Virus record (IMG/VR): IMGVR_UViG_3300037501_000212
Length of the DNA stretch: 64,000 nucleotides
From: a virus
Direction: 5' to 3' (one strand)
In this document: positions 1-64,000 of the stretch, piece by piece
Layout of the letters: every line of letters begins with the position of its first letter
How positions within the stretch are numbered: position 1 is the stretch's first letter
Notes under the pieces: model-generated
Told to the model about the DNA's origin: nothing
The model's database searches: none
Seen by the model: the letters and a program-made list of their open reading frames with translations, nothing else
Made by a program: the position numbers and the translations under genes

Positions 1-304
1 GTGGCCAGTTTTTGGCAGTTTTTGGACAGGTTGGCACCCCAAGCAAGCTTTTTTCAGCACAAAACTGCAGCTTTTGTTCAATGATAGCAATAGGATAGCT
101 TGAAAACACAGCTTTATGTGCAAAAAAATAATCTTATTTTTTCTTAGTTTTTCATTTTTTTTCATTCAATATGCTGCTATCATTGAATATCTTTTTTCAT
201 AGCAGCTGGCGAAAGGTAGGTGCCAAGTAGGGTTGGCCATGCCTTCGTAGGAAAGCCTTGCAGTGGGCCTTTCCTGCAGCCTGGAAGTCGTAAAAAGTGG
301 CTGT

Positions 305-1291
305 TCAAGCTACGAAAAGCGGAGTTGCTGCTTCTATGGCGGCAACCCTTTCCCACCCCAGCTCGTTTACATCCCCATCGGTCAGCCGAACTACCTTTAC
401 CTGTTTGACAAAGGTGGTCAGGTTGCGAGCCAACTCAACAGCTCTTGAAAGGCTGTACCAATCGTCAAAGGTGGTGGGATCAAATATAACAGATGCAGAG
501 GCTGGGCCAAGCTTTTGAAGCAATGCAAGCTGCGACGTGCTGCAGCCACCCTTGCTGACTGCCAATGCAGTTGGGCCAATGGTGATCTTGTCGAATATGC
601 CTTCAACAATTCTTGCGTGCTTGCACTGGCTTTGTTTGAATTCCTCTGAGCCATACAGAAGCTCTTTTGGACGCTTGAGGGATTGCTTTGCAGGACAGTT
701 ACGATAGCGCTGGTTGGCATATCCAGTGTAATCACGGCCAGCCCAGCATACAATTTGGTTTGACTCAAGGAATGGAATGATCACTCTGCCACGCCATGGA
801 TCATTGGATGCAACATCCACTGTTGTGTAGAGCATCTTGTGCTTCTTTATCAGACTATCATCAAAGCCACGGCTGTTTAGATATTCACGAGCCATGCTTT
901 GAGAAAACTCTTGCAGACCATTCTTTACAACACTGAAGAACTCATAGCAATTATCTGGCAACCATGTGCTGCTTGGTCTTGCGAATGTTTCTGGATCTTG
1001 CTCAGAATCTGGATAGCCTTTTACCAGCTGCAGTGCTTTTTCCTTAGCATCCCTGTGTGAGATGTCTTCAAGCTCAAATATCAAATCAGCGAGCCAAGGT
1101 CTCTTGCGCCTTCCTTCAAAGTTGCATGCCCAGCAGTTCAACCAGCCATGCACTCGATGAATGCCGAGATGCTTCTCCTTTCCGCACCATGGGCAGTCAA
1201 TGTTTAAGTCATTTGGGCCAACATCAGTTCCAGAGAACTTGATGTCAACTCCGATGCTATCAAGCCACTCTCTGATGTTAGAATGGTACAT
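305..1291 (-). CDS. DNA primase (zinc finger + TOPRIM-like core)
   Basis: 328-aa ORF. N-terminal CxxC...CxxC zinc finger (CPWCGKEKH...CWACNFEG), then acidic TOPRIM-like motifs (IVEGIFD, FDPTTFDDW). Lies in the minus-strand replication block with two helicases. Confidence 0.75.
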   Translation of the reverse strand: MYHSNIREWLDSIGVDIKFSGTDVGPNDLNIDCPWCGKEKHLGIHRVHGWLNCWACNFEGRRKRPWLADLIFELEDISHRDAKEKALQLVKGYPDSEQDPETFARPSSTWLPDNCYEFFSVVKNGLQEFSQSMAREYLNSRGFDDSLIKKHKMLYTTVDVASNDPWRGRVIIPFLESNQIVCWAGRDYTGYANQRYRNCPAKQSLKRPKELLYGSEEFKQSQCKHARIVEGIFDKITIGPTALAVSKGGCSTSQLALLQKLGPASASVIFDPTTFDDWYSLSRAVELARNLTTFVKQVKVVRLTDGDVNELGWERVAAIEAATPLFVA

Positions 1292-1598
1292 CGTTGATTT
1301 CGTATATTATTGACAGGATTTCTTGGCCGTGACAACGCTTTGGCAAACAGCAGCAAACAAGATCCACATCGACACCATACTCATCAGCAGCAGCCAGCTG
1401 CCACACGATATTCTTGATGACAGCGTCATTCCTTATCTTGTCTCTTATCCATTGCCTATACTTTTGACAAACTTGATCACGTGTGCCATCACGCCCAACA
1501 ACAAATGGGTTGCCAAGTAGATTGGGTCGCATGATGTTTACAACCACTGCTCCTCTCCTTGGCAACTCCATGTAGCAGTTGATAAGCTTTACGCTCAT
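1278..1598 (-). CDS. DUF4326-family protein
   Basis: Motifs LLGNPF and CCCLPKRCHGQ resemble DUF4326 (recalled). Start placed at MSVKL (1598), which forms an ATGA overlap with the upstream stop. The ORF track starts it at 1610. Confidence 0.55.
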   Translation of the reverse strand: MSVKLINCYMELPRRGAVVVNIMRPNLLGNPFVVGRDGTRDQVCQKYRQWIRDKIRNDAVIKNIVWQLAAADEYGVDVDLVCCCLPKRCHGQEILSIIYEINDVPF

Positions 1599-1927
1599 AT
1601 CTTGTGGCATGCAGTGCAGGACACAGATTTGTCAGCATGCTTCTTGTGATATTTTGTTTGCCAAAGAGAAAATATTTTATTGGCAGATCCTGGGTGGCAA
1701 CTTCCACAGCTGTCAAATGCATTGCTGCTGCTGGGCTTTTCAGCTGGGGGAGGAATAGTCTGATCAATCCAGCACCTTGGACAAAGTGAATTCCAAAGTG
1801 GTGTGAACTCGTTCTCAAAGCAATGCAATCTGCCAGCCTCTTCAATGCACGGCACAAAGCCACTCTGCAACGCTGCTGCAGGAACAGCAATCAATGCCAG
1901 CAAAACAACAGCAAAAAATCTTTTCAT
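1595..1927 (-). CDS. secreted dihaem c-type cytochrome (c3/c7-like)
   Basis: N-terminal signal peptide MKRFFAVVLLALIAVPAAALQ. Two CxxCH haem-attachment motifs (CGSCH, CTACH) plus extra His (YHKKH) suitable for bis-His ligation. Confidence 0.75.
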   Translation of the reverse strand: MKRFFAVVLLALIAVPAAALQSGFVPCIEEAGRLHCFENEFTPLWNSLCPRCWIDQTIPPPAEKPSSSNAFDSCGSCHPGSANKIFSLWQTKYHKKHADKSVSCTACHKI

Positions 1928-2196
1928 CTTTCTTTCTCCTTTTCTGCTTCAGTCTTTTTCTTGTAGTCGGCCTTGATTGCACCGACAGCCTTGCGAAGCA
2001 TCTTTAGATCATTCATCGCTTTACCAATGACTTTGCGAATCCTGGTTCCAGCTGGTCGCCAGCCATATCCGCGAGTGTCAAATGTCAAAGTGTCTTTCTT
2101 GGAGTCACTCAGATCGTTCATGATGCTGTTAAGCGACAGATCAATTTGTACATCAAGCATCGGATCTTTTGCTGGTGCTGCAGTCTTCTTAGCCAT
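1924..2196 (-). CDS. hypothetical protein
   Basis: 90-aa ORF. 4-nt overlap with the downstream gene, same-strand operon packing. No motif recognised. Confidence 0.5.
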   Translation of the reverse strand: MAKKTAAPAKDPMLDVQIDLSLNSIMNDLSDSKKDTLTFDTRGYGWRPAGTRIRKVIGKAMNDLKMLRKAVGAIKADYKKKTEAEKEKER

Positions 2197-2225
2197 CTTT
2201 TGTTCTCCTTGGTTGTTGGTTTTTG

Positions 2226-2876
2226 CTATCTGACCCTTTCTATCTTCTTCGGTTCTTCTGGCTGCTTGTTTGTCTCACGCTTTCCAAGCCTTGCAGAAAG
2301 GCCATCAAAGTATCCATTCTTGTATCCTTCAAGAATTGCCCACTTGACCCACTTCAAATCTCGCAGCAGTCTGTCGTCACCATCTTCCATGCGCAGTCGG
2401 TCGGTGTAAACGCGCATCAGCGTGCCATAATGATAAATGCACAGAAGATAGAGCTCCCCTTCTTCCTTCAACCAGTTGACATCGCCACCAAAGATGTCTT
2501 TCAGCAGGATGCCATTGAATCGCTTTCCAAGATCAGCCTTTCCACCGAGCACTTCCTCTATGAACTCCTCCTTGCTGCGCATGACAACTTCATATTTGTT
2601 TCCAAGCATTGGATCTATAAAGTCATTGGCCTTTGGGCTTCCAAACCTTTCCCATTCAACCCTGCGCCAGTTGTACTTGTACAAAATGCGCTCAGTTGCT
2701 GGCATTGTGCTCTCATCAAATTCAAAAATGTAGACAGCCTTGCCTTCCTGGCTTGCTTCTGGCATTGCATCAAGGATTTCCTCAATACTGTTGGCTGGTC
2801 CATCAAACATTCCAAACTGGCCTGGCTCATGCTCAATGCCAGCTGCATAAATGACATTCTTCTTAGCCATTGACAT
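2226..2876 (-). CDS. hypothetical protein
   Basis: About 216-aa ORF. A GGAGG lies 6 nt upstream of the third in-frame codon, Met-3 (2876), so that start is preferred over 2882. No motif recognised. Confidence 0.55.
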   Translation of the reverse strand: MSMAKKNVIYAAGIEHEPGQFGMFDGPANSIEEILDAMPEASQEGKAVYIFEFDESTMPATERILYKYNWRRVEWERFGSPKANDFIDPMLGNKYEVVMRSKEEFIEEVLGGKADLGKRFNGILLKDIFGGDVNWLKEEGELYLLCIYHYGTLMRVYTDRLRMEDGDDRLLRDLKWVKWAILEGYKNGYFDGLSARLGKRETNKQPEEPKKIERVR

Positions 2877-3120
2877 TGACATCCTCCACCAGCTCTACAG
2901 GCAACCAGCCACCATCAACATCTTCGTACATCATGCGAGTCCAAGGTGTTCTTGATGGGATGTGGATCCCATTCATCAGCTCTGGCTCAGAATACACGAT
3001 GTACTTGGTTCCAAGAATCACATGGTCACACATCTCAAGCAACCCATCTAAGGTAGCACGCCTTACAAGCTTGACCATTTTGATCGGCCTGCCATTCTTC
3101 CTGTAGTTGGCTTTACCCAT
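2863..3120 (-). CDS. hypothetical protein
   Basis: 85-aa ORF packed between neighbours on the same strand. Confidence 0.45.
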   Translation of the reverse strand: MGKANYRKNGRPIKMVKLVRRATLDGLLEMCDHVILGTKYIVYSEPELMNGIHIPSRTPWTRMMYEDVDGGWLPVELVEDVNVNG

Positions 3121-4624
3121 CCAATTCTCCTTTCAAATACTTCTTCCAGCGCTTGCTGTTCATTGCTTTGGAAAACAGGTCAAGGTTGCGCTTCAATGCT
3201 GCATGCATAGAGACCTCTACTGTGTTATTCGCCAAAAGGTCGTAGTAGAAGCGACTGTCCTTTATTTCACCGCGATGGATTCTCTTCTCACATTGGGAGC
3301 GATTGATTGGGCTGTGATCGTTGCTGAAGAAGATGCAATACCTTGCTACATTCAAGTTGATGCTTGCACCACCACTCAATGGGTGTGCAACCATGACTCT
3401 GAACTTGTCCTCCTTTTCAAACTTCTTGTACTCAGCATACTTGTCCTTGGTGCTTCCATTGAGCACACAATAGAGCACCTTCAGCTTCTTCAGCATTTCA
3501 ATGATGATCTTAGACTCAAGTATGAACTGGTGGAATATGACTATCTTGTGTTCATCAACAACAGATTCTACCAAGTCGTTGAGAAGCTTCAGTTTGGGAT
3601 TGCTCTTGAACAAATAGTTGGTGCTGACAATGATGCCAGAGCAAATTTGTCTGTAAATCATGCTGCTGTTTTCCAAGAAGGTGAATTCACCTTCCTTGTT
3701 GCTTGCATCATCGTAAGCCTTGCGCTGCTCAGAAGAAAGATTGAAGCCAATTACACGATAAACCTTTGGAGGCATGTCCTTTATCTCTGCCTCATTGTAT
3801 CTGATTGCCTTTGTGAACAACTTTGACTCTATTGCTTTCCTGCCATCTCTTGTCACTTTCCAATCTGGGCCAAAGTATCCCCTATCAACAAAATACTTGC
3901 TGCGAAATTCGGTGAATCTTGAGCCATATGTTGATCCATAATCAACGATGTAGTACTGACTCCATATTCCGAGCAAAGACTTCCCGTATGGGGTGCCAGT
4001 CAGAAGAATTCTGACACCAACATCAACTGCAATTCGAGCAGCAATCTTGTAGTTGAGTGTGTCAATGGACTTTATCTTGTGGGCTTCATCAACAATCAGC
4101 GCATCGAATCCAAGATCCATCAGCCTTCGCATTGCAGTTGGATCGTGTGCCATCTTGTTGATTACCTTTTCCTGCCCTTTGACTATCTTTATCCTGCTTG
4201 GCTTGCGAACAGTCAGCATATGCTGAAGGCTCTCATAGTTTGCAACAAAGAAGCCTTTGCCTTCCATGCAACGGAACCTTTGCTCCTTGGTTTCACCAAA
4301 TGAGCCATCTGGTCTGACAGCTATGCAATCCATGTCAGAGTTGAGCTTAATCTCATCAAGCCAGTTACCAACTGCTGATGCAAGACAAATGACAAGAGCT
4401 CTAACAGGTCTTCCCAAGCAGAATTCTATGAACCTTACTGCATCAATGGCAACCTTGGTCTTTCCAGTTCCAAGATCAAGCCAAACATTGAATCCATCTT
4501 CACTGATTGCTGCAATGAATGCAGCCAACTGGTGATCCCATGGTGGCAGCTTGAATTTGAATCCATTCGGAACCATTTCCAGCAGCTGTTTGCGGCTAAG
4601 CTTCTTGAGATCAAAATAGTTCAT
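3113..4624 (-). CDS. SNF2-family DEAD/H helicase
   Basis: Motif I LDLGTGKTKV, motif II LIVDEAHKIK, LLTGTP, and a C-terminal helicase domain (VIFHQF...GGASINL...RIHRGE). Start at MNYFDL (4624) gives an ATGA overlap with the upstream ORF. The ORF track extends it to 4720. Confidence 0.85.
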   Translation of the reverse strand: MNYFDLKKLSRKQLLEMVPNGFKFKLPPWDHQLAAFIAAISEDGFNVWLDLGTGKTKVAIDAVRFIEFCLGRPVRALVICLASAVGNWLDEIKLNSDMDCIAVRPDGSFGETKEQRFRCMEGKGFFVANYESLQHMLTVRKPSRIKIVKGQEKVINKMAHDPTAMRRLMDLGFDALIVDEAHKIKSIDTLNYKIAARIAVDVGVRILLTGTPYGKSLLGIWSQYYIVDYGSTYGSRFTEFRSKYFVDRGYFGPDWKVTRDGRKAIESKLFTKAIRYNEAEIKDMPPKVYRVIGFNLSSEQRKAYDDASNKEGEFTFLENSSMIYRQICSGIIVSTNYLFKSNPKLKLLNDLVESVVDEHKIVIFHQFILESKIIIEMLKKLKVLYCVLNGSTKDKYAEYKKFEKEDKFRVMVAHPLSGGASINLNVARYCIFFSNDHSPINRSQCEKRIHRGEIKDSRFYYDLLANNTVEVSMHAALKRNLDLFSKAMNSKRWKKYLKGELDG

Positions 4625-5031
4625 TCCACAAAGAACCCACCCAATGGCTCTATAAGCTTCTTGGTGCGATTGGATGCACGCTGGGCAATCATCATCGCAA
4701 AGTTGGCTGTGTCCGCACATTGCTTCACCAACTCCGCAATGTCATCATCTGCTACAAAGTACTTCTCTTTTCCACCTCCGTTGATGAATGGCTTGATAAG
4801 ATCGTTGATGCAACAAACTTGCCAAGCCAGCCGATCCAGAAGATGCAAGAAGTCGCACTCATCACGCATCCAGCCAAATGTTGAATCTTTCAGCTTGCCA
4901 CTCTTGTCATATGTGTAGTCAAGCATGCTTCTTTCCACAAGTCGCCTTGTCATATGCGAGGCAAATTCAATGGTGTTCTCAGTGTGCACAGCAGTTGCAT
5001 CCTTGACGTCTTCGGCGCTAAGAGTTTTCAT
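4621..5031 (-). CDS. hypothetical protein
   Basis: 136-aa ORF in the operon. No confident motif. Confidence 0.5.
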   Translation of the reverse strand: MKTLSAEDVKDATAVHTENTIEFASHMTRRLVERSMLDYTYDKSGKLKDSTFGWMRDECDFLHLLDRLAWQVCCINDLIKPFINGGGKEKYFVADDDIAELVKQCADTANFAMMIAQRASNRTKKLIEPLGGFFVE

Positions 5032-6406
5032 TTGTCAAGATTCCTTCCTTCTTCATGATCTCTTTGTAAGCAGTATGATCATACTCTTGACTGTAATAAC
5101 CAAACTGCCCACGGCCATAATCATTGCGGATCCAACATTTGGCTCCTACTGGGCCATCTGTGTGCTTAAACAAAAACAACCTTGCATAGTTCTTCTGCAG
5201 CTCGCTGTCCCTGGCATTTATACTGATACCAACATGTGCTTTTCGTACCTTGTTTATGTCATCACCAATGTTGTCGCTTCCAGCCCACCAACGCTTGGCA
5301 GCAGCTCGCTGGCTTTGGCTTGTTGTGACAACACAGATGTTGCGATCTTTGGCAAAGTTCTTGAGGAAGGTGTAGGTGGCTGTGCTGTTTTCTATCTTAT
5401 CTCTTGATGGTCTTCCAGGTGGTCTTAGATCATCTGCACTGTCAAGCAGCAACAGTTTGATCTCACGACCATCTCTCTGCTTTATGTTGTCAATCACTGC
5501 ACCAAGAGCATCAACTGACATTGACTTTTCTTCTTCATCAAGCAAGTACAAGCTGCTCTTTCGCATGAACACTTGCTTGCGCATGCGCTGATATTCTTTT
5601 GGGCTGTTGCGCAATTCAGATGTTCCAAGTGCAGTGACAGAAGACTTCCACCTGAGCTTCCATGTTCGGTTGCTCATCTCTGTTGGCACCACCAAGCAGC
5701 TGTTGCCACTCCTGACAGCTCGCTTTGCCAGATGTATGATGCATTGGCTTTTACCACGAGAGGTGAAGGCTTGTATGATAATAAACTGCCCAAGATGCAA
5801 GCCACCACCCAAAGGATTGTCAAGTGTTGGAATTCCGAAGTTCACCACAACATCGCCAGTTTGAGTCACAAGCTCGTCTTCACGCATATCTTCTGCAGAC
5901 ATCTTACAGTTGCACTCATCAAGCTGGTCAAGTGCATTACGCATTATATCAAGTATTATATTTGGGTCGTACTCAGCTGTTCCAATTCTTGCAAGGATGT
6001 CGTTTGATGCTGTGAAGGCAATGCGACGTTTGACAAACTCGTCAAGCCTCTCAACCAGGTAGCCGTTAGAATTTTCTTCTGCCTTAGCAGCAGTGTCAGC
6101 AAGCTCTCCAATATAGCTAACAACAATGTCATATTTGTCAGCAGCAATTCGCTTCTTCTTACGGCTGTCATCAAACAGGCTGAGTATTGCTTCCCCAGGT
6201 GACTCCTTGAATTTTTCATAGAAGTCATAGGCCTTACCAACCACAAGTTGTCTTGCATCACCAGCAAAGTAGTCAGGTTTTATCTTGCGACGATAACAGT
6301 TTCCAAGGAAGTCCTTGTCCTTGATCATCTTGTATATGACGACATCTTGCTCGTCTGTTGACAAGGACAAGTCGTTTGGGCTGGTTTGCTCTGTAACTTT
6401 TGGCAT
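5018..6406 (-). CDS. DnaB-like replicative helicase
   Basis: GIPTLDNPLGGGLHLGQFIIIQAFTSRGKSQ (DnaB C-terminal RecA-like Walker A region) and Walker B LLLLDSADDL. 462 aa. Confidence 0.8.
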   Translation of the reverse strand: MPKVTEQTSPNDLSLSTDEQDVVIYKMIKDKDFLGNCYRRKIKPDYFAGDARQLVVGKAYDFYEKFKESPGEAILSLFDDSRKKKRIAADKYDIVVSYIGELADTAAKAEENSNGYLVERLDEFVKRRIAFTASNDILARIGTAEYDPNIILDIMRNALDQLDECNCKMSAEDMREDELVTQTGDVVVNFGIPTLDNPLGGGLHLGQFIIIQAFTSRGKSQCIIHLAKRAVRSGNSCLVVPTEMSNRTWKLRWKSSVTALGTSELRNSPKEYQRMRKQVFMRKSSLYLLDEEEKSMSVDALGAVIDNIKQRDGREIKLLLLDSADDLRPPGRPSRDKIENSTATYTFLKNFAKDRNICVVTTSQSQRAAAKRWWAGSDNIGDDINKVRKAHVGISINARDSELQKNYARLFLFKHTDGPVGAKCWIRNDYGRGQFGYYSQEYDHTAYKEIMKKEGILTNENS

Positions 6407-6443
6407 GATGGCTTGTCTTCATATCTTCGATCACAGTTATGGT

Positions 6444-7013
6444 TTATGCGGGACGGACACCTATGTCAATTGGATCGATGCCAACCAGATCCTCCCCCAA
6501 TCTTCCAGATCGAGCTTGCTCAATCAGTTTGGCTTTGGCTGCTTGGGCTGCTTTGATTGAATCAGCAGCTGCCTTCTCAACAGCTTTCTTGTTCAAGATC
6601 GACACCTGCCAGTAACACTGTTCGTATTCTTCTTCAAACTTGGCAATCCAGTGTCCATAAACATGCATGGTGAATTCTGTTGGAACAAGCTGTGCAGTGA
6701 ATGGCACGATCTTGTGCTTGCTCTTGTAATGACTGTGCACAGCTTCAATGTAATCCTCGAACATGTCTTCCCAAGGATTGGTGTGCTCACCACGCATCTC
6801 AATCAACTTAACAATAATCGTCCTCAATATTCGATGATACTTGTTGCTTGGCTGCTTTTGAATATATTGCTGTTTGGTGAATGCATCTGCAAAGAACTTG
6901 CCATCTGTGTAGCGTCTGCGCACCTTGCCATAGATGGCAGCAGCTTTCACTATCCGCTTCTCCCAAAGGTCCCTCTCAGCCTCTGGACTCATGATGCGCT
7001 TTATAACAGCCAT
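6444..7013 (-). CDS. hypothetical protein
   Basis: 189-aa ORF on the same strand. No motif recognised. Confidence 0.5.
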   Translation of the reverse strand: MAVIKRIMSPEAERDLWEKRIVKAAAIYGKVRRRYTDGKFFADAFTKQQYIQKQPSNKYHRILRTIIVKLIEMRGEHTNPWEDMFEDYIEAVHSHYKSKHKIVPFTAQLVPTEFTMHVYGHWIAKFEEEYEQCYWQVSILNKKAVEKAAADSIKAAQAAKAKLIEQARSGRLGEDLVGIDPIDIGVRPA

Positions 7014-7019
7014 GCAAAC

Positions 7020-7247
7020 CTACTTCAAATCTTTCTTCTTGAGTCGCTTCAATGATTTTGTCTTGGTCTTAACAATGTCAACCGAAACAATCTCTGTAAA
7101 ATCAAACAAGCTGCCATCTTTGAGATCTTCCCAAAGCAGCTGCTTGTCTACATCAATGTATTCACCAACAACTTCAGGATCAGTTATCTTTAGAACTATT
7201 TTTAGTTCTTTCATCAGAGGTTGTCTCAATGTAAAATGTAAAAACAA
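7020..7247 (-). CDS. hypothetical protein
   Basis: 75-aa ORF on the same strand. Confidence 0.4.
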   Translation of the reverse strand: MFLHFTLRQPLMKELKIVLKITDPEVVGEYIDVDKQLLWEDLKDGSLFDFTEIVSVDIVKTKTKSLKRLKKKDLK

Positions 7248-7250
7248 AAC

Positions 7251-7589
7251 CTACTTCAAATCGTCTTGGATCATGTGGTTGTTGATGATTTCTCTGATAC
7301 CAGATGCAATTTGGTCGCCCTTGGATTTGATCAAAAAATCCACAACAGGGTTTTGCTCACAAAGCGGAAAGTTGCGATCTTTTGAATTGCTTGCAGTAGA
7401 GAAGTTGCCAATACGTTGCTTGCCACACCACTCGCACCTCAAACTTCCATCTGCTTGAGTTACCCAGCAGTGGCTCTCATAGCGCCACATCTCAAGCTGC
7501 TGTCTCAGCACATTTGCCAAGTCTGCACCTTTGTGCACTACTTTTGGGTCGATCCACATGTTGGCTTGGCTCCTTCCGGAACATTGCAT
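7251..7589 (-). CDS. hypothetical protein
   Basis: 112-aa ORF. Start uncertain because it overlaps the upstream ORF by 52 nt. Confidence 0.4.
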   Translation of the reverse strand: MQCSGRSQANMWIDPKVVHKGADLANVLRQQLEMWRYESHCWVTQADGSLRCEWCGKQRIGNFSTASNSKDRNFPLCEQNPVVDFLIKSKGDQIASGIREIINNHMIQDDLK

Positions 7590-7807
7590 GAGCGATGAGA
7601 CCAGCGTCCATCAATCTCAAGCAAAGCCTGATCTCTGTTTGTTACAGGTCTTCCACAAATAGCACAAAGGTTGGGTCGTAGCCAAATTTCTCCAGGTCGG
7701 TCTGGTATGCTGTCAGGAATATCACCCATCATGTCAACCTCCTCCACCCTAAAAGTTAAACAACCAAACGGAACATAATCGTTCCTGCTACAGTGTATAT
7801 TCGCCAT
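7538..7807 (-). CDS. hypothetical Cys-containing small protein
   Basis: 89-aa ORF. CAICGRP...SHRSC could be a zinc-binding motif. Confidence 0.4.
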   Translation of the reverse strand: MANIHCSRNDYVPFGCLTFRVEEVDMMGDIPDSIPDRPGEIWLRPNLCAICGRPVTNRDQALLEIDGRWSHRSCNVPEGAKPTCGSTQK

Positions 7808-7850
7808 TTACGGAGATTTGCAAAGCAGCCAGCAAAGGCAATGCTTTTTG

Positions 7851-8229
7851 CAGTCTTACTTGTTCAGTCTTACTTGTTTGGGTTGTAAAAGAACTATCGC
7901 ATCTTGGTGCGCTGTGCGCACCAAGTGCGGGACGGAGCGGAGCGAGGAGCTGAGCGACGAGCGAAGCGAAGTCCAGCTTCTCGTTTGTCAAGATAAGTAG
8001 TTGATCGAAAAGTTGGGCGATGTATCGCAGACAAGTCACTACTCGATCAATGTCTCTGTATAGACTTAAAGAGACATTGATCTCGTATTCTTTTCTTTCT
8101 TCTCTCTTCTTTCTTATTCTTATTCTTATTCTTATCTTTAATTTTGTAATTTGTATTTGTATTATAATAAGTAATGTAAGTAAAGAGAAAGAAGAGAGAG
8201 GGAGTGCAGAGGGAGAGAGAAGAAGGAGT
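7851..8229. other. structured intergenic region, putative replication origin
   Basis: Tandem 14-mers CAGTCTTACTTGTT x2 (7851-7878). Palindrome CTTGGTGCGC-TGT-GCGCACCAAG (7903-7925). 13-bp inverted repeat (8045-8057 / 8070-8082). Pyrimidine tract with (TTCTTA)4 (8087-8139), AT-rich core (8140-8181), and a roughly complementary purine tract (8182-8229). Confidence 0.35.
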
Positions 8230-8241
8230 GTTGACAAATTG

Positions 8242-8661
8242 TCATCTGCTGAGCTGGGTCTCAAGGTCTCCTCCTTCAAGATATTCACCATGTGCAATTC
8301 CGTACAAGTTGAAAAGCTGATCAACATTGATGTAGCACATGTTCACTGCTGGCATGCCAATGCGCTTGACTTTGATGATTCTTAGCTCCTTGAGAGTTTG
8401 AATGGCACTGGCTTGCTGCTTGAAGCTAAGCATTGTCAAATTTTGAACTTCTTCTCTCACAAGTTTGAACCAGTATTTGTAGCTGTTAGGCTCCCATGCA
8501 TTGGTGTTGGCCTTTGCACACTCATCCAAATGCATCAATGCAGTCAAGTAAACAGCTGTGTTGGCACTCATGTGTTGAATGAGCTGCTTGTTGATATGGA
8601 TATGGGTGCTGTCAATGTGCTTTGATGTGCTGGTTGGCTTTCTTCTTAGAAGGCTTGTCAT
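8242..8661 (-). CDS. putative DNA-binding (winged-helix-like) protein next to the origin-like region
   Basis: 139-aa ORF. The LTMLSFKQQASAIQTLKELRIIKVKRIG segment looks HTH/wHTH-like. Assignment is positional and weak. Confidence 0.35.
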   Translation of the reverse strand: MTSLLRRKPTSTSKHIDSTHIHINKQLIQHMSANTAVYLTALMHLDECAKANTNAWEPNSYKYWFKLVREEVQNLTMLSFKQQASAIQTLKELRIIKVKRIGMPAVNMCYINVDQLFNLYGIAHGEYLEGGDLETQLSR

Positions 8662-8665
8662 TTTC

Positions 8666-9079
8666 TCACCTTACAATCAGCACGACTGTCTTTACAACAA
8701 TCCACAGCAATCCAGCTGTTGTTATTATTGCTGCGAAAGCTGCCAAAGATCCAACTACAAGCAGCTGGGTGCTTTTGATCTCTGCTGCTTTTTGTCTGCG
8801 ATGGTTTGCAGTTGTGTTGTACCTTACCACAGCAGGTGTTTCAACGACAATATTGTCATCGTTTGGATTTTTGCACAGCAGCCCTTCAACTTTGTTGAGG
8901 TACTTGCGGTAGCGCGCCAACGCTGCTGATGCTGCTGTGTAACTGCCATAGGGACCAAACTTGCCATGCTTGCCAGTTTGATCCCAGAAGTAATGCATTC
9001 CATCTTCATCCTTGAAGATTGGATCATCACCCACTTTGTCTTCTCCGAGTAGTTGGAGTTGTGCAGTTAGAGCAGGCAT
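8666..9079 (-). CDS. membrane-anchored hypothetical protein
   Basis: C-terminal hydrophobic segment LLVVGSLAAFAAIITTAGLLWIVV. Start at MPALTA (9079) has an AAGGAAG RBS and avoids overlap. The ORF track starts it at 9130. Confidence 0.45.
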   Translation of the reverse strand: MPALTAQLQLLGEDKVGDDPIFKDEDGMHYFWDQTGKHGKFGPYGSYTAASAALARYRKYLNKVEGLLCKNPNDDNIVVETPAVVRYNTTANHRRQKAAEIKSTQLLVVGSLAAFAAIITTAGLLWIVVKTVVLIVR

Positions 9080-9083
9080 AAGT

Positions 9084-9584
9084 TTACTTCCTTTCTGCAG
9101 AAAAAGTAAAGTCTGAGATTTGCTTTGCATTCCAGTACCTTTCCATATGAGCTTGCTTCTTTGTTGTCAACATTTTAACAGGCCACCAGTAAGGTGCTTC
9201 TGGATCTACACCAGGCCACATATGTCCGTAGAAATCGTAGTCCTTGCGCACCAGATTGCATCTGTGAGAAAGATGCAATCTTGGGTCTCCCAGCCATTTT
9301 GGCAAGCGAATATTATCACCAAACCACATAGGCAGAGCATAAAAATTCATGCTGTTTTTGAAGCCTCTGCGCTTCCACTCTGAAATAATGACATTTGTGT
9401 ACAGCTTCAAAGCATCTTCATAGCCACGCCACATGCGAACAGCTACATGGTTTTGCCAGCAGCTGCCATGCTCAAGTGTCTGCAATATTTGCATGGCTTC
9501 AACTCTTTGCTTGCCAAGACGCTTAGAGTCAAGACACATTGCACTTTCTAAGAATCCTGCATATGGAAGAAATGTTTGCACCAT
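9084..9584 (-). CDS. possible pyrimidine-dimer DNA glycosylase-like (Pyr_excise-like) protein
   Basis: The N-terminal pattern FLPY..F..SA.CLD.KRLGKQRVEA.QIL...W.NH.A..MW.GY resembles a family I recall annotated as DenV-like glycosylases. This is memory-based only. Confidence 0.4.
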   Translation of the reverse strand: MVQTFLPYAGFLESAMCLDSKRLGKQRVEAMQILQTLEHGSCWQNHVAVRMWRGYEDALKLYTNVIISEWKRRGFKNSMNFYALPMWFGDNIRLPKWLGDPRLHLSHRCNLVRKDYDFYGHMWPGVDPEAPYWWPVKMLTTKKQAHMERYWNAKQISDFTFSAERK

Positions 9585-9610
9585 TACATCCAGTTCAGGT
9601 TTACTTTGAC

Positions 9611-10264
9611 TTACTTGGTTGCTTCCGGATCTTTGCTTGCAGCCAACTGGTCAGACGGAACAAAGTCGGCAAGAGTGCCATTAATCGAGATTTTGGTAAG
9701 CCTTCCTTGATCATTGAATGACATGCAGTCTTGGATGACATTGACGAAGCAAAATGTGCCTCTGACAGAAATGTCCTTCGTTGGATCATCTGACAAAATG
9801 TTGATCTTCTTGTCTTGATCGCCATGATAGCTTTGCTTGCTCATTGCTTCAACCTCTGCAATCTTTTCCTTGGCTGCGGTTCTGGCAGCAGAAGCAGCAG
9901 ATCTGGCAGCAGCGTAAGATTTTGACAATTTATGCATCTCACTTGTGTTCAGTTGCGTCTTGACTAACTCAGCTGGTACAAGCATCAGCAGCTTCATGCT
10001 GCGAACTCCTTCTATTGACTTGACACTGATGCCATTCATAAACGGCACCTTGTCCTTTTCGAATTGCATCAAGTAGTACTTGGCAAAGCTCATCTCTCGC
10101 TGTGCCTGTGCTGGTTTCATCAGATGATCATTCATCACATCAGCAGAGCTGGTTGGCAGACCTGCTGCTGATCTCTTCAGTATTGACTCAAATGCCAGAT
10201 GCACAAGTGATAGCTCTTGCTGCTTTTTGGTCTTCTTGATTCTATTGGTCTTGCTTCTCTTCAT
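9611..10264 (-). CDS. hypothetical protein
   Basis: 217-aa ORF with an ATGA overlap with the upstream gene. Confidence 0.5.
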   Translation of the reverse strand: MKRSKTNRIKKTKKQQELSLVHLAFESILKRSAAGLPTSSADVMNDHLMKPAQAQREMSFAKYYLMQFEKDKVPFMNGISVKSIEGVRSMKLLMLVPAELVKTQLNTSEMHKLSKSYAAARSAASAARTAAKEKIAEVEAMSKQSYHGDQDKKINILSDDPTKDISVRGTFCFVNVIQDCMSFNDQGRLTKISINGTLADFVPSDQLAASKDPEATK

Positions 10265-11103
10265 TTGTCTGCTCCTTCTTGTCTTTCCCTGTTTGATGGT
10301 GAGATTATTGTTTCGCTGATTCTCTTCTTCATTTGCTGCATCATCATTCTGTGTTGCTCAATGAGCTTTTCTCTTATTTGAATCGCCTCCTCCATTGTTG
10401 GCTTTCTCAGCTTTGGCCATATCCAGCTTTTTATCACATTGTCATTGTGGACACGTTCAACTAATTCTTGTGCAAACTTGCCAAACAGGTTGTCAGTCCA
10501 TGGTGGTGTCCAGCCACCTGATCTGCAGATGAACACCATGTCATAAATCTTTGGAGTTGGAAGCTTGTAATTCCAACCACCAAACTTGCCCATTCGCCGT
10601 CTCAGCTCCGCCCTGCTTCTTTCTGGCTGATTGGCTCTCCATGGTGGATAATGAACTGTGTATCTTCCCATTCTTCCAACATTGGCGAGGTAAGCAGCCC
10701 ACTCGCCGCAATCTACATGGCTATCTCTATCCATATCCCCATATCCACAGTCATGGTGCTGGTCAAAGTTGTCAACCTCATGTGCATAGCAATCCTTGTC
10801 AGAAAGATACTTTGCCAGCCCTGCATGACTTTCTTCTATCAGAAGATCAAACTTACTGCTTGGATGGATGGTCCTTTCCCAAAAGTTGTCCAGCAACATT
10901 GGATCAGGCTTCATACAATCTAGCACAGATTCTCTTGTCTTCATGTTGAAGTCATTGCATCGAATCATCCATACATGCTCAATCAGCATCGCTGACTCAT
11001 TGTGTCCCCAATCCATCCATGCCATGTCTGGAAAGAAATAATCCCAATCAACTGACAAGATTCGGTTGTACTCCTTTATTCTCCTCCTATGTTCCCTACT
11101 CAT
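10261..11103 (-). CDS. hypothetical protein (His/Asp-rich motif NFDQHHDCGYGD)
   Basis: 280-aa ORF. Possible metal-binding motifs, but the family was not recognised. Confidence 0.55.
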   Translation of the reverse strand: MSREHRRRIKEYNRILSVDWDYFFPDMAWMDWGHNESAMLIEHVWMIRCNDFNMKTRESVLDCMKPDPMLLDNFWERTIHPSSKFDLLIEESHAGLAKYLSDKDCYAHEVDNFDQHHDCGYGDMDRDSHVDCGEWAAYLANVGRMGRYTVHYPPWRANQPERSRAELRRRMGKFGGWNYKLPTPKIYDMVFICRSGGWTPPWTDNLFGKFAQELVERVHNDNVIKSWIWPKLRKPTMEEAIQIREKLIEQHRMMMQQMKKRISETIISPSNRERQEGADK

Positions 11104-11128
11104 ATTCTCCTCCTATGTTCCCTACTCA

Positions 11129-11725
11129 TCAATTGCCTACTTTTACAAATTGGAATATCATCTTGCTTGTCTTGGCAGCAGATGCAGCTGTCTCTGCAGC
11201 TGGTGCTGCTGGATGTATATCTCTTCCTCTTCCATCAACAGGTGGCAGCTCAATGAATTCCACCTTCCTTGGTACTTCAAACATCAATTCTCCTTCCTTT
11301 GCCATTTCCTCATTTGGAAGGATGATTGTTCCATTGAATCTCCAGTTTGTTCTTGATATTCTAACAACACCAGATCTTTTGCTTTCCTCTGCAGTCTTTG
11401 TGTCTCCACGATAGCAAATCTTCAGCCCATTTGGATCTGGTCTTATCAATCCAAATCGATCATTCTTGTCAATAAGGACATCAATTCTTTGCCCTATAGA
11501 GAATCCAACCATCTTCATCAACTCATTTCCAATTACAATGACAAGCTGGAAATGCACAAATGGCCGACTTCGATCTACAGCTGTGTTGTACAATCTGGCT
11601 GTTAGCAGTCTTCCATCTCTTCCTCTGCCTGTTGTTCTATCTACTTCCTTCTTGTCTTCCTTGATTGGCTTTTTGCGCAGGATTGATTCAAATGCCATGT
11701 CAATCTCTCCTTCGGTTTTCTTCAT
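11129..11725 (-). CDS. hypothetical protein
   Basis: 198-aa ORF, the first gene of the minus-strand block next to the divergent region. Confidence 0.5.
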   Translation of the reverse strand: MKKTEGEIDMAFESILRKKPIKEDKKEVDRTTGRGRDGRLLTARLYNTAVDRSRPFVHFQLVIVIGNELMKMVGFSIGQRIDVLIDKNDRFGLIRPDPNGLKICYRGDTKTAEESKRSGVVRISRTNWRFNGTIILPNEEMAKEGELMFEVPRKVEFIELPPVDGRGRDIHPAAPAAETAASAAKTSKMIFQFVKVGN

Positions 11726-11845
11726 TTTGTCGATTGCCGTTTCTTCCAGGGAACGACTGGTCTTACTTTCTTATTCGCCATTTGTGTGTGGATGTGTGAA
11801 AAAATTTTCTTTACTTTTCGTGTTGCATCAGGTAAGATTCTGTCC

Positions 11846-12634
11846 ATGAGCGACTCTATAAAAAGAATCAAAGATCCTCTACGACGGTCCAAGTTGATTG
11901 CTCCCAATATTGGCGATGGAGCCATTCCAAAACAACTGCGCAATGTTAGAACTGGTAGAAAGTCTACTGACAAGCTGAATACGATGCAGCGTCGGTTTGT
12001 TGACAATTATGTCAAAACTGGACGCAAGGGATGGTCTGCGACTCAAGCTGGCTACAGTGGTGGGCCAAATGCTGCGTCAAACATGTTGAAAAATCCAAAG
12101 ATCCAGGCCGCCATTGAGTCCCGCAGGGCTAAGATGCAGCAGGTTGTAGATGAAATCTTCTCGGTTGAAGCTAAGGAAGTTTTGCGTGAGATTGCATTGA
12201 TTGCATTCAGCAACATGGGTGATTTCTTCAAGGATTGGGGACAGCGACAGAAGACAATTTCAATTCCTGGCAAGGATGGTAAGGTTCAGACAATCACCAT
12301 CAATGAGAACTTTGTCATACCAAAGAGCAAGAGCGAGCTGTCAGAGCTGCAGCAGCGTTGCATTGATGAGATTAGCCTTGAGGAAAGCAACAAGGGCAAG
12401 ACATTTCGATTCAAGATCAAGGACAAGCTGGGTGCACTCAAGCTGCTTGGCAGCTACTTTGGATTGTTTGATGGTGGTGGCAAACGGGTTGATCCCAATG
12501 ACACTGTTGCACAGCTGAGAGAAGCAGCTGCCAGGATGGACAATCTGATGCCTGGTGGCTCTCGCAACAACGGTGTTACATCTGAGGATATGCCTGACTA
12601 TGAGGAAGATCCAGCTGATTCTGATGATGAGTAG
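11846..12634 (+). CDS. terS: terminase small subunit
   Basis: MQRRFVDNYVKTGRKGWSATQAGYSGGPNAASNMLKNPKIQAAIE resembles the HTH N-terminus of Terminase_2-type small subunits. It is the first gene of the late block upstream of terL. ATG 11846 is preferred over GTG 11786. Confidence 0.7.
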   Translation: MSDSIKRIKDPLRRSKLIAPNIGDGAIPKQLRNVRTGRKSTDKLNTMQRRFVDNYVKTGRKGWSATQAGYSGGPNAASNMLKNPKIQAAIESRRAKMQQVVDEIFSVEAKEVLREIALIAFSNMGDFFKDWGQRQKTISIPGKDGKVQTITINENFVIPKSKSELSELQQRCIDEISLEESNKGKTFRFKIKDKLGALKLLGSYFGLFDGGGKRVDPNDTVAQLREAAARMDNLMPGGSRNNGVTSEDMPDYEEDPADSDDE

Positions 12635-12798
12635 TCTTGCACTCATCTCTTGCACAGAGCAGAAGGTCTATGTTCTTCAAATCAAGGACAGCTACAACGT
12701 TTGCGTGAATATCAAGACCACCATTGACAAGCCATTTGAGCTGACTGCAGACATTCCAATCAGTGTGATTCCAAAATCAGAAGCAAAGGAGGAGTCAA

Positions 12799-13662
12799 GT
12801 GCTGAAAAACAAGATCGCCCTATGTGTTGGAATCAATAACTATCCTGGCATTGACTCAGATTTGTCTGGCTGCGTGAATGATGCCAAGGACTGGTCCGAG
12901 CTGCTAAAGAAAAATGGATTTGTCGTTGGTCTTTTGCTTGACCAGGTGGCAACTCGATCAAATGTTTTGCATCGCTTGCATTCAATGGTAGCTGTGCTGC
13001 AACCAAATGACACCATGGTGTTTACATTCAGTGGGCATGGCACTCAAGTGCCAGATGAGAACAGTGATGAGCCAGATGGGCTGGATGAATGTCTGTGCTG
13101 CTATGACAGCAAGTTTGGTGGTCTTATTTATGATGATGAGATTTGGAAGATCTTCCGCAGCAAGAAGCCTGGTGTGAAGATTGTCATGATCAGCGACTCT
13201 TGTCATTCAGGCACCGTAGCTCGCAAGATGGGTGCAAGACCTTTGCTGCTTGATCCAGACAAGCAAAATGGTCCACCAATTGCTCGAAGAAAGTATGTTC
13301 CGTATCAGGTGCTGGAAATGGCTGGCTGCATGCCAAGAGGTCCTGAGCTGGATCCAGCTGCCAGGCAAATGCTGTCAGAAGAAGGTGGCTGGCTGAAGGA
13401 ATCTGTTGGCTCAGACAAGGTGCCATGGCCTTTGCTTCTTCTATCTGGATGTCAAGACAACGAGTACAGCTACGATGCTGAGATAAACCATCGCCCCAAT
13501 GGTGCTTTGACTGCTTATGCAATCAGCACCTACAACAATCTTCCAAAAGATGTCACCTACCGACAATGGTTCACTGAAATTCGCAGCAAACTGCCAAACT
13601 TATACTATCCACAGACACCTCGCATGGCTGGTTCCTATATTGATACTCCAGCACTCAGCTAA
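12799..13662 (+). CDS. caspase-fold (peptidase C14, metacaspase/orthocaspase-like) protease
   Basis: Catalytic dyad motifs in canonical order, FTFSGHG (His) and ISDSCHSG (Cys). N-terminal LCVGINNYPG...GCVNDA and p10-like LSGCQDNEYSYD...GALTAYA. AGGAGG lies 6 nt before GTG 12799. Confidence 0.85.
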   Translation: MLKNKIALCVGINNYPGIDSDLSGCVNDAKDWSELLKKNGFVVGLLLDQVATRSNVLHRLHSMVAVLQPNDTMVFTFSGHGTQVPDENSDEPDGLDECLCCYDSKFGGLIYDDEIWKIFRSKKPGVKIVMISDSCHSGTVARKMGARPLLLDPDKQNGPPIARRKYVPYQVLEMAGCMPRGPELDPAARQMLSEEGGWLKESVGSDKVPWPLLLLSGCQDNEYSYDAEINHRPNGALTAYAISTYNNLPKDVTYRQWFTEIRSKLPNLYYPQTPRMAGSYIDTPALS

Positions 13663-13673
13663 GGAGGAATCAA

Positions 13674-13856
13674 ATGGCAAAGCTAATGATCAAAAAAGCT
13701 CGTACTGCTGCGCAAAAGGCTGCTGCAAAGAAATGGGCTGCAGCTGGTGCTGCCAAGCGCAAGACTGGCAAGAAGATGGGGTTGAAGGAGTACCTCAAAA
13801 GAAGCTCCAAAGGCAACCGCACTGGATACAGTGCTCGCATAGAGGCTTTCTACTGA
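13674..13856 (+). CDS. small Lys/Arg/Ala-rich basic protein
   Basis: 60-aa ORF with a strong RBS (AAGGAGG, 6 nt spacer). Contains KKWAAAGAAKRK, a motif repeated in ORF 15654-15767. Confidence 0.5.
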   Translation: MAKLMIKKARTAAQKAAAKKWAAAGAAKRKTGKKMGLKEYLKRSSKGNRTGYSARIEAFY

Positions 13857-13877
13857 TATCCAGAGAATTCCAAGAAG

Positions 13878-14093
13878 TTGCTGCGTGGTGTGTACAAAAC
13901 CATCCTTGCCAAAGAGATCAACAGTGCAAAGGCTTACAACAAGAACAGACGTGGTTCCAATCGCTTTGATCTCACCAAAGGCTCCAAGGACTTTGCCAAC
14001 ATTCGTAAGGCAGCAGCCAACACATTCAAAGACAAAGTTCGGTTGCACAACTTTTCGTCTGGCAAGACCAATTCTTACATGAAGAAGCGATAA
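13878..14093 (+). CDS. small basic protein (possible readthrough extension of 13674-13856)
   Basis: In frame with the previous ORF across a single TGA (13854-13856). The only start is TTG 13878, with no RBS. Confidence 0.3.
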   Translation: MLRGVYKTILAKEINSAKAYNKNRRGSNRFDLTKGSKDFANIRKAAANTFKDKVRLHNFSSGKTNSYMKKR

Positions 14094-14095
14094 GC

Positions 14096-14278
14096 TTGGC
14101 TGACATACTTCCATTTCCATCACATGCAGAAGAGCTTGGATTCGGCTACATCATCTGTGGTGAGTGCAAGGGCAGGCACTTTATTGTTGAAGTTGAAGAT
14201 GGTGTCGGCAAATATCATGTCTCAGTCTTGCATTGCACCAAATGTGGTGCTTATCTTGAGTTAGACAAAACCAAATGA
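14096..14278 (+). CDS. zinc-ribbon small protein
   Basis: CGECKG...CTKCG (two CxxC pairs). TTG start 2 nt after the preceding TAA. Its stop overlaps the terL ATG (ATGA). Confidence 0.45.
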   Translation: MADILPFPSHAEELGFGYIICGECKGRHFIVEVEDGVGKYHVSVLHCTKCGAYLELDKTK

Positions 14279-15657
14279 CAGAAAATCCTCCATTGTTGAC
14301 ACCTCGCTGGACTCCTATGAAGGAGCATGATGAGCAAGCTCGTTTGGTTTCGAGTCTTGCCAGATTCCGTGTTGTTCCAGCTGGTCGGCGATCAGGCAAG
14401 ACTGAATTGGTCGGCAAGAGACAAATGATTCAGCGATGCCTGTCATGCCATGATCCAAGCAGTCGTTACTTCCGTCCATTTGCAGATCCTCGCTTTTTTG
14501 TAGCAGCTCCAACTCGTGACCAGGCCAAGAGAATTTATTGGTCTGATTTGAAGGCTTTGACACCTAAGTGGTCCATGTCAAAGGCACCCAACGAGAGCCA
14601 CCTGGTGATCAGCTATATCACTGGTGCAGAGCTGCATGTTTTGGGGATGGATCGGCCAGAGCGTGTAGAAGGTACTCCATGGGATCATGGATTGCTGGAT
14701 GAATATGGCAACATGAAGAAGCAGACATGGGAGGCACATGTTCGGCCTTCCTTGTCTGATCGCAAGGGTGGCTGTGACTTCATTGGTGTGCCAGAAGGTC
14801 GCAACCACTACTACGATTTGTACAAGCGTGCTCAAAAGCGCAAGGCAGAAGCTCTTGCAAAGGGCTTGTATCCAACCTGGGATGTCTTCTGGTGGCCAAG
14901 TCGTGACATTCTCGATTCAGACGAAATAGAGGAAGCTAAGCAAGACCTTGATGAGTTGACATACCAGCAAGAGTATGAAGGAAGTTTCATCAATTTTACA
15001 GGTCGTGCTTACTATGCCTTCCAAGAGCACTTGCACTGCAAGCGAATGTTCTACGACAAGTTCTCAGACTTAATTCTGGCCATGGACTTCAACGTAGCGC
15101 CTGGTGTAGCTGTGATCATGCAGGAGCAGGTCTTGCCAGGCAATCTTGGCTTTACTGGAACTGGTATCATTGGAGAGGTGTACATTCCTCGCAACAGCAA
15201 CACCGAGCTGGTCACTCGGAAGTTCATCACTGATTGGGGAAAGCACAAAGGTCGCATCTTCGTCTATGGTGACTACACTGGTGGAAGTTCCAAGAGCAGC
15301 AGCTTGATGGGCAGCGACTGGGAGATTGTCAAACGCATGCTGCGTGCCCACTTTGATCCAGAGAAGCTGTTCTTCCGCATCAAGCCCAATCCTCGTGAGA
15401 GGGATCGTGTCAATTCTGTTAACAGCCGACTGCTGTCAATGGATGGTCGCATTCGGATGATGGTTGATCCTGGCAAGGCTCCAAATGTTGTCAAGGACTT
15501 TGAAGGTGTCACATTGGTAGAAGGTGGCAGCGGAGAAATTGACAAGAAGGAGAATCCTGATCTTACTCATTTGACAGATGCAATCGGCTACTATGTGTGG
15601 ACCGAATATCCGCTGTCTCGTGTCTGGGAACCTCTTAAAGAAAGGTATTGGAAATGA
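14275..15657 (+). CDS. terL: terminase large subunit
   Basis: Walker A VPAGRRSGKTE and Walker B GLLDEYGNM. C-terminal nuclease-type acidic motifs (LAMDFNVAPG, VYGDYTGG, HLTDAIGYY). 460 aa. Confidence 0.85.
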   Translation: MTENPPLLTPRWTPMKEHDEQARLVSSLARFRVVPAGRRSGKTELVGKRQMIQRCLSCHDPSSRYFRPFADPRFFVAAPTRDQAKRIYWSDLKALTPKWSMSKAPNESHLVISYITGAELHVLGMDRPERVEGTPWDHGLLDEYGNMKKQTWEAHVRPSLSDRKGGCDFIGVPEGRNHYYDLYKRAQKRKAEALAKGLYPTWDVFWWPSRDILDSDEIEEAKQDLDELTYQQEYEGSFINFTGRAYYAFQEHLHCKRMFYDKFSDLILAMDFNVAPGVAVIMQEQVLPGNLGFTGTGIIGEVYIPRNSNTELVTRKFITDWGKHKGRIFVYGDYTGGSSKSSSLMGSDWEIVKRMLRAHFDPEKLFFRIKPNPRERDRVNSVNSRLLSMDGRIRMMVDPGKAPNVVKDFEGVTLVEGGSGEIDKKENPDLTHLTDAIGYYVWTEYPLSRVWEPLKERYWK

Positions 15658-15767
15658 GCAAGCGCAGATCTTATCGAATGACTCAGGCTCGCAAGGAAGC
15701 AACCAAGCGCTGGCAAGCTGCTGGTGCTGCCAAACGCAAGCTTAGCAGTTCTTCCATGTTCGCATAA
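15654..15767 (+). CDS. small basic peptide (paralogous motif to 13674-13856)
   Basis: 37-aa ORF MSKRRSYRMTQARKEATKRWQAAGAAKRKLSSSSMFA. ATGA overlap with the terL stop. Not in the ORF track because it is under 60 aa. Confidence 0.35.
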   Translation: MSKRRSYRMTQARKEATKRWQAAGAAKRKLSSSSMFA

Positions 15768-15875
15768 GTAAGGCATTGGTGCATGGCTATGGCAAGCTGT
15801 CTGGCAAAGCTCGCAATGCAACTGGTCCGAAGAAGTTGAATATCAAGATGGCAAAGGCCAAGCTTTGGGACAAAC

Positions 15876-16250
15876 TTGGGCAATGGTAGGCCAAACACAA
15901 TGGACAGTCCTGTTTGCAAGTTTACAAAGGTTGACAAGCTTTGGGGGCATGAAGAGATCATCGTAAATGATGAGTTCTGCTTCAAGCGTCTTGTTGTCAA
16001 CAAGGGATGGAGAGTCAGCTATCACCACCACAAGATTAAGGATGAGCTGTTCTATCTTGAGAAAGGACTGGTGGTGATTGAACTGAATACGGTGGAATAC
16101 ACACTTGGGCCAGGCCAATGGCTGCGTGTTAGGCCTGGTGACTGGCACTCCTTTGCAGCACTGGCTGATTCGGTGCTGCTTGAAGCCAGCACCCACGATG
16201 ATCCTTCTGACAGCTACAGAGATCCAAGTCGGTTGAGTGGAAGGTGGTAG
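15876..16250 (+). CDS. cupin-domain protein (sugar-phosphate isomerase-like?)
   Basis: WGHEEIIVND...SYHHHKIKDELFYLEKG...PGDWHSF is a typical cupin two-motif pattern. Start uncertain (TTG 15876 or ATG 15900). Confidence 0.6.
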   Translation: MGNGRPNTMDSPVCKFTKVDKLWGHEEIIVNDEFCFKRLVVNKGWRVSYHHHKIKDELFYLEKGLVVIELNTVEYTLGPGQWLRVRPGDWHSFAALADSVLLEASTHDDPSDSYRDPSRLSGRW

Positions 16251-16253
16251 TCT

Positions 16254-16739
16254 GTGTCTTCTGAACACAAAATAATGAAGCTGGCAGAGCTTAGGAAGGC
16301 ATTGGTGCATGTCAGAAAGTATCTTGGCACCATTGTGTTCACCAATGGTTGCTTTGATATTCTGCATGCTGGCCATGTTGATTATTTAGAAAAGGCAAAG
16401 CAGCTTGGTACGGTGCTGGTTGTTGGTGTCAACTGCGACAGATCTGTCAGAAATCTCAAAGGTCCAGCTCGTCCATACACACCGATGGATGAAAGATGCA
16501 GAATCATAGCAGCACTTGCTTGTGTTGACTATGTTACCATCTTCTTCCAGAACACTCCAATGAAGTTGATTGAGCATCTGCGCCCACACATCATCGTAAA
16601 GGGAGATGATTGGAAGGAAGATGGTGTCGCTGGTGCTAAGTTCATAAAGGACTATGGCGGAAAAGTGATTCTTGTTGAGCAGGTGTTCTCAGTTCACACC
16701 ACTGCTTTGATAGAAAGAATTAAGGGTGAAAAGCCTTAG
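16254..16739 (+). CDS. hldC: D-glycero-beta-D-manno-heptose 1-phosphate adenylyltransferase (RfaE domain II type)
   Basis: FTNGCFDILHAGHVDYLEKAKQLG...LVVGVNCDRSVR...KGPARP...ERCRIIAALACVDYV closely follows the HldE C-terminal/HldC cytidylyltransferase-fold signature. It is adjacent to the matching kinase. Confidence 0.85.
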   Translation: MSSEHKIMKLAELRKALVHVRKYLGTIVFTNGCFDILHAGHVDYLEKAKQLGTVLVVGVNCDRSVRNLKGPARPYTPMDERCRIIAALACVDYVTIFFQNTPMKLIEHLRPHIIVKGDDWKEDGVAGAKFIKDYGGKVILVEQVFSVHTTALIERIKGEKP

Positions 16740-17598
16740 ACCAAAGATCCTTGTGATAGGTGATCTAATCATAGACGAATATGTCTATGGGGATTGCCAC
16801 CGCATCAGCCCAGAGGCACCAGTGCCTGTTGTCAGTGAGACTCGTCGGTTCATCACCCAGGGAGGCGCTGGGAATGTCGCTGAGAATCTCAAGGCATTGG
16901 GAGCAGAGGTTACATTCTGGTATGGTGAAAAGAGCAGCCACAAGATGCGTATTGTAGCTGGCCATCAGCATGTGGTGCGATTGGACAAGGATGACCTGAC
17001 AGAGGTGCCTTCTCCTGGTATGCTTGAGGACTGGGTCTACTATGTTGACTTGGTTGTTGTAAGTGACTATTGCAAGGGTGTTGTTACGGAGGAGATGCTT
17101 GAACTGCTGAATGAGTATTGTTCGATATATGGCAAGCCACTGATGGTGGATCCATACAATGGTCGCTGCAACTATGGTGCTGCAGTCACTTTGATAAAGC
17201 CTAATCGCTACGAGTGCCAATCTGTGACTGGCATCAAAATTGTTGACAACACAAGTTTGCACGAGTCTGCCCAAAAATATCTGCAGATGTCTAAAGCCAA
17301 GCATTTGGTTGTTACATTGGGTGCTGAAGGCATGGTTTTGTTCTATTCGGACAACAAAGTTGAACCATACCATTCCAGATGTGAGCCAAGACAAATATTC
17401 GATGTGACTGGAGCTGGTGACACAGCCATGGCAACACTGGCATACATATGGGCGTTGCCTGAAGGTGGTAAACTGAGCAAGCGCTCTTCGGTTGATTGGG
17501 CTGCAAAAGCAGCCAGCTTGGCTGTGGAGAAGCTTGGTACATCTGTAATTGGCTACAAAGAGCTGTTTGGTGAAAATTTTAACAACAAGGAGAAATAG
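16726..17598 (+). CDS. hldA: D-glycero-beta-D-manno-heptose 7-phosphate kinase (RfaE domain I, pfkB family)
   Basis: ILVIGDLIIDEYVYGDCHRISPEAPVPVV...GGAGNVAENLKALG and DVTGAGDT (pfkB motif) are typical of the HldE N-terminal/HldA kinase. It overlaps hldC. Confidence 0.85.
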   Translation: MKSLRPKILVIGDLIIDEYVYGDCHRISPEAPVPVVSETRRFITQGGAGNVAENLKALGAEVTFWYGEKSSHKMRIVAGHQHVVRLDKDDLTEVPSPGMLEDWVYYVDLVVVSDYCKGVVTEEMLELLNEYCSIYGKPLMVDPYNGRCNYGAAVTLIKPNRYECQSVTGIKIVDNTSLHESAQKYLQMSKAKHLVVTLGAEGMVLFYSDNKVEPYHSRCEPRQIFDVTGAGDTAMATLAYIWALPEGGKLSKRSSVDWAAKAASLAVEKLGTSVIGYKELFGENFNNKEK

Positions 17599-17600
17599 CC

Positions 17601-19166
17601 ATGCCTACTGCAACCCAAGAAGGTGCTGTTGTAATCGACATGGTGGACAAGCTTTTTACAGATTCAGAACAGGACAAGTCCACATTGGAGAAAAAGCATG
17701 CACTGTATCTTGAGAACATAGAGAACTGGAATTTCTTGCTGGCTTGCTATGAAGGTGCAGAGGCCATGCGCAAGCTGGGATTGCTCTTCCAAAATGAAAG
17801 GGAATCAGACAAGAATTACCAGCGCAGGCTGAAGGAGCTGTACACCTTCAACTACAGTCGCAGCGTGGTTGATCTATTTAACTTCTACCAGTTCAAGTCA
17901 CCTATCCGACGCCAGCTGGCTTCTCTTGGGAATCATCCTGATTGGGAAGACTTTGAGAAGGATTGCAATCGGGATGGTGACAACCTTGACAACTTCATGA
18001 TGGAGCAGTCCAAGATGGCCGACATCCATGGACATGTTGGCATCTTGGTTGACAGACCAAAGGGAGATTTCCAGACAGCTGCAGATGCTCTTGGAAAGTG
18101 GCCATACTTTTGTGCATACCTTCCGCAAAACATACTGGATTGGGAGTTTGAAAGGGACGAAAGTGGTCGCAGAGTGCTGGTCTACATCAAGCTGCTGGAT
18201 GATGAAGGCAAATATCGGCTGTGGTTCCTTGACCACTGGGAGATATGGGAAATCCAAAAGGAGGAAGGCAGTGGTACAGAAAGGGCTGTGCTGCTGGAGT
18301 CAGCTGTCAATCCTCTTGGAGAGATTCCATTTGTTTGGCTGTACTGCAACAAGAGCACCAAGCGAGAGATTGGCAAGAGCGACATTGCCGACATTGCCAA
18401 GATTGATGCAAGCATCATGCGAAACTTGTCCCAGATGGAAGAGATCATCAACTTCGCAGCCTTTCCGATGATGCGGAAGCCTTACAAAGAGCATGGCCAG
18501 ACAGAGCAGCCGGATGATGCTGGTGTTACAGCTGTGCTTGGCTTTGATCCAACCATGCCTGAGTCTAAGCCTGATTGGCTTGAGGCAGCTGTAGAAGGTC
18601 CGATAAATGCCATCCGTGAATTTTTGATGAAGAAGATTGAGGAAATATATCGTGCCAGCAATGCAGGTGGCTTGGCAGCTACAGAGATCCAAGGTCAGGC
18701 CAAAAGTGGTGTGGCTCTTCGCACCGAGTTCCAACTGCTGAATGGAAAGTTGATAAAGAAGTCTGAGAATGTTGTCAAGGCCGAGCGCATGTTGCTTTAC
18801 TTCTGGTGCTTGTGGGTTGGAATTCCAGAGGCTTGGGATGAGGTCAAGATCGAAAGGCCAAGAACTTTTGAGATTGAAGACTTGGCTACCGATTTGAACA
18901 ATGTGCTCACTGCCAAGACCATCGTTGTCAGCAAGACATTTGATGCTGAGTTGCAGAAGATGGTTGTGCGCTTGATGCTGCAAACAGCTGATGATGAGAC
19001 AATCACGACCATCGATGAGGAAATTGAGGAAGCCATTGAGCATAATGAATTGCTTGGATATGGCGAAGGTCTGGAAGGCTACATGAATGGCATGGGTCTG
19101 ACAGAAGAAGATCTTGCAGCTGCAGATCAGATGCCAGAGGAGGAAGAAGCTGAAGAGGAGGTGTGA
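17601..19166 (+). CDS. portal protein
   Basis: 521 aa with an AAGGAG RBS, in the packaging module and followed by a MuF-type protein. Very acidic C-terminus. The call rests on position and size; no family motif was identified. Confidence 0.65.
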   Translation: MPTATQEGAVVIDMVDKLFTDSEQDKSTLEKKHALYLENIENWNFLLACYEGAEAMRKLGLLFQNERESDKNYQRRLKELYTFNYSRSVVDLFNFYQFKSPIRRQLASLGNHPDWEDFEKDCNRDGDNLDNFMMEQSKMADIHGHVGILVDRPKGDFQTAADALGKWPYFCAYLPQNILDWEFERDESGRRVLVYIKLLDDEGKYRLWFLDHWEIWEIQKEEGSGTERAVLLESAVNPLGEIPFVWLYCNKSTKREIGKSDIADIAKIDASIMRNLSQMEEIINFAAFPMMRKPYKEHGQTEQPDDAGVTAVLGFDPTMPESKPDWLEAAVEGPINAIREFLMKKIEEIYRASNAGGLAATEIQGQAKSGVALRTEFQLLNGKLIKKSENVVKAERMLLYFWCLWVGIPEAWDEVKIERPRTFEIEDLATDLNNVLTAKTIVVSKTFDAELQKMVVRLMLQTADDETITTIDEEIEEAIEHNELLGYGEGLEGYMNGMGLTEEDLAAADQMPEEEEAEEEV

Positions 19167-19313
19167 CATGGGCTGTAAAGGAAACTCCTTCAAAGCCAAG
19201 AGGAAGCGCTGAGTCAAGTCTGTTAAAGCTGGTGGAGCCAGCACAAGCAGCGCATATGCCATCTGCACCAAGAGCATAAAAGGCAAGAGCAAGAAGAATA
19301 GGAAGTAGCCCAA

Positions 19314-21407
19314 ATGCCGACACTCGAAGAGATTGCCAAGCAGCAGCGCTACTTCCTTGTTACAAGCATCCAAGAGGATCGTGACAACCTGCTGGCAGCT
19401 ATTGAAGGCTTGGAAAAGCGCATTGTTGACATGGCTCGCAAAAGGCTTGAGACAGACGATGCGCAAAAGCTGCTTGGCCCAAAGGCCAATCTCAAGATGG
19501 CTCAAAAGTTGCATGAGGATCTCGTACGAGAATTCAAGAAGAAGTATGAGGATGTTGTTCTCAAAACAGTTGAAGGCTATGACGAGATTGCTGCAATGAT
19601 CAGAGACAGCTGGGCAGAGCTTGGCACTGTTGTCAGGTACACAGCTGTTGATCGTGAAATGATGGAGGTGTTGAGGAAAGGCTACTACGACGAGTTCACC
19701 AAGTTCGGCACAGATGCTCAGCAGAAGATGACAAGAGCGATGTATGATGCGGTGGCTGGCCAAAGTGGCTTTGATGTACTGGAGTCTGCCATCAGTGCAG
19801 CACTTACTGGCAAGGTTTCAAAGAATGGCCGACCAATGTCAACTTATGCAGCCATGTTTGCCAATGATGCAATCATGAACTTCCACAATGCGGTGACAAT
19901 GAAGAAGGCTGCAGATGTTGGCATCAAGACCTTCCTGTATTATGGCAACCTGATCAATACCAGTCGCCCTTTCTGCATAGAAAGAGCAGGCAAGAAATAC
20001 ACCCAAGAGGAAATTGATAGCTGGACCTTCCCATGGATTGGCAAGTCTGGTCCAGCAATGACACACCGAGGTGGCTACAACTGTCGTCACCACTGGATGC
20101 CAATACATCCTGACTGGAGCAGCAAACCTGAACCACCACCTGCTGTGCCTGAACCACCCAAGCCTCCACCAGACATCAAAATAAAGATCAGCAACCCGAC
20201 TACTCCAGAGGCTGCTGCCAAGTACATGGCTTACCTTTCCAAGAAGGAAGGGGAGCTTCTGAAATTGTTTGACAATGACAAGTATCGATCAATTCACCAG
20301 CGCTTGATAGAAATAAAGCTTGACAATGACTTGCTGAAGATAAATGAGGATGCATTTGCCTATCTGAAGACTGAATTTGATTCAATGGGCATTGACAAAG
20401 ATGCAAGCAAGATTGTCAACTCTGTGTTTCGTGTTTGGGGAGAGCAGCGCAAAGCCAACATAATCATGAGCACCACCAAGGTTGCAACGCCAGCTGTTTT
20501 CCAAGACATGATGAATGATATCAGGATAGGGTACAAGACTGGTGAGTTCACAATGGAGCAAGCAATCAAGGAGCTTGAGAAGCTTGCTTCGGAATTTATA
20601 GATGACTCCATCTATTGGGACTTTACTGGGTGTGATCCAGAGGCAATATACAGCTCCTTGGCAGAGTTGAATGAAATGGCAAAGCTGTATCCAGGTGTCA
20701 TGAAGAGGCTTGAGTACATAGGAACCTATGGCGGCAATGTTTCAAACTTTCCTGTTTCTGTCAAAGAATCTTTGAACATGAAGATAGACAAGTTTGGCAC
20801 TAATGAATTTGCCCATGCCAACTATTCACACGGAACATACATCGGCATCAACCCCAAGTATTACAGCAACTATAACAGATTGAGGAAGAGTGTTGTTTCT
20901 TGCGAGGCTTCTGGACACCACCCCATTGGAACTGATAGGGCTAGCAGCATCATGGTTCACGAGTTTGGCCACATGGTTCAAAGCGAGCTGCGCCACAAGT
21001 TTGGAACAGTGGTTGAAGAATGGGAGCAGTTCTTTATGAAGGGAACCTTTGTCAACAAGAAAAGGCCAAAGGTGCAAAGTGATAATCCGATGTTCCTTTC
21101 TGGCTATGCAGTCAAGGCTGGAAGATTGGAGCCATGGGCAGAAGCATTTGCGCAGATGTGGTGCGTAAAGGAGCCTTCAGAGCTTGCTTACTTCACAATG
21201 GAGCTTAAAAGGTTCTTGACCTTTTCCAAGACAGCCAACTACACTGACATGAAATGTCTTGGAAGGATCATCAAGTCAGCATCTACAAAGATATTTGGCA
21301 GCAGCCCATCTCCAACGAAGCTGGCAGAGGTGTTTGAGCAAGCAGCAGACAAGCTTGGTGGAACATACCAAGAAGTTGCAAAGAAATACATGTCAATAAG
21401 GCTGTAG
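19314..21407 (+). CDS. MuF/SPP1 gp7-type minor head protein fused to a C-terminal HExxH metallopeptidase-like domain
   Basis: SRPFCIERAGKKYT...GPAMTHRGGYNCRHHW (MuF signature). Pro-rich linker PEPPPAVPEPPKPPP, then about 400 aa containing HEFGH (20958-20972). Confidence 0.8.
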   Translation: MPTLEEIAKQQRYFLVTSIQEDRDNLLAAIEGLEKRIVDMARKRLETDDAQKLLGPKANLKMAQKLHEDLVREFKKKYEDVVLKTVEGYDEIAAMIRDSWAELGTVVRYTAVDREMMEVLRKGYYDEFTKFGTDAQQKMTRAMYDAVAGQSGFDVLESAISAALTGKVSKNGRPMSTYAAMFANDAIMNFHNAVTMKKAADVGIKTFLYYGNLINTSRPFCIERAGKKYTQEEIDSWTFPWIGKSGPAMTHRGGYNCRHHWMPIHPDWSSKPEPPPAVPEPPKPPPDIKIKISNPTTPEAAAKYMAYLSKKEGELLKLFDNDKYRSIHQRLIEIKLDNDLLKINEDAFAYLKTEFDSMGIDKDASKIVNSVFRVWGEQRKANIIMSTTKVATPAVFQDMMNDIRIGYKTGEFTMEQAIKELEKLASEFIDDSIYWDFTGCDPEAIYSSLAELNEMAKLYPGVMKRLEYIGTYGGNVSNFPVSVKESLNMKIDKFGTNEFAHANYSHGTYIGINPKYYSNYNRLRKSVVSCEASGHHPIGTDRASSIMVHEFGHMVQSELRHKFGTVVEEWEQFFMKGTFVNKKRPKVQSDNPMFLSGYAVKAGRLEPWAEAFAQMWCVKEPSELAYFTMELKRFLTFSKTANYTDMKCLGRIIKSASTKIFGSSPSPTKLAEVFEQAADKLGGTYQEVAKKYMSIRL

Positions 21408-21417
21408 GAGGTGCAGC

Positions 21418-21624
21418 GTGACAATTGGTGACATGCCAAAATGCTATCATTGTAAGTGGTTTGAGAACAACAATGCAGAGGCAGCAAAGGCTGCTGCTGA
21501 TCTAAGCGACATGACATGTCTTGCCTATCCTGCAGGAATACCAGATGAAATATTCTTGCATGGTGTTGTGCATGATTTTGTCAGGTCTGACCAGTCTGGC
21601 ACGTTTGTTTTTGAGCAAGTGTAA
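21418..21624 (+). CDS. hypothetical small protein
   Basis: 68-aa ORF. GTG start after the MuF stop. Confidence 0.4.
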   Translation: MTIGDMPKCYHCKWFENNNAEAAKAAADLSDMTCLAYPAGIPDEIFLHGVVHDFVRSDQSGTFVFEQV

Positions 21625-21708
21625 AAAAACACTTTACTTTTGCGCTCAACTGCAGTAAGATTTGTGTCATGTAAGTGAATCACCCTTGGAACAACCTGGG
21701 GTGAAAAA

Positions 21709-21766
21709 GGCAGCGTGGCCTAGCAAGCAGAGATGCTTGCTGAAACTGCGCTGCCTTTGTTGTTTG
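21709..21766 (+). terminator. nested hairpin followed by a T-rich run (terminator-like)
   Basis: Outer stem GGCAGCG (21709-21715) pairs with CGCTGCC (21749-21755). Inner stem AGCAAGCA pairs with TGCTTGCT. Followed by TTTGTTGTTTG. Confidence 0.45.
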
Positions 21767-21871
21767 TGGGGATCGTCTTGAGCAAGCATAAATCAATTTC
21801 TCATTTCATCGATTCCTCAGCAGAGGAACAATCACACGTGTGTCCCAGTTGGGGCAAGGAGGCTTGAAGCC

Positions 21872-22768
21872 ATGAGCATGAAGATCAAATTGGACGACAA
21901 GAACAACGCTGTAATCACACCTGAAGGCCATGTGGTGTTTGTAGATGCCGATGGCAAAGACTTGCCAGTTGATGTGCCTGGCCTTTATGCAAAAGTCGAG
22001 GAGCTGAATGCTGAGTCTGCAAAGCATCGCAAGCAGCGTAACGAGCTTCGCGACAAGTACAAGATCTTCGAGTCAATCGAGGATATCGTGAAGTGGAAGT
22101 CTGATGCAGAAAAGGCCATGTCTACTGTCAAGAATCTCAAAGACAAGGAGCTTGTTGATGCTGGCAAGATTGAGCAGATCAAGCTCGAGACCATTGCAGC
22201 CAAAGACACCGAGATCAACCAAATCAAGGCCGAGTTCAGCACAATAATCGCTGAGAAGGACAAGATCATTGAGAAGGCCAACAGCGACATCCGTGATCTG
22301 ATGGTGGGTGCTCAATTCCGTCAGCATTCCTACTTCGTCGGAATCGGCGACCAGGCTCCCAAAACACTCCTGCCTCCAGACATTGCTGAGACTTACTTCG
22401 GCAAGCACTTCAAAGTAGAGGCAGGCAAGAACGGATCTCCAACTGTCGTTGGTTATGACAGCAGGGGCAATCAAATCTTCAGCCGTAAGAAGCCTGGCGA
22501 GTTGGCCGAGTTTGATGAGGCCATTGTGCGCATTGTCGAAGAGTATCCTCAGAAAGACCAAATCATGCGCGGTGGAAAGGGTGGCTCTGGTGGTGAAGGT
22601 GGCAGTGGTGGTGGTGCTCGCAAGACTGGCATTGATGCTGAGATCGCCAAGCTTGAAGAAGCCCATGTCAAGGCATCTCAGGCCAAAGATGGTCGCACTG
22701 CAGTGGCCTTGAAGAACAAGATTCACGAGCTCAAGCAACGCAAGTCGCTTGGGTTCACAACGGTGTAG
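21872..22768 (+). CDS. scaffolding protein
   Basis: 298 aa immediately upstream of the capsid gene. Charged coiled-coil-like sequence plus a Gly-rich patch GGKGGSGGEGGSGGG. GGAGG RBS. Confidence 0.65.
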   Translation: MSMKIKLDDKNNAVITPEGHVVFVDADGKDLPVDVPGLYAKVEELNAESAKHRKQRNELRDKYKIFESIEDIVKWKSDAEKAMSTVKNLKDKELVDAGKIEQIKLETIAAKDTEINQIKAEFSTIIAEKDKIIEKANSDIRDLMVGAQFRQHSYFVGIGDQAPKTLLPPDIAETYFGKHFKVEAGKNGSPTVVGYDSRGNQIFSRKKPGELAEFDEAIVRIVEEYPQKDQIMRGGKGGSGGEGGSGGGARKTGIDAEIAKLEEAHVKASQAKDGRTAVALKNKIHELKQRKSLGFTTV

Positions 22769-22854
22769 CAGTGCTGTTGCAAGTTGTCCTTTGTGGTCGG
22801 CTTGCTCAGCAGCCAAAAGCAACTTAGCAAACCACACACAAAGGAGCAATCAAG

Positions 22855-23814
22855 ATGGCAAACACCAATGCAGCTGCAACCGTATGGAACTGCCCCAACT
22901 ATGTGGGCGAGCTTTACATGATCGGAGCGAACCAAACTCCTTACCTCAACCTGATCGGTGGTCTTCAGGGTGCCAATGTGCGCACCGTCGGCGACTTCCA
23001 GTTTGCCTTGGCTCAGCCCTGGGCACTGGAATCTGCTTCTCAGCCGGCAATCACGGAAACGGCATCTTTGACCGCACCCACTGCCTGGACGTATGTCCGT
23101 GGCCAGGATGTCAACACCTGCCAGATCTACCAGCGCCAGGTGTCGGTGTCTTACGCCAAGCAGTCTGTCACTGGCCAGATCAAGGCCGACGCTACTACTG
23201 GCCTGGCAGAGCTGGGTGTGCAGCCGGTACAAAACGAGCGTGATTTCCAAATCATGGCTCACATGCGCCAGATCGCCTTGGATGCAGAGTACACCTTCCT
23301 AAATGGCACCTATCAGCAGGCCACCGATGCTGGCACAGCTGCCAAGACGCGTGGCATCATCACTGCTGCTTCTACCAATGCTGTCAATGCAGCTTCGGCA
23401 GCTTTGAGCAAGGCATTGATGAATCAGTTGCTGCGCACCATGGCAGCCAACGGTGCCGAGTTCGTCAATCCGGTCATCTTCTGCAATGCTTTCCAGAAGC
23501 AACAGCTCAGTGACATCTACGGCTATGCTCCGGAAGATCGCAATGTCGGAGGTGTCAACATCAAGCAGATCGAGACTGACTTCGCGATGCTCGGTGTTGT
23601 CTGGGCTCCACAGGTTCCTACTGCCACCCTGCTGATTGCCGATCTGGCATTCTGCTCTCCGGTGTTCCTGCCTGTTCCGGATAAGGGTGTGTTGTTCTAC
23701 GAGGAGCTGGCTCGCACTGGTGCCTCCGAGAAGGGACAGATCTACGGTCAGATCGGTCTGGACTACGGTCCGGAAGAGTATCACGGCAAGATCACCAGCT
23801 TGTCCACCTCCTGA
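22855..23814 (+). CDS. major capsid protein
   Basis: 319 aa, after the scaffold, with an AAAGGAG RBS and followed by a strong hairpin. Position and composition fit an HK97-fold coat protein. The family guess (DUF5309/SU10-like) is from memory. Confidence 0.75.
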   Translation: MANTNAAATVWNCPNYVGELYMIGANQTPYLNLIGGLQGANVRTVGDFQFALAQPWALESASQPAITETASLTAPTAWTYVRGQDVNTCQIYQRQVSVSYAKQSVTGQIKADATTGLAELGVQPVQNERDFQIMAHMRQIALDAEYTFLNGTYQQATDAGTAAKTRGIITAASTNAVNAASAALSKALMNQLLRTMAANGAEFVNPVIFCNAFQKQQLSDIYGYAPEDRNVGGVNIKQIETDFAMLGVVWAPQVPTATLLIADLAFCSPVFLPVPDKGVLFYEELARTGASEKGQIYGQIGLDYGPEEYHGKITSLSTS

Positions 23815-23846
23815 TGGCTGGCTGTAGTGGTTGCTCGGTGTGTGCT

Positions 23847-23877
23847 GGTGGTAGGTGTGAAAGCACCTACCACCTTT
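23847..23877 (+). terminator. hairpin + TTT after the capsid gene
   Basis: GGTGGTAGGTG-tgaaag-CACCTACCACC followed by TTT. Confidence 0.5.
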
Positions 23878-23929
23878 GCAGCATCGAGCTGGTCAAACTC
23901 TGGCTTCAACCTTTTAGGAGGAACAAACC

Positions 23930-24127
23930 ATGGCAAGCAGACTCAGAGGTCTCACCGAGCGGTCCAACTTCCGCAAGAAGCTGCGGGAGAATCCGGCCAC
24001 TTCTCCGGAAATGCGCGAGCTTTTGGAGCAGCTTGAAGACTCTGTGAATTGGTCTTCGAGTTCTTCGTCTTCGAGCTCCAGAAGCTCTTCGTCTTCGAGC
24101 TCCAGCTCCAGCAGCAAGCTGCCGTAA
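23930..24127 (+). CDS. small protein with a C-terminal poly-serine tail
   Basis: 65 aa with a strong RBS (TAGGAGGAAC...ATG). Ends WSSSSSSSSSRSSSSSSSSSSSKLP (Ser tract 24053-24115). Confidence 0.55.
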   Translation: MASRLRGLTERSNFRKKLRENPATSPEMRELLEQLEDSVNWSSSSSSSSSRSSSSSSSSSSSKLP

Positions 24128-24143
24128 AGCGAGCGGAAAGAGC

Positions 24144-24173
24144 GAATGGCAGTGGTCGTAGCCACTGCCATTC
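24144..24173 (+). terminator. perfect 12-bp hairpin (no U-tract)
   Basis: GAATGGCAGTGG-tcgtag-CCACTGCCATTC directly after the stop of 23930-24127. Confidence 0.35.
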
Positions 24174-24204
24174 ATCAACAAAGGCTATAGAAAAGGAGAG
24201 AGAC

Positions 24205-24588
24205 ATGTCCGCAATCACTTTTCACCAATCAGGCAAAGAGCGCATCGTTTGGAATCCTGCTACATCCAAGGCAGGCGCTGAATTCATTGGTGGCACTTTC
24301 ACGACTGAAGATGAGTCTGTGCAAAAGCTACTGATCAACCTCGGTTACAAGACCATTGAGCAGGTCAAAGCAGGAATTGCAGAGGCAGCTTTGCAAATGC
24401 CTTATTCAAGGCCTGCTGTGCCGTCAACGGAGGCAGGTGGAGCAACTGCAGAGGCTGAAGACAACATCAAGAGGCGTGATCAGACAGCCTTTGCTGACAC
24501 GACAGCTGCTGAGGAAAGCAACAGTCCCAGGCCGACTGTTGCAAGGAATCGGCCAGGCGCAAAGGCAAACAGACGAGTCCAACCCTAA
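24205..24588 (+). CDS. hypothetical head-module protein (decoration candidate)
   Basis: 127 aa starting at MSAITF with an AAAAGGAGAG RBS. The 5' extension in the ORF track (24049) is an alternative-frame reading of the Ser tract. Confidence 0.5.
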   Translation: MSAITFHQSGKERIVWNPATSKAGAEFIGGTFTTEDESVQKLLINLGYKTIEQVKAGIAEAALQMPYSRPAVPSTEAGGATAEAEDNIKRRDQTAFADTTAAEESNSPRPTVARNRPGAKANRRVQP

Positions 24589-24614
24589 GCTGGTAATTCT
24601 CGGAGGTAGCACAA

Positions 24615-25121
24615 ATGTCTTCGTCTTCCTCCAGCTCCAGTTCTTCATGCAGCAGCTCTTCTGAGAGCACCAAAGCAGCTGTTCCTTACTGCACTGAACA
24701 GCATCTCAAGGAAGAACGTCCCAACATCATGCAATATGGTGTTAGCAACTGGGACGACAAAATAGTTGAAGCCAGTGACATCATCAACGAGGACTTGGAT
24801 CTTCGGTGGTACAGAGGTGCTGCTGAAAACCACGGCATGGATTGGCGTGAGTATGCGTTTGATCCAGATCTGCTTTACAGCTCCACAAGGGTGCGCAGGC
24901 TTGCTGTTTACAAATCGCTGGAGTTGATATATCGGTTCTTGACAAAGGACAGCCCAGAAGCAGATGCGTTTGAGCGACAAAGCAAGCTGTATGCAAGCCT
25001 ATACGAAAGGGAGCTCAAGTCACTTACTACTTATGGAGTCGACTACGACTGGGATGCCTCTGGTGGAATCACCTATGAGGAAAAGCGACAGCCAACGTTG
25101 CGACGATTGACGAGGTGCTGA
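24615..25121 (+). CDS. head-tail adaptor-like protein with an N-terminal poly-serine tract
   Basis: 168 aa with a GGAGG RBS. N-terminus MSSSSSSSSSSCSSSSE. The role is inferred from position between the head and neck genes. Confidence 0.45.
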   Translation: MSSSSSSSSSSCSSSSESTKAAVPYCTEQHLKEERPNIMQYGVSNWDDKIVEASDIINEDLDLRWYRGAAENHGMDWREYAFDPDLLYSSTRVRRLAVYKSLELIYRFLTKDSPEADAFERQSKLYASLYERELKSLTTYGVDYDWDASGGITYEEKRQPTLRRLTRC

Positions 25122-25616
25122 TTGGCTGGAAAGTCTGACATAGATCTCCGAGGCTACGAAGAGATACGTCGTTTGCTGTTTCTGGCAGCAAAGGCTGGCA
25201 AGGATGTGCGGCCACTGTTTGAAGAAATTGGGCTGTTCTTGCAATCTCAGATCAAGCTGCGAACTGCAGAAGGACTTGATGTTGAAGGCAGGAAGTTCAA
25301 GCCTTACAGCACTCGTCATGCTGCCAAGCGCAAAAGTCTCGGTCTGCCAATCGACAAGGTTGATCTGTTCTTCACTGGCAGCATGCTTAGCAGCATGAAC
25401 CATGAGGCAGCACAGAGCCAGGTGCGAGTCTTCTTCATGCCAACCACCGACAAGTTTGGTGGTTCCAATCCTGCCAAAGCCTTCTACATCAATGAAGGTC
25501 AAGGTAGGGAGTTCTTCGCAATCAGCAGCAAGGAAGCAGATGACATCTTGAACCTTGCAGCCAGAAGGCTTGTGCAGATTCTAAACACACCAACAGGTGG
25601 TCAGACCAGTGGCTGA
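25122..25616 (+). CDS. virion morphogenesis / head-tail joining protein
   Basis: 164 aa with a TTG start abutting the previous stop. Loosely resembles Mu gpG-type morphogenesis proteins (EEIGLFLQSQIKLR...GRKFKPYS). Weak assignment. Confidence 0.4.
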   Translation: MAGKSDIDLRGYEEIRRLLFLAAKAGKDVRPLFEEIGLFLQSQIKLRTAEGLDVEGRKFKPYSTRHAAKRKSLGLPIDKVDLFFTGSMLSSMNHEAAQSQVRVFFMPTTDKFGGSNPAKAFYINEGQGREFFAISSKEADDILNLAARRLVQILNTPTGGQTSG

Positions 25617-26076
25617 GAACAGCAAGCGAGAGCAAATCCTTGAAGCCATGAAGGGCAGGCTGCTGCAGATGCAGTGGCCCAAAGCTGTCAAGCGCAGTCG
25701 TCCCAGCTTCGACAAGCTTAAGACAATTCCTGGCACCCAGTTTCCGTTCGTGGGATTGACAGGCCAGCTTCCGAGTGCAGTCGGAAGCAGCAAGGTTGAT
25801 CGACGCAATGCTTACGCCAGCTATACAACTTTCATCAGCACACTGCGCTGCGAGATTGTCGTCTATGAGATGGTCTACAATGATGATGAGTATGACAAGC
25901 TCATCAGCAATCGCGCAGATGATATATGGGCCATGATCTATACTGACCCCAGCTTTGGCAACATCTGTTTGAGCTGCTTGATTGAGCCAGAGGTGGTGGT
26001 TGGCTACTGGGATCCTTACCTTGCATTCAAGTTCACTGTCGTGGTGACTTACCAACATGGAACAGGAGGAATCTAA
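25597..26076 (+). CDS. neck/tail-terminator-like protein
   Basis: 159 aa with a GTG start overlapping the previous gene. Positional call only. Confidence 0.4.
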   Translation: MVRPVAENSKREQILEAMKGRLLQMQWPKAVKRSRPSFDKLKTIPGTQFPFVGLTGQLPSAVGSSKVDRRNAYASYTTFISTLRCEIVVYEMVYNDDEYDKLISNRADDIWAMIYTDPSFGNICLSCLIEPEVVVGYWDPYLAFKFTVVVTYQHGTGGI

Positions 26077-26078
26077 AG

Positions 26079-26639
26079 ATGCCCACTCCCCCGAACACCG
26101 AAAACTACACTCTTGGAAAAGGCCGTCTGAGCATTGCCGAATTTTCTGGTGGTGCACCTGGCGCCTACTACGATGCTGGCAATGCTCCCAGTGTCGAAGT
26201 TGAACCGACCACAGAGCGCTTGCCACATTACAGTTCTCGTTCCGGTGCAAAGCTGAAGGACAAGAATCCTGTCATCAGCAACGATTATAGCATCAACATC
26301 ACACTGGACGAGATGGCCACCGAGAACATCCAGAAGTTCTTGCTTGCCAGCCTATCTGGCGGGATCATCAACATGTTCGGCAATGTGGAGGGAGAGTTTG
26401 CTCTGCGCTTTGTAGAGGACAATCCTGCTGGGCCAAATCGGATCTGGCACTTCTGGCGTGGCACGTTGGCTCCCAATGGGCCGATGCAACTGATTGGAGA
26501 TGAGTGGCGCCAGATGAGCTATCGCTTTGAAGGATTGGCAGATTCTGTGAACCATCCGCTGCATCCTTATGCGATTGCATCTCTGAGCTCCAGTTCCAGC
26601 AAGTCGAGCTCCAGTTCCAGCTCCAGCAGCTCTTCGTAA
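26079..26639 (+). CDS. major tail tube protein with a C-terminal poly-serine tail
   Basis: 186 aa immediately before the chaperone and tape measure genes, with a GGAGGA RBS. Ends LSSSSSKSSSSSSSSSSS. Followed by a strong terminator-like hairpin. Confidence 0.65.
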   Translation: MPTPPNTENYTLGKGRLSIAEFSGGAPGAYYDAGNAPSVEVEPTTERLPHYSSRSGAKLKDKNPVISNDYSINITLDEMATENIQKFLLASLSGGIINMFGNVEGEFALRFVEDNPAGPNRIWHFWRGTLAPNGPMQLIGDEWRQMSYRFEGLADSVNHPLHPYAIASLSSSSSKSSSSSSSSSSS

Positions 26640-26661
26640 AGCCAGGACTGGTAGGCCACCA

Positions 26662-26706
26662 AATAAGGCTGCTGCTTGCAATTGTGCAGCAGCAGCCTTA
26701 TTATTT
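26662..26706 (+). terminator. rho-independent terminator-like hairpin
   Basis: AATAAGGCTGCTGC ... GCAGCAGCCTTATT (14-bp perfect stem) followed by ATTT. Confidence 0.55.
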
Positions 26707-26735
26707 CCCGCAACCAAATTGGAGAGGAGAGGCAA

Positions 26736-27161
26736 ATGCCAAGGTTACACAAGATTCTCGAGATCAAGGTTGGCTCAGAGGTTTTGGCCATCACCGTTTA
26801 CGAACTGACTGTCAACCAAATCATATCAATGGTAAATGATGAGGCAGTGTCTGGTGATAAGAAGGGCGAGCCAGAAGGTGTCCTGAAGTTCATTGAGCGC
26901 AATCTTGGAAAGTGCACAAGCTTAACAATTGAACAGGCTAGAGAACTTCCACCCAGTGACCTCAAGCTGGTCTATGATGCATTCAGAGAGGTCAATGCCA
27001 CTTTTTTCGAGGTAGCTCGGGAGGCAGGGCTGATAAATCTGCTGAACGAGCTAAAGGCAGTTTTGGCCGTGAGCTTTTCAAATCTGCTTGTCGGCTCATT
27101 GAAGCGGGCCATGGACAGGGAGTTCTCGAATATGGATACTCCTACTTCATCGATGCAATAA
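26736..27161 (+). CDS. tail assembly chaperone (gpG-like)
   Basis: 141 aa between the tube and tape measure genes, with a GGAGAGGAGAGG RBS. Contains an internal slippery heptamer. Confidence 0.65.
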   Translation: MPRLHKILEIKVGSEVLAITVYELTVNQIISMVNDEAVSGDKKGEPEGVLKFIERNLGKCTSLTIEQARELPPSDLKLVYDAFREVNATFFEVAREAGLINLLNELKAVLAVSFSNLLVGSLKRAMDREFSNMDTPTSSMQ

Positions 27162-27271
27162 ACGAGAATGTCAAGATCAGCCATGATGATCTCAGACACA
27201 GAGCTTTGGCCCATCGTGTTGCTGCCACAGCTGACAAGCCAGGGTGGCGCAGATTCATGAAGATGAGGTAG
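27002..27271 (+). other. -1 programmed frameshift site (T_TTT_TTC) and gpT-like extension
   Basis: The heptamer T TTT TTC at 27002-27008 sits in the correct 0-frame phase (acT TTT TTC). The -1 frame is stop-free from there to TAG 27269-27271, just before the tape measure ATG at 27291. Confidence 0.6.
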
Positions 27272-27290
27272 GCTCTGAAGGAGCACACTG

Positions 27291-29873
27291 ATGTTGGCAA
27301 CTAGCAGGCTGCTCGAACTGATTGTCAGAGCAAAGGATGAAGCCAGCTCTGAGTTGAAGAAGATTGGCAGTGCTTTGGATGGGCTTCGCACCAAAGCCAA
27401 CAATGCATTCAACTCTGTTGTCAGCGGTGTGTTCTCTCTGCAAGGAGCACTGGCTGGTGCTGGTATCGGGCTGTTTGTCAAGAGCTTCATTGATGCTGCT
27501 CGTGAGACTGAAGGTTATCGGATGCAACTTCGCATCCTGACTGGTGATGTTGAACGAGGCAACCAGCTATTCAAGGAAGCTGCTGACTATGCCAGCAAGG
27601 TCACCTTTGAGTATCGTGACATCATGGGTGTTGTCACCCAGTTGCGTGGTGTCATCAAAGGCTCTGACAAGGAAGTGGTGAAGTGGCTGCAGATTGTTGG
27701 CGATGTTGCAGCTGCAACTGGCATTGACATCCGAACCACCACTGAGCAAATCAGTCGCATGTATTCTGCTGGTGCACAATCAGCAGAGCTTTTCAAGGAG
27801 CGTGGCAAGCTTGCCATGCTTGGCTTTACCACAGGTGTCAGCTATTCTGTTGCAGAGACGCGTAAGAAAATTGAGGAAATGTGGACAAAGTCTGACAGTC
27901 CAATACGTGGTGCTGCGGCAGAGCTGGCGAATACTTGGGATGGTTTGCTCAGCATGATTTCTGACAAGTGGTTCCAATTTCGCACAATCATGATGGAGCA
28001 ATCTGGCATATTCAACTATCTAAAGGCTTGGGTGAAGACTTATGTAGATTACCTCAACAAGATGGTCACTGAAGACACGATGGCCAATTGGGCGCAGCAC
28101 ACAGGAGAAGTTGTCATAGGCAGCTTTGAAAAGATGGCGATGGCTGCAGGCTATCTTGGCACATCATTCCAAGGCATTGGCATCATAATGGGTGGTGCTG
28201 GCAAACTGATAGCTTGGGTTGTAAATCTTGTGCTTGATGGTGCTGACAAGCTTGGTGTCTTTGCCAGATATGTCATTGGGCTGGTGGAGCAGTTTGCCAG
28301 TTATCAAACTGACATAGCCAACAGCAGGTTCACTCCTGGGTGGCTGAAGGAGTCCATGCTCGAAAGTGCAATAAGAATAACAGGCCAGCTGAAACAATGG
28401 AGGATTTCTCTCAAAGAAGGTGATGACCAGATCAATGCAATAAGGAGTGGTATCAAGGAGCTTGATGATGACTCCACAAAGTTGTTGAACAACTTCATAA
28501 ACCAAATACCTGTACATGAGAGAATACGTGGTTTGCTCATACAAGTAAGAGATCTTGCAAAGACCATGTCAGATCCAAGTGCCAGAGCAACTGGTGGCAT
28601 TGGAACAGAAGAAGAAAAGAAGGTTGCCAAGCGTTCTGAGATCCTGAAAGCTGGCTTCCAGAAGTTGCAAGCTGACCTTGAACTTGAGCTGGCATTCTTG
28701 CAATCCCAGTTTGACCAAAGACTGATTGATCTCAACACCTACTACGATCGTCGTCGCGAGATCATTCTGCAACGCACCAATGCAGAGATTGCACTGCAGA
28801 AGGAAATGCTCAAGACTCAGGAGATATCTGAGAATCCTGAGAAGGTTCTTGATATAAAGACAAAGATCTATGAGCTTGAGAAAAAGCAGCTTGGTGAGAT
28901 CATCAAGCTTGAGCAAGAGCGCAGGGAGAAGACCAAGGCTTTTGCTGAGCAACAAGAGAATGTTGCACGGATGGTTGAGGACATCCGCAAGCGCACTGAG
29001 GTGCCTGTGTCTGGAAATCTTGGAGCTACCTTTGAGAAGGAGCTTCGAGACATGGATTTCAAGCACCAAGAAGAAATCAAAAAGATGAAGGAGCAGCAAG
29101 CTGCCAAAGCGCAGCTTGAGGATGCTTATATATTGCAGCGTATTGAGAAGCAAAAGCTGATATCTGACCAGCAAAGAAGACTTGATGAGGCACTGCTGCA
29201 GCAGGCCCAGACCACCTTTGGACAGATGGAGACGATGTTTGGGGATTTGTACGAGGTGTCTGGAAAGAAGATGAAGGCATTCTTCTATTTGCAGAAAGCT
29301 GCTTCGATTGCAACAACCATCGTTTCAACTTATGAAGCTGCCCAAAAGGCTTATACAACCTTTGCTGCATATCCACATGTTGCTGCTGCTGCTGCAGCTG
29401 TTGCAACTGCAGCTGGTATGGCAAGGATAGCTGTGATTGCCAGCCAGACACTTGCAGAAGGTGGTGAGGTAAAAGGCCATTCTCCACACTCCAGAGCTGA
29501 CAACATACCTGCAAGATTGACTGCTGGGGAGTTTGTACATCCAGTTGATGCAGTCAACTACTATGGCAAGGGCATAATGGAGGGTCTTCGCAAGAAGACA
29601 ATCCCAAGGAGTCTGCTGGCAGGCTATGCACTGCCAAGTGTTGGCCCAGCTCGCAGAGCTTTGCATTTTGCTGCTGGTGGTGCAGTTGGGGAGCCTAAGT
29701 ACAATAGCAATGAAGTGTCTGCAAAAGAGCAGACAATCAATTTGATCAACTTCGTTGATCCTGCAATGCTTGGAAGCTATTTGGCATCAGTGCCTGGACA
29801 GAAGCAGCTTATCAATGTTATTGGATCAAACCCTGCTGCATTCCAGAATGCACTGTTTGGTGGAGCAGGTTGA
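27291..29873 (+). CDS. tail tape measure protein
   Basis: 860 aa, largely helical/coiled-coil composition, after the chaperone pair. A hydrophobic Ala-rich segment lies near the C-terminus. Confidence 0.85.
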   Translation: MLATSRLLELIVRAKDEASSELKKIGSALDGLRTKANNAFNSVVSGVFSLQGALAGAGIGLFVKSFIDAARETEGYRMQLRILTGDVERGNQLFKEAADYASKVTFEYRDIMGVVTQLRGVIKGSDKEVVKWLQIVGDVAAATGIDIRTTTEQISRMYSAGAQSAELFKERGKLAMLGFTTGVSYSVAETRKKIEEMWTKSDSPIRGAAAELANTWDGLLSMISDKWFQFRTIMMEQSGIFNYLKAWVKTYVDYLNKMVTEDTMANWAQHTGEVVIGSFEKMAMAAGYLGTSFQGIGIIMGGAGKLIAWVVNLVLDGADKLGVFARYVIGLVEQFASYQTDIANSRFTPGWLKESMLESAIRITGQLKQWRISLKEGDDQINAIRSGIKELDDDSTKLLNNFINQIPVHERIRGLLIQVRDLAKTMSDPSARATGGIGTEEEKKVAKRSEILKAGFQKLQADLELELAFLQSQFDQRLIDLNTYYDRRREIILQRTNAEIALQKEMLKTQEISENPEKVLDIKTKIYELEKKQLGEIIKLEQERREKTKAFAEQQENVARMVEDIRKRTEVPVSGNLGATFEKELRDMDFKHQEEIKKMKEQQAAKAQLEDAYILQRIEKQKLISDQQRRLDEALLQQAQTTFGQMETMFGDLYEVSGKKMKAFFYLQKAASIATTIVSTYEAAQKAYTTFAAYPHVAAAAAAVATAAGMARIAVIASQTLAEGGEVKGHSPHSRADNIPARLTAGEFVHPVDAVNYYGKGIMEGLRKKTIPRSLLAGYALPSVGPARRALHFAAGGAVGEPKYNSNEVSAKEQTINLINFVDPAMLGSYLASVPGQKQLINVIGSNPAAFQNALFGGAG

Positions 29874-31339
29874 TGACAGATCCGTCTATTGTACTTGATG
29901 TCGAGCCAGATTGGTCAGAGAAGCCAAACATTTCTTATAACTTCCTGACTGCAATTGCCCAGACTCCATATTTTGTAGAGCAGCGCAGACCACTGTTGCC
30001 ATCTCCTACCAGAAGTGTTTCGTACACATTTACCGAAAGCGGAAGCGATATACAAAGAGCCAGGAACAGGTTAGCAGCTGCTGCTGGCCAAAAGATATGT
30101 GTGCCAATATTTCAAGAACCAATATTTGCGTCTTCAATACAAACAGGTGGCAGTATTATTGTTGCAACAACTCCGCTTGGCAATCTTTGGAATGCACAGA
30201 ACTGTGACTATGTTGTGCTGATAAACTTCTACACTGGCGCATCTGAGATGATTGGGTGCGAGCGTGTGGATGGCACATGGATCAGGCTTTCAAGCAGCAT
30301 TGTTGGGACATGGCCAACTGATGAGACTGTTGTGTATCCAGCCTTCGTTGGCTACATGAAGGCATTTCGAGACAACAACATCACAGATGGGCTTGGCAAG
30401 CTATCTGCAGAATTTGAAGAAATTTCAGAAAGTGCAGAGGCTTCCTTTGAATGGGAAGGCATTGTTGACAAAGGATACCACAGCTACACAGCATTGCAGG
30501 TTGACAAGAACATGTACACAGACGATGTTTCAGAATCTGATCTGCAAGATGGCATCATAGACAAGAGCAGGACTGGAACAATTGCGCTTGGCATGTGGCC
30601 TGCTCAGTTCAACTATGTCCGCACTAAGTTTGAGAAAATTGACGGAATGGCAGCAGAAGAGCCTTCTGGCAACTTTGCGCCTGGGTGGAGATCAATATGT
30701 CCAAACAACTGGAGTGGCTGGTGGGGAGTTGGTGTTGACAATGGAGATGGTGCAAGCAATGGAGAGCTTCTAAGGCTGTTCCAGCCAAAGGGGATCCATT
30801 TCCTTGAATTTGATTTCTACCACACCGATTACATGATAGAGCCTTACTACACCAATTGGGGAGCGGACAACTTGAATGGCAGTTGGGAAATATTTGCTGC
30901 GTTCTTGCCAGATCCTGTCCAATATTACACTGGTGTATCTCAATATGCTCAGCCTTACCATGTTCCTTCTGTTGGTGGATTGTGTGCAATTAGGTTCAAT
31001 CTTAGAAGCTTTTCTTCTTCAAGAGTTACTTTGCGACAGTATCTGCCAGATGGTCTTGGAAGCTACACAATGTCATATTTGACATCTCCTTATGGATCAA
31101 CAGGAGAGTGTGGAATAATAACTGGCTTGCGCACAGGCACCACTGATTACAACAAGTACAAGTTTGAGATGGATTTTTACAACCATACACTGTCTGTGTG
31201 GGTCAACAACGAGCTGGTTGTAGATCGTCTTGCTTACGACCAGTCCATTGAGCAATACTTTGCCAATGGCTTCCGGATGGTGATACACCAGCGCAGAGGT
31301 CTTGGCACTTGCTACTTTAAGCATATCAGGGCAATCTAA
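29870..31339 (+). CDS. tail protein with a C-terminal concanavalin/DUF1080-like lectin-fold domain
   Basis: 489 aa. The C-terminus ...LSVWVNNELVVD...GFRMVIHQRRGLGTCYFKHIRAI resembles the DUF1080/LamG ending (G.igLq..g..v.FrnIri), from memory. Confidence 0.5.
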   Translation: MMTDPSIVLDVEPDWSEKPNISYNFLTAIAQTPYFVEQRRPLLPSPTRSVSYTFTESGSDIQRARNRLAAAAGQKICVPIFQEPIFASSIQTGGSIIVATTPLGNLWNAQNCDYVVLINFYTGASEMIGCERVDGTWIRLSSSIVGTWPTDETVVYPAFVGYMKAFRDNNITDGLGKLSAEFEEISESAEASFEWEGIVDKGYHSYTALQVDKNMYTDDVSESDLQDGIIDKSRTGTIALGMWPAQFNYVRTKFEKIDGMAAEEPSGNFAPGWRSICPNNWSGWWGVGVDNGDGASNGELLRLFQPKGIHFLEFDFYHTDYMIEPYYTNWGADNLNGSWEIFAAFLPDPVQYYTGVSQYAQPYHVPSVGGLCAIRFNLRSFSSSRVTLRQYLPDGLGSYTMSYLTSPYGSTGECGIITGLRTGTTDYNKYKFEMDFYNHTLSVWVNNELVVDRLAYDQSIEQYFANGFRMVIHQRRGLGTCYFKHIRAI

Positions 31340-31340
31340 A

Positions 31341-31967
31341 ATGGCTGACAGTTTGACAAAGGTTGGCAGTATCTATCGATGGGAGAAGGAGCCCAACTGG
31401 GTAAACGACATCACTGCTGAGTACAAGCTGTCAAGACGACTGATTGCTTATCCAGGAACACCTGTCATTCTCGAGCCTGTTGCAGAAGAAACTATTCTGG
31501 CTGTAACATTGAAATTCATGTGTAAGGACAAGGATGAAGAATATCAGTTCATCACAAAGTTTGTTGACTTTAAGGGAAGGGTTGGCAGATTTTGGATGAA
31601 GCATCCTGCGAACTTCTTCACGATGAAGACCAACTCTTTTGTTGGTGCACCTGGCATTTACTGTGAGTACAATGGGTTTGGAGAAATTTACCAAGGCTAT
31701 GAGCGTGTGTTCATTCCGATGAACGATGGCGACTTGGTGGTCAGAAAGGTTGTCGGTGTTTCTGAGACTGTAGGAAGCCATACCTTCTTGCAGTTTGATA
31801 CAATACTTGACAGAGATATAATCACAGGCAACCATTTGATGATAGGTCGCTATTTGCTCGGAAGGTTTGATTCAGACAGCTTGAGATTTGTGCACCACAG
31901 CAATGTTGTCAGCGAGGTGGACATCAACTTTGTTGAACTTGTCAAAGAATATGACTTTGCTGACTGA
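31341..31967 (+). CDS. distal tail protein (DUF2460 / GTA g12-like)
   Basis: 208 aa. The C-terminal LLGRFDSDSLRF...VDINFVEL resembles the DUF2460 signature. Start at ATG 31341. Confidence 0.55.
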   Translation: MADSLTKVGSIYRWEKEPNWVNDITAEYKLSRRLIAYPGTPVILEPVAEETILAVTLKFMCKDKDEEYQFITKFVDFKGRVGRFWMKHPANFFTMKTNSFVGAPGIYCEYNGFGEIYQGYERVFIPMNDGDLVVRKVVGVSETVGSHTFLQFDTILDRDIITGNHLMIGRYLLGRFDSDSLRFVHHSNVVSEVDINFVELVKEYDFAD

Positions 31968-31975
31968 GGCATACC

Positions 31976-32782
31976 ATGTCTTTTGAGACTGAGATAAAAG
32001 CAACAGAGCAGCCACAGATTCCAGAGCTGTATGAGGTTCGCGGAAATGGCTATGTTTGGCGCTACACATCGTACAAGAACGATTTGTCATTTCAAGGCAA
32101 GACTTATAAGGCTTCTACAATAAAGCGAGGAGCATTCAACCGCACTTCTTCTGCTGGAGATTCAAAAGTCAGCATATCATTTCCAGTAGCAGCTCCAATC
32201 AAGGAGCACATAGCCAGCTATCCGATACAAAATGTTTGGGTGAAGATCTTCCAAGCCATTGATCCTGCGATGACAAGCTATGCCTTGCTTTTTGAAGGCA
32301 AGATAAAGAAGGTTTCGTTACAAGGTAAGATAATAACAGCCGAGTGTGGCATTGATGATGATCTGTCGCAAATGCTGCCACACATTGTCTATCAAAGCTA
32401 CTGCAACTGGACAGTCTTCGATCGCAATTGTGGTCTTGAAGACAATGCTTGGGCTGTCACAGCTGCAATCACTGGCCAGACAGATGGTGGCATGTACATA
32501 GTCAGCCCTGTGTTTGCCACCTATGAGAATGGCTGGTTCACACAGGGCAGGGTTGTCTATGATGGTGATGCAAGGTTTGCTATTTGGCATGAAGGCAGCA
32601 CTGTGTGTTTGCAAGTTCCATTTACAGCTGGTGCAGGTGTCGTCGGAAACTCGGTGACTGCATATCCTGGATGTGATGGCAATCCATCCACCTGCAAGAC
32701 CAAGTTCAACAATTTCTTGCTTAGACATGTATCAATGCCTTACATCCCATGCAACAACCCAGTGCTCTGGGGATTCAAGTGA
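31976..32782 (+). CDS. tail hub protein (DUF2163 + BR0599-type C-terminus, GTA g13-like)
   Basis: C-terminal CDGNPSTCKTKFNNFLLRHVSMPYIP matches the 'phage conserved hypothetical BR0599' motif (C.....C..kF.N..nF.G.P.iP). Confidence 0.65.
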   Translation: MSFETEIKATEQPQIPELYEVRGNGYVWRYTSYKNDLSFQGKTYKASTIKRGAFNRTSSAGDSKVSISFPVAAPIKEHIASYPIQNVWVKIFQAIDPAMTSYALLFEGKIKKVSLQGKIITAECGIDDDLSQMLPHIVYQSYCNWTVFDRNCGLEDNAWAVTAAITGQTDGGMYIVSPVFATYENGWFTQGRVVYDGDARFAIWHEGSTVCLQVPFTAGAGVVGNSVTAYPGCDGNPSTCKTKFNNFLLRHVSMPYIPCNNPVLWGFK

Positions 32783-33273
32783 TGACACCATTCTTTGAAG
32801 ATAGGCTTAACTGGACAAAGGCCAAGCTTGTCATGCAAGAGTGGATGGGCACGCCATACAGACATTTGTGGATGAAGAAGCAAAGAGGAGCTGACTGCTC
32901 ATTGTTTGTTGGTGCTATATTGAAGGAGCTTGGCATCATACGAAATGTAGTGCACGACATATATCCTCCTGATTGGTATGTGCATTCAAACAAGCTAGAT
33001 CTGATAAGAGATGGCTTCGCAGAGCACATAAAAGCTGAGATGGCAAATGGATTTGCGCTTGTGAAGATTGAAAGCATCAAGTGCATAATGCGCGGTGACA
33101 TGCTTACATTCAGCACAGTCAAAACTGGTGTTACCAACCATGCTGGAATCATGCTTGATCCTCCAACCACCTTTGTACATTCGGTTCGTGGTAGAGGCGT
33201 GTCGCTGATGAATTGGGGCAAATACTGGGAAGAAAAGACAACAGCAATATATAGGGTGTGCTGTGGGAACTGA
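32782..33273 (+). CDS. NlpC/P60-family cell-wall peptidase (tail-associated, GTA g14/lambda K-like)
   Basis: PYRHLWMKKQRGADCSLFV (catalytic Cys context) and NHAGIML (His). Start ATG 32782 overlaps the preceding TGA. Confidence 0.7.
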   Translation: MTPFFEDRLNWTKAKLVMQEWMGTPYRHLWMKKQRGADCSLFVGAILKELGIIRNVVHDIYPPDWYVHSNKLDLIRDGFAEHIKAEMANGFALVKIESIKCIMRGDMLTFSTVKTGVTNHAGIMLDPPTTFVHSVRGRGVSLMNWGKYWEEKTTAIYRVCCGN

Positions 33274-35875
33274 ACTGCTGATATTTGGCGCAGTAATGAT
33301 TATAGGTGCAGCAGCTGCATACTTCTTGACTAGACCACCTTCTCTCAAAAGTGACAGAATGAAGCCAGCTACACTTGACTCATTCAACATCACTTATTGT
33401 GAAGAAGGCACAGTTGTGCCTTTGGTCTATGGGAAGGTGCGCAGACCAGGCAACTTCCTTTGGTATGGCAATCTTGTCACTCGTGTTTCTCATGCAAAAG
33501 GTCCTGGAAGACCTGTTGATGGTTACCACTACTATCTTGACATGTGGCAAGGAATCGGAATTGGGCTCCTTGAGATAGTTGGCTGTTATATAGACAACAA
33601 GAAAAAGGATTTCACTGATTCTTACACATACGATCCTGGCAGCATTGGAGTGGAAGGTGTCACCAGGGTCATAGAATCTGGAAGATCCATAACATATAAC
33701 CCTGGTGATTCTGGATACAGGCCTGATGAGGCTGGTGATAACGCCTCTGCAATGAATCCAATTTGCCATGCATTCATGAAGGAGTTCCATCTTGGCTTCA
33801 ATGTTGGCACTGCTCCAACAATTCACTTTGTTGTCAAGAGAAGATTTGACCATGGCTTCCGTGTGAGGCATGCCGAGCTTTCCAATGGCAGCAACCCAGC
33901 TGCTGTGATAATGGATATTCTGTTGCGTGCTGGCTACCTGGATTTTGACTACGACAAATTCAATGCTGCAGCTGACTACTGGTACAACCAGGGATATGGC
34001 ATCAACATGGACTTCTCTGAGCTTGAAGAAGCAAAGTCCATGATACAAAAGGTGTTCAACTATGTTGATGGTGTTTTAAGGAAAAACTCTCTTGGCAAGT
34101 GGGAACTGATCGCATTCACTGACACCGATGCAGCTGTTGGCGACCCATTCATGACGGAGGACTTCATAGAGTTCTCTATTGTAAGACCTTCTTGGGACAC
34201 AGTATATAACCATTTCATAGGAAACTACACAGATGAGAGTGCTGAGTTCACAAGGCGCACAATACGCGTGTCAAATCCGGCTGGCGTTTCAATTGTTGGC
34301 TATCGTCGTACCAAGACGGTTGATCTGACTGCATTCATTGACAAGGAAACTGCCTCAAAGCGACTTTGGGAAATTGCAAAGCGTGTAAGCTATCCTTACA
34401 TGCAAATGCAGTTCAAGACAAACTTAAAGTGGCAAGATGTCAATGTTGGCGATGTCAAGAAGATATACAACACAGAATATGGAATCGATGGTGCAGATGT
34501 TCGCATTATAGGCAAAAGCATTGACGAGATCAACAGCAACACTTTCACATTTGAAGCTGAGCAAATGCTGTCAACCCTGTTTGATGGCTCGTTTGAAGTC
34601 AGTGGCGGCACCCAACAAGTTACTCCAGATTACACACCAACTGCACTTATACACCAGAAGATATTCAGGCTTCCAGCTGCAATCACAGATTTCACTCCAC
34701 AGCCTTGTTATTTGGCATTAGCTGCACGCAACAATGGCACAGAGATATCATTCCAGGTTTGGATTTCTTATGATGGTGGCACCAGCTACTCTTACTATGA
34801 TACATTTACTGTTTGGGCACTCAAGGGATTGCTTACAGCTGACTATGACTCCAGCCACACCAGCATTGATGATCCTGTTGGTATAAGCTTGGATGCTTAT
34901 AGAGAGGATCCTGAATTTGAGACGCTTATCAGCAGCGACTTCCCAACAGCTCGGCGCTATGCGCTTGTGAATGGCGAGCTGATGAGATTTCAAACAGTAA
35001 GTCCTGGCAGTGGCACGACTGATTTGGTGCTTACAAGAATTGTCAGAGGTGAGTATGACACTGATGTAAAAAGCCACTTGAGTGGTGATGAGATATGGCT
35101 GTTTGAGCTTTCTTCCGACAATGTAATGGAAGGCATCACTGCCAACAAGTTTCACATCAAATTGCTTCCATCCTTTGGAGACGAGGTTGTTAGCATAGAA
35201 GATGCTACAGCAATATACTACTCATATAGCTCCAGCTCTCGTAGCTCCAGCTCCGAGAGCAGTTCTTCTTCCAGCAGCAGCAAGGGCAGCAGTTCTTCAA
35301 GCTCCAGCAGCAGTGTTTCTTCGAGCAGCAAGAGCTCTTCAAGCAGCAGTCGTTCTTACAGTTCCAGTTCCAGCAGTCGTGGCAGCAGCTCTTCTCGAAG
35401 CAGCAGTAGTTCTTCAAGCTCGAGCTCAAAATCAAGCTCCAGTTCTAGTTCCAGCAGTTCTTCGAAAAGCTCGAGCTCTCGCAGTTCGAGTTCCAGCTCT
35501 CGCAGTTCCAGCTCTTCATCAAGCAGTCGGTCTTCGAGCAGCTCTTCTAAATTCAGTCAGTCTTCATCAAGCTCTAGCAGCTCTTCAAGAAGTCGTTCTT
35601 CATCAAGCTCCAGCAGCTCTTCGAGGAGCAGTTCTTCTTCCAGTTCAAGCTCTTCAAAGTCAAGCTCCAGTTCCAGCAGCAAGAGCTCCTCAAGCTCTTC
35701 AAGATCAAGCTCCAGTTCCAGCAGCAAGAGTTCTTCGTCAAGCTCCAGCTCTCGCAGCTCTTCAAGTTCCAGCAGTTCGAGCAGCAGGTCGTCTTCCTCT
35801 TCTTCCAGCTCATCAAGCTCTCAGATTCCAACTGGAGAAACAGTGATAGAAGACATTCTTGTCAAGGAATTTTAA
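33263..35875 (+). CDS. host-specificity / central tip protein (J- or GTA g15-like) with a ~198-aa C-terminal Ser tract
   Basis: 870 aa. N-terminal EGTVVPLVYGKVRRPGNFLWYGNL is typical of Phage-tail_3/GTA g15-type proteins. The C-terminal Ser/Arg/Lys low-complexity region spans 35228-35821. Confidence 0.7.
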   Translation: MGTELLIFGAVMIIGAAAAYFLTRPPSLKSDRMKPATLDSFNITYCEEGTVVPLVYGKVRRPGNFLWYGNLVTRVSHAKGPGRPVDGYHYYLDMWQGIGIGLLEIVGCYIDNKKKDFTDSYTYDPGSIGVEGVTRVIESGRSITYNPGDSGYRPDEAGDNASAMNPICHAFMKEFHLGFNVGTAPTIHFVVKRRFDHGFRVRHAELSNGSNPAAVIMDILLRAGYLDFDYDKFNAAADYWYNQGYGINMDFSELEEAKSMIQKVFNYVDGVLRKNSLGKWELIAFTDTDAAVGDPFMTEDFIEFSIVRPSWDTVYNHFIGNYTDESAEFTRRTIRVSNPAGVSIVGYRRTKTVDLTAFIDKETASKRLWEIAKRVSYPYMQMQFKTNLKWQDVNVGDVKKIYNTEYGIDGADVRIIGKSIDEINSNTFTFEAEQMLSTLFDGSFEVSGGTQQVTPDYTPTALIHQKIFRLPAAITDFTPQPCYLALAARNNGTEISFQVWISYDGGTSYSYYDTFTVWALKGLLTADYDSSHTSIDDPVGISLDAYREDPEFETLISSDFPTARRYALVNGELMRFQTVSPGSGTTDLVLTRIVRGEYDTDVKSHLSGDEIWLFELSSDNVMEGITANKFHIKLLPSFGDEVVSIEDATAIYYSYSSSSRSSSSESSSSSSSSKGSSSSSSSSSVSSSSKSSSSSSRSYSSSSSSRGSSSSRSSSSSSSSSSKSSSSSSSSSSSKSSSSRSSSSSSRSSSSSSSSRSSSSSSKFSQSSSSSSSSSRSRSSSSSSSSSRSSSSSSSSSSKSSSSSSSKSSSSSSRSSSSSSSKSSSSSSSSRSSSSSSSSSSRSSSSSSSSSSSQIPTGETVIEDILVKEF
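35228..35821 (+). repeat. Ser-coding low-complexity repeat (in frame within the J-like gene)
   Basis: About 198 codons, nearly all Ser with sporadic R/K/G/E. The six Ser codons are interleaved. Confidence 0.9.
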
Positions 35876-35931
35876 TATTTACTTTTGAGATGAAAAGAGG
35901 TAAACTTATACAATCCTTGTGAAGGTGAAAA

Positions 35932-36168
35932 ATGGGAAGGATCTTAAGACTTCTCGAAACGACTGACATTATGTCTCAGGCTGAAGCAAGCAATCTGTTC
36001 GCTGCAGCTGATGTTGGAACAACTGAACTAAGAGCAGCACTTGCACCACTTACACAGTACAGTGCAAACAGGAGGAAGCGACTGTTCAGAGCTGTGGTGC
36101 AGATCAGGACAATGTCGTCGAGCTCTCGCTCGAGCTCAAGCAGCAGCTCAAGCAGCAAACTGTCGTAG
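35932..36168 (+). CDS. small protein with a C-terminal poly-serine tail
   Basis: 78 aa ending TMSSSSRSSSSSSSSSKLS. It has the same SSSKL(P/S) terminus as 23930-24127 and lies immediately upstream of the large GT gene. Confidence 0.45.
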   Translation: MGRILRLLETTDIMSQAEASNLFAAADVGTTELRAALAPLTQYSANRRKRLFRAVVQIRTMSSSSRSSSSSSSSSKLS

Positions 36169-36199
36169 CAAATCCCGCACCGCAAAAGAGGAGAGTGAA

Positions 36200-39103
36200 A
36201 TGAAAGTAGAGAAGATGCTCCAAAGAGAGATATCCACACTTCCGATGGATGTCCGCTCCCGCACGGACTGTGAGAATGTGGCTGTCTTGTTGCAATTTGC
36301 TGATGGAACTTACCACCATATATTGCCATCCCACGCTGTATCAAAAGCAATCATTGAAGCCTGCGCAGAGCACATTGGTGCAGCTGATATCATCATCAAA
36401 GCTGAGAATGCAGCCTGCAAGCACCATGATGATTTTGCCAAAACTGTTGCCACACATGTTGCTGCGGACGAGTTGCCAGATGCTGTGATCTTCAAGAACA
36501 GACAAGCAATTGGTGACATTCTCTGCATGACTGGTGCTGTGCGTGACTTCAAGAATGCTTATCCAAATGTGCGCGTCAATGTCATCACCACAGCAATGCA
36601 TATTTGGGATCACAATCCAGCCCTTGACAGATCGCTGAACGACCATTCGAAAATTCTTGAAGTTGGCCCAGGCTTTGGCACAAATCGTAGCAATGCTTGG
36701 AACATAAATCTGATTGATGCTTTTCGGATGGACTTCGAGAACAAGCTGAAGGTCAGGATAGAAAAAGGTCCTGTCAGGCCTGACATTTGGATGACAAAGG
36801 AAGAATACGAAAGGCCACCTATCATCGAAGGTCCGTATTGGATCATCATCAATGGCGGAGAACCTGGTTGGCCATCAAAGCAGTATCCATACTGGCAGGA
36901 AGTTGTTGATCAGCTGTCTGGAAAGATCAAGTTTGTGCAGCTTGGTCTAAAAGGACATCCTTGGCCTTTGCTTGATGGTGTTGTCAACATGGTTGGAAAG
37001 ACCGAGGATCGCAACACTGGCATACGAGACATGTTCAACTTGTTTTTGCATGCACAAGGCTCCATCGGTCTTGTCTCGATGCACATGCATCTCTCGGCTG
37101 CATTCGGGAATCCATGTGTTGTTGTTGCTGGCGCTAGGGAGCCTGCATGGTTCACCCAGTACTTCGGCCACCAATATCTGCAGACAAACGGAACCTTGCG
37201 CTGTGGGCTGCACACTGCTTGCTGGAAGTGCAAGATAGAAGGTTGCCAATACCATGCAGAGGCTCCTCGCAAACAGATCAAGGGCAAGGATGGCAACCTT
37301 CTGCCAGTGCCAAAGTGTGTTGACATAATCAGTCCTGATGAAGTTGTTGATGCTGTGCTGAAGTACTACCAGGGTGGCAGGTTGGAGTTTGGCAAAAAGG
37401 TTCCGAACAAATTCTTCTCGAACATTGCCAAAGCTCCTTCTACTGTTGTTTCTGTTCCTAGAGCAGCAGAGGCTTCCAAGGAAGACAATGACTTTGTAAC
37501 CAGTGCTGGATTCACTTGGGGTGGTGGATCATTGACCGACAGAGACTGGGTCTTCATCAAAGGGCTGTTGAAGGCTTACGATGTCAAGACTGTGTTGGAG
37601 TTTGGTGCTGGCCTTAGCACGTTGCTTTTTCAGAGAGAGGTTGACAGGGTGATATCCTACGAGACTTCTCCAGGATGGATCAAGAAAATTAGCTCTTTGA
37701 TTGATCCCAATCGTGGCAGAGTGCTGCATTGGAATGGTGAGTACTTCAAGATGGTTGGGATGCAGTGCGACCTTGCCTTTGTGGATGGTCCATCTGGTGG
37801 GCAAAGCAGGGAGTTCTCAACAAAGATTTCATCAGAGCTTGCAGATCTTGTTGTCGTGCATGATGCAGGAAGAGGTCCAGAGAAAGAGTGGCAGCAGAAA
37901 TACTTGGCTGAAGAGTTTGATATGATCAGCAAGGGCGGCCATCGCTGCCATTTCTGGGTCAGAAAGGACAGTGCCAAGAATCCCCACAGAAACAAACCAA
38001 GCCAACTTGTGGCTGCTCCTTTGAGGATAGAAAATCCTGCTGCAAGAGCTCCTGATGTTGGTCTTGCAATGGATGCTGGCTGCGACCTTGAAGACGAAAG
38101 TGTTAAGACAGCCATCATGATTACTACCTGCAGAGGATATGGTGGCAGTGAGCGCAGCAGCATACAATTGATGCGGATGTTGCAAGAGCAAGGATATGAG
38201 GTGTATTTGTGTCCGACCGGAAACATCAGTGGCGAGTACAGAGCTAACATACCAGCTGGTGTCATTGTGATGAATTGGGAACAGCTGAAGGAAGCTGCTG
38301 TTGATCTGGTTGTTTTTTACACATCTGACACAATATGGGGATTCAAGGAGCAGCGCTATTGTGAGGTGATGCCTACCATACTTGCTGATCGCAAGGTGAT
38401 GGTGCTCAACTATCAGCTGGGTGGTGCAGGAATTGTTCCTTGGACAATCGGGTGGGATCTGTACATGTTTCTGAACACCACCAAGGAGAAGGAATTCTTG
38501 GCACTTGCTCCTGGCTCTAACACAAAGGTGCTTGCTCCTGCAACTGACTTGACCAAGTTCTTTGAAGTGGTGCCAGATTACAACAGCAACTTGCGCTTGA
38601 TAAGGCACAGCTCGCAAGGTGATGCCAAACACCCAGACTACACAAACGACATGATCCTTGACATACTTGGGATCTATCCTGGCACCGAGTTCTACTTCAT
38701 GCCGGCTCGGTCAGACTGCATGGAACATCCTGCAGTCCATCGCCACCGCAAGAATGTGCCACCAGTGTACGAGTTTCTTTCTCTTGGCAACTGCTTCTTC
38801 TACCATTTGCCTCCAGGCTACCAGGATCAAGGGCCCAAGGTGATATGTGAGGCAATGGCAGCTGGTCTTCCGGTGATTGCAGACAATAGATATGGTGCAA
38901 AAGACAGAGTCACACCAGACACTGGCTGGCTTATAAACTCTCCTGATGAAATACCTGCAATCATCCGTGAAATAAAGGACAATCCTGGCTTGCTTGAGAA
39001 GAAGGGCAAGGCTGCTCGTGAAAGAGCCAAGCAGTTATTTGTTATGGAACGCTGGATTGATGCAATCGTTGGAGAAGAGGTCAATGCGCAGCAGCTATCA
39101 TGA
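36200..39103 (+). CDS. three-domain enzyme: GT9 heptosyltransferase-like + class-I methyltransferase-like + GT4 glycosyltransferase
   Basis: Start at MKVEK with an AAAGAGGAG RBS. About 36480-37370: GT9-like (IGDILCMTGAVRDFKNAYPNVRVNVI; WPSKQYPYWQEVVDQLSGKIKFVQLG; IGLVSMHMHLSAAFGNPCVVVAG; CWKCKIEGC). About 37500-37960: VLEFGAGLST...DLAFVDGP. About 38100-39100: GGSERS...KVICEAMAAGLPVIA (GT-B/GT4). Confidence 0.75.
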   Translation: MKVEKMLQREISTLPMDVRSRTDCENVAVLLQFADGTYHHILPSHAVSKAIIEACAEHIGAADIIIKAENAACKHHDDFAKTVATHVAADELPDAVIFKNRQAIGDILCMTGAVRDFKNAYPNVRVNVITTAMHIWDHNPALDRSLNDHSKILEVGPGFGTNRSNAWNINLIDAFRMDFENKLKVRIEKGPVRPDIWMTKEEYERPPIIEGPYWIIINGGEPGWPSKQYPYWQEVVDQLSGKIKFVQLGLKGHPWPLLDGVVNMVGKTEDRNTGIRDMFNLFLHAQGSIGLVSMHMHLSAAFGNPCVVVAGAREPAWFTQYFGHQYLQTNGTLRCGLHTACWKCKIEGCQYHAEAPRKQIKGKDGNLLPVPKCVDIISPDEVVDAVLKYYQGGRLEFGKKVPNKFFSNIAKAPSTVVSVPRAAEASKEDNDFVTSAGFTWGGGSLTDRDWVFIKGLLKAYDVKTVLEFGAGLSTLLFQREVDRVISYETSPGWIKKISSLIDPNRGRVLHWNGEYFKMVGMQCDLAFVDGPSGGQSREFSTKISSELADLVVVHDAGRGPEKEWQQKYLAEEFDMISKGGHRCHFWVRKDSAKNPHRNKPSQLVAAPLRIENPAARAPDVGLAMDAGCDLEDESVKTAIMITTCRGYGGSERSSIQLMRMLQEQGYEVYLCPTGNISGEYRANIPAGVIVMNWEQLKEAAVDLVVFYTSDTIWGFKEQRYCEVMPTILADRKVMVLNYQLGGAGIVPWTIGWDLYMFLNTTKEKEFLALAPGSNTKVLAPATDLTKFFEVVPDYNSNLRLIRHSSQGDAKHPDYTNDMILDILGIYPGTEFYFMPARSDCMEHPAVHRHRKNVPPVYEFLSLGNCFFYHLPPGYQDQGPKVICEAMAAGLPVIADNRYGAKDRVTPDTGWLINSPDEIPAIIREIKDNPGLLEKKGKAARERAKQLFVMERWIDAIVGEEVNAQQLS

Positions 39104-39677
39104 AAACAACTACGGAGCAGTGCTGCAGACTGCAGTTCGTACAACAGCTCCGAATGTCATTGTAGAGCTTGGTGTTCTGGATGGCTACAGCACTCTGCAT
39201 CTTGCGCGTGGTGCAAAGTGGCTTACGGAAAACAAGGGAATGTGCTCGCACCTATTCTCTTTCGACCTGTTTGATGATTACAAGTACAAGCATGGTGACA
39301 AGGAAAAGGTGCAAGCAATGCTTGAGCAGAAGAAGGTAGCCAACTTCGTAACTCTTGAGAAGGGCGATGCCTTCCATGTTCACAGCAAGTTTGGCGATGA
39401 CTCGGTTGGATTGCTGCACATTGACATCAGCAACGATGGCAATGTGGTGTGCGAGCTGCTGAAGCTGTGGTGCTCCAAGCTGAAGCAAACTGGTGGATGG
39501 GTTCTTCTTGAAGGAGGATCAAAGGAGAGGGATTGCATCCCATGGATGCAGAGGTACAGCAAACGCAAGATAGGCGAGGCTTTCTGTGAAGAGTTTGTCT
39601 TGAAAAACTTCACTCCTCCGATGGTTCTCCAAAAGTTCCCTTCCATGACAGTGCTTCAAAAAAGGAGCAAACCATGA
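39084..39677 (+). CDS. class I SAM-dependent methyltransferase
   Basis: VIVELGVLDGYSTLHLA (motif I) and LLHIDISND. Start ATG 39084 overlaps the previous gene by 20 nt. Confidence 0.65.
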   Translation: MRSSYHENNYGAVLQTAVRTTAPNVIVELGVLDGYSTLHLARGAKWLTENKGMCSHLFSFDLFDDYKYKHGDKEKVQAMLEQKKVANFVTLEKGDAFHVHSKFGDDSVGLLHIDISNDGNVVCELLKLWCSKLKQTGGWVLLEGGSKERDCIPWMQRYSKRKIGEAFCEEFVLKNFTPPMVLQKFPSMTVLQKRSKP

Positions 39678-40351
39678 CAATCAACGCTGGCAAGTTGGTA
39701 AAACTGTCTTACAAAAACATCACAGATGCAGTTGATTCATTTCATGAATTCTATGAGATGAACAAGTTGTGGGAGAAGACCACATGGCTTGGGCAGCAGA
39801 TGTGGAAGCTGCCATTTGATGCAATCGTGCTGCAGGAGATCATATATGCTACCAAGCCTGATCTTGTAATAGAGACAGGCACTGGCATGGGTGGCTCAGC
39901 GCTATTCTATGCAAGCATCTTGCACTTGCTTGACAATGGAATGGTGCTGACAATAGATGAGAAGCGCAAATTCCACAATTTTGGTGATACAACTGCAGCC
40001 AATCGCATCAACTTCATAGAAGGATCCAGCATTGCAGACAAAACGCTGGAGCATGTGAGACGCATTGCATCTGGCAGGCGCTGCATGGTTATACTTGACT
40101 CTTGGCACACCTTTGAACATGTGCAGAAGGAGCTGGAGGCTTACAAGGAGTTTGTCTCGCTCGGCTGCTACATGGTTGTGGAAGACACCCATGTCAATGG
40201 CCACCCAGTGCAATGGGAATGGGGTGCTGGTCCATACGAGGCTGTGCAGCATTTCATCGAGAAATATCCAGGAGTGTTTGTGGTTGACAAACAGAGGGAG
40301 CGCCACATGATGACATTCAACCCTTCTGGATATCTGAGGAGGATGATATGA
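39674..40351 (+). CDS. CmcI/cephalosporin-hydroxylase-family methyltransferase (sugar O-methyltransferase type)
   Basis: WLGQQMWKLPFDAIVLQEIIYATKPDLVIETGTGMGGSALFYA...ILDSWHTFEHV...VVEDTHVNGHPV follows the CmcI family pattern. Confidence 0.75.
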   Translation: MTINAGKLVKLSYKNITDAVDSFHEFYEMNKLWEKTTWLGQQMWKLPFDAIVLQEIIYATKPDLVIETGTGMGGSALFYASILHLLDNGMVLTIDEKRKFHNFGDTTAANRINFIEGSSIADKTLEHVRRIASGRRCMVILDSWHTFEHVQKELEAYKEFVSLGCYMVVEDTHVNGHPVQWEWGAGPYEAVQHFIEKYPGVFVVDKQRERHMMTFNPSGYLRRMI

Positions 40352-41445
40352 TACCGCTATTCAAAGTATTCATGGATGGAGCAGTTGACACTGCGCTTTC
40401 CAAAGTGCTTCACTCTGGCTACATTGGCCAGGGCGAGAAGGTTCGGCAGTTCGAGGCAGCGCTTGGCAAGCGATTTGGCAACTGCAATGTGCTGGCATTG
40501 AGTGCTGGCACCCATGGGTTGCACCTTGCATTACGGCTGGCTGGAGTGGGAAAAGGTGATGAAGTAGTCACGACGCCACTGACTTGCACTGCCACCAACT
40601 GGCCTATTCTGATGCAAGGTGCAACACCAATTTGGGCTGATGTAAAGGACGACTTCAATGTTGATCCTGAATCAGTCAGAACAGCTATAACAGATCGCAC
40701 CAAAGCTATCATCTGTGTGCATTGGGGTGGCTATCCATGCGACATGGCGGAGTTGACAAAGATTGCTTACGACAACAATCTGGTGCTGATTGAGGATGCA
40801 GCCCATGCCTATGGAAGCGACTACAAGGGCATTCCAATAGGCAGCATGCCAGGCACCGATTACACCATGATGAGCTTTCAAGCAATCAAGCATCTGACAA
40901 CAGTCGATGGTGGTGCTCTTTTCTGCAAGACCAAGGAGCAGTATGACAAGGCCAAGTTGCTGCGCTGGTATGGTATTGACAGAGAAGGACCACGCACTGA
41001 CTTCCGCTGCGAGCAGCCAATAGCAGATTGGGGATACAAGTACCACATGAATGATGTCTGTGCTACTATTGGTCTGCAAAACATGGCAGCAGCTGACAGA
41101 AACATAGAAAGATGCAGAGCCAATGCTGCTTTGTACGACAGAGAGCTTGCAGGTGTGCCTGGGTTGAAGATTACTCAAACAGCTGATGATCGCAAGAGCT
41201 CTTATTGGCTGTACACAATCATGGTCGAGAATCGTAGCGAGTTCTGCTACATGATGGGAAGCAGAGGCATAGCAGTCAGCAGAGTGCATGAAAGAAATGA
41301 CAAGCATCCTTGCACCTCTGACTTTTGCTGCTTCCTTCCTAAGCTCGAAGAAGTTGTAAGCAAGCAAATTTGCATACCAGTAGGCTGGTGGCTTGGTGAT
41401 GACCAAGTTGAGCACATCATAGAGTCAATCAAAGGAGGATGGTGA
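40348..41445 (+). CDS. DegT/DnrJ/EryC1/StrS-family PLP-dependent sugar aminotransferase
   Basis: GYIGQGEKVRQFEAALGKRFG, SAGTHGLHLALRLAGVGKGDEVVTTPLT, EDAAHAYGS, and the SFQAIKHLTTVDGG Lys motif. Confidence 0.85.
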   Translation: MIPLFKVFMDGAVDTALSKVLHSGYIGQGEKVRQFEAALGKRFGNCNVLALSAGTHGLHLALRLAGVGKGDEVVTTPLTCTATNWPILMQGATPIWADVKDDFNVDPESVRTAITDRTKAIICVHWGGYPCDMAELTKIAYDNNLVLIEDAAHAYGSDYKGIPIGSMPGTDYTMMSFQAIKHLTTVDGGALFCKTKEQYDKAKLLRWYGIDREGPRTDFRCEQPIADWGYKYHMNDVCATIGLQNMAAADRNIERCRANAALYDRELAGVPGLKITQTADDRKSSYWLYTIMVENRSEFCYMMGSRGIAVSRVHERNDKHPCTSDFCCFLPKLEEVVSKQICIPVGWWLGDDQVEHIIESIKGGW

Positions 41446-41930
41446 TGTTTTCAGCTTGGCGAAACAGGTTGCTGCTTGACTATGCACAGTGGATCATAGA
41501 CCACCCACTTACAAGAGAGATGGGTGCTCCAATTGATGGAGAAGGTCCAGTCTATTTTTCTGCAATTGATGATTCTGAGATAGAAATTTGCAAGGCTCTT
41601 TGGGAAGGCAATGACTACTTGCGCATTCCTCCACCCAGAAGGATTTGGAACAGCCAATTCTGCAATGACTTTGACAAGTGGCGCGATGCATTCTGGAGAA
41701 TGGCAAATGCATTGGCAGATGGGGTTGAAAGGATACACACAGAAGGCATTGACAAGTTCCACTTGCCAGTGTTTGGCAGAGGTATTCAGCTGGTGCTTGC
41801 TGCTCAAGCAGTGCAGCTCAAAAGCGTAACAGTGGGGTGCTACAAATTCCCGTACGCAGTTGAACAGTTTTTGGAATATGCCATTCGCAGGCCAGAAATA
41901 TCTTACATCAAGGAGGTGTTGGTATGGTAG
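41439..41930 (+). CDS. hypothetical protein
   Basis: 163-aa ORF overlapping both neighbours within the sugar island. Confidence 0.5.
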   Translation: MVMFSAWRNRLLLDYAQWIIDHPLTREMGAPIDGEGPVYFSAIDDSEIEICKALWEGNDYLRIPPPRRIWNSQFCNDFDKWRDAFWRMANALADGVERIHTEGIDKFHLPVFGRGIQLVLAAQAVQLKSVTVGCYKFPYAVEQFLEYAIRRPEISYIKEVLVW

Positions 41931-42577
41931 AGGAGAGGAAAGAGCATCCAGGATCCAGAGAGCTTTATGATCTGGTTGCAAACTGGCATCCTGGGCCATT
42001 GTTTTTCAGCAAGACCTTCGGGTGGGAGCGATGGGGCTTGCTTGGTGTGCTTGCAGATTTCTTCTTGCACTACACACCTGGATGCATCATAGAGATTGGT
42101 GCATGCGAGACGTCCATATTCTTCTCTGCACTGGCTGAGAAACATGGTCGTAACGTTTACCACTGCGACATACAACAGTCAATCATCGAGAACTGCAAGA
42201 CCGTGCCAGGTTACTTTGGCAAGAACTCAAGAACCTTTGTGATGCCATCAGATGAGTTCTTTGCTTGGTACAGAAAGGAAATGCCGGAAAGAGCAGCATT
42301 GGTATTTATTGATGGCGATCACATGTACGATCAGGTTCGCAAGGACTTCATCAATGCACTTGCTGTGCTGGATGAGGAAGGTGGTTACATATTCTTGCAC
42401 GACACAGCTCCGCCAGATGCTGAATGGATAGGTCCTACTCGCTGTGGCACCGTCTACAAACTGCGCAGGGAGATAGAGCAAAGCGGAAACTTCGACATCT
42501 TCACATTCAGGAACTCTGCTTGGGGTGTTGGGCTTAGCATTGTTCGCTTGCGTGTGAATGGATACGATGGTGACTGA
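41924..42577 (+). CDS. class I SAM-dependent methyltransferase (Methyltransf_24-like)
   Basis: CIIEIGACETSIFFSALA, LVFIDGDHMYDQVRKDF, GGYIFLHDT. Confidence 0.65.
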   Translation: MVEERKEHPGSRELYDLVANWHPGPLFFSKTFGWERWGLLGVLADFFLHYTPGCIIEIGACETSIFFSALAEKHGRNVYHCDIQQSIIENCKTVPGYFGKNSRTFVMPSDEFFAWYRKEMPERAALVFIDGDHMYDQVRKDFINALAVLDEEGGYIFLHDTAPPDAEWIGPTRCGTVYKLRREIEQSGNFDIFTFRNSAWGVGLSIVRLRVNGYDGD

Positions 42578-43581
42578 TGGCAACTAACTTCCTACCAAAC
42601 TGGGTCCACAACAGGAAGCCATTCGAGTCTAAGATTGCAATACTTGTGACTGGATGGCCTGGCCACATCAAGTGGATGAAGTACACTCTAAGCAGCTACG
42701 TTGCAACTGGCGCATTTGTTCTTCTGGCTTACGACAGCCACATCAAATTTGACGATTACAAAATAAGCGTAGCTGATCACTTTCCACCGATAGATGTGTT
42801 TGTCTTGCCTCATGCTGTTGTTTTGAAACACGCCACCTGGGACGCGGACAAGCGCAATGGCTGGCTTTGGAACTTCATATATGGAGCACAACAGCTCTTA
42901 GGCTTCGGTTTCGAGCATATTCTGACGATCAACAGCGACTGCGCAATTGACAAGCCTGAAGGGATTCACCAGCTGATTGAGTTGCTTGGCTCTGCAGACA
43001 TGATGTCCCAGTCGGTTGAGTATAATGACGCCGAGCAAAAGGATCCCAAGAGTATACACACTTGCAGCATGCTGTTTCGACGCTCGGCATTGGACTCAGT
43101 GTGTTCCTACTTCAAAAAGGAGATGAGCCATGCCGGACCAGAATCGTACAGTCCAGAGCTGCTGCTGCTTGAGGCACTCAAAGAGCTTGGGCTCAAGTTG
43201 CAGCCAACACCCAAAGTGCCTTTGTTCCCAAAAGGACACCCATTCGAAGGAGCAGTTGACCACTACCAGTCCTACAATGAGGATTCGACATGGAAGGAGG
43301 TCATCGGATTCCGTAACTTGTGTGCTGAGAACGATACCGCAGGCATAGAGAGACTGCCACCATTGCCAGGCAAGTATTTTGATCTGCGAGATGGTGGCAG
43401 GCTGCTGCCAGGGTATGAGAGGGAGAGCTTATACCACTACTACTTGTCCGGAGGGGATCTCCGCTATCTCTGGATGTTTTGGGACAAGGATGAAGACTCA
43501 TGGTACGACAGGAGAAACTACTCCGTAGACCATTACGGCTCCCAGCCAGTCTACAATACAAAGGGGGACACCATCGTATGA
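42577..43581 (+). CDS. hypothetical protein, paralogue A (candidate GT-A-like transferase)
   Basis: 334 aa. Clearly related to the next ORF (ILVTGWPGH/VLLTSHPGN; LLAYDSH/VLAYDNY; NSDCAIDKPEG/NGDCVLEKPEN; GFRNL/GFRHI). Confidence 0.55.
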   Translation: MATNFLPNWVHNRKPFESKIAILVTGWPGHIKWMKYTLSSYVATGAFVLLAYDSHIKFDDYKISVADHFPPIDVFVLPHAVVLKHATWDADKRNGWLWNFIYGAQQLLGFGFEHILTINSDCAIDKPEGIHQLIELLGSADMMSQSVEYNDAEQKDPKSIHTCSMLFRRSALDSVCSYFKKEMSHAGPESYSPELLLLEALKELGLKLQPTPKVPLFPKGHPFEGAVDHYQSYNEDSTWKEVIGFRNLCAENDTAGIERLPPLPGKYFDLRDGGRLLPGYERESLYHYYLSGGDLRYLWMFWDKDEDSWYDRRNYSVDHYGSQPVYNTKGDTIV

Positions 43582-44510
43582 CTGTAACATTGCAGCAACT
43601 GATTGATGACCCGAACACAAGCGATAAGGACAGGGAAGACTACAAGGTTGTCCTTGATCGCTACAAGGCCTGTGATGTTTGGGCCAACAAGATTCATGGC
43701 AAGGTTGGTGTGCTTTTAACATCACACCCTGGCAATCGTGCCTTTTTGAAGGCTTCTGCAGAAAGCCACAAGCAGCTTGGATTCTGGATGGTGCTGGCTT
43801 ACGACAACTATCTTGATCCATCAAGGCCTGACCTGGAATGGAATCACATCATGCCGTATCGAGATGTTACGGACATGTTCAACACCATTCTGGTTGGTCC
43901 ACACCAAACCTGGGGTGGTGTGCTGTATCCATATTTCTGGCTGCTGAGAATTGGTGTTGAAGCTCTGAATTGTTTTGATTACATATACTGTGCAAATGGA
44001 GACTGTGTTCTGGAAAAGCCTGAGAACTTCCCAGCTCTTATGGACATGCTTGGTGATGGAGACATCATGGGGTGTGGTTGGGAAGACAATGGCAGTCGTC
44101 CGATCTTCAACACCACTGGCTTCATCGCAAAGTCCAAAGCAGCCAGTGCTATAATGAAGCACTTCCAGGATCATCTGATTCCACTGGCTGCTTATGAAGA
44201 GTCAGCTCCAACCTTCGGCAACACAGAAGGTCGCTTTGCCAGAGCCATCTTGGACCTTGGGTTGAAGGTGGTAAAGGTTCCTACCAACCCAAACGACACT
44301 CAGTTGTCAAGATCAAGTGGCACTTGGTACGAGAAGGTTGGCTTCCGCCATATCCATGGCGAGTACAACAAGGCATACAGATACAAGCTTGTGCCACCTG
44401 AGACAAAATACCTTGACAGCAGGTACTTCAACAAAGCTGAGCTTGATCTGTTGGATAAATATCACGAGACAAAAGACCAAAAGGTGCTTGAGGAATGGTG
44501 GGCGAAATAA
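43578..44510 (+). CDS. hypothetical protein, paralogue B (candidate GT-A-like transferase)
   Basis: 310 aa from MTVTLQQL, with an ATGA overlap. Tandem paralogue of 42577-43581. Confidence 0.55.
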   Translation: MTVTLQQLIDDPNTSDKDREDYKVVLDRYKACDVWANKIHGKVGVLLTSHPGNRAFLKASAESHKQLGFWMVLAYDNYLDPSRPDLEWNHIMPYRDVTDMFNTILVGPHQTWGGVLYPYFWLLRIGVEALNCFDYIYCANGDCVLEKPENFPALMDMLGDGDIMGCGWEDNGSRPIFNTTGFIAKSKAASAIMKHFQDHLIPLAAYEESAPTFGNTEGRFARAILDLGLKVVKVPTNPNDTQLSRSSGTWYEKVGFRHIHGEYNKAYRYKLVPPETKYLDSRYFNKAELDLLDKYHETKDQKVLEEWWAK

Positions 44511-44989
44511 CAAGAGTGCAGGAGCTTAGGCAGCTTCTGCTTACTATATTGGAAACAGCCTTCCAGGAGAATGGTGATGTTGTCGCCAAGCAGCAGCTTG
44601 GTGTCAGTGTCTCAAATGCCATAAAGAAGGATGGTGGTGTTCTTGTCATACAGAACCAGAATGTTGAGGTGTATGCAAGGATAGTGCCGTCAATGGTAAA
44701 GGCCATACGCATCTGTGACATGATTGATGAGCAACCAATCAAGCTGCTGCCAACACCAATGTCAGAGCCAACTGTTGTTGATTCTGTAGCTGGCGACCCT
44801 GTGGATGATTGCTGCAAATATTTGCTAAGCAAAGGCACCAAATGGGAGGATATGCAAGAAATAGTGAAGTCAAGATATCTTAAGCATGTTGTAGAAATGG
44901 CTGGCAAGAAATCAGAAGCTGCTAAATGGCTTGGGATTGGCCCAACATACATTTGCAAGCTGCTAAAACAACACAATGGAGGAAGCTAA
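44495..44989 (+). CDS. protein with a C-terminal Fis-type HTH (HTH_8)
   Basis: The C-terminus RYLKHVVEMAGKKSEAAKWLGIGPTYICKLLKQH matches the Fis/NtrC-type HTH pattern. Confidence 0.5.
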   Translation: MVGEITRVQELRQLLLTILETAFQENGDVVAKQQLGVSVSNAIKKDGGVLVIQNQNVEVYARIVPSMVKAIRICDMIDEQPIKLLPTPMSEPTVVDSVAGDPVDDCCKYLLSKGTKWEDMQEIVKSRYLKHVVEMAGKKSEAAKWLGIGPTYICKLLKQHNGGS

Positions 44990-44990
44990 A

Positions 44991-45416
44991 ATGAAACCGA
45001 GAACCATCATGCTGCTGCTTTTCGTCTTCACAATTGGAGTCCTGTTCACTACGGTCCCTACTTTTGCTCAGCAGGCAAGTGGAGTCAAAATCATGTGGAA
45101 CCAGCCAGCCGCTGAGCTACCTTTTGTCAAGGAGTGGATCGTCTACGAAGGCAACGCAGCCAATCCTACGACCGAGCTGGCAAGGTTGCAAAACACAGGT
45201 GGCCCATTGACAACCAATGTTCCAATCAATGTTAGTGGAGCTCCTGGCACAAAGGTGCAGAAGTACTATTCTGTGTCTGCAGTTGGCATGAATGGCAAGG
45301 AGACAGCCAAGACACCTGGCACTACATCTGGTGGAATCTCGTACTTGGAATTTACGATTCCCTATCCGGACGTGACTGCTCCGCAGTCAGTCATCTTTGA
45401 GATTGTGTTCAAATGA
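44991..45416 (+). CDS. secreted/exported protein, FN3-like
   Basis: Signal-peptide-like MKPRTIMLLLFVFTIGVLFTTVPTFAQQ. The body (IMWNQP...EWIVYEG...YYSVSAVG) resembles a fibronectin-III-like beta-sandwich. Confidence 0.5.
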   Translation: MKPRTIMLLLFVFTIGVLFTTVPTFAQQASGVKIMWNQPAAELPFVKEWIVYEGNAANPTTELARLQNTGGPLTTNVPINVSGAPGTKVQKYYSVSAVGMNGKETAKTPGTTSGGISYLEFTIPYPDVTAPQSVIFEIVFK

Positions 45417-46327
45417 AGAAGCTGCTTTTCAACTTGATGCTGGCTATGGCGCTGCTGCCTTCATTGGCAGCAGCACAGGCACTTCACTACTACCAGAGCA
45501 ACCCAGGCAAGTCAGTCAATGTTGCTTGGGACCACAGCAAGTTTACCATCAGTTGTTCTGGAACACTTGTTGAAATCAGTCCTGCCACCACCAGCTTTGT
45601 TTGCGATGGCAGGACATATACAGTTGTTTGGACTGGTGGAGCAGTTAGGATAACTGGCAAGAATGCAGACGGCACAGATTATTTGTACAATGGCAGCATC
45701 AAGTACAAATATCGTGCAGTAGTCACTGGCGGATCGAGCCAAATAAGCATTGTAGCCAATGGGCCAGGCAGCTATCCATTCCTTATTCCAAATGCAGGCC
45801 AATACCATGTTTGGGGATATGTAAGGCGTGATTCCACGACTGGCAGGAACTCCTTCTTTTACAGCATGGACGGCTCTGCACAAAGAATATGGGCAACACC
45901 ATCCGGAACACCAGATGGAGAGTGGCTTTGGGATAGGATCAACGATGGGACGTCGCTTGGTGAACAAGGACCTATAGTTGTGTTTCAGCTGGCATCTGGT
46001 CAGCACACCTTGGTGCTGCTGGAGCGAGAGGCTGGTACAGGACTAAATGGAATGGTTGTTGCACCAACTTCTGTTGCATCTCCATCTGCAGAGACTGAAC
46101 TGCTGTTTGGCGAAGCAACTGGAAATACACTGCCAATAAACCTTAATACTCTTGGTGACATTCGCATCGAAGTGGCTGCTGTGCTGACAGATTCTGGTGG
46201 AGAGAAAATGTCAGCTTATGCAAAGTCAACAGATCCTGCCTATGCAACTGTTGATGGTGTTGCCAAGGGATGGATGGTTTCTTCAAGCTTGAGCAACCCT
46301 TCTGGTGTCGTGATGGCTGCCGAATAG
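45413..46327 (+). CDS. secreted/exported hypothetical protein
   Basis: Signal peptide MKKLLFNLMLAMALLPSLAAAQA. 304 aa. Confidence 0.5.
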   Translation: MKKLLFNLMLAMALLPSLAAAQALHYYQSNPGKSVNVAWDHSKFTISCSGTLVEISPATTSFVCDGRTYTVVWTGGAVRITGKNADGTDYLYNGSIKYKYRAVVTGGSSQISIVANGPGSYPFLIPNAGQYHVWGYVRRDSTTGRNSFFYSMDGSAQRIWATPSGTPDGEWLWDRINDGTSLGEQGPIVVFQLASGQHTLVLLEREAGTGLNGMVVAPTSVASPSAETELLFGEATGNTLPINLNTLGDIRIEVAAVLTDSGGEKMSAYAKSTDPAYATVDGVAKGWMVSSSLSNPSGVVMAAE

Positions 46328-46336
46328 GAGGCTGCT

Positions 46337-46849
46337 ATGCCTGTCATGCACATACCAATCGATCTGTATGTTCCAAAGCAATCTTCTTCAGTTGCTGGCA
46401 ACTGCTATTGGAATGTCAGCACATTGACAGCTCTGGATGACGGCCATTGGGAGTTTGTCAAGGATGTTGATGGCTACATCTATGGAAGAGTGCTTGTGCC
46501 AAATAACCTGGCAGCTTCCCCAGCAGCCAAGATAGAGCTTTCCGTGAAGGCTCCTTCTTCTGGTGGTAATCGCAGTGTCAGATTCAAAGTCGCTGCACAC
46601 CCAGTGGCTGATGGCGAATCCATGAATCCATCAGCACTTTGCACACCAATTGAGCAGTTGTTGGATCTTGGTGCAACTGAGTATGCAAGAGGAATAATGG
46701 AATTCACTTTGCCAGTCACTGGCTCCTTTCCAATCGTTGCAGGAGATCTGCTGCTGGTGGAAATATGCCACTACGGATCACACATTAGCGATCTGCTGGC
46801 AGTGAACTGCCATCTTGATGAAGCCTACTTGGTCGTAGAGGTGGTGTGA
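46337..46849 (+). CDS. hypothetical protein
   Basis: 170-aa ORF with a GGAGG RBS. Confidence 0.5.
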   Translation: MPVMHIPIDLYVPKQSSSVAGNCYWNVSTLTALDDGHWEFVKDVDGYIYGRVLVPNNLAASPAAKIELSVKAPSSGGNRSVRFKVAAHPVADGESMNPSALCTPIEQLLDLGATEYARGIMEFTLPVTGSFPIVAGDLLLVEICHYGSHISDLLAVNCHLDEAYLVVEVV

Positions 46850-47904
46850 TGGGCTTGACCTTGCATGCAACTTCTGGCAGCAAAGCTGGAACTCTTTGCT
46901 GCGAGAATTTCTTTACCAAGAAGCAGCCATGGTCAATATGTTCTTGGATAAAGTACAACACCAGTGTTGGCTTCACATATACGCAAGGCAAAGGGCTTAT
47001 CGTACACAGCTCTCCGACAGCAATGTACACCTCAGAGGATGGATATACGTACAGCGAGGTTTCTGCAGAAGGAGATGGCATTGTTGCCAATGTTTGGTTC
47101 CACTCTGCTTATGTTCGCAATGGCAACAACCATTACGGATACTGCAATGGCAAATTGATGATGAGAGTCAGTGGATATGATCCGTCTGCATTTGATGCAG
47201 AGCTTCAAGTTGGTGGCATCAAGTACAGTGAAACAGAAAAGTATGCTGGTGTTGTTGGGCAAATGGCAGCACTCAAAGCTTGGCATGCTGCTTTGACTCC
47301 TGAGGAGATCAGGGCAGAGATGTACCAGTATGCACCAGTAAGATTTGCTGATCTTGGTGGGTACTGGCCTATGCTTGTGTATGGTGGAGAAGCTTACACA
47401 GTCAGAGATCAATCTGGCAATGGCAAACATTTTACTACAACAGATGCAATGGATGCCAGTGCCTTTGAATACTGGTTCCTGCCAGAGCCAAAGGGACCGC
47501 ATATTTCTCCGTTCAAACCAAAACATGGTGGGAACAGAGTTCCACGCTTGCTGAATCCAATTCGTACTTCAATTTGCTACGGACATGATACTGGTGTTAC
47601 AGAGGAAGTGAAGGCTCCTCTTGCACATTTTGTCACGAATGGTAAGCTTAGAAACAATCCTTACAATGACTATGAAGTTATAGAGCTTGATTTCGGTCAG
47701 TGGGCTGAGATGGTTGGAACAATTCGCATGCTTGGAACTGTTACTTGCCAAGTAAACACGTACAGATCATATGGGCCAGGCACTTTGACAAAGTATTACA
47801 AGACAGGCGCAACATCTTCTGGTTGCGAGGCTGACACTTGGAAGGTATTTTCAACTTCATTCGTAAGCCAAGGCTACGTAAAGGTGAGATTCGAGGCTTT
47901 ATGA
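46846..47904 (+). CDS. LamG/concanavalin-like lectin-fold protein with a shared fibre C-terminal module
   Basis: NVWFHSAYVRNGNNHYGYCNGKLMM...LQVGG...QMAALKAWHAALTPEEI is LamG-like (Laminin_G_3 style). The C-terminal ~100 aa are homologous to the C-terminus of 51015-52556. Confidence 0.55.
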   Translation: MMGLTLHATSGSKAGTLCCENFFTKKQPWSICSWIKYNTSVGFTYTQGKGLIVHSSPTAMYTSEDGYTYSEVSAEGDGIVANVWFHSAYVRNGNNHYGYCNGKLMMRVSGYDPSAFDAELQVGGIKYSETEKYAGVVGQMAALKAWHAALTPEEIRAEMYQYAPVRFADLGGYWPMLVYGGEAYTVRDQSGNGKHFTTTDAMDASAFEYWFLPEPKGPHISPFKPKHGGNRVPRLLNPIRTSICYGHDTGVTEEVKAPLAHFVTNGKLRNNPYNDYEVIELDFGQWAEMVGTIRMLGTVTCQVNTYRSYGPGTLTKYYKTGATSSGCEADTWKVFSTSFVSQGYVKVRFEAL

Positions 47905-48803
47905 GAAATGTTCTGGTAACTGGTGGAGCAGGCTTCCTTGGAAGCCACTTATGCGAAGAGCTTATCAAACACGATGATGTTTCAAGAGTTGTCTGTGTTG
48001 ATAACATTGTGACTGGCAGCTGGTCAAATGTAGACCACCTGATCGGCTGCAAGAAGTTCAAAATTTATGAATGTGATGCTATTGCTGCTTCTCAAATTGA
48101 CTGGAACTGGCTTGGTGGGCTTGATGAGATATATCATCTGGCATCTCCAACTTCTCCAGTGGCAATTAACAACTATAAGGAGATGACACGCAAGGTCAAT
48201 TCAATTGGAACATGTGCACTCATAAACCTTGCAAGCAAGCAAAAGGCCAAGATGCTTTTTGTTTCATCTGTCAAGGTCTATGGAGAATGTGATCGTGTTT
48301 CTGACTACATATTCGGGAAAAGAGTTGGTGAAGAGCTGTGTGCGCATGCTGGCCACAAGATTGCCAGGCTTGCCAGTGTGTATGGTCCTCGCATGGCTTT
48401 GAATGACTCAAGAGTTATTCCAGTTTTCATAACAAGGACTTTGCTTGGCCAGCCCATTCAGCTTTGGAATGGTGGCAATCAGGTTGACTCCTTCTGCTAT
48501 GTTGATGATGTTGTGAAAGGTCTTGTAAGCTACATGTCTTCAAGCAAGAATGGAGTAATAGAGTTTGGTGCTGAAAATGGCATCACCATAGCTGCGCTTG
48601 CAGAGAAGATTATGCAGCTGATTGGCACGACTGTTCCAGCTTGCACAACAGCAGTGAATGTTTCAGAAGAGTGCCATAAGGTTGTTGACATAAACAAGGC
48701 AAGGTCAGCATTGGGCTGGCAGCCAGCAGTCACCTTGGGGGAGGGGCTGCAATTGACAATCAACTATTTCAAAGAGGAAATGAAGAAGAGGAGAGATCTA
48801 TGA
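47901..48803 (+). CDS. NAD-dependent sugar epimerase/dehydratase (extended SDR, UXS-like)
   Basis: VLVTGGAGFLGSHLCEELI, VCVDNIVTGSWSNVDHL, SSVKVYG, Y..GK. ATGA overlap with the previous gene. Confidence 0.8.
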   Translation: MRNVLVTGGAGFLGSHLCEELIKHDDVSRVVCVDNIVTGSWSNVDHLIGCKKFKIYECDAIAASQIDWNWLGGLDEIYHLASPTSPVAINNYKEMTRKVNSIGTCALINLASKQKAKMLFVSSVKVYGECDRVSDYIFGKRVGEELCAHAGHKIARLASVYGPRMALNDSRVIPVFITRTLLGQPIQLWNGGNQVDSFCYVDDVVKGLVSYMSSSKNGVIEFGAENGITIAALAEKIMQLIGTTVPACTTAVNVSEECHKVVDINKARSALGWQPAVTLGEGLQLTINYFKEEMKKRRDL

Positions 48804-49507
48804 ACAAGATCAAGAAATGCTTATTCACATTGGCAACCAAAGGCTATGAAGAAGAGATGATGGAGCTGACACTGCCGCTCCTCAAGCAGTATGCAGACAA
48901 GATAAGAGCAGAGTTTCACATCATAGAAGGCAGAAAATTCCCAGAATGGCCTGTGCAGTGTGAAAAGCTGCAGATCTTTGATCTTGGCAGACAGATGGGC
49001 AATGATTGGAACATCTACATTGACTCGGATGCTTTGGTGCATCCTGAGATGATAGATGTGACGACATTGATACAAAAGGACACGGTGCTGCATGCTGGGA
49101 TGGATTATGCAAATGTCCGATGGCTGTATGATGAGTACTTCCTGAGAGATGGACGCAATATCGGAAGTTGCAATTGGTTCACTGTTGCCAGCGATTGGTG
49201 TCTTGATTTGTGGCGAATGCCAGACGATTTGACGCCAGAAGATGTTGCAGCTCGCATCATTCCAACAGTTGATGAGGAACTGACTGGCATGAAGACCAGC
49301 TTGAATCTTGCAGATGACTTCTTGCTCGGTCGCAACATAGCCAGGTTTGGCCTGAAGTTCAGACCATTGTATCAAATTCTTCCAGAGGTTGGGCTTGGCA
49401 ACAGTTTCTTCCTATGGCACCAATACACAAAGACGCCAGAGCACAAGCTTGAGGAGATGAAGCAAGTGCTGGCAGGCTGGCGACTTTTCCAGCCGTATGC
49501 CAAGTGA
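48800..49507 (+). CDS. possible GT-A-fold nucleotide-sugar transferase
   Basis: 235 aa with a DxD-like IYIDSDALVHPE after an N-terminal Rossmann-like segment. Weak assignment. Confidence 0.4.
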   Translation: MNKIKKCLFTLATKGYEEEMMELTLPLLKQYADKIRAEFHIIEGRKFPEWPVQCEKLQIFDLGRQMGNDWNIYIDSDALVHPEMIDVTTLIQKDTVLHAGMDYANVRWLYDEYFLRDGRNIGSCNWFTVASDWCLDLWRMPDDLTPEDVAARIIPTVDEELTGMKTSLNLADDFLLGRNIARFGLKFRPLYQILPEVGLGNSFFLWHQYTKTPEHKLEEMKQVLAGWRLFQPYAK

Positions 49508-49515
49508 GGTGGCTT

Positions 49516-50052
49516 ATGAAAAAATACAAGCTGCCAAAGATAAATGGTTGGATGAGTGATGAGGAGATGTATTGGCTTTATGAAAAGGCCAAGCTGATGG
49601 CTTCCATTGCTGAGATTGGATGCTGGCGTGGTCGCAGCACTCATGCATTGCTGTCTGGATGCACAGGTCCGGTCTTCGCAATAGACACATTTGAAGGAAG
49701 CCCAAGTGAAATTGACAGTGCTCACAGCGAAGTTGCCAGTCATGACATCAGAAGGGAATTCTTGAACAACCTGAGGAAGTTCAAAAACTTAGTTCCAATT
49801 TGCATGGACAGTGTTTCTGCGTCAAGATATTTTGCAGAAGAGTCAATAGACATGGTGTTCATTGATGGCAGTCATTCTTACAAGGATGTGTTGGCTGATA
49901 TTTGGAGATGGAAGCCAATATGCAGATGGCTTCTGTGTGGGCATGATCGTGACCAGGATGGTGTGCCGAAGGCTTTAAAGAAGCTTGGGCTAAAAATTAA
50001 AAAGGAGGCTGGCACAATTTGGTCTGTTGATATGACGGAGGTGCAAAAATGA
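49516..50052 (+). CDS. class I SAM-dependent methyltransferase (Methyltransf_24-like)
   Basis: IAEIGCWRGRSTHALL, MVFIDGSHSYKDVLADI. GAGGTGG RBS before ATG 49516. Confidence 0.65.
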   Translation: MKKYKLPKINGWMSDEEMYWLYEKAKLMASIAEIGCWRGRSTHALLSGCTGPVFAIDTFEGSPSEIDSAHSEVASHDIRREFLNNLRKFKNLVPICMDSVSASRYFAEESIDMVFIDGSHSYKDVLADIWRWKPICRWLLCGHDRDQDGVPKALKKLGLKIKKEAGTIWSVDMTEVQK

Positions 50053-51008
50053 AGGCACTTCTTGACAACGACACAATCCAAATTGAGATTACCAACCACT
50101 GCCACAAACGCTGTGCCAACTGCACTCGCTTTGTTGGGCATGTCCAGAAGCAATACCACATGGACTTTGATACCTTCAAACATGCTGTTGACAGTCTGGT
50201 TGGCTTCCCACATATGGTTGGCATCATGGGTGGCGAACCATTGCTGCATCCAGAGTTTGAAAGGTTCTGTGAATATGCTTTGAGCAAGATTCCTCGCATA
50301 CAGCTTGGTCTGTGGTCAGCCTTTCCAGAAGGCCATGAAAGCTACAGAGAAACGATCTGCAAAACATTTGGAAACATATTGCTAAACGACCATACCAGGG
50401 CTGACATCATGCACCATCCGTTCTTGGTTGCAATAGAGGAAGTGGTGCAAGATAAGGGCAAGATGTGGAACAAGATCAACAAGTGCTGGGCACAAGAGTC
50501 TTGGTCGCCATCTATAAATCCGCATGGTGCTTACTTCTGTGAAATGGCAGCTGCCTTTGCAATGTTGTTTGAAGGAACTGTAAACTTCATGCCTGGTTGG
50601 CCAATTGAGAGCAGATGGTGGGAGAGAATTCCAAAGGATTACACTGCCCAGATGGAGTGGTTCTGTCCACTTTGTGGTGGAGCTGCGCAGCTTAAGAGGA
50701 GAAGTAGCTTAGACAAGTTTGATGACATATCTCCATTGAATTTGAAGCGATTGAAGCCAATCTCGCAGAGAATCAGAGCTGGTAAGTACAAACTGCACAG
50801 CCTTATAGAAGTTGGCAGTGAGCAGGAAATGGGGGAGATGCAGTCTTATAAGAATCAAGGCTATCGAGATGTCATTGCTGCCCGCTACAGAATCTTCTTG
50901 ACACACAATGAACTTGGATTCAATGATCCCAAGCTGATGAGAGTCGGTCGTAAGATGGAGATGCAACCAACTTACATTGACAAATTAAAAGCGAGGTATG
51001 CAGCATAG
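50049..51008 (+). CDS. radical SAM enzyme
   Basis: IEITNHCHKRCANCTRF (CX3CX2C) followed by GIMGGEPLLHPEF. 319 aa. Confidence 0.75.
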   Translation: MKALLDNDTIQIEITNHCHKRCANCTRFVGHVQKQYHMDFDTFKHAVDSLVGFPHMVGIMGGEPLLHPEFERFCEYALSKIPRIQLGLWSAFPEGHESYRETICKTFGNILLNDHTRADIMHHPFLVAIEEVVQDKGKMWNKINKCWAQESWSPSINPHGAYFCEMAAAFAMLFEGTVNFMPGWPIESRWWERIPKDYTAQMEWFCPLCGGAAQLKRRSSLDKFDDISPLNLKRLKPISQRIRAGKYKLHSLIEVGSEQEMGEMQSYKNQGYRDVIAARYRIFLTHNELGFNDPKLMRVGRKMEMQPTYIDKLKARYAA

Positions 51009-51014
51009 CAGCCT

Positions 51015-52556
51015 ATGGCATGGGTAACTAACACTTGGAATACACCTGGAGTTACTAACTGGACTGTTCCTGCTGGTGTTTCCAGTATACGTATTCGAGT
51101 ATGGGGTGCAGGTGGCGGAGGTGGTGGAGCCAACAACAATGCATATTACAAAGATGCAGGTGGCGGTGGTGGCGGAGGCGGCTTTGCAGAGGTTACCAAT
51201 TACGCAGTTACTCCTGGTTCAAACCTTTCTATAACAGTAGGCAATGGAGGCAACAGAGGAGGCATATCTGGCACTTCGGGTGGTAACGGCTCTTTGTCTT
51301 CTGTGAGAGACGGCAACTTAGCTTTCATATGTGCAGCCAATGGAGGACAAAGAGGTAATGGCGGCAATATGATTCCTCCAGCTGCAGGAGGAAATGGTGG
51401 TATAGGCAATGCCGGAAATATTTTTAAAGCTGGCGGATCTGGAGCCTACGCCAGTGGAGACAGAGGCGGATCTGGTGGTGGTGCTGGCGGTGCCAACAAC
51501 AATGGCAATGGAAATAATGGAAATGGCAGGCCAGGAATTAACACAGGTTATCCGTCTTTAGGAGGTGCTGGAGGAAACGCAGACAGCAACGGCAATGATG
51601 CTGGAGGCAGAGGCGGCAACTCTGTAATGAACAACAACGCTTCTGCCAACACAGATGGTACTTGGCCTGGAGGCGGTGGTGGTGGACACCATGGCAATGG
51701 AGACACTGGGTATGGAGGCTATGGCGCTGCTGGTGGAGTTGTCATATTTTACAGCATTGCCAGTTCCAGCAGTCGGTCTTCAAGCTCCAGTTGTTCATCT
51801 TCCAGCTGCTCATCTTCAAGCAGCTCTTCAAAATCAAGCTCCAGTTCCAGCAGCAAGATACCGTCCATTTCCAGTTCCTCTTCATCAAGCAGCTCCAGCA
51901 GCAGTCAAGGATCATCTTCGAGCAGTTCAAAAAGCATGTCATCCAGCTCGAGCAGCATGTCTGCTGCTTGGCAAATTGAAGATGTTGTTCTAACAGGATC
52001 TGTCAGCAGCAGTTCCAGCAGCAGCAAATCGTCTTCTTCTTCCAGCAGCAGCCGTGGAAGCTCTTCTTCATCCAGTTCCAGTCGGTCAAGCAGTTCTTCG
52101 TCTTCAGTTTCAAGAAGCAGTTCTTCGAGCTCAAGCAGCATGTCGTCTTCATCCAGCTCCAGTCGCTCAAAGAGCTCTTCGTCTTCAAGCTCCAGCAGCC
52201 ACGCAGCTTTGACAACTGTTTGGGGTCAATCAACTGGATACAGCGAGGGCATTGCCAAGCCAATGGCTGGAAATTGGGATGTAGAAGCTGGCAGCATCAG
52301 TGGCTCTGGCGATTCTGAGAAGATGGTGCTTTCCAGTTACGAGTCTTACAGTGAATCAGATCCTTTCAATATCGGGAATATGGTTGGAGTTATCAAACTC
52401 AATCAATACAATGCTGGCTCCGGCAACGCTCCGACCATATACTACAAGACTGGTGTCACGCAAGCGTCTTGTGAGCAAGACCTTTGGCACCTTTACAACG
52501 GAGTCTCATTCAACTGCAAAGGTTGGGTAAAGATTCGGTTGTATAAGGCTGCCTAA
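51015..52556 (+). CDS. glycine-rich-domain fibre-like protein with an internal Ser tract
   Basis: N-terminal WNTPGVTNWTVPAGVSSIRIRVWGAGGGGGG...GGGGGGGGFAEV module. Ser tract at 51762-52199. C-terminal module shared with 46846-47904. Confidence 0.65.
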   Translation: MAWVTNTWNTPGVTNWTVPAGVSSIRIRVWGAGGGGGGANNNAYYKDAGGGGGGGGFAEVTNYAVTPGSNLSITVGNGGNRGGISGTSGGNGSLSSVRDGNLAFICAANGGQRGNGGNMIPPAAGGNGGIGNAGNIFKAGGSGAYASGDRGGSGGGAGGANNNGNGNNGNGRPGINTGYPSLGGAGGNADSNGNDAGGRGGNSVMNNNASANTDGTWPGGGGGGHHGNGDTGYGGYGAAGGVVIFYSIASSSSRSSSSSCSSSSCSSSSSSSKSSSSSSSKIPSISSSSSSSSSSSSQGSSSSSSKSMSSSSSSMSAAWQIEDVVLTGSVSSSSSSSKSSSSSSSSRGSSSSSSSSRSSSSSSSVSRSSSSSSSSMSSSSSSSRSKSSSSSSSSSHAALTTVWGQSTGYSEGIAKPMAGNWDVEAGSISGSGDSEKMVLSSYESYSESDPFNIGNMVGVIKLNQYNAGSGNAPTIYYKTGVTQASCEQDLWHLYNGVSFNCKGWVKIRLYKAA

Positions 52557-52567
52557 GGTCTTGACCG

Positions 52568-55500
52568 ATGCCGTGGGGCAATAACATATACACAAATGCG
52601 GGTAACGTTACCTGGACTGTTCCGTCTGGTGTTACCAATGTATTGGTACGAGCCTGGGGTGGTGGCGGTGGCGGCGGTGGTGGTAACGCTACTCATGGCG
52701 GTGGAGGCGGTGGTGGTGGTGGCTTCGCACAGTTTAATGCGATGGCTGTCACTCCAGGCCAAAACCATGTTTTGACTGTTGGTAATGGCGGCAATGGAGG
52801 AGCTGCCAATGCCAATGGTACTGCTGGTGGCAACACAATTATCCGCTGGAGTAATAACGCCAATGCGATGATTGCTGCCAGAGGGTCTGCTGGCCAGCGA
52901 GGTGCTAATGGCGCTGGTGGTGCTGGTGGAACTGTCGCAACATCTACTGGAAACTTGGAGTATGCTGGTGGCAACGGAGCTGCCAAGGCCACTGTAAATC
53001 CGGGTTCTGGCGGTGGTGGTGCGGGTTCTGGTGGCAATGGCTCGGCTGGATCCAACGGAGCCAATGCAGCTGGCGGTGCTGGTGGAGCTGCAAACAACAA
53101 TGCTGTCATTCCAAGTGTAGCTGGCGGTGCCGGTGGCAATGCCGTACTTAATGGTAATGGCGGCAATGCACTCGGTCCGGGCGGTGGTGGTGCTGGTGGT
53201 GGCGCTACCAACAAAGTAGGTGGCAGAGGTGGCGTAGGTCGTATCGAAATTTATTGGAGTATCGCTTCCAGTTCATCATCTTGCTCTTCTTCCAGTTGCT
53301 CCTCTTCATCTTGCAGTTCCAGCAGTTGTTCCTCGTCATGTTCAAGTTCCAGTAGCGGCACTTTGAGTTCTTCGTCCAGCTGCTCAAGCTCCAGTTGCTC
53401 AAGCTCCAGTTGCTCATCGTCGAGCAGCAGCAGCAGCAAACCTCCTTCTCCTTACGGATGGCAAACCGTAGTTTATACTCCAGGCAATTACACATGGACA
53501 GTTCCAGCTGGTGTAACTGGAGTAAGGATTCGTGCATGGGGTCCTGGTGGTGGCGGTGGTGGTTACAATGGCAATGCAGCCACTCCTGGAGGAGGTGGCG
53601 GAGGTGGTGGTTTTGCACAAGCCAACAACTTTGCAGTTACGGCCGGACAAAACCACAACATCGTAGTTTCTCCAGGAGTTGCGGGAGGAGCTGCTAATAG
53701 CGATCCTTCGTATGCCAACAACACGACTTTTTATCATACAAACAATGCTATTGTAATCCAAGCCACTTGTGGAAACAGAGGCAGAGTAACAGGGGCTGGT
53801 GGTGGATTTGGAAATGGCACCATAACTGCTTGGACCAATGTTTACAAAATGGGCGGCAATGGTGCCAACAACAATACAGCGACATATTCTGGTGCTGGTG
53901 GTGGTGGAGCCGGCACCACTGGCAATGGGTCGCCTGGCAACAACAACGGCTCGGGAGCTGGAGGAGGCGCTGGAGGTCTTGGCGACAATGGATCTACTGA
54001 TGTAGCGAACGGAGCTGGTGGCAACGGAGGAAATGCAGCCAGTGCAGGGTTCTTTGTGGGTGGTGGAGGTGGTGGAGGGAACAGTCTGTTCCGTGCGGGA
54101 GGAAATAGTGCAGATGGCAAGTTAGAATTGTACTTTAGTGTTCCGAGTGTTAGCAGCTCCAGCTCTTCATCGTCCAGCAACAGCAGCTCCAGTTCTTCAT
54201 CCAGTTCTTCATCAAGCTCTCCAGCAGCAGTAAGCAGTTCGTCCAGCTGCAGCAGCTCCAGCTCTTCATCGTCCAGCAACAGCAGCTCCAGTTCTTCATC
54301 CAGCTCCAGCAGCAGCTCTTCAAGCAGCTCCAGCTCCAGATCAAGCTCGAGCTCCAGTTCTTCTTCGTCCAATTCTTCGTCCAGTTCTTCAAGCAGCTCG
54401 AGTCGGAGTTCTTCAAGCAGCTCCAGCTCCAGATCAAGCTCGAGCTCCAGTTCTTCTTCAAGCAGGTCTTCATCCAGTTCTTCATCAAGCTCCAGCAGCA
54501 GTTCTTCAAGTAGCTCCAGATCAAGCTCGAGCTCCAGCAGCTCTTCAAGCAGGTCTTCATCCAGTTCTTCATCCAGCTCCAGCAACAGCTCTTCAAGCAG
54601 CTCTTCATCAAGCTCCAGATCAAGCTCCAGCAGCAGTTCTTCAAGCAGCTCCAGATCAAGCTCTAGCTCCAGCAGCTCTTCAAGCAGGTCTTCATCCAGC
54701 TCTTCAAGCAGTTCGAGTCGTAGCTCTTCATCCAGCTCTTCAAGCAGTTCGAGTCGTAGCTCTTCATCCAGTTCTTCAAGCAGCTCCAGATCAAGCTCGA
54801 GTTCCAGCAGCTCTTCAAGCTCAAGCAGTTCGAGTCGTAGCTCTTCATCCAGTTCTTCAAGCAGTTCGAGTCGTAGCTCTTCATCCAGTTCTTCAAGCAG
54901 CTCCAGATCGAGTTCGAGCTCCAGTTCTTCTTCAAGCTCAAGCAGTTCGAGTCGTAGCTCTTCATCCAGCTCTTCAAGCAGTTCCAGATCGAGTTCGAGC
55001 TCCAGTTCTTCTTCAAGCAGGTCTTCATCCAGCTCTTCAAGCAGTCGTTCTTCTTCAAGCAGCAGCCGTTCTTCATCCAGCAGTTCCAGCAGTTCCATCC
55101 AAAGCAGCTCCAGCAGCTCAAGATCTTCTTCGAGCTCCAGCTCCAGCTCCAGATCAAGCTCGAGCTCCAGCAGCTCTTCAAGCAGGTCTTCATCCAGTTC
55201 TTCAAGCAGTTCGAGTCGTAGCTCTTCATCCAGCTCTTCAAGTAGCTCCAGATCAAGCTCGAGCTCCAGTTCTTCTTCAAGCAAGTCTTCATCCAGTTCT
55301 TCAAGCAGTCGTTCTTCTTCAAGCAGCTCCAGCAGTTCCAAACAAAGCAGCTCCAGCAGTTCCAGATCAAGCAGTTCCAGTTCTTCTTCAAGCAGGTCTT
55401 CATCCAGTTCTTCAAGCAGTTCGAGTCGTAGCTCTTCATCCAGCTCTTCAAGCAGTTCCAGATCAAGCTCGAGCTCCAGTTCTTCTTCAAGCAGGTCTTC

Positions 55501-55930
55501 ATCCAGCTCTTCAAGCAGTCGTTCTTCTTCAAGCAGCTCGAGTCGTAGCTCTTCAAGTAGCTCTTCTAACAGCAGTTCTTCAAGCTCGAGCAGGTCCAGT
55601 TCCAGTTCCAGCTCCAGATCAAGCTCGAGCAGCAGCTTGTCATCTTCTTCATCAAGCAGCAGTCGAAGTCGCTCGCTCAGCAGCTCTTCATCCAATTCTT
55701 CGTCCAGCTCTTCTTCAAGCAGATATGGAACACCAGAGCTGGTTGAGCCAAGATGGAAGTTCAAGGCATACAAATATCGCTCAGAGTTCATGCTGCAACC
55801 AATGCAGCTTCGCATAGAACTAAAGGCTTGCATTGGCAAGCCCAAATTTGTGAACAGAGTATTGACATTGAGAACTAACCTTATAGCCCAGCAAGCCAGG
55901 CCAACCTTTGTGGCAAGGCTGGGAAGATGA
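52568..55930 (+). CDS. giant fibre-like protein: two glycine-rich modules, a (SSSSC)n linker, a ~523-codon poly-Ser tract and a basic C-terminal domain
   Basis: 1120 aa. Modules begin YTNAGNVTWTVPSGVTNVLVRAWGGGGGGGGG and YTPGNYTWTVPAGVTGVRIRAWGPGGGGGG. Ser tracts at 53267-53437 and 54152-55720 are in frame with both modules. Confidence 0.7.
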   Translation: MPWGNNIYTNAGNVTWTVPSGVTNVLVRAWGGGGGGGGGNATHGGGGGGGGGFAQFNAMAVTPGQNHVLTVGNGGNGGAANANGTAGGNTIIRWSNNANAMIAARGSAGQRGANGAGGAGGTVATSTGNLEYAGGNGAAKATVNPGSGGGGAGSGGNGSAGSNGANAAGGAGGAANNNAVIPSVAGGAGGNAVLNGNGGNALGPGGGGAGGGATNKVGGRGGVGRIEIYWSIASSSSSCSSSSCSSSSCSSSSCSSSCSSSSSGTLSSSSSCSSSSCSSSSCSSSSSSSSKPPSPYGWQTVVYTPGNYTWTVPAGVTGVRIRAWGPGGGGGGYNGNAATPGGGGGGGGFAQANNFAVTAGQNHNIVVSPGVAGGAANSDPSYANNTTFYHTNNAIVIQATCGNRGRVTGAGGGFGNGTITAWTNVYKMGGNGANNNTATYSGAGGGGAGTTGNGSPGNNNGSGAGGGAGGLGDNGSTDVANGAGGNGGNAASAGFFVGGGGGGGNSLFRAGGNSADGKLELYFSVPSVSSSSSSSSSNSSSSSSSSSSSSSPAAVSSSSSCSSSSSSSSSNSSSSSSSSSSSSSSSSSSSRSSSSSSSSSSNSSSSSSSSSSRSSSSSSSSRSSSSSSSSSSRSSSSSSSSSSSSSSSSSRSSSSSSSSSSRSSSSSSSSSSNSSSSSSSSSSRSSSSSSSSSSSRSSSSSSSSSSRSSSSSSSSSSRSSSSSSSSSSSRSSSSSSSSSSRSSSSSSSSSSSSSSSRSSSSSSSSSSSRSSSSSSSSSSRSSSSSSSSSSSSSSSRSSSSSSSSSSRSSSSSSSSSSRSSSSSSSSRSSSSSSRSSSSSSSSSIQSSSSSSRSSSSSSSSSRSSSSSSSSSSRSSSSSSSSSSRSSSSSSSSSSRSSSSSSSSSSKSSSSSSSSRSSSSSSSSSKQSSSSSSRSSSSSSSSSRSSSSSSSSSSRSSSSSSSSSSRSSSSSSSSSSRSSSSSSSSRSSSSSSSRSSSSSSSNSSSSSSSRSSSSSSSRSSSSSSLSSSSSSSSRSRSLSSSSSNSSSSSSSSRYGTPELVEPRWKFKAYKYRSEFMLQPMQLRIELKACIGKPKFVNRVLTLRTNLIAQQARPTFVARLGR
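54152..55720 (+). repeat. 1.57-kb degenerate tandem Ser-coding repeat
   Basis: Blocks of about 10-11 codons of S9-10 followed by R, N or K. The core AGATCAAGCTCGAGCTCC, or a near-identical variant, recurs at about 54338, 54431, 54518, 54788, 55151, 55250 and 55460. Confidence 0.9.
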
Positions 55931-56255
55931 TGGAGGTGCCTCTGTGGAATCATTCAAAATCATCCAGCCAGTCCATCCAAGTGAAGAAGGCTTTGTGGAA
56001 ATTGACATCAGTGTTTGGCTTGGCACTGATACGATCAAGAGTGTTGCCTACACAGCCACTGATGCAAAAACAGGAGAGGATGCAACATCTGCTGTGCTTG
56101 ACACAGGACTTTGCACCTTTTCTGGAAAGATCATCAAACCTTATATCAAGGGTGGCACAAACAAGAAAAGCTACAAGGTGCTTTCTCTTGTCACTTGCAA
56201 CGAGGTAACAGATGTTGGTGCGTTTGTTGTCGAGTTCGACACCAAGTCGCAGTAG
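55908..56255 (+). CDS. hypothetical virion-associated protein
   Basis: 115-aa ORF overlapping the end of the fibre gene, with beta-rich composition. Start uncertain. Confidence 0.4.
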   Translation: MWQGWEDDGGASVESFKIIQPVHPSEEGFVEIDISVWLGTDTIKSVAYTATDAKTGEDATSAVLDTGLCTFSGKIIKPYIKGGTNKKSYKVLSLVTCNEVTDVGAFVVEFDTKSQ

Positions 56256-56261
56256 GAGGTT

Positions 56262-56744
56262 GTGATGGATGAACGACAAGAGCATTCTCCAGTGTCGAAG
56301 TATCAGAGCCTTAAGGAATACTGGTCTGACCCAATAAGGAACAGAAGAGTAAAGGCTGGTGGAAGAAGGGAGGCAGATTTTGCTGTGTGTGCATTCCATG
56401 AGTCTAAGGAAGAACAAGATCGCAAGAGCGCTGAGCATATCTGTGGAAGATTAAAGACACTCAAGTCTGACATAGAAAAGGATCTGAGCCAATTGAAGAT
56501 GGAGCATGAAAGTGACAAAGCAGCAATGGAAGGTCGGATATCATCATTGGATTCTCGCAGCATAGGCAAATGGCCATTTGGTATATTTGTTATTCTGTTT
56601 GGGCTGATTGTTGGACTGATAAGTTTAAACAACAACTCAATGCTGAAGCGGATTCTTGATGACATAGATAATCTGAAGGAAAAAGTTGTAGTGATAAGCA
56701 CTGTCATCAACCGAGAAGGCAAAGATGCTATCAGCCCAAAGTGA
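56262..56744 (+). CDS. membrane protein (one TM segment, coiled-coil N-terminal part), lysis-module candidate
   Basis: The hydrophobic segment WPFGIFVILFGLIVGLISL is flanked by charged regions. Confidence 0.45.
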   Translation: MMDERQEHSPVSKYQSLKEYWSDPIRNRRVKAGGRREADFAVCAFHESKEEQDRKSAEHICGRLKTLKSDIEKDLSQLKMEHESDKAAMEGRISSLDSRSIGKWPFGIFVILFGLIVGLISLNNNSMLKRILDDIDNLKEKVVVISTVINREGKDAISPK

Positions 56745-56917
56745 TACGATTGCCTCAGCAGCAAGGCGACGTCCCTCTCTCCTCCGTCGCTTGTTGGCAG
56801 TATCTCCCCCTCTGCTGGCGCTGCTGCTGAGGAGGCACTCCGTCTGGTTGTGTGCGGGACAGCTGGACGGAGTGCCACTTACCAATTCCAATCCCGCAAA
56901 TTACAAGAGGAGGTTTT

Positions 56918-57403
56918 ATGAGCATGATTTACAAGTTGTTTCTGGTGGTGGCAATTGGCATGGCGTGCGTGGCAGCTTCCTGTCCTGTGAAGCCTGTCTC
57001 TGTCTGCCAGGACGTTCCTGGAGAAAGCTATCTCGAAAAGTGGATCCCAGATCTGAAGCTGGCAGGCACTTTGTTCAAGCTTGGCGTGCTTGAGATTGGT
57101 CGTCTGGAAGAAGTCAAGCAAAAGGATATTGCAAAGGTGCTTGATGAAGCAGAGGCTTTTCTGAATGCAGCTCCAACTTATGATGGGTTCTACATGTATC
57201 TGCTGCCAAAGTTCCAGTGGGTCAGGGACAACATGGGTGGAGAGGTTGTAATTATTGGAGACTACTTCACTGACTTCCAAGGAGTTGCAACTCCTATCTT
57301 TCCAAGGGACATCTGCTATTTGAAGTATCACATCAATGACCAGCGCAAGAATGTGCTGCCTTGGATCAGAGGGATGAAGGCTTCTCCACCGAAAGGAAAG
57401 TGA
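56918..57403 (+). CDS. probable lipoprotein / secreted protein
   Basis: GAGGAGG RBS. N-terminus MSMIYKLFLVVAIGMACVAASC has a lipobox-like Cys. Confidence 0.55.
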   Translation: MSMIYKLFLVVAIGMACVAASCPVKPVSVCQDVPGESYLEKWIPDLKLAGTLFKLGVLEIGRLEEVKQKDIAKVLDEAEAFLNAAPTYDGFYMYLLPKFQWVRDNMGGEVVIIGDYFTDFQGVATPIFPRDICYLKYHINDQRKNVLPWIRGMKASPPKGK

Positions 57404-57405
57404 AA

Positions 57406-57915
57406 ATGACTCCGAACGAGATTCCTACACAAATTGCTGAGCCACTGCTAAAAGGGCTTGCAGACATCATCAATCTTGTGCTGGCATTCATCATTACTAC
57501 ATTGCTGCCATATTTGTTCTTGTTGTTCCGCAATTGGTACAAGTTGAAGATTGCTGAGATGAGGACAAGAATCTCTGCAATTGAGAACGCCGATCTGCGC
57601 AATGGCATCAACGATGCTTTGACAAGACTTGACCAAACAACTGAAACAGTTGTTGCGGAAATTGAGGCAACGATAAAGAAAATTGATGCGAGGACAGCCA
57701 AGGTTGTCAATGCGGAGGAGATCAAGGTGGTGGCTCGCAACCGGATTCTTGCAAGACTTCCTCCGAATGTCCAGCGAGTTCTTTGTTCTACGTATGAGCC
57801 AAAGGATCTTGACAGGCTGGTCGATTCCAAGATCGAGAGGAAGGCTCTAGCCATGAAATTGGCTAAAAAAAGGAGCCTTAAGCAGCCGGATTGCTCCCAA
57901 AGTAGGGCGATTTAG
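57406..57915 (+). CDS. N-terminally membrane-anchored protein (holin- or i-spanin-like)
   Basis: TM segment IINLVLAFIITTLLPYLFLLF followed by a long helical charged region. It is the last gene of the plus-strand block. Confidence 0.4.
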   Translation: MTPNEIPTQIAEPLLKGLADIINLVLAFIITTLLPYLFLLFRNWYKLKIAEMRTRISAIENADLRNGINDALTRLDQTTETVVAEIEATIKKIDARTAKVVNAEEIKVVARNRILARLPPNVQRVLCSTYEPKDLDRLVDSKIERKALAMKLAKKRSLKQPDCSQSRAI

Positions 57916-57953
57916 GTGCTGTAATCGTGCTGGAGGAGCCCACTGCAATGCGA

Positions 57954-57986
57954 AGGGATCGTAGGATAGCCCAACCTACGATCCCT
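57954..57986. terminator. hairpin between convergent blocks (bidirectional terminator candidate)
   Basis: AGGGATCGTAGG-atagcccaa-CCTACGATCCCT, a perfect 12-bp stem between the plus-strand end (57915) and the minus-strand end (58015). Confidence 0.5.
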
Positions 57987-58014
57987 CCTGCCCATGTCCA
58001 ATGAAAACAGCCAC

Positions 58015-58611
58015 TTATGGTTTTTTCTCAGTCTCAATTATTTCAATAGGTTGCGGCAGTGTGCTTTCAGGTGGGTTCAGGGTGGCTGGGATGGTAAAAA
58101 GGATCTGCCTCTTGATAGCTGGAACCAAAGCGTCGTAGCTGCCTTCTATCCACCTTACTTGTCCGTCGTTTAGCCGTTTGTTCCACGACAAAAATCCTTC
58201 CAAAATCTCAGCATCCTTGTTCATGCCTTTTATCTTCTTAGGATGGGAAAGCTTGTCATTGCTTGACAGATGCAGAAGTGTTGCACCCTTTATCCACCAG
58301 TAAACGACAATTGCTTTGCACTTGGTCGGATCATCAAGCGGAATTCTTTCTTGCACTCTTGCAATCCAAGACCTGATGACAAGTGCAGACCATCTTGACC
58401 ACTTATCACTGGTTGGTGGCAAACCAAGTTTCTTGCAAAGCAGGAATTGCTTCCTTATCATATCAACTGCATCACCGAAGGCCACATTGCGAGAGAATGC
58501 ATCCTGGTTGGCAAATCGCTTCTCATCTGACTCTGGCAATGGTTCTGCTTTTGGCATCAGGCTTTCCAGAGAGCTTCTTGGTTGTGGTGGTTGGCTTGTC
58601 ATCAGTTTCAT
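58015..58611 (-). CDS. hypothetical protein
   Basis: 198-aa ORF. Start uncertain: it overlaps the upstream gene, and alternative Met codons exist at 58557 and 58461. Confidence 0.45.
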   Translation of the reverse strand: MKLMTSQPPQPRSSLESLMPKAEPLPESDEKRFANQDAFSRNVAFGDAVDMIRKQFLLCKKLGLPPTSDKWSRWSALVIRSWIARVQERIPLDDPTKCKAIVVYWWIKGATLLHLSSNDKLSHPKKIKGMNKDAEILEGFLSWNKRLNDGQVRWIEGSYDALVPAIKRQILFTIPATLNPPESTLPQPIEIIETEKKP

Positions 58612-59236
58612 GTCTTACATCTCCTACAATTTCTCGTTTGACTGCATTGGTTTTCTCGCCATCATGGCTGAACACATAGTGGCAATCAGCAATAGATGCA
58701 AGCTGGTCAGTGTGTGTGATGATTATCAGCTGCACACCAAATGTTGCTGCAAGGTTGCGCATCACAGCAATGGCCTGGTCCAGCCTTCCACTTTGGCCAA
58801 GGTTCTTGAATGGCTCGTCCAGGAAGAACACTGGCCTGCTCTTCTTGCCACCCAGCACCCATTCTGCAAGCCTGGCAACAAAGCTGATTATGTCAACAAC
58901 ACTGCCACCTTTCTCATCCTTTGGATCAAGAACCATTCCACCAGTCTTTACGACAGCTGTGCAATCCAAGCGCTGGCCACGCCTATCAAACTCTAACTCA
59001 AACTGGTGCTCACGATCAAACACAGCATTGAGTGCAGCTGTGACAGTGTTCTCGTAAGCAGCCTTCAATCGTTGCTGGGTGAGTATAGCTGCTTCTGTAA
59101 GCAGCCAGCCAACAATCTGCAGAGCTTCCAATTGCTCTTCGTAAAGTCGCTTGTTAAGTTGGGCCTCGTCAAGCAGCTGCCTTGCAGATTCGGCTTTGCC
59201 TCTCAAGTAGTTGTATTTGTCTTTTGCTTCAATCAT
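58523..59236 (-). CDS. Rad50/SbcC-like ATPase, C-terminal half
   Basis: N-terminal coiled coil, then a signature-like GGSVVDIISF, Walker B PVFFLDEPFKNL, and an H-loop LIIITHTD. It has no Walker A of its own. Confidence 0.65.
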   Translation of the reverse strand: MIEAKDKYNYLRGKAESARQLLDEAQLNKRLYEEQLEALQIVGWLLTEAAILTQQRLKAAYENTVTAALNAVFDREHQFELEFDRRGQRLDCTAVVKTGGMVLDPKDEKGGSVVDIISFVARLAEWVLGGKKSRPVFFLDEPFKNLGQSGRLDQAIAVMRNLAATFGVQLIIITHTDQLASIADCHYVFSHDGEKTNAVKREIVGDVRHETDDKPTTTTKKLSGKPDAKSRTIARVR

Positions 59237-59766
59237 ACAAATATCCTTGCCCCACCTGGGCTTCTCAAATAATCATCATCTTGCTCTTTAACAGGACATG
59301 GGTCAGGTTTTGGCTCTCTATCAACATCAGCCAGCCTGATATCCAACTCTCTGACTGTTTCTACATTGAAATGCCAAAGCTCTGTTGTTATGCCAGAATA
59401 ATATCGAAATGCTGTTTTCCTGATATCTTCATCTGGGTGTTTGTATGCGATTATTTCAAGAGCATACAAGAAGTGGGTCGCGAAATGTACCGAACAATAG
59501 TTGATCTCATTTTCTATATCTTCTGCTGTTGGCAATGCATCTTTCTTGCACATAAAAGTGTGTTTTTTATCAGCGTTGTTCAAAGTAATGGAGCGCATCC
59601 AACGACAGACTATCTTTATAGCTTTGCAGAAATGAGTGTCTGGTGCACGCAGTCCTTGGTTGACGACTGTTTGCATCTTCCAAGACAGCTTGGAAAGCCA
59701 AGCTGCTTGAACATGGTCACAACCATGAATTTCAACAGTCTCTTTCTTGCAGAATACATTTCTCAT
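59233..59766 (-). CDS. hypothetical protein
   Basis: 177-aa ORF with 4-nt overlaps on both sides. Confidence 0.5.
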   Translation of the reverse strand: MRNVFCKKETVEIHGCDHVQAAWLSKLSWKMQTVVNQGLRAPDTHFCKAIKIVCRWMRSITLNNADKKHTFMCKKDALPTAEDIENEINYCSVHFATHFLYALEIIAYKHPDEDIRKTAFRYYSGITTELWHFNVETVRELDIRLADVDREPKPDPCPVKEQDDDYLRSPGGARIFV

Positions 59767-59975
59767 TTCTTTTTTACACCTATTGTTGCTGCAAGTTTAT
59801 CTCTCTGCTTCTTGAATTCATCAGCAAGTCTTCTGTAGGCTTGCTTGAAGCCATTGCGAAGATATTCTTCATCAAACTCGTCTGCAGAAGCTTCGAGCTC
59901 CTTGAGTTCGCTTATCTTATCATCAAAGTTGGCAAGCTTTCTCTCAAGTCTGCCAGGATTTTTCTTTGCTTTCAT
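59763..59975 (-). CDS. small coiled-coil protein
   Basis: 70 aa, highly charged and helical. Confidence 0.4.
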   Translation of the reverse strand: MKAKKNPGRLERKLANFDDKISELKELEASADEFDEEYLRNGFKQAYRRLADEFKKQRDKLAATIGVKKK

Positions 59976-60238
59976 CCCATCTTTTCCATTAGCTGCAAGG
60001 CTTCCTCATTGGCAGCTTTCCTGCGCTTCTGCAGCTCGCTCAGCTCTTGTGCAATCTTCTTGAGCTCGGAATCTATTGCATCTACAGTTGGATTGCTTAT
60101 CTTTAAATCAGCTTTGACCTTCATCAGAAGACTATCAAGCTGCTCTCTGTGAACACCCAGGGTTGTTTTAAGACTGCTGGCTTTTGCCTCAAGCTTACTT
60201 AGTTCTACATTGCCTTGATGCTGGTTTTTCTTTACCAC
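59972..60238 (-). CDS. small coiled-coil protein
   Basis: 88 aa, charged and helical. Confidence 0.4.
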   Translation of the reverse strand: MVKKNQHQGNVELSKLEAKASSLKTTLGVHREQLDSLLMKVKADLKISNPTVDAIDSELKKIAQELSELQKRRKAANEEALQLMEKMG

Positions 60239-61160
60239 GTGCTACCTCCACATTTATGCCTGTGATGTCTGCAAGCAGCTGCATCACGGTGGTGTTGGTC
60301 TTGCCTGTGTTTTTTAAAACAACCTCTGCAAGTATATCAGCAAATCTTACATCTGTTCCAGTCTTGCCAGGCTTTGAGGATTGCAACTGATTTATCAGCT
60401 GGTCGTATGCTCTTTCTTTTTCGATGTGCTCACGGCTGATTATCTTGTCTGCTGGCTCGTGTGGTATTTCCACCTTGACTGGGACGAGATCTTTGCCAAC
60501 TATGTAAAAGTGTGGCTTATGCTCGCCTTCGTCTGACTTCCTTCTAAGCAATGGCCCAGTGTTGATGATGAATCTTTTTCCAATTTTCTCATAGAATGCT
60601 CTGTGTATGTCTCCACATATTACACCATCGAAGCTTCTTGCAGCTTGCCAAAGAAAGTCGTTGGCATTGTAATAGCTCTGGCCAACCCAAAGCTCTCTGT
60701 CTGAAATTGGTGCATGTATAACAAGCAGGTTGCCCTTTCTCTTTGTGTCTGGTTTTGGAAGCTCTTGGCCATAGCTTGCTCCATGCAACCTGATTCCAGC
60801 TGAAACTTCTACTGGATCACTGCCAAGAACTGTAAGCAAACCAGCTGCCTCCATTGCGCCAATGATTGTCTTCTTCCTGCCAACAACAGAGTACATGTAT
60901 GTGTCGTGCTGTCCGAATACGACCATTGTCATTATTGTCTGGCTGTACTTCCTCAAGAAAGCAGCCAGCTCTGGCAGCAACGACCAGCTGCAGGCAATGT
61001 CTACAAGATCACCAGCAAGCACAACAGCTTTGCAGCCAGCTGCAAATGCTTTTGTGTAAACCCAGTTTAGCTTATTCCATTGGGTGACTCTAAGATCATC
61101 CTTTCGACAAATTGGGTTGTGGCTGCTGAGATGCACATCGGAAAGCATTGCAATAGTCAT
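60195..61160 (-). CDS. calcineurin-like metallophosphoesterase (SbcD/Mre11-like nuclease)
   Basis: Motifs in order: MLSDVHL, LAGDLVD, VFGQHD, VIHAP, CGDIHR. Confidence 0.8.
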   Translation of the reverse strand: MTIAMLSDVHLSSHNPICRKDDLRVTQWNKLNWVYTKAFAAGCKAVVLAGDLVDIACSWSLLPELAAFLRKYSQTIMTMVVFGQHDTYMYSVVGRKKTIIGAMEAAGLLTVLGSDPVEVSAGIRLHGASYGQELPKPDTKRKGNLLVIHAPISDRELWVGQSYYNANDFLWQAARSFDGVICGDIHRAFYEKIGKRFIINTGPLLRRKSDEGEHKPHFYIVGKDLVPVKVEIPHEPADKIISREHIEKERAYDQLINQLQSSKPGKTGTDVRFADILAEVVLKNTGKTNTTVMQLLADITGINVEVARGKEKPASRQCRTK

Positions 61161-61163
61161 GTA

Positions 61164-62150
61164 TCACCCATTTATCATTTTGTCTGTTATCCTTGAGATT
61201 GCTTCTTTGTCAATCTTGCTGTAACAGCGATCGCATATTCCAGCTTTGGCCAAAGCTTCCACATATTCCAGCACAGCAGCATCCTTTGCTGCTGCCATTG
61301 CTTCAACCTCTGCAATCTTTTCCTTGGCACCTTCAAGAAGCACAGATTTGGTACTAAGCTCCAGCATTCGGTTGTGGATTGCTCTGATTTCTGCAACCAG
61401 CTCCAGTGCTCTTGTGCAATCTTCTTCTGAAGCTGTGACTGCTTCTATCTTAGATCTGGCTTCGACTATGTCGGAATAAAGCTGGCGCAATCGGTTGAAC
61501 TTTGTTGATAGGCTTGCGATCTTCTTGTCTGCTGCATCAATTTCCTTTACAAGCATTTCTACTGCTGGCAACTTCTCATACTTGCTTATTTGTGTGGATG
61601 CTTCTGCAATCTGTGCTTGGCTGCTTCGTATTGATGAGTTGGCAACCTTTATTCCGTTGCTGACAGCAGCTTGCCAACCATCAAACTTTTCCATGCCACT
61701 AAGCTTGTTGAACACATTGGCTAGCTCTCCACTTGTCAGCCATATCAAGTATGGCTCATCAAATTGTTCTTGTATGTTGATCTCATCAAGCCTAAGAGCT
61801 TCTCTGACTGGCTGCGGAACATCATTGCCAACCTTGGTAAAGTCTGATGCTTTGCCTTGGTGCACCATTCCATACCAGTTTTCCTTGCCTTTGCTATGGG
61901 CGATGGAAGTCCCATCAGCGAATTGCAGTGCGACAACAGTTTCCTTGCTGCTGTCCTTGTTGTGTCTGAACCTGTCACCAACAGGCCTGTTTGTCCTGCA
62001 CCAATTGACTGCTCTGAGCAAAGCAGTCTTGCCAGAATCTTCAAGTCCAGTGATGATGTTGATTCCAGGATCCAGCTCGAGCTTTGTGCACAGATGGCTT
62101 TGGAACCCAACTACCTCAATCATCTTTAGGTGCTGCTGCGTAGTGCTCAT
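61164..62150 (-). CDS. Rad50/SbcC-like ATPase, N-terminal half
   Basis: IEVVGFQSH...INIITGLEDSGKTALLRA (Walker A), then a long coiled coil ending near CDRC (a possible zinc-hook CxxC). Confidence 0.7.
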   Translation of the reverse strand: MSTTQQHLKMIEVVGFQSHLCTKLELDPGINIITGLEDSGKTALLRAVNWCRTNRPVGDRFRHNKDSSKETVVALQFADGTSIAHSKGKENWYGMVHQGKASDFTKVGNDVPQPVREALRLDEINIQEQFDEPYLIWLTSGELANVFNKLSGMEKFDGWQAAVSNGIKVANSSIRSSQAQIAEASTQISKYEKLPAVEMLVKEIDAADKKIASLSTKFNRLRQLYSDIVEARSKIEAVTASEEDCTRALELVAEIRAIHNRMLELSTKSVLLEGAKEKIAEVEAMAAAKDAAVLEYVEALAKAGICDRCYSKIDKEAISRITDKMING

Positions 62151-62346
62151 CGTTTATCTCGCAAATTCTGTCAATTATGCGCTCAACCAGCTTTTCTACA
62201 ACAGAGTCTTGCACCAGATCGTCTGACAGCTTCCTTTCTGGTGCAACCAATATGATCTTCTTGGAATAGCTGGTGACTGTTTGTCTGTTGGCAATCAGTT
62301 CAACTGTTACATTTGCGACCAGTCTGATGAATGGCTTTGTGCTCAT
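62116..62346 (-). CDS. hypothetical protein
   Basis: 76 aa from MSTKPF, with an ATGA overlap with the upstream ORF. Confidence 0.4.
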   Translation of the reverse strand: MSTKPFIRLVANVTVELIANRQTVTSYSKKIILVAPERKLSDDLVQDSVVEKLVERIIDRICEINDEHYAAAPKDD

Positions 62347-62567
62347 AGCAGTAGCACCGGAGGTCCTGGTTCTGGCAACCTGCTGCAATCTATTAGAACA
62401 ATGAATCGACTGTGGCCTTCAACCAGCCCAGGCAATCTGTTGTTGGCTCGCATGCGGTCTACTTCTTCTGCAAGCTCAAAGTGGGTTCTCTTGGCTGTTA
62501 GATAAATTGCCTCTGTGTAATACTTCCCAGTGGTTGGCTTGAAATATGTAAGCTTGACCTTTCTCAT
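62343..62567 (-). CDS. hypothetical protein
   Basis: 74-aa ORF in the operon. Confidence 0.4.
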   Translation of the reverse strand: MRKVKLTYFKPTTGKYYTEAIYLTAKRTHFELAEEVDRMRANNRLPGLVEGHSRFIVLIDCSRLPEPGPPVLLL

Positions 62568-62857
62568 GATGGCTCTCCAAGCACCTTGCCATCTATGATG
62601 ATCTGCTGTCTGCTGATGCTTGGCCCAACAGCATTGACTGCAGCTGCTATCATTCCTTGCAGTTGCTTCAAATTTCTGCTTGCAAGCAATATTGCGCAGC
62701 TGAATATTCCAGCACCACAGTACGGACAGTTGCTAAGTATTGGCTTAGTTGCATCGACATCGTAAGCAGCCATTGAAACGATCATGACTTTGCGGCATGC
62801 AGGACAAACAAACTTGGCTCTCTTGTCTTGCTCATCTTTTAGCAGTTCGATTCCCAT
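62564..62857 (-). CDS. zinc-ribbon protein
   Basis: CPACRK...CPYCG. Confidence 0.45.
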   Translation of the reverse strand: MGIELLKDEQDKRAKFVCPACRKVMIVSMAAYDVDATKPILSNCPYCGAGIFSCAILLASRNLKQLQGMIAAAVNAVGPSISRQQIIIDGKVLGEPS

Positions 62858-63122
62858 ATACAGGCTCCTTTGCTCTTTCGTTGTTCTTGTTTGCAGCAGC
62901 TACACTGGTGCTTGTGGACTTCTTCCAATTGCTGGCAAACTTTGCATAGTGCTGCTTGCCACATTCTGGGCAAAGCTGCTTTCTGCGCAGTTTGTCAAAG
63001 CTGTCGTAGATTGGATTTTCTTTGGCAAACTTCATACGATCTTCAAACCACTTGGGGTGGCCAAGGCTGATGTAGAAGCTGCCATTGCATTGCTTGCACT
63101 TTCCAGAAATGATTGCACTCAT
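62832..63122 (-). CDS. zinc-ribbon protein
   Basis: CKQCNG...CPECGK. Confidence 0.45.
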   Translation of the reverse strand: MSAIISGKCKQCNGSFYISLGHPKWFEDRMKFAKENPIYDSFDKLRRKQLCPECGKQHYAKFASNWKKSTSTSVAAANKNNERAKEPVYGNRTAKR

Positions 63123-63763
63123 AGCTCTATCCCATGCTTTTTTGGTTTGCTGTCTTCTTCGACATTGTCGGTTGAACTGCTGCTTTTGTTGGAGCCTGAT
63201 GATGCTGCCGAAGATGTGAATCTTGTTGTTCTTGAAACTCTTACCTTGACAGATTCTGCAATCTTTGCCAACCTCTTAAGCTCATCAAGCTCAGCAAGTG
63301 TTATTGTCTTGACAGAAAAGCCTTCTGGAGCCAAACCATCTTTTGGAGCAGGCTTTAGGTCTTCGTATATTGGTATGCGATATTGCTCTCTTGGTATAAA
63401 GCTGGTGGAGTTGCCAGTTGTCATTGATCTACCACCAGTGGATATGCTAGATTTGATTCCCACCATCTTGCGCAGAAATGTTTCTCTTAAAGCCAGCTCT
63501 TCCCTTGCTCTCTTTGCATACAGCAGCTTTTCTTGGTCTTTGCTTCCAGAGAGATTTGATGCAATCCATCGCAGGAATCTCTCGTCTATGCAGCCAAATC
63601 GCTTGTCTTTGTAATCAGGTGGGCCATATGGCCAAATGGTGTAGCTGCAGGCTCGTCTATCAGGTGGGACATCCTTCAAGCGCTCCTTTATGGCTTCCGT
63701 GGCTTTCTTGTCCTCAGCCAACCTTCGGAGCATTTGCTTTGCTGGATCTTCGTACATAGGCAT
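63119..63763 (-). CDS. protein with a DUF3820-like motif
   Basis: IWPYGPPDYKDKRFGCIDERFLRWIASN resembles the DUF3820 pattern (PFGKYKGK.L.ElP..YL.W), from memory. Confidence 0.4.
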   Translation of the reverse strand: MPMYEDPAKQMLRRLAEDKKATEAIKERLKDVPPDRRACSYTIWPYGPPDYKDKRFGCIDERFLRWIASNLSGSKDQEKLLYAKRAREELALRETFLRKMVGIKSSISTGGRSMTTGNSTSFIPREQYRIPIYEDLKPAPKDGLAPEGFSVKTITLAELDELKRLAKIAESVKVRVSRTTRFTSSAASSGSNKSSSSTDNVEEDSKPKKHGIEL

Positions 63764-63795
63764 GTCTTAAAGCCTTGATGGCAATGGTGTGCTGC

Positions 63796-63999
63796 TCATT
63801 CTGGATCGTCCTCAAAATGGCAGTTGTATTTCTCACGATGTTGCCATTCCTTGTCAGCTGACTCGCACAAGAACTTTTCTCTGCAGTTTTCTGCAACCCA
63901 TTTGACAAAGCTGCTTGGAAGCTCTCCCAGCATCTTGCCTTTGAACTTTATTGGCTTGTATGGCCATATTACGATGCCATGATCTTCCATCAGTTTCAC
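63796..63999 (-). CDS. small protein with a DUF3820-like motif (may extend beyond the window)
   Basis: IWPYKPIKFKGKMLGELPSSFVKWVAEN. The ORF reaches the window edge. Confidence 0.4.
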   Translation of the reverse strand: MKLMEDHGIVIWPYKPIKFKGKMLGELPSSFVKWVAENCREKFLCESADKEWQHREKYNCHFEDDPE

Positions 64000-64000
64000 C

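Follow-up and report, generated by a model that had tools for sequence, protein, structure and literature searches.

This locus raises the question of what a caspase-family protease is doing between the terminase genes of a phage. Current thinking on bacterial immunity and on regulated cell death gives caspase-family proteases a central place, and they have been studied almost always as host genes. The stretch analyzed, referred to here as the window, comprises 64,000 nucleotides of viral DNA (IMG/VR record IMGVR_UViG_3300037501_000212) and carries a metacaspase that, judged from its residues, looks catalytically intact. Such genes are rare in sequenced phage genomes, where a caspase was found in one of 50,697 records (a 485-kb uncultured phage), and recurrent in metagenomic phages.

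The metacaspase gene occupies 12799..13662 on the plus strand and encodes 287 aa plus a stop codon from a GTG start. The strong ribosome-binding site reported in an earlier sequence-only reading of the locus is borne out by a Shine-Dalgarno motif, AAGGAGG, at 12786..12792 (plus strand), 6 nt 5' of the GTG. The same reading had taken the product for a C14 protease and had called for a profile check against Peptidase_C14 and CHAT. A Pfam profile search matched Peptidase_C14 (PF00656) over residues 5 to 274 with 95.2 bits (E 6e-27), far above chance; the curated cut-off is 21.4. This was the sole Pfam match at E ≤ 0.01, which rules out a CHAT (PF12770) protease.

The closest PDB sequence is 3bij (GSU0716; E 7e-31, residues 6 to 274), followed by Yca1, AtMC4, TbMCA2, and AtMC9. 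An AlphaFold2 model (mean pLDDT 83, pTM 0.83) retrieved AtMC9 and 3bij in Foldseek with TM scores of 0.72 to 0.78 and a probability of 1.00, with MALT1 also among the matches; the model has the caspase-haemoglobinase fold. Its first beta-strand begins at residue 5, a linker connects p20 and p10 within a single chain, and a prodomain is absent. The product thus belongs with the prodomain-less type I metacaspases like GSU0716, which Choi and Berges (2013; PMC3734836) placed under the heading “bacterial type I metacaspase without prodomain”. It is a soluble protein that lacks a signal peptide. Among predicted viral structures (BFVD), the only significant matches were giant-virus metacaspases, at 21 to 27% identity, and no phage protein was among them.

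The p20-like catalytic half (residues 1 to 143; 12799..13227, plus strand) is supported by columns that do not vary in alignments A1, A2, and A3, and the p10-like half (about residues 209 to 287; 13423..13659, plus strand) by alignments A1 and A3 and the Yca1 match. Between them lies a variable linker (about residues 143 to 208; 13225..13422, plus strand) marked by low pLDDT and gap-rich, length-variable columns in A1; pLDDT is below 50 at residues 137 to 145 and 188 to 200. The SGHG motif spans residues 78 to 81 and the DSCHSG motif residues 133 to 138, placing the codon of His80 at 13036–13038 and that of Cys135 at 13201–13203. In agreement with the intact dyad proposed earlier, both residues are invariant in an alignment of 120 homologues (120/120), as are D133, D112/D113, and S224/D226; D28 and S78 show no variation in A1 and A3 and are kept in at least 90% of the 120. 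By sequence alignment, Cys135 falls opposite the Ala that replaces the catalytic Cys276 in yeast Yca1 C276A (PDB 4f6p), and a second HMMER stretch aligns the p10 of Yca1 with residues 212 to 280. The p10-like half holds a VPWP motif and invariant C218, D220, and S224-Y-D226-A227, and an acidic cluster (D86, E91, D93, D96, E97, D103, D112, D113) is found in p20.

In TbMCA2, the S1 residues are Cys92, Asp95, Ser156, and Asp211, and the allosteric Ca2+ site consists of Asp173, Asp189, Asp190, and Asp220 (PMC4357240). Positional equivalents of the S1 set, at the level of motif correspondence, are the candidate pocket residues C25, D28, S78, and D133, all of them invariant or close to it in the alignments. 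Such an acidic, metacaspase-like pocket makes cleavage after Arg or Lys most likely, and the predicted specificity is probably Arg/Lys-directed. When the alignment is extended without gaps, three of the four Ca2+-site Asp residues are conserved as D96, D112, and D113, and the position of Asp220 (Cys+7) is occupied by Arg142, which is invariant in A1 and A3, and by Lys in 3bij. Ca2+ dependence is uncertain because the fourth ligand is replaced by this invariant Arg. R142-K143 and R163-R164-K165 in the linker are candidate autoprocessing sites.

GSU0716 of Geobacter sulfurreducens (3BIJ) shares with the window protein the absence of a prodomain, the single chain of p20, a linker of ~50 to 70 aa and p10, the SGHG and DSCHSG motifs, and a basic residue (Lys versus Arg142) at the fourth Ca2+-ligand position. 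It is, however, a chromosomal gene product with ~27% identity by structural alignment, whereas the window protein falls in a clade found so far only on phage contigs (neighbour-joining tree without support values). Eukaryotic metacaspases (Yca1, T. brucei MCA2, Arabidopsis MC4 and MC9; MEROPS C14B) have the same fold and catalytic dyad, and the S1 residues correspond to those of TbMCA2. They keep the fourth Ca2+ Asp, where the window protein has Arg; the window protein also lacks a prodomain and is encoded by a bacteriophage. The giant-virus metacaspases (Fadolivirus, Clandestinovirus, Medusavirus, and others) are likewise virus-encoded C14 proteins but are longer and belong to eukaryotic viruses.

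The gene lies, as had been noted before, between the terminase small subunit gene terS (11786..12634, plus strand; Terminase_2 E 6e-19, phrog_51 E 7e-23) and the large subunit gene terL (14275..15657, plus strand; Terminase_6N, phrog_2 E 7e-30), which form the left and right edges of a 1.6-kb insert. In the nearest annotated relative, MW202621, whose terL is 52.7% identical, the two terminase genes overlap each other and enclose no other gene, and no caspase was found in that record. The window caspase is therefore an insertion, an accessory gene outside the packaging machinery. The earlier assignment to a packaging operon stands as regards position between terS and terL, but not as regards membership, the insertion having no counterpart in MW202621.

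terS opens a rightward late gene block, and the leftward genes upstream of it include a primase and two helicases. The metacaspase is probably co-transcribed with the late genes, and we infer late timing from this arrangement. Consensus scans for a promoter or terminator of its own over 11500–17700 gave no excess of sites over shuffled sequence. Recent acquisition was considered and rejected, as GC content and skew equal those of neighbouring genes.

Small ORFs, all on the plus strand, accompany the caspase here. A lipobox scan identified a lipoprotein-like ORF of 79 aa (12600..12839; signal MRKIQLILMMSSLALIS directly ahead of the Cys) that shares 35 nt with the end of terS and 41 nt with the beginning of the caspase gene. 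This ORF has no Pfam match and resembles an o-spanin, a putative assignment; a homologue is present in the metagenomic phage locus L159 at 1607–1780 (jackhmmer E 3e-26). A Lys/Ala-rich basic ORF of 60 aa (13674..13856, from the ORF list) has homologues in L159 (819–1130) and elsewhere in the window (15648–15767), and a similar basic ORF of 97 aa precedes terL in locus L006. The 71-aa ORF at 13878..14093, also from the ORF list, had no family match and no homologue among the fetched loci. The last, found with jackhmmer, is a zinc-ribbon-like ORF of 60 aa (14096..14278) with a CxxC...CxxC pattern, for which zinc-binding families gave weak hints, all under their cut-offs; its homologue in L159 (3098–3349, E 2e-27) sits directly 3' of the L159 caspase. 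Of the cassette seen in related phages and described below, the window keeps the caspase, a small lipoprotein gene, and a zinc-ribbon gene.

Members of the phage clade are 46 to 61% identical, conserve the catalytic core throughout, and are marked by a VPWP motif ahead of the p10 strand and a GSY motif at the C terminus. Within this clade, the caspase is usually tied to lysis cassettes. In six of the ten clade contexts, which are partly kin by descent (the window, L006, and L159), it lies no more than three genes from an endolysin and/or a DUF1353 gene (L001, L006, L010, L157, L158, L159), and spanin-like or lipoprotein genes are frequent in these lysis-linked contexts. DUF1353 has been shown by experiment to be a phospholipase A2 family with prophage relatives (PMC11525133). 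The other four contexts have no lysis enzymes nearby: in the window the gene is in the terminase insert, in L007 and L240 it is in a replication/SbcC module, and in the P0014 contig it follows the portal gene.

L006, whose caspase is 61% identical to that of the window and whose terL fragment is 78% identical over 236 aa, has the order terS, a 162-aa TM/coiled-coil protein, caspase, muramidase, DUF1353, a basic ORF, and terL. L159, with a terS ~60% identical to that of the window, has terS, a basic ORF, a 158-aa TM/coiled-coil protein, a 57-aa lipoprotein, a pilin-like protein, caspase, Zn-ribbon, a 63-aa ORF, and DUF1353. In both, a lysis cassette that includes the caspase directly follows terS, and in L006 terL closes the cassette. 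The caspase is kept in all three related terS-side inserts (window, L006, and L159), and the endolysin, DUF1353, and spanin-like genes vary.

Elsewhere in the clade, the gene orders are lysozyme, DUF1353, caspase (L157); caspase, an 86-aa ORF, lysozyme (L158); DUF1353, caspase (L010); and TM proteins, a 41-aa lipoprotein, caspase, a TM protein, DUF1353 (L001), the lipoprotein ORF of L001 sitting directly 5' of the caspase by lipobox scan. Among more distant phage loci, a caspase-muramidase pair (L022) and a DUF1353-SNase-caspase arrangement (L046) occur, and Patatin, PG_binding_1, and GH25 are found among the neighbours, although no caspase neighbour is conserved over ~45 more distant phage-like IMG/VR loci. 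To look for a universal partner gene, ORFs from the 5 kb around the caspase in 50 phage loci were clustered all against all, and no common neighbour emerged; a recurrent neighbour of ~125 aa in L044 to L046 proved to be a generic SNase-like nuclease and not a specific partner. A metagenome scan with the phage-clade alignment returned, among the matches listed, relatives of at most 46% identity and no further clade contexts.

At the window caspase itself, the only adjoining lysis-type gene is the lipoprotein-like ORF, and no endolysin or DUF1353 gene was detected in the 64 kb. The window gave no match for DUF1353 or muramidase when the caspase neighbours of L001, L006, and L010 served as tblastn queries, and none to HMMs made from DUF1353 (five sequences) and lysozyme (two sequences). 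No endolysin was found among its 56 proteins with Pfam and PHROGs, and 18 unannotated ORFs, concatenated and compared with PDB sequences, matched tail-hub proteins only. The endolysin of this phage may be encoded beyond the window, or its sequence may have diverged too far for detection.

Since the clade is found mostly inside or beside lysis cassettes, a role in lysis or host demolition is the most likely one. We tentatively favour, at somewhat less than an even chance, an accessory, late-expressed, probably Arg/Lys-directed protease that would aid one or the other. The protease would be made in the cytoplasm late in infection and, at or near lysis, would cleave host proteins of the envelope or cytoplasm, or cleave or activate partner lysis proteins, thus acting as an auxiliary factor. 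That the gene might help time cell death was, among the functions suggested earlier, the one closest to the repeated lysis-cassette linkage, and we infer the role itself from that linkage. None of the papers retrieved connects phage lysis cassettes with a caspase. Should the linkage prove functional, a protease step would be added to the holin-endolysin-spanin picture of lysis, and the uncharacterized GSU0716-type metacaspases would gain a first biological handle.

A more elaborate version, which we consider doubtful, would make the metacaspase an unrecognized proteolytic arm of phage lysis. It would be harmless in the cytoplasm and, after holin opening, would cut after Arg or Lys in envelope proteins that tie the outer membrane to the wall, or activate the neighbouring DUF1353 phospholipase A2, demolishing the Gram-negative envelope together with endolysin and lipase. 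In a variant, it would fire or disarm a metacaspase/CHAT-lipase suicide system of the host. For a protein with no signal peptide, access to the envelope is assumed to rest on holin lesions.

The lysis linkage may also be passive, as passenger genes are known to gather at the flanks of lysis cassettes. The metacaspase could be a passenger or “moron” gene with a benefit beyond lysis of the infected cell, the protease acting after its release on neighbouring cells, biofilm matrix, or grazers, or else serving superinfection exclusion or abortive infection. The position of the caspase does differ among phage genomes, and its insertion zones are shared with accessory genes, namely, in the window, cupin and RfaE-like genes in the terL-portal interval and, in L157 and L240, glycosyltransferase genes. 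Virome surveys class phage “metacaspase-1” genes as auxiliary, and one preprint enters them merely as such. This reading is nevertheless unlikely, given that the catalytic core is conserved over so diverse a clade, and retention of the caspase in the terS-side inserts, where endolysin, DUF1353, and spanin-like genes are variably present, points to more than a transient passenger. A prophage-type exclusion role is less likely because no integrase was seen in the annotated parts of the window and the phage carries its own primase and helicases. Interference with host immunity, in line with the cleavage of host defence proteins suggested in the sequence-only reading, is, in our estimate, rather unlikely as well; the protease would cut a host immunity protein, or would destroy, prematurely fire, or decoy the giant partner of a homologous host system. 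We retain this option because half of the examined bacterial homologues pair with a giant CHAT/lipase/TPR-S protein. The small metacaspases of these pairs are 40 to 46% identical to the window protein, equal in length, and alike in motifs, and in 43 of 80 loci with the closest bacterial homologues a protein of ~1,600 to 2,000 aa is encoded closely 3' of the small metacaspase gene, at 43 to 330 nt where a full-length ORF was called. Three giant proteins that were scanned contained DUF7379 (alpha/beta hydrolase), an LCAT-like lipase domain, and CHAT, with TPR-S above cut-off in one and a sub-threshold hint of it in another. This layout looks like the architecture of a conflict system, and in the neighbour-joining tree the giant-paired genes form a single clade. 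We know of no characterization of such an operon, whose small protein is the closest bacterial relative of the window protein. Caspase-like effectors are established in bacterial immunity, as in type IV Thoeris, and the caspases of L007, L016, and L018 lie in a replication (early or middle) module. However, in the same tree, which has no support values, the phage clade is not nested within the giant-paired clade but falls outside it, and no giant CHAT partner occurs beside the window caspase or in the phage loci with listed genes. Many of the known anti-defence genes are expressed early, but the window gene and most clade members occupy late or lysis regions, and no known anti-defence family matches the protein. 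The PADLOC “caspase” model (PDLC02987) does match the p20 half with 61 bits, but over profile positions 5 to 130 of 453 only, and NCBIfam caspase_w_EACC1 reached 22.9 bits against a cut-off of 140. Membership in a known defence-caspase family was rejected on these partial or sub-threshold matches and on the neighbours, which are terS, small ORFs, and terL. Defence caspase-like proteases (type IV Thoeris TIR-caspase, gasdermin-activating proteases, CHAT/Craspase) share the clan CD fold and a possible cell-death role but belong to hosts and come with TIR, gasdermin, or CRISPR partners, and the window caspase has no such partner. The bacterial pairing offers a second lead, toward a protease-lipase cell-death module common to hosts and phages.

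Processing of virion proteins, the least supported of the options put forward in the sequence-only reading, would have the caspase act on capsid, scaffold, portal, or internal proteins in place of a classical prohead protease. It does sit in the late block beside the terminase genes, and no classical prohead protease family was recognized between the portal and capsid genes, as that reading had observed. We nonetheless regard this function as very improbable. MW202621 has the same head gene order and no caspase, and in other phages, at varied genome positions, the gene is in lysis or replication modules and not in head modules; upstream of terL and absent from a genome with the same head module, it was rejected as a prohead protease. 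The window has a separate scaffold gene (21872–22768; phrog_206, DUF6651), and its SU10-type capsid protein matches the Pfam model from residue 6 onward, leaving no N-terminal delta domain for removal. An alternative candidate protease motif, HEFGH, is present in the minor head protein encoded at 19314–21407.

The open reading frame at 12799..13662 (+), 287 codons long with a GTG start, encodes an intact metacaspase whose active site is conserved. The sequence-only reading had placed a caspase-fold protease here, between the terminase small and large subunit genes, and ORF position, Pfam and the flanking genes confirm this far beyond chance, with terS at 11786-12634 (+) on the left and terL at 14275-15657 (+) on the right. 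Its assignment to the C14 proteases with His and Cys motifs also holds, as Pfam Peptidase_C14 covers residues 5-274 with 95.2 bits (E 6e-27; curated cut-off 21.4), SGHG occupies residues 78-81 and DSCHSG residues 133-138. The strong ribosome-binding site is AAGGAGG at 12786-12792 (+), 6 bases before the start. Of the profile search proposed against Peptidase_C14 and CHAT, the first half was borne out, and no CHAT match was reported in the Pfam search.

A sequence comparison with solved structures ranked GSU0716 of Geobacter (PDB 3BIJ; E 7e-31, residues 6-274) first, ahead of yeast Yca1, Arabidopsis MC4 and MC9, and T. brucei MCA2. Cys135 aligned with the Ala at the mutated position of Yca1 C276A, and residues 212-280 with the p10 part of Yca1. 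From 120 homologues, AlphaFold2 produced a model with a mean pLDDT of 83 and a pTM of 0.83 and with low-confidence parts only at 137-145 and 188-200; Foldseek matched this model to AtMC9, GSU0716 and AtMC4 at TM 0.72-0.78, then to TbMCA2, Yca1 and MALT1. Invariant in the 120-sequence alignment are His80, Cys135, D133, D112, D113, S224 and D226; D28 and S78 are invariant in alignments of 25 and 17 sequences and reach at least 90% conservation across the 120, and C25 is nearly invariant. Choi and Berges described proteins of the GSU0716 type as bacterial type I metacaspases with a p20 region, a linker of ~50 aa, a p10 region and no prodomain (PMC3734836). The window protein fits this description and is clearly a C14B member, closest to this type. 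Membership in CHAT, known defence caspases or prohead proteases was rejected; a full model match to a defence-associated caspase was absent, with PADLOC covering 130 of 453 profile positions and NCBIfam far below the cut-off.

The proposed S1 pocket of TbMCA2 consists of Cys92, Asp95, Ser156 and Asp211 (PMC4357240), which correspond by position to C25, D28, S78 and D133, so that Arg or Lys specificity would be a reasonable expectation. Three of the four Ca2+-site aspartates of TbMCA2 (173, 189, 190 and 220; PMC4357240) have equivalents in D96, D112 and D113, whereas the fourth position (Cys+7) is an invariant Arg142, which makes Ca2+ dependence uncertain; GSU0716 likewise has a basic residue, Lys, at this position. 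Within the variable linker, R142-K143 and R163-R164-K165 are both candidate autoprocessing sites.

On the left side of the window lie leftward genes, among them replication genes for a primase and two helicases, and terS opens a rightward late block with terL, portal, minor head protein, scaffold, SU10-type capsid and tail genes. In the closest annotated phage, MW202621 from a freshwater spring (terL 52.7% identical), terS and terL overlap and a sole 213-nt ORF lies between terL and the portal gene. The window therefore contains two insertions, one at 12635-14274 with the caspase gene and small ORFs and one at 15658-17600 with cupin and RfaE-like sugar-nucleotide genes. Thus, the location in a packaging operon noted earlier is right as to the flanking terminase genes, but the caspase gene is accessory, inserted in the late block. 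Its base composition is like that of neighbouring genes, no promoter-like or terminator-like signal stands out around it, and the gene is probably transcribed together with the late genes. When 50,697 phage records were queried with the caspase by tblastn, the one match (34% identity) came from a 485-kb uncultured phage, so the gene is absent from the relatives that share this head module. The second insertion encodes a cupin (15876-16250), a cytidylyltransferase-like protein (16254-16739) and a PfkB-family kinase (16726-17598), all (+), and the latter two products each resemble one half of RfaE (heptose nucleotide-sugar synthesis).

The protein database contains more than 2,500 homologues, mostly single-domain proteins of ~271 aa, and in reference genomes the family spans at least 590 species of many phyla, with identities to the window protein of at most 46%. 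A neighbour-joining tree, which carries no support values, contained a bacterial clade with a giant-protein gene close downstream, a bacterial clade without this partner (e.g., P0072 and P0020, surrounded by ordinary chromosomal genes) and long-branched viral sequences. Among the latter, the window protein sits with metagenomic relatives P0002-P0019 (46-61% identity), and every recovered context of this clade is a phage contig. IMG/VR yielded 60 further, more distant loci (at most 42% identity), ~45 phage-like and ~15 in giant-virus bins. These ~15 GVMAG contigs (L048, L049, L054-L056, L058, L060-L064, L068 and L071-L073) carry relatives of the metacaspase at 25-40% identity. Against a library of predicted viral structures, every significant match belonged to a eukaryotic virus (mostly giant viruses, plus one ascovirus) and none to a phage.

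Physical linkage to lysis enzymes is frequent in the phage clade. In L006, a relative of the window phage (caspase 61% and terL 78% identical), the end of terS is followed by a 162-aa membrane protein (a single membrane helix at the N-terminus and a coiled-coil-like tail), the caspase, a muramidase (PF11860), DUF1353, a basic ORF and terL. In a second relative, L159 (terS ~60% identical), terS is followed by a basic ORF, a homologue (158 aa) of the L006 membrane protein, a lipoprotein of 57 aa, a pilin-like protein, the caspase, a Zn-ribbon, a 63-aa ORF and DUF1353. On unrelated backbones, the gene orders are lysozyme, DUF1353 and caspase, with overlapping genes (L157); caspase, 86-aa ORF and lysozyme (L158); membrane proteins, 41-aa lipoprotein directly 5' of the caspase, caspase, membrane protein and DUF1353 (L001); and DUF1353 and caspase (L010). 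An endolysin and/or DUF1353 thus lies within three genes of the caspase in six of ten clade contexts. By our rough estimate, six or more of ten would have a probability of ~1e-3 if a random gene has a ~15% chance of lying so close, a figure that is only indicative because the contexts are not fully independent. DUF1353 is a phospholipase A2 by experiment (TtaP), and prophage relatives lie beside muramidases (PMC11525133). More distant phage loci show caspase and muramidase (L022) or DUF1353, SNase and caspase (L046), and Patatin, PG_binding_1 and GH25 were found among 128 scanned neighbours. Exceptions are L007, L016, L018 and L240, with the caspase gene in a replication/SbcC module, and the P0014 contig, where it follows the portal gene.

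The window retains four cassette elements, namely a lipoprotein homologue, the caspase, a basic ORF (13674-13856, +) and a Zn-ribbon ORF (14096-14278, +); no endolysin or DUF1353 is recognisable anywhere in the 64 kb. The lipoprotein-like ORF (79 aa; 12600-12839, +; signal …LALIS, cut before C) shares 35 nt with the end of terS and 41 nt with the start of the caspase gene, has a homologue in L159 at 1607-1780 and may be an o-spanin-like gene. Very basic, Lys/Ala-rich small ORFs recur around the terminase genes of this lineage (window 13674-13856 and 15648-15767, +; L159 819-1130; L006 3026-3319).

We tentatively favour a role in lysis or host demolition, with less than even confidence. The metacaspase would be made late and in the cytoplasm, would cut after Arg or Lys, and may act around lysis time on host proteins or partner lysis proteins. 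It has no signal peptide, and its first beta-strand starts at residue 5. Among the rival readings, a passenger or exoprotein role is unlikely. Processing of virion proteins, raised in the sequence-only reading, is disfavoured, and capsid maturation is highly improbable, given the scaffold gene in the window, a capsid protein without a removable domain, relatives that lack the caspase gene and a gene position that wanders among phages.

Anti-defence or immune interference is rather unlikely as well; it draws on the bacterial relatives, where a small metacaspase gene is closely followed by one for a ~1,600-2,000-aa protein in 43 of 80 loci (L077-L156), at a gap of 43-330 nt where the full-length ORF was called (e.g., L149 7094-12610). 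Three scanned giant partners contained two or three DUF7379 alpha/beta-hydrolase stretches, an LCAT-like lipase domain and CHAT, with TPR-S above the cut-off in one and a sub-threshold hint in another. The paired metacaspase genes form one clade in the neighbour-joining tree, and this conserved two-gene unit resembles a system for conflict or cell death that is still uncharacterised.

At least one virome preprint lists phage 'metacaspase-1' genes as auxiliary without analysing them, and we found no paper that connects phage lysis cassettes with a gene of the caspase family. The enzyme family is known and ordinary, but the phage clade and its genomic association are distinct, and both the phage setting and the protease-phospholipase linkage in phages and bacteria are unexpected and directly testable.

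Three ORFs after the tail-fibre region (56262-57915, +) may be the holin/spanin-type genes of the window phage: a 160-aa membrane protein homologous to one upstream of the L001 caspase cassette (tblastn E 5e-10), a 183-aa protein with a hydrophobic N-terminal stretch (possibly lipoprotein-like by eye, not flagged by the lipobox scan) and a 184-aa protein that combines a single membrane helix with a coiled-coil-like tail. No endolysin was recognised among them. The product of 32749-33273 (+), which follows a DUF2163/gene-transfer-agent-like tail hub gene (31976-32782, +), resembles an NlpC/P60 cell-wall peptidase by eye only (GADCS…NHAG motifs).

The 697-aa minor head protein (19314-21407, +; phrog_581) has a HEFGH (HExxH) zinc-protease-like motif near its C-terminus and weakly matches a PHROG annotated 'head maturation protease'. 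Two adjacent proteins at 51015-55930 (+) carry the glycine-rich domain PF21722, the second (1,120 aa) with an extremely low-complexity tract of ~600 aa, almost all serine with periodic arginines. Aminotransferase (40348-41445), methyltransferase (Methyltransf_24; 49504-50052) and radical-SAM-like (50049-51008; just under the Pfam cut-off) genes, all (+) and among tail/late genes, suggest sugar or surface modification functions. A UV-repair gene at 9084-9584 (-) encodes a pyrimidine-dimer DNA glycosylase (Pyr_excise, E 1e-20).

Follow-up and report, generated by a model that had tools for sequence, protein, structure and literature searches.

Three genes on one strand fill the interval between the genes for the large terminase subunit (terL) and the portal protein in the phage studied here, which raises the question of what such an insertion in the head-packaging operon would make, and with which enzymes. 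The window, that is the whole stretch of viral DNA that was analyzed (64,000 nucleotides, from IMG/VR record IMGVR_UViG_3300037501_000212), belongs to a phage genome of ∼87 kb with a SU10-type capsid, unrelated to the T4-like cyanophages. By DNA, the nearest GenBank phage matches only in a terL fragment (71%), and no annotated close relative was found there. A preliminary description of the window had proposed a cupin and a pair of ADP-heptose synthesis genes, tightly packed between terL and portal; the open reading frames, their spacing and the matches of the flanking genes confirm this layout.

The genes between terL and portal

The interval and its flanks are organized as follows:

14275–15657, + strand: terL, large terminase subunit, left flank (Pfam Terminase_6N, E 1.2e-6)
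15900–16250, + strand: cupin, 116 amino acids (Pfam Cupin_2), in an open reading frame that reaches back to a TTG at 15876
16254–16739, + strand: HldC-type nucleotidyltransferase, 161 amino acids (TIGR02199 rfaE_dom_II; phrog_7878)
16726–17598, + strand: HldA-type PfkB kinase, 290 amino acids, GTG start (TIGR02198 rfaE_dom_I)
17601–19166, + strand: portal protein, right flank (phrog_145 'portal protein', E 4.6e-67)

For the cupin, the ATG at 15900 is a likelier start than the TTG at 15876; the public gene call P0001, identical at 100%, begins there too, in agreement with the N-termini of homologues. terL is followed by a spacer of 242 nt, hldC follows the cupin after 3 nt, hldC and hldA overlap by 14 nt, and portal begins 2 nt after hldA. 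A promoter and terminator scan around the three genes gave nothing recognisable, with counts at or below the shuffle expectation and hence uninformative. The genes stand tightly packed just before portal, and neither a promoter nor a terminator of their own could be recognised; they are therefore probably co-transcribed with the head genes. In this position their expression would be late, and the supply of ADP-heptose may rise while virions are built, as the preliminary description supposed. Their GC and GC3 are equal to those of the flanks, and a recent horizontal acquisition is therefore not supported.

The terL sequence is 76–83% identical to those of relatives L001 and L256–L260, each of which has the cupin directly downstream, and the portal is 70–74% identical to those of L001, L257 and L258. 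At the core of the insertion, six close relatives have kept the cupin-kinase pair, with HldC being dispensable.

I then considered the assignment of the nucleotidyltransferase. It matches the NCBIfam model for RfaE domain II with E 8.6e-54 and 181.3 bits, 0.2 below the curated cutoff of 181.5, over profile positions 6–143 of 144, and the next unrelated model, that of glycerol-3-P cytidylyltransferase, reaches only 52 bits. The protein carries the FTNGCFDILHAGH motif named in the preliminary description, and the (H/T)xGH motif of nucleotidyltransferases is present, with TNGCFDILHAGH aligned to TNGVFDILHAGH of E. coli HldE. The HxGH, RP and KGDDW motifs are kept relative to E. coli HldE and archaeal HldC, and the terminal xSTT-type motif is a variant, VFSVHTT (H for S), compared to FEDGCSTT in E. 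coli HldE. The STTR5 motif, which was defined for nucleotide specificity by Tang et al. (2024), lacks its Arg at position 5 here, so that under the rule as given in a commentary (PMC11573728) the protein is not marked as NTP-promiscuous.

The kinase matches the RfaE domain I model with E 2.5e-65 and 220.7 bits, in two stretches, 3.7 times the score for ribokinase (60 bits). It carries GGAGNVA and DVTGAGD, and in an alignment of seq­uences from seven proteins (the E. coli HldE kinase domain, two archaeal HldA and four phage kinases) the motifs GD..D, RISPEAPV, GGAxN, SDYxKG, PN and DVxGAGDT are all present and invariant. The same alignment shows the protein to be ∼29 amino acids shorter than cellular HldA/HldE, with the same deletion in the other phage kinases; this deletion explains why the score lies below the curated cutoff of 345. 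A Logan gene call places the kinase start at 16822 (258 amino acids); I rejected it in favour of the 290-residue reading, since the later start removes the conserved ILVIGD...RISPEAPVPV block.

The kinase and nucleotidyltransferase thus belong to the HldA and HldC families, as the preliminary description had it, and are predicted to have the corresponding activities. It had also named best matches to TagD and ribokinase as the outcome that would speak against it; what was found is that the RfaE domains gain 3–4 times more bits than the other families. A route without heptose, in which a generic PfkB sugar kinase and a cytidylyltransferase-fold enzyme act on ribose or make a CDP-alcohol in the manner of TagD, for example, could draw on the fact that both proteins fall below the curated RfaE cutoffs and that the kinase lacks those ∼29 residues. 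Against it stand the large differences in score, the clustering of the same pair, in numerous genomes, with canonical GT9 heptosyltransferases, an HldD-like SDR and true GmhB, and, as told in two commentaries on Tang et al. (2024), the in vitro synthesis of ADP-heptose by enzyme sets from each kingdom examined, including viruses (PMC11573728, PMC11461863). I consider such a route very improbable.

The isomerase and phosphatase steps

GmhA and GmhB had not been recognised in the preliminary description, and the searches agree with this. With the E. coli proteins as queries (phmmer --max, tblastn), neither was found in the window, GmhA giving nothing better than E 0.2, and the four cyanophage mini-HADs described below, used as queries together with GmhB, gave no match in the phage. 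Pfam scans of the window open reading frames, together with precomputed Pfam matches for 20 of the 23 kb outside it, contained no SIS or HAD family. These searches cover ∼96% of the genome, with the remaining ∼3.4 kb located between ThyX and DnaE. The window also encodes a Metallophos protein (60195–61160), which is paired with an AAA_23 protein and resembles SbcCD.

From homology and gene context, I propose that the three genes encode an activated-heptose module with the cupin as isomerase, a reading that I hold with reasonable though not full confidence. In this scheme, the cupin would act as a metal-dependent aldose-ketose isomerase, converting sedoheptulose-7-P to D-glycero-D-manno-heptose-7-P in place of the SIS-fold GmhA, and the HldA-type kinase would phosphorylate C1 to give the beta-1,7-bisphosphate. 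With no phosphatase gene found in the phage, removal of the 7-phosphate would then fall to a GmhB or HAD phosphatase of the host, and the HldC-type enzyme would generate the NDP-heptose, with ADP as the default nucleotide because the NTP-promiscuity motif is absent. The scheme uses the same kinase and nucleotidyltransferase families as the cellular GmhA/GmhB/HldE route (with TIGR02198 and TIGR02199 as best matches), and the same product is predicted, with a GT9-type transferase as its predicted user. It differs in that a ∼115-residue cupin stands in place of GmhA, in the lack of GmhB, and in the shorter kinase. HldA and HldC are separate proteins, as in the Burkholderia-type enzymes, and their gene order, transferase then kinase, is the reverse of the domain order in HldE.

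Several features of the cupin itself point towards isomerases. It matches Pfam Cupin_2 with 34.9 bits (cutoff 27.2) and, more weakly, Lyx_isomer (PF07385) with 17.9 bits, under the gathering cutoff of 20.8; the Pfam scan of the window protein gave no PF01050 match, and PF01050 or PF07385 matches are present in its relatives. In a profile search, the D-lyxose isomerase 2Y0O was matched with E 1.8e-9, with the motifs HxHxxKxE, E-ST and D in common. The full-domain profile matches are D-lyxose and D-mannose isomerases, with which the cupin has HxHxxKxE...H and the N, C, K, E-ST and D residues in common. Invariant in the family are H42, H44, K47, E49, H83, E95, S97, T98, D104, S105 and R107, and the metal site with its Lys (H42, H44, K47, E49 and H83, in HxHxxKxE), invariant in 20 family members, aligns to 2Y0O. 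The AF2 model has a pLDDT of 93.9, and its top Foldseek matches in the PDB are the Thermococcus cupin phosphomannose isomerases 7ZVY and 7ZVM, although hundreds of cupins with other functions reach similar scores.

The phage cupin thus has the same fold as the D-lyxose/D-mannose isomerases (PF07385; 2Y0O, 7NZO), the type II phosphomannose isomerases (PF01050) and the minimal Thermococcus phosphomannose isomerases, with the His/His/Glu/His metal site and the HxHxxKxE motif in common. These enzymes use manno-configured sugars, which is the stereochemistry demanded by the GmhA reaction. In contrast, the phage protein is much shorter than the D-lyxose isomerases, falls under the Pfam cutoffs for both PF07385 and PF01050, possesses a C-terminal DSYR motif specific to its family, and would use a seven-carbon sugar phosphate as substrate.

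Cupins are functionally promiscuous, and an alternative is that the kinase and nucleotidyltransferase make NDP-heptose from heptose-7-P supplied by the GmhA of the host, with the cupin being some other enzyme. This could be a sugar-modifying enzyme acting downstream, such as one like RmlC, FdtA/QdtA or CapF (epimerase or keto-isomerase) or a Pac13-like dehydratase, or an unrelated metalloenzyme such as a 'cysteine dioxygenase'. Foldseek matches to KdgF, the CapF cupin domain, Pac13 and oxalate decarboxylase (E ∼1e-6) are in line with this, as are weaker profile matches to QdtA (E 0.005) and RmlC-like proteins (E 0.05), and phrog_7851 is labelled cysteine dioxygenase, a name that RefSeq uses too. 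That label is contradicted by the sequence: the cysteine dioxygenase metal site is of a 3-His type without the cupin Glu ligand, which is invariant here (E49), and no CDO or FdtA Pfam family was matched at E 0.01. RmlC and FdtA enzymes have no need of a His/His/Glu/His site or of the residues specific to D-lyxose isomerase, both of which are kept. I regard this alternative as unlikely, in view also of the gene context described below.

Gene context of the cupin across viruses and cells

The cupin family comprises ∼3,200 clusters at 50% identity (E <= 1e-10). Of 240 viral and cellular loci sampled, most have the cupin adjacent to, and on the same strand as, HldA and HldC, often joined by an HldD-like SDR and either GmhB or a mini-HAD. 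Among 80 diverse viral loci anchored on the cupin, HldC is found in 57, HldA in 48, a mini-HAD in 46, and GmhA in a single one. The 80 cellular cupin-anchored loci, from DPANN archaea, CPR bacteria, Bdellovibrionota and others, show a similar pattern, with HldA in 51, HldC in 44, bona fide GmhB in 38 and WaaF-like GT9 in 33. Wherever both are present (48/48 viral and 51/51 cellular loci), cupin and HldA share a strand, the median gap being 331 nt in the viral and 839 nt in the cellular loci. The cupin also stays with the kinase where HldC is missing (L257, L258 and L003), which argues against a role outside of the isomerase step.

Gene fusions provide further evidence. HldA-cupin fusion open reading frames occur in 16 of the 80 cellular loci, and cupin-HldA-HldC fusions in three; the protein database contains >100 HldA-cupin fusion clusters, and the best 120 listed (∼435 amino acids) have PF01050 or PF07385, the former being the mannose-6-P isomerase family, in their cupin half. 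The cupin is fused to the enzyme that would use the isomerase product, and no fusion to an SDR, an aminotransferase or a glycosyltransferase was seen, which speaks against the alternative given above.

The distribution of GmhA complements that of the cupin. Within 80 viral loci anchored on the kinase, the cupin is found in 46, GmhA in six, and both in none (Fisher one-sided P = 0.0045, a value that overstates independence as the loci are phylogenetically related). Restricting this to the 58 viral loci with both HldA and HldC, the numbers are 46, three and none, and in viral loci that do have GmhA, it takes the position of the cupin beside the kinase. The cupin is likewise found in 27 of 31 HldA-bearing phage records in GenBank, and GmhA is absent from all of these 27 records. 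Exclusivity is not absolute, as a GmhA-like gene lies within 8 kb of the cupin in two of the 80 cellular loci, which favours the host-GmhA alternative. On the other hand, an archaeal operon (ordered cupin, HldD-like SDR, HldA, GmhB, HldC, then GT2 or GT9) and five-gene viral clusters possess a recognisable enzyme for every step but the isomerase. The preliminary description had suggested that the cupin may substitute for the isomerase, and linkage, fusions and GmhA exclusivity lend this strong comparative-genomic support. The cupin is thus probably a cupin-type sedoheptulose-7-phosphate isomerase, analogous to GmhA.

Comparison with the T4-like cyanophages (P-SSM2, genes PSSM2_309–313, S-CAM1, S-SM2, S-SSM7 and others) shows the HldC, PfkB kinase and cupin families in common, with 30–45% identity. 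Unlike the present locus, the cyanophage clusters are found outside of the packaging module, adjoining tail-fibre genes, and add a ∼110-residue HAD phosphatase and a short HldD-like SDR, neither of which is present among the three genes. Motif and Pfam checks contradict the RefSeq and PHROGs labels of both the cyanophage cupin ('cysteine dioxygenase') and the HAD protein ('phosphoheptose isomerase'); I rejected the latter label because the protein has no SIS match, weak HAD_PNKP matches and all four HAD motifs. Many other viruses have a GmhB or mini-HAD for the phosphatase step.

Tridomain isomerase/kinase/transferase enzymes were reportedly described by Tang in 2018 (PNAS) and 2022 (Sci China Life Sci), with an isomerase domain said to be GmhA-like. 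Heptose genes in cyanophages are already documented, and have been treated as LPS-related auxiliary metabolic genes (PMC7378029). Viruses and archaea are reported to encode functional heptose kinases and nucleotidyltransferases in two commentaries on Tang et al. (Science 2024), whose survey is said to have been a homology search with the four known enzyme types and to have found the phosphatase to be absent from viruses; the commentaries mention no cupin isomerase (PMC11573728, PMC11461863). Compared to the survey as so summarised, the present counts for viral loci with HldA and HldC are 27/58 for GmhB or mini-HAD and 46/58 for the cupin. Phage heptose genes themselves are thus known, and it is the role of the cupin that appears new.

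This role would matter in several ways. ADP-heptose is a building block of the Gram-negative LPS core, and is sensed by ALPK1 as a potent agonist of innate immunity. Its synthesis, above all the GmhA step, is an antibiotic target. If the cupin is an isomerase in thousands of lineages, surveys based on GmhA homology undercount heptose producers among viruses, DPANN archaea and CPR bacteria, organisms using the cupin would escape GmhA inhibitors, and the two phage gene annotations mentioned above are wrong.

A candidate user of the heptose in the tail module

The preliminary description had linked the locus to a GT9-like domain encoded at 36200–39103. The genes concerned, all located between a Phage-tail_3 protein and fibre-like Gly_rich_2 proteins, are listed below, those from 39084 onwards forming a sugar-tailoring cassette identified from Pfam and NCBIfam matches:

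36200–39103, + strand: 967-residue tri-domain enzyme, with a divergent GT9 domain (∼96–354), a class-I methyltransferase-like middle and a GT4 C-terminus (Pfam, hhalign)
39084–51008, + strand: sugar-tailoring cassette, between tail and fibre genes
39084–39677, 39674–40351 (CmcI/rhamnosyl O-MT type), 41924–42577 and 49504–50052, + strand: Methyltransf_24 genes
40348–41445, + strand: DegT aminotransferase
47838–48803, + strand: SDR epimerase/dehydratase (best NCBIfam matches far below cutoff)
50049–51008, + strand: radical SAM protein

The GT9 domain is a divergent one. JGI names the tri-domain protein 'ADP-heptose:LPS heptosyltransferase', but the window protein itself does not match Pfam GT9 (PF01075) at E <= 0.01, with only a faint match to TIGR02201 (E 0.0015). 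PF01075 is matched by 8 of 24 members of its family (best 2.1e-7), and hhalign aligns the family to WaaF, WaaC and archaeal GT9 with a probability of 85.5% (E 5.7e-6, 239 columns), over the whole fold and including both signature motifs. As a PDB sequence-profile search with the family gave no GT9 structure at E <= 1, homology to GT9 is based on the Pfam matches of relatives and on hhalign. The other domains are identified by a methyltransferase-like PDB match at family profile positions 410–504 and a Glycos_transf_1 match at the C-terminus. In whole-chain Foldseek searches, matches of the GT4 half and of the capsule multienzyme 8QOY dominate, and the GT9 domain is not resolved.

The GT9 domain is likely a consumer of NDP-heptose, and the product of the three-gene module would most likely be taken by it. 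Other phages combine similar genes: in L050, a homologue of the tri-domain enzyme is encoded 2 kb from an HldA-cupin fusion and HldC, and GT9-domain homologues lie beside the heptose modules of L013 and L037. With the methyltransferases, aminotransferase and SDR as its partners, the enzyme would assemble a modified heptose-containing glycan. The cassette possibly modifies the heptose, or a second sugar; Pfam scans and calls across nearly all of the window, except 27.3–33.3 kb, found no second sugar nucleotidyltransferase. The SDR scores 86.6 bits for dTDP-glucose 4,6-dehydratase and 66.9 bits for ADP-heptose 6-epimerase, both far below cutoff. The septacidin heptosamine enzymes were considered as a model for the tailoring genes of the window and of L003, and set aside; the oxidase is a GMC enzyme that acts after transfer, and the analogy is generic only.

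What phages do with heptose is a question left explicitly open in the 2024 literature. The phage may spend the sugar on altering the envelope of its host (LPS, capsule or S-layer), for instance to block superinfection or the adsorption of progeny to debris, or on a free or secreted polymer, and not place it on the virion. GT9 enzymes classically work on LPS cores, the best whole-chain structural match of the tri-domain enzyme, 8QOY, is involved in capsule-polymer synthesis, and heptose genes in cyanophages have long been taken for LPS genes of host origin (PMC7378029). Pointing the other way, and not decisively, the glycosyltransferase and its cassette are inside the tail/fibre module, the clusters of P-SSM2 and S-CAM1 adjoin tail-fibre genes, and the tri-domain enzyme, in which no hydrophobic segment was found, is predicted soluble. 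I consider a purpose in the host envelope to be a tenable, if less favoured, possibility.

Taking these elements jointly, I lean slightly towards the following reading. The cupin would represent an unrecognised family of cupin-fold sedoheptulose-7-phosphate isomerases, a non-orthologous replacement of GmhA with which NDP-heptose synthesis would usually begin in viruses, DPANN archaea, CPR bacteria and Bdellovibrionota, and which is in many cases fused to the kinase; with a mini-HAD, many phages would be self-contained from the pentose-phosphate pool to ADP-heptose, and in the present lineage the GT9-methyltransferase-GT4 enzyme would put a methylated heptose glycan on virion (tail or fibre) proteins. 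A complete or nearly complete heptose route in the head-packaging operon, with a GT9 enzyme in the tail module, offers a concrete case for the use of heptose by phages.

Virion glycosylation by phage-encoded glycosyltransferases is known in mycobacteriophages, and the present phage likewise has genes for glycosyltransferases, predicted to be soluble, in its structural module. Proteins can also be heptosylated, TibC and Aah being examples of the GT9-related BAHT enzymes that do so. In the tri-domain enzyme, the GT9-like domain is followed by a cluster of invariant Cys residues (C335, C341, C349 and C373) that is reminiscent of the BAHT iron finger.

Three proposed heptose genes between terL and portal

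The preliminary description had placed three tightly packed genes between the terminase and portal genes, and all three ORFs are present there:

Genes at the terL-portal junction (coordinates, strand, product)
14275-15657, +, large terminase terL (Terminase_6N)
15900-16250 from ATG, +, cupin (co-directional ORF, open from a TTG at 15876)
16254-16739, +, cytidylyltransferase-fold protein of HldC type, 161 aa (TIGR02199 rfaE_dom_II)
16726-17598, +, PfkB kinase of HldA type, 290 aa (TIGR02198 rfaE_dom_I)
17601-19166, +, portal (phrog_145, E 4.6e-67)

A 242-nt spacer follows terL; cupin and hldC are then separated by 3 nt, hldC and hldA overlap by 14 nt, and hldA ends 2 nt before the portal gene. 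The cupin start at 15900 is that of an identical public gene call (P0001), and agrees with the N-termini of homologs. One automatic call gives the kinase a 258-aa start, which would cut off the conserved N-terminal block ILVIGD...RISPEAPVPV, and the 290-aa reading is therefore the right one. The GC and GC3 of the three genes are those of their neighbours, and promoter-like or terminator-like sites around them do not exceed their frequency in shuffled sequence, so they bear no mark of a separate or recently acquired unit. They may be expressed late in infection. Heptose kinases and transferases are already known from phages, and the trio as such adds a further example, in an unusual genomic position.

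Both enzymes were compared with family models, and the RfaE domains proposed earlier, rather than ribokinase or TagD, are the best matches. The transferase scores 181.3 bits against TIGR02199 (cutoff 181.5, E 8.6e-54), the next unrelated family being glycerol-3-P cytidylyltransferase at 52 bits; the kinase scores 220.7 bits against TIGR02198 (cutoff 345, E 2.5e-65), followed by ribokinase at 60 bits. That the kinase falls below the NCBIfam cutoff is explained by a deletion of ~29 aa common to the phage kinases. It spans columns 77-105 in an alignment (A2) of the E. coli HldE kinase domain, two archaeal HldA and four phage kinases, and distinguishes the enzymes of the window, its relative L001, the related phage-like contig L003 and P-SSM2 from the E. 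coli (L175) and archaeal ones. The window kinase keeps every motif invariant across these sequences, including DVTGAGDT, and the phage proteins look like a minimised form of the kinase. The transferase retains HxGH, RP and KGDD(W/Y), and its terminal motif, VFSVHTT, lacks an arginine at position 5, described in PMC11573728 as a marker of NTP-promiscuous enzymes. For this reason ADP-heptose is taken as the default product; ADP as the nucleotide is a tentative prediction.

The insertion is conserved in the phage lineage. The cupin directly follows terL in 6/6 independent contigs (L001, L256-L260) whose terL is 76-83% identical to that of the window, and the kinase, then portal, lie downstream as far as sequence extends. 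The window, L001 and L256 are the only ones with HldC in the gap. Two relatives, L257 and L258 (1990-2343 and 2354-3636), keep cupin and kinase together without it: the two are directly adjacent in L258, and an unassigned 101-aa ORF (1149-1454) takes the HldC position in L257. In the more distant L002 (terL 54%), the gap holds other cargo, including a caspase-like protein. Because cupin and kinase persist, HldC varies and the L002 cargo differs, the junction is a cargo site in this phage group, with the cupin-kinase pair as its conserved core.

Several other features of the region were noted. A conserved 117-aa ORF with no assigned family lies upstream of the cupin in L258-L260. Caspase-like Peptidase_C14 genes are an unusual, mobile cargo of the group: one lies in the packaging module of the window, between terS and terL (12799-13662, E 6e-27), with homologs in the L002 terL-portal gap (6680-7549) and in L256 (2375-3205). 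A 55-nt direct repeat of 71% identity flanks terL (13716-13770 and 15693-15747), each copy within a small basic ORF (13674-13856; 15655-15768) whose product contains ...K(K/R)W(A/Q)AAGAAKRK.... The second ORF (37 aa) occupies part of the spacer before the cupin and overlaps the stop codon of terL. In L003 (3599-9603), cupin and kinase are accompanied by GT4, methyltransferase, GT1, GFO/IDH/MocA oxidoreductase, hexapeptide acetyltransferase and DegT genes, with no HldC nearby, a gene set that would fit an acetamido-heptose version of the pathway.

The cupin and the isomerase step

The two ends of the window both map to one 35.8-kb assembly contig, implying a circular map of ~87.2 kb. The phage has a capsid of SU10 type and a small terminase of the Terminase_2 family; replication genes (DnaE-type polymerase, RecA, DnaB, SNF2 helicase, ThyX) lie outside the window. 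The polymerase product, just beyond the window end (L008), also has a UDG domain match, and a Metallophos and AAA_23 gene pair at 60195-62150 (- strand) resembles the SbcCD/Mre11-Rad50 nuclease.

Neither GmhA, the canonical SIS-fold sedoheptulose-7-P isomerase, nor GmhB, the HAD 7-phosphatase, had been recognised from the sequence, and this is borne out over ~96% of the genome. The E. coli proteins, and four ~110-aa HAD proteins from cyanophages, have no match in the window. Pfam searches (run or precomputed) over the same ~96% show neither a SIS or HAD family nor another sugar nucleotidyltransferase; the remainder of the genome is ~3.4 kb. The 7-phosphatase might be supplied by the host.

For the isomerase, I consider the cupin itself a reasonably likely candidate, given its gene context, its fusions, its mutual exclusivity with GmhA and its isomerase-like residues. 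Fifteen residues are invariant in 20 sequences of the family (K13, W15, G16, E18, H42, H44, K47, E49, H83, E95, S97, T98, D104, S105, R107), including the cupin metal ligands. The best PDB matches to its AlphaFold model (pLDDT 93.9) are the Thermococcus minimal cupin phosphomannose isomerases (PMIs) 7ZVY and 7ZVM (E 3e-7, TM 0.75), with comparable scores for hundreds of other cupins. Sequence-profile searches were more discriminating: quercetinases match the core motif only, and near-full-domain matches are to the D-lyxose ketol-isomerase 2Y0O (E 1.8e-9), the D-lyxose/D-mannose isomerase 7NZO and the Thermococcus PMIs. Residues common to the cupin and 2Y0O are N23, C27, K29, HxHxxKxE, H83, E95, S97, T98 and D104. 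D-lyxose/D-mannose isomerases and PMIs convert manno-configured aldoses to ketoses; the GmhA step is the same chemistry, on a seven-carbon sugar phosphate.

The family is large: exhaustive profile searching gives ~3,200 clusters at E <= 1e-10, and relatives are encoded on >557 contigs of viruses and 270 of species-representative genomes. Neighbourhoods were counted in the best 80 loci of each set, the cellular ones mostly from DPANN archaea, CPR bacteria, Bdellovibrionota, Dependentiae and Planctomycetota.

Partners of the cupin in the best 80 viral and best 80 cellular loci
HldC: 57/80 viral, 44/80 cellular
HldA: 48/80 viral, 51/80 cellular
Phosphatase: 46/80 viral (~110-aa HAD), 38/80 cellular (true GmhB, E 1e-24 to 1e-39)
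GmhA: 1/80 viral, 2/80 cellular (both >6 kb away)

Cupin and kinase share a strand in 48/48 viral and 51/51 cellular loci; the median gap between them is 331 nt in the former and 839 nt in the latter. A typical archaeal operon (cupin, HldD-like SDR, HldA, GmhB, HldC, then GT2 or canonical GT9; PF01075, E 4.7e-33) has a recognisable enzyme for each step but the isomerase. The 80 cellular loci further contain 16 HldA-cupin ORFs and 3 cupin-HldA-HldC fusions, and at least 120 further clusters of ~435-aa HldA-cupin fusions are among the protein-database matches listed. Their cupin halves mostly match PF01050 (mannose-6-P isomerase) and/or PF07385, and in the sources they go by no more specific names than 'cupin domain-containing protein', 'PfkB family carbohydrate kinase' or 'rfaE kinase chain'.

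As the converse test, 80 viral loci were chosen for an HldA relative.

Isomerase candidates in HldA-anchored viral loci
All 80 loci: cupin 46, GmhA 6, both 0, neither 28
The 58 with HldC too: cupin 46, GmhA 3, both 0, neither 9 (mostly short contigs)

The exclusivity over the 80 loci gives a one-sided Fisher P of 0.0045, which overstates independence because the loci are related. In the six GmhA loci, GmhA takes the position that the cupin has elsewhere, next to the kinase and co-directional with it (gap 0-399 nt). Of 31 phage records in GenBank that include an HldA relative, every one from a cyanophage or marine virus, 27 encode the cupin, and GmhA is absent from the whole record in 27/27 of these. 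The literature searched, with actinobacterial tridomain-enzyme papers outside its scope, contains no paper linking a cupin to sedoheptulose-7-P isomerase, and the proposed replacement of GmhA seems to be a variant of this much-studied pathway that has gone unrecognised.

Phosphatases and gene labels in cyanophages

In P-SSM2, S-CAM1 and S-SM2, the cupin adjoins a gene annotated 'phosphoheptose isomerase', which would contradict an isomerase role for the cupin.

ORFs named 'phosphoheptose isomerase' by RefSeq and PHROGs (phrog_1238)
L091 6676-7020, P-SSM2 (PSSM2_311)
L092 5026-5337 and 6667-6996, S-SM2
L093 6673-6996, S-CAM1

These ~110-aa proteins have no SIS domain match, and show weak HAD_PNKP matches and all four HAD motifs (DIDGTIC, YxTAR, GKP, IDDKG), which contradicts the label. 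They look like minimal HAD phosphatases, analogues of GmhB, and on this reading the contradiction is resolved. For the adjoining cupin the label is 'cysteine dioxygenase' or 'putative nucleotidyltransferase', and PHROGs repeats both doubtful labels ('cysteine dioxygenase' for the cupin, 'phosphoheptose isomerase' for the HAD protein). This correction appears to be previously unrecognised. The common marine-phage module, HldC, HldA, HAD and cupin plus a short HldD-like SDR, would then provide five genes for five steps, provided that the cupin is the isomerase.

GmhB or the ~110-aa HAD occurs in 27/58 viral loci with HldA and HldC. Many viral contigs among L176-L255 (e.g., L187 9995-12956) have side by side the genes for a fused kinase-transferase resembling HldE, the short HldD-like SDR, the cupin and a true GmhB of the E. 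coli type. According to commentaries on Tang et al. 2024 (PMC11461863), viral enzymes were found by homology to four known types and the phosphatase is absent from viruses; the absence, as reported there, is contradicted by these loci.

Proposed consumer and sugar-tailoring genes

The preliminary description had also proposed a GT9-like domain as consumer of the heptose, and that domain is present in the protein of the first line below:

36200-39103, +, soluble tri-domain glycosyltransferase, 967 aa (P0021): GT4 in Pfam, GT9-like by profile, methyltransferase-like middle
39084-51008, +, sugar-tailoring cassette: four Methyltransf_24, PseC/DegT-like aminotransferase, SDR, radical SAM

Pfam shows only the C-terminal GT4 in the window protein, and the middle resembles a class-I methyltransferase. 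GT9 is matched by 8/24 relatives (best E 2.1e-7), and a profile-profile alignment with WaaF, WaaC and an archaeal GT9 extends over the entire fold and includes both signature motifs (probability 85.5%, E 5.7e-6). A search for homologs yielded 341 proteins at E <= 0.001, the matches listed having 44-63% identity; their COG-based JGI name is 'ADP-heptose:LPS heptosyltransferase'. The phage contig L050 encodes this tri-domain protein as well, 2 kb away from an HldA-cupin fusion and HldC; GT9-domain homologs stand beside heptose modules in L013 and L037, and a WaaF-like GT9 occurs in 33/80 cellular cupin loci.

In the tailoring cassette, one Methyltransf_24 is of the CmcI/rhamnosyl O-MT type, and about nine ORFs have no family match. 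As HldC is the sole sugar nucleotidyltransferase found, one may speculate that the tailoring enzymes act on heptose itself. The glycosyltransferase and tailoring genes are flanked by a tail protein on one side and fibre-like glycine-rich proteins on the other, and the glycan may be destined for the virion rather than the host envelope.

Immediately after the GT9-like domain, residues 335-373 of P0021 contain four invariant cysteines (C335, C341, C349, C373), and a comparable Cys-rich stretch is present at the C-terminus of the archaeal GT9 in L096. TibC-type enzymes, which heptosylate proteins, possess a metal finger, and by analogy the P0021 cluster may form one.

Follow-up and report, generated by a model that had tools for sequence, protein, structure and literature searches.

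A TibC-like three-module enzyme and its candidate poly-serine substrates in an environmental siphovirus

Which molecule would a tailed phage modify with a single polypeptide in which two glycosyltransferase-like modules flank a methyltransferase-like one? The question is raised by a siphovirus gene at positions 36200–39103 of the 64-kb stretch of viral DNA analysed here (the window), which encodes 967 aa (108 kDa, pI 6.3) and lies, like all features given below, on the + strand. A sequence-only reading had assigned to it GT9-type heptosyltransferase-like, methyltransferase-like and GT4 modules, had placed it directly after the gene of a poly-Ser tail tip protein, and had proposed that it primes poly-Ser tracts with heptose, the other modules then methylating and extending the glycan.

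Architecture of the enzyme

The ORF runs from an ATG at 36200, with a GAGGAG Shine-Dalgarno sequence 7 nt upstream, to a stop codon at 39101–39103. As the start methionine of the 967-aa form occupies the same position in all homologues, a longer form initiated at a TTG at 36041 is unneeded. The ORF is real, with at least 120 full-length homologues of 44–61% identity that keep all three proposed modules and share 100 or more invariant columns. Two alignments were used, A1 with 39 and A2 with 116 sequences, and none of the three modules shows variation at its catalytic-type residues in A1. The earlier module boundaries agree with the AF2 structure predictions, and the quoted motifs were all located, namely IGDILCMTGAVRDFKNAYP at residues 104–122, MHLSAAFGNPCVVVAG at 296–311, CWKCKIEGC at 341–349, LEFGAGLST at 466–474, FVDGP at 527–531, GGSE at 648–651 and EAMAAGLPVIA at 884–894; the motif given as "K.WP" actually reads GWPSK(227)QYP. 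Hydropathy analysis predicted no transmembrane helix, and the enzyme would therefore be soluble and use nucleotide sugars in the cytoplasm, the site of virion assembly.

The earlier reading did not mention a further conserved domain, ~73 aa long, at the N-terminus. It is an alpha/beta domain (residues 1–73; 36200–36418) with an HHILP motif, was predicted by AF2 as helices plus two short strands at a pLDDT of ~90–95, and contains H39, which does not vary in A1 and is conserved to at least 90% in A2. It possibly serves substrate recognition.

The first catalytic-type module is a GT-B domain of the GT9 clan (residues 93–400; 36476–37399) with catalytic-type residues D106 (within IGD), K227 and R276. 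Its AF2 model (pLDDT 90) was compared by Foldseek with 350,542 PDB chains, and the best fold match was TibC (4rb4/4rap; E 8e-11, TM 0.50/0.56), the enzyme that attaches heptose to numerous Ser residues in TibA and AIDA-I. Next came 3tov (1.5e-8), WaaC (8e-8) and WaaF (4e-7), with a Veillonella GT9 enzyme likewise among the strong matches. The invariant D106 lines up with D110 of TibC and with the SMGD13 and WVGD13 motifs of WaaC and WaaF, respectively, and the invariant K227, of the phosphate-binding type, pairs in hhalign with TibC K230. Other TibC site residues pair less closely: T226 with G223, and R286 with M278, the invariant R276 lying two residues off beside a gap, while the heptose contacts W305 and P300 pair with H297 and V292. 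By sequence, the module is weakly linked to TibC and GT9 (probability 12–13%), hhalign against TibC giving E 0.0024 at a probability of 12%, and the NCBIfam model "autotransporter strand-loop-strand O-heptosyltransferase" did not match the enzyme at E ≤ 1. The Pfam GT9 family (PF01075) scores 13.4 bits (E 0.048) in the enzyme, under the 22-bit cut-off, and matches 11 of 39 relatives at E ≤ 0.01 (best 2e-7). The module is assigned to GT9 because of its fold and these relatives. The original GT9 assignment can thus be narrowed to a TibC-like one: weighed between WaaC/WaaF and TibC, the fold favours the latter, although the Pfam score of the enzyme itself stays below threshold.

A cysteine cluster inserted in the C-lobe of this module (C335, C341, C349 and C373, with C344 as a further member; 37202–37318; pLDDT 83–92) had been singled out from the letters alone for comparison with TibC. 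The four main cysteines are invariant in A2, and their insertion point is that of the TibC iron finger, which is built from C339, C342, C358 and C370 (PMC4358343). Three of the four pair with TibC cysteines in hhalign (C335–C342, C349–C358 and C373–C370), and the spacing differs, being C-x5-C-x7-C-x23-C in the enzyme and C-x2-C-x15-C-x11-C in TibC. The cluster is a putative metal knuckle.

These matches bear on the view that the enzyme modifies the host envelope (LPS core, O-antigen or capsule) with heptose or hexose and methyl groups, blocking superinfection or re-adsorption to debris, the poly-Ser tracts then being unrelated linkers. GT9 and GT4 are classic LPS-core families, WaaC, WaaF and the Veillonella enzyme are matched at E 1e-8 to 4e-7, and the MHLSAAxxxP motif of the enzyme is nearer to that of WaaF/WaaC than to that of TibC. 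TibC nevertheless ranks above every LPS enzyme in the fold search, and the four-Cys insertion and extra N-terminal domain are of the TibC type and not found in WaaC/WaaF. Together with the genomic evidence below, this makes a host-envelope role unlikely in our judgement.

The middle module (residues 441–590; 37520–37969), modelled at pLDDT 94–98 over residues 431–600, is a class-I SAM-methyltransferase-like Rossmann domain, as had been surmised. It carries motif I (E467-x-G469-x-G471), E488 at the end of beta2, D529-G-P and H554-D555; in A1, G469 and G471 never vary, E467 is kept in 38 of 39 sequences, and position 488 holds E in 35 sequences and D in 3. Foldseek returned 201 PDB matches at E ≤ 1e-3, headed by CCoAOMT/COMT (E 4e-6, TM 0.5–0.58). 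No Pfam or NCBIfam methyltransferase model matched the enzyme at E ≤ 1, and the profile links, to PDB 2yvl (E 0.0013) and by hhalign to a neighbouring Methyltransf_24 protein (E 0.001), are weak. The C-terminal module (residues 641–967; 38120–39100) is a GT4 (Glycos_transf_1) GT-B domain, its earlier assignment now backed by a PF00534 score of 30.6 bits, above the 26.4-bit cut-off; the same family matches 37 of 39 relatives. G648-G649 of its Gly-rich loop (GGSERS) and [D/E]876-x7-E884 are invariant, and its profile matched TreT, BshA and PglA in the PDB at E 4e-7 to 1e-5. The methylmannose polysaccharide (MMP) mannosyltransferase 7qsg is among the weak matches to the enzyme. From conservation and models, the methyltransferase-like and GT4 modules both look catalytically intact.

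Poly-serine proteins and sugar genes of the window

Seven proteins of the window contain poly-Ser tracts. A small ORF just 3' of the major head protein gene (23930–24124) ends in a Ser tail, …SSSSSSSSSRSSSSSSSSSSSKLP, and a 168-aa protein of the head-tail joining region (24615–25121) begins with a Ser tract, MSSSSSSSSSSCSSSS…. The major tail (tube) protein (26079–26639; phrog_807, E 5e-27) has a C-terminal Ser tail. The gpJ-like tail tip protein (33263–35875; PF13550; phrog_1101, E 7e-60) bears a tract of ~200 residues, encoded by 35222–35821, with R or K every ~10 residues. The enzyme gene does not follow it directly as had been thought, since a 78-aa ORF with a Ser tail, …SSSSRSSSSSSSSSKLS, intervenes (35932–36168; a gene in the JGI record too). 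Further downstream are a protein with a Gly-rich domain and internal poly-Ser (51015–52556; PF21722, E 1.5e-19), which is fibre-like, and an 1120-aa protein with two Gly-rich domains (52568–55930; PF21722) and 48% Ser (538 Ser), with degenerate tandem repeats kept in frame. Tail tube and tail tip are particle proteins, the two Gly-rich proteins are particle- or fibre-like, and these four are candidate substrates; the others lie within the structural module. The tract of the tip protein uses all six Ser codons, as do poly-Ser tracts generally, which stay in frame for up to ~2,300 codons. This codon usage and the maintained frame point to selection on poly-Ser at the protein level, though the tracts could be plain flexible linkers.

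Downstream of the enzyme follow genes for a Methyltransf_24 protein (39084–39677, overlapping the enzyme gene by 20 nt), a CmcI/rhamnosyl-O-methyltransferase-like protein (39674–40351) and a DegT/PseC-like sugar 4-aminotransferase (40348–41445), an order that recurs in T4-like contigs. A second Methyltransf_24 protein of this island (41924–42577) aligns with the middle domain of the enzyme. A second group comprises an NDP-sugar 4,6-dehydratase/epimerase-type SDR (47838–48803), an ORF without assigned function (48800–49507), a third Methyltransf_24 protein (49504–50052) and a radical-SAM protein (50049–51008). No ADP-heptose pathway genes (GmhA/HldE/GmhB) were seen in the window, and the SDR scores 66.9 bits with the heptose epimerase model, far under its 274.6 cut-off.

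The radical-SAM and aminotransferase genes might also fit hypermodification of phage DNA, with a sugar placed on hydroxymethyl-pyrimidines, or the making of a free or lipid-linked polysaccharide. Phage GT-B enzymes do place diverse sugars, heptose included, on 5hmC (bioRxiv 10.1101/2023.12.21.572611), and in T4-like contigs gp32 and other DNA-metabolism genes are neighbours of the enzyme gene. Against this, the replication-region ORFs tested included no gene for a thymidylate-synthase-like hydroxymethylase, a C5-methyltransferase or TET/JBP, none stood next to the enzyme in the locus tables, T4 beta-glucosyltransferase was absent from the first-module fold matches (Foldseek against the PDB), and the neighbours of the enzyme are nucleotide-sugar tailoring enzymes. 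We regard both of these products as highly improbable.

Distribution and co-occurrence with poly-serine

This large enzyme family is almost exclusive to viral metagenome contigs. Cultured phages lack it, and it occurs in 4 of 185,579 cellular species genomes, all four of them MAGs, which would be odd for an LPS enzyme of host origin. In metagenomes, where it is abundant, JGI automatically annotates it as "ADP-heptose:LPS heptosyltransferase/glycosyltransferase", a name in keeping with the host-envelope explanation. The genomic context argues otherwise, as the gene lies inside the virion module in the window and is strongly associated with poly-Ser. With a poly-Ser ORF defined by at least 14 Ser in 20 aa and a distance of at most 10 kb from the enzyme gene, such ORFs were found at 26/42 enzyme loci and at 3/42 control loci (Fisher p = 1.4e-7), the controls having been chosen by terminase or gp32 similarity and not by random sampling. 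The association persists over GC contents of 0.29–0.60. Five of ten poly-Ser proteins tested belong to a PHROG of tail or virion proteins, and the poly-Ser ORFs near the enzyme, where they can be identified, are tail or virion proteins.

No Ser/Thr tract was found within 10 kb at 16 of the 42 enzyme loci, mostly low-GC T4-like contigs with the gene beside gp32. These carriers lend some weight to the host-envelope role; they may have another acceptor, or their substrate genes may lie far away.

Loci with only a distant, rearranged or stand-alone GT9-like domain were also inspected, and four of seven have poly-Ser ORFs. Poly-Ser also lies beside stand-alone GT9-like genes with solely methyltransferases as neighbours, for instance at L095 and at L101, the latter on a 7.5-kb contig. 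This bears on which module would act first. In the serine-rich-repeat adhesins of Gram-positive bacteria, GtfA, a GT4 enzyme, primes Ser, and GtfA/GtfB with extending glycosyltransferases glycosylate long Ser-rich tracts in the cytoplasm; the priming module here could hence be either glycosyltransferase module. An exchange of roles, in which the intact GT4 module primes Ser and the GT9-like module extends or branches the glycan on virion proteins, appears improbable to us in view of L095 and L101 and of the nearest structure, TibC, which itself primes Ser.

Proposed function and relation to known systems

We favour, with modest confidence and on the strength of sequence comparisons and predicted models, the interpretation that the enzyme is a soluble, cytoplasmic, trifunctional protein that O-glycosylates poly-Ser tracts of at least seven of the siphovirus's own proteins. 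The TibC-like module, in which D106 would serve as base and K227 would bind the donor phosphate, would transfer the first sugar from a nucleotide sugar to Ser hydroxyls, and the four-Cys knuckle and N-terminal domain would help to grip the protein substrate. The GT4 module would then attach a further sugar and the SAM-dependent module O-methylate the glycan, whereas the neighbouring genes (SDR, 4-aminotransferase, CmcI-type and Methyltransf_24 methyltransferases, radical SAM) would supply or further tailor an unusual sugar of amino-deoxy, methylated type. We infer protein Ser as the acceptor, the identity of the priming module, the order of steps and the donor sugars, of which ADP-heptose is one candidate. 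The original proposal of poly-Ser as substrate thus gains indirect support from co-occurrence with poly-Ser virion proteins in many phage lineages, while its heptose and its order of modules stay presumptive.

TibC works in the cytoplasm on a protein with repeats, many Ser residues of which it modifies (PMC4358343). TibC/Aah (BAHT; PDB 4RAP, 4RB4) resemble the viral enzyme in the GT-B core, with its GD-motif Asp and phosphate-binding Lys, in having an additional N-terminal domain, and in the four-Cys insertion. Identity is nonetheless only 15–18%. BAHT enzymes are characterised by a beta-barrel at the N-terminus, a beta-hairpin thumb and assembly into a dodecameric ring; the beta-barrel is not present in the enzyme model, its counterpart being alpha/beta. 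The enzyme is moreover viral, with methyltransferase and GT4 modules in the same polypeptide, and its presumed substrate is homopolymeric Ser rather than a beta-helix repeat. BAHT genes adjoin an autotransporter substrate gene, whereas none lies by the enzyme, whose neighbours encode tail or fibre proteins with poly-Ser. WaaC/WaaF (GT9, PF01075) share the fold, the N-terminal GD…YP signature and the MH(L/V)xAAxxxP…G motif, but have neither the Cys cluster nor the N-terminal domain. Their acceptor is Kdo2-lipid A at the membrane, and their genes reside on the chromosomes of Gram-negative bacteria.

The serine-rich-repeat adhesin system is alike in its dense, stepwise extended O-glycosylation of long Ser-rich tracts by cytoplasmic GT-B enzymes, but has a GT4 primer, export by accessory Sec and no fused GT9-like or methyltransferase module. 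By analogy only, the Escherichia coli O9a WbdA/WbdD pair and the mycobacterial methylmannose polysaccharide enzymes (ManT plus methyltransferases) likewise bring together a transferase of GT4 type and a SAM O-methyltransferase on a growing glycan, with the difference that their products are lipid-linked or free polysaccharides.

Virion glycosylation in mycobacteriophages was reportedly described by Freeman et al. in Cell Host Microbe in 2023, and to our knowledge phage virion glycosylation has been shown so far only in a few of these phages. As cited in PMC12619734, glycosyltransferases of these phages place glycans on the C-terminal extensions of their capsid and tail-tube subunits, to which the C-terminal Ser tails of the tube, tip and several small proteins of the window are comparable. 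The lineage is unrelated and the hosts are presumably others, the presumed acceptor tracts greatly exceed those in length (up to hundreds or thousands of Ser), and the enzyme unites three functions, one of them in a TibC-like module, in a fusion. We found no description of a GT9-methyltransferase-GT4 fusion in the literature, in line with what the sequence-only reading had stated, though the family is already auto-annotated. Judged by its sequence, the enzyme would represent a variant of TibC-type protein glycosylation and of phage virion glycosylation, in a form that would be undescribed and is apparently widespread.

More tentatively, and at slightly less than even confidence, we propose that environmental tailed phages of many lineages (siphoviruses, podovirus-like and Mu-like phages, possibly T4-like ones) wear mucin-like poly-Ser "brushes" of tens to thousands of Ser on their tube, tip, fibre and decoration proteins, and that virus-only TibC-like Ser-O-glycosyltransferases hyperglycosylate these brushes inside the host cell's cytoplasm. 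The enzyme of the window would be the fused version that primes, extends and methylates, travelling with its own nucleotide-sugar tailoring genes. If true, this would represent a much larger and unrelated virion glycosylation system in uncultured environmental phages, in which a virus-restricted enzyme family pairs with genetically obvious poly-Ser substrates, a pairing open to direct test in E. coli using two genes of the window. Dense O-glycosylation of Ser-rich tags would gain a compact, soluble tool made of a single polypeptide, and the otherwise puzzling presence of homopolymeric Ser tracts in genes for phage structural proteins would be explained. The picture of phage surfaces would change as well, with consequences for particle and mucus stickiness, resistance to proteases and grazing, receptor shielding and antigenicity.

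Gene and family of the three-module enzyme

The open reading frame at 36200–39103 (+) starts with the ATG at 36200 and encodes a protein of 967 residues (108 kDa; pI 6.3) without a transmembrane-like segment. A GAGGAG at Shine-Dalgarno position lies 7 nt 5′ of the ATG, and the same start methionine is present in all aligned homologues. The database search retrieved 399 proteins at E ≤ 1e-3, the best 120 of which are full-length with 44–61% identity. In an alignment of 39 sequences, mean column identity was 50%, with more than 100 invariant columns in three blocks separated by variable linkers. Owing to these conserved blocks and the full-length homologues, the three-module architecture represents a conserved family rather than the product of chance fusion or faulty assembly. 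The sequence-only reading had proposed a GT9–methyltransferase–GT4 fusion in this frame; start codon, Shine-Dalgarno sequence, common methionine and conserved homologues confirm the frame and the observation. The motifs it quoted all lie where it placed them, with ‘K.WP’ corrected to GWPSK227, and its view that such a fusion had not been described agrees with our literature search, which found no report of one. An extra conserved N-terminal domain of approximately 73 residues had gone unmentioned.

One family member (P0105; 1340 aa) has precomputed intein Pfam domains (PF14890 Intein_splicing and PF14528 LAGLIDADG_3) inside the enzyme, and in a T4-like carrier an intein-containing gene (L002:2483–4705; Intein_splicing and LAGLIDADG_3) precedes the enzyme gene by a few kb. 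Inteins are usually located at conserved sites of important proteins.

Relatives are encoded at 40 IMG/VR loci, and the GC content of the carriers ranges from 0.29 to 0.60. A tblastn search of 50,697 GenBank phage records detected no enzyme in cultured phages. Among 185,579 species-representative genomes it was found in four, all of them MAG contigs (DPANN, Asgard archaea and ‘uncultured bacterium’) that are probably mis-binned viral contigs. The family looks restricted to viruses and uncultured. The cassette recurs in T4-like contigs of 147–240 kb, where the gene order after gp32 is, as in the window, enzyme, Methyltransf_24, CmcI, a 161-aa ORF, SDR and DegT. UniProt and BFVD already contain auto-annotated proteins of uncultured phages that are named ‘Glycosyltransferase Aah/TibC’ (924 aa) and ‘RfaF’.

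Folds and conserved residues of the modules

Module 1 (residues 93–400) has a GT-B fold and is closest to TibC by Foldseek. Fold and motifs place it in the GT9 clan, but its sequence scores at or below threshold: PF01075 scored 13.4 bits against a cut-off of 22 bits and was matched by 11 of the 39 relatives (best E 2e-7). Sequence searches of the PDB, with the single sequence and with a profile, yielded GT4 and weak methyltransferase matches only and no GT9 match, so a fold comparison was needed. An AlphaFold2 model of residues 1–440 (116 sequences in the alignment; pLDDT 90) was compared with 350,542 PDB chains. The comparison with WaaC/WaaF versus TibC, which the sequence-only reading had suggested, placed TibC first: the top matches were 21 TibC chains (4rb4, 4rap; E 8e-11 to 4e-9; TM 0.50/0.56), followed by a Veillonella GT9 enzyme (3tov), WaaC and WaaF at E 1e-8 to 4e-7. 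The last two are heptosyltransferases of the LPS core and rank behind the serine-O-heptosyltransferase TibC; that the phage enzyme modifies host LPS or capsule is, in our assessment, unlikely. Separately, plant chloroplast NDH-PSI supercomplex chains (9grx_1, 7wff_a) matched the GT9-like model in Foldseek at E 4e-5 to 9e-5, which hints that a GT9-like fold can serve a structural purpose without being an enzyme.

The N-lobe signature β1-x5-GD, aligned by eye, matches TibC from ETEC H10407 and WaaC and WaaF from K-12 (VIFKNRQAIGD106 in the enzyme versus LISFPTGTLGD110 and KTSSMGD13); D110 of TibC is the proposed catalytic base (PMC4358343). With hhalign, the family profile aligned with the TibC C-lobe over 180 columns (E 0.0024; probability 12%) and with the single WaaF and WaaC sequences at probabilities of 13% and 1%, respectively, low values at which the alignments are usable for C-lobe residue correspondences only. 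In the alignment with TibC, K227 falls on K230, a β-phosphate ligand, and C335, C349 and C373 fall on the iron-finger residues C342, C358 and C370 (PMC4358343). Residues D106, K227, R276, C335, C341, C349 and C373 are invariant among the homologues. The heptose contacts of TibC are not kept, with W305 replaced by H297 and P300 by V292, and heptose is a candidate sugar only.

Module 2 (residues 441–590) adopts a class-I SAM-methyltransferase fold, modelled with pLDDT 94–98. It gave 201 PDB fold matches at E ≤ 1e-3, headed by CCoAOMT/COMT-type O-methyltransferases (E 4e-6; TM 0.5–0.58), and conserves motif I (E467-F-G469-A-G471), an acidic β2 end (E488), D529-G-P and H554-D555. No curated methyltransferase model matched it, and its two sequence links are both weak, namely to 2yvl (E 0.0013) and to the Methyltransf_24 protein at 41924–42577 (E 0.001); the Methyltransf_24 protein at 39084 did not align with it. 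Module 3 (residues 641–967) is a regular GT4 member, with PF00534 above threshold and matched by 37 of the 39 relatives. Its profile found TreT, BshA and PglA in the PDB at E 4e-7 to 1e-5, and it conserves a Gly-rich loop and [D/E]876-x7-E884.

Poly-Ser proteins in the window and at related loci

The window is that of a siphovirus, in which terminase, portal, scaffold, major head protein, major tail protein and tape measure were identified, along with gpL/gpK/gpI-like proteins and the gpJ-like tip (33263–35875, +). The enzyme gene comes after the tip gene, as first read, though not directly, since a Ser-tailed 78-aa ORF (35932–36168) intervenes. It is the first in an island of approximately 15 kb, whose recognised genes encode three Methyltransf_24 proteins, a CmcI/rhamnosyl-O-methyltransferase-like protein, a PseC/ArnB/LegC-like sugar 4-aminotransferase, a 4,6-dehydratase/epimerase-type SDR, a radical-SAM protein and a LamG protein. 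For eight island ORFs, neither Pfam nor PHROG gave a match at a threshold as loose as E 0.5. The ORF at 42577–43581, considered as kin of the extra glycosyltransferase in the T4-like cassette, proved unrelated on comparison. No ADP-heptose pathway gene was recognised in the window. Nor did the window point to a host: it has no tRNA genes, and cellular matches of the enzyme were limited to the MAG contigs. A scan of the window for promoters and terminators found sites no more often than in shuffled sequence; it included a sigma-70-like site at 35885–35914 (+; TTGAGA-18-TACAAT, 10/12) in the AT-rich stretch that separates the tip gene from the small Ser-tailed ORF.

Poly-Ser tracts are found on seven proteins of the window: a small ORF that follows the gene for the major head protein (23930–24124, +), a 168-aa protein with a Ser tract at its N terminus, the tail tube (26079–26639, C-terminal tail), the tip (approximately 200 residues), the 78-aa ORF and two Gly-rich proteins after the island (51015–52556 and 52568–55930), one of these with 48% Ser (538 Ser). 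All six Ser codons, drawn from both codon boxes, occur in these tracts, and the underlying DNA is made up of tandem duplications, in frame and degenerate, whose periods range from 12 to 135 nt. Selection for serine thus acts on the protein. The proteins at 23930–24124, 26079–26639 and 35932–36168 are unrelated and have closely similar Ser tails, two of them ending in …SSSKL[PS], which hints at a common C-terminal tag rather than independent linkers. The adjacent Gly-rich proteins combine PF21722 domains, two in the second protein, with poly-Ser tracts that contain regular Cys in some cases (SSSSC repeats) and an Arg every ~11 residues in others. Long ORFs that cover the poly-Ser genes in another frame or on the opposite strand, at 53842–55953 (−; 703 aa), 35202–35846 (+; 214 aa) and 54663–55556 (−; 297 aa), are Ala/Leu/Gln/Glu-rich read-throughs of the Ser-codon repeats and were rejected as almost certainly not genes.

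Poly-Ser ORFs, defined as having at least 14 Ser in 20 residues, lay within 10 kb at 26 of 42 enzyme loci (29 of 46 including MAG loci) versus 3 of 42 controls (Fisher p = 1.4e-7). Controls were enzyme-free loci chosen by similarity to the terminase of the window phage or to gp32, and two of their three matches were 53-aa minus-strand ORFs. At one enzyme locus (L013), the enzyme gene lies between two giant poly-Ser ORFs, with tracts of up to ~2,300 residues. Of the 10 poly-Ser proteins tested from the loci, 5 matched PHROG tail or virion-structural families. At sixteen enzyme loci, mostly low-GC T4-like contigs, neither a Ser nor a Thr tract lay in range, also when the threshold was relaxed. 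Terminase relatives without the enzyme in the range examined contained poly-Thr (runs of 10–37) in place of poly-Ser, in giant proteins whose repeats are LamG-like and NHL/RCC1-like (L052:16248–20078, L053:12693–18455 and L060:14063–17395); homopolymeric hydroxy-amino-acid tracts may be general in this phage group, possibly with a different transferase.

A phmmer search with residues 1–440 against 1.84 billion representatives retrieved 1,401 proteins at E ≤ 1e-3, 277 of them at ≤ 1e-30. The GT9-like core also occurs as a stand-alone protein of 300–340 residues and in fusions with Methyltransf_24 (P0151), with GT2 and GT1 (L097:8031–11438, P0176) and with an Evr1/Alr sulfhydryl-oxidase domain (L098:6763–9924, P0200). 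The corresponding contigs are again those of phages, with genes for P22-type portal, capsid, Mu gpT and tape measure among them; methyltransferase and sulfotransferase genes lie nearby, the latter recurring and also present at locus L003. Four of the seven such loci examined have poly-Ser ORFs (L095, L096, L098 and L101), so the association follows the GT9-like domain and not the fusion as such.

Proposed function and precedents

The best-supported reading, in which we have modest confidence, is that the enzyme works in the cytoplasm and attaches O-glycans to the poly-Ser tracts of virion proteins. The TibC-like module would prime Ser, the GT4 module would attach an additional sugar and methylation would fall to the SAM module, with the island genes possibly supplying an unusual amino-deoxy, methylated sugar. 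The analysis itself shows the folds, the conservation of catalytic-type residues, the restriction to viruses and the co-occurrence with poly-Ser proteins; acceptor, priming module, donor sugars and sequence of steps are inferred. The initial interpretation, heptose priming of poly-Ser followed by methylation and extension, is thus supported in part: Ser glycosylation is retained as the preferred reading, and heptose as a candidate. The same virion glycosylation with the GT4 module as primer appears quite improbable beside priming by the TibC-like module. DNA hypermodification, for which phage GT-B enzymes that place heptose on 5hmC offer a precedent (bioRxiv 10.1101/2023.12.21.572611), is, together with free polysaccharide synthesis, very unlikely; hydroxymethylase, C5-MTase and TET genes were absent among the ten replication-region ORFs examined.

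Under the preferred reading, the enzyme putatively acts like the BAHT family (TibC/Aah), yet it is not a member, because the NCBIfam model is unmatched, the N-terminal β-barrel of TibC is replaced by an α/β domain in the AlphaFold2 model, and both Cys spacing and substrate context differ. The nearest biological precedent is virion glycosylation in mycobacteriophages, in which subunits of the capsid and the tail tube are glycosylated on their C-terminal extensions (cited in PMC12619734). The closest analogy for the poly-Ser substrate is with the serine-rich-repeat adhesins of Gram-positive bacteria, and our literature searches found no paper linking phage poly-Ser tracts to a glycosyltransferase. 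What emerges, unexpectedly, is an apparently virus-only family of TibC-like enzymes that is paired, across many phage lineages, with genetically obvious poly-Ser proteins as its putative substrates.
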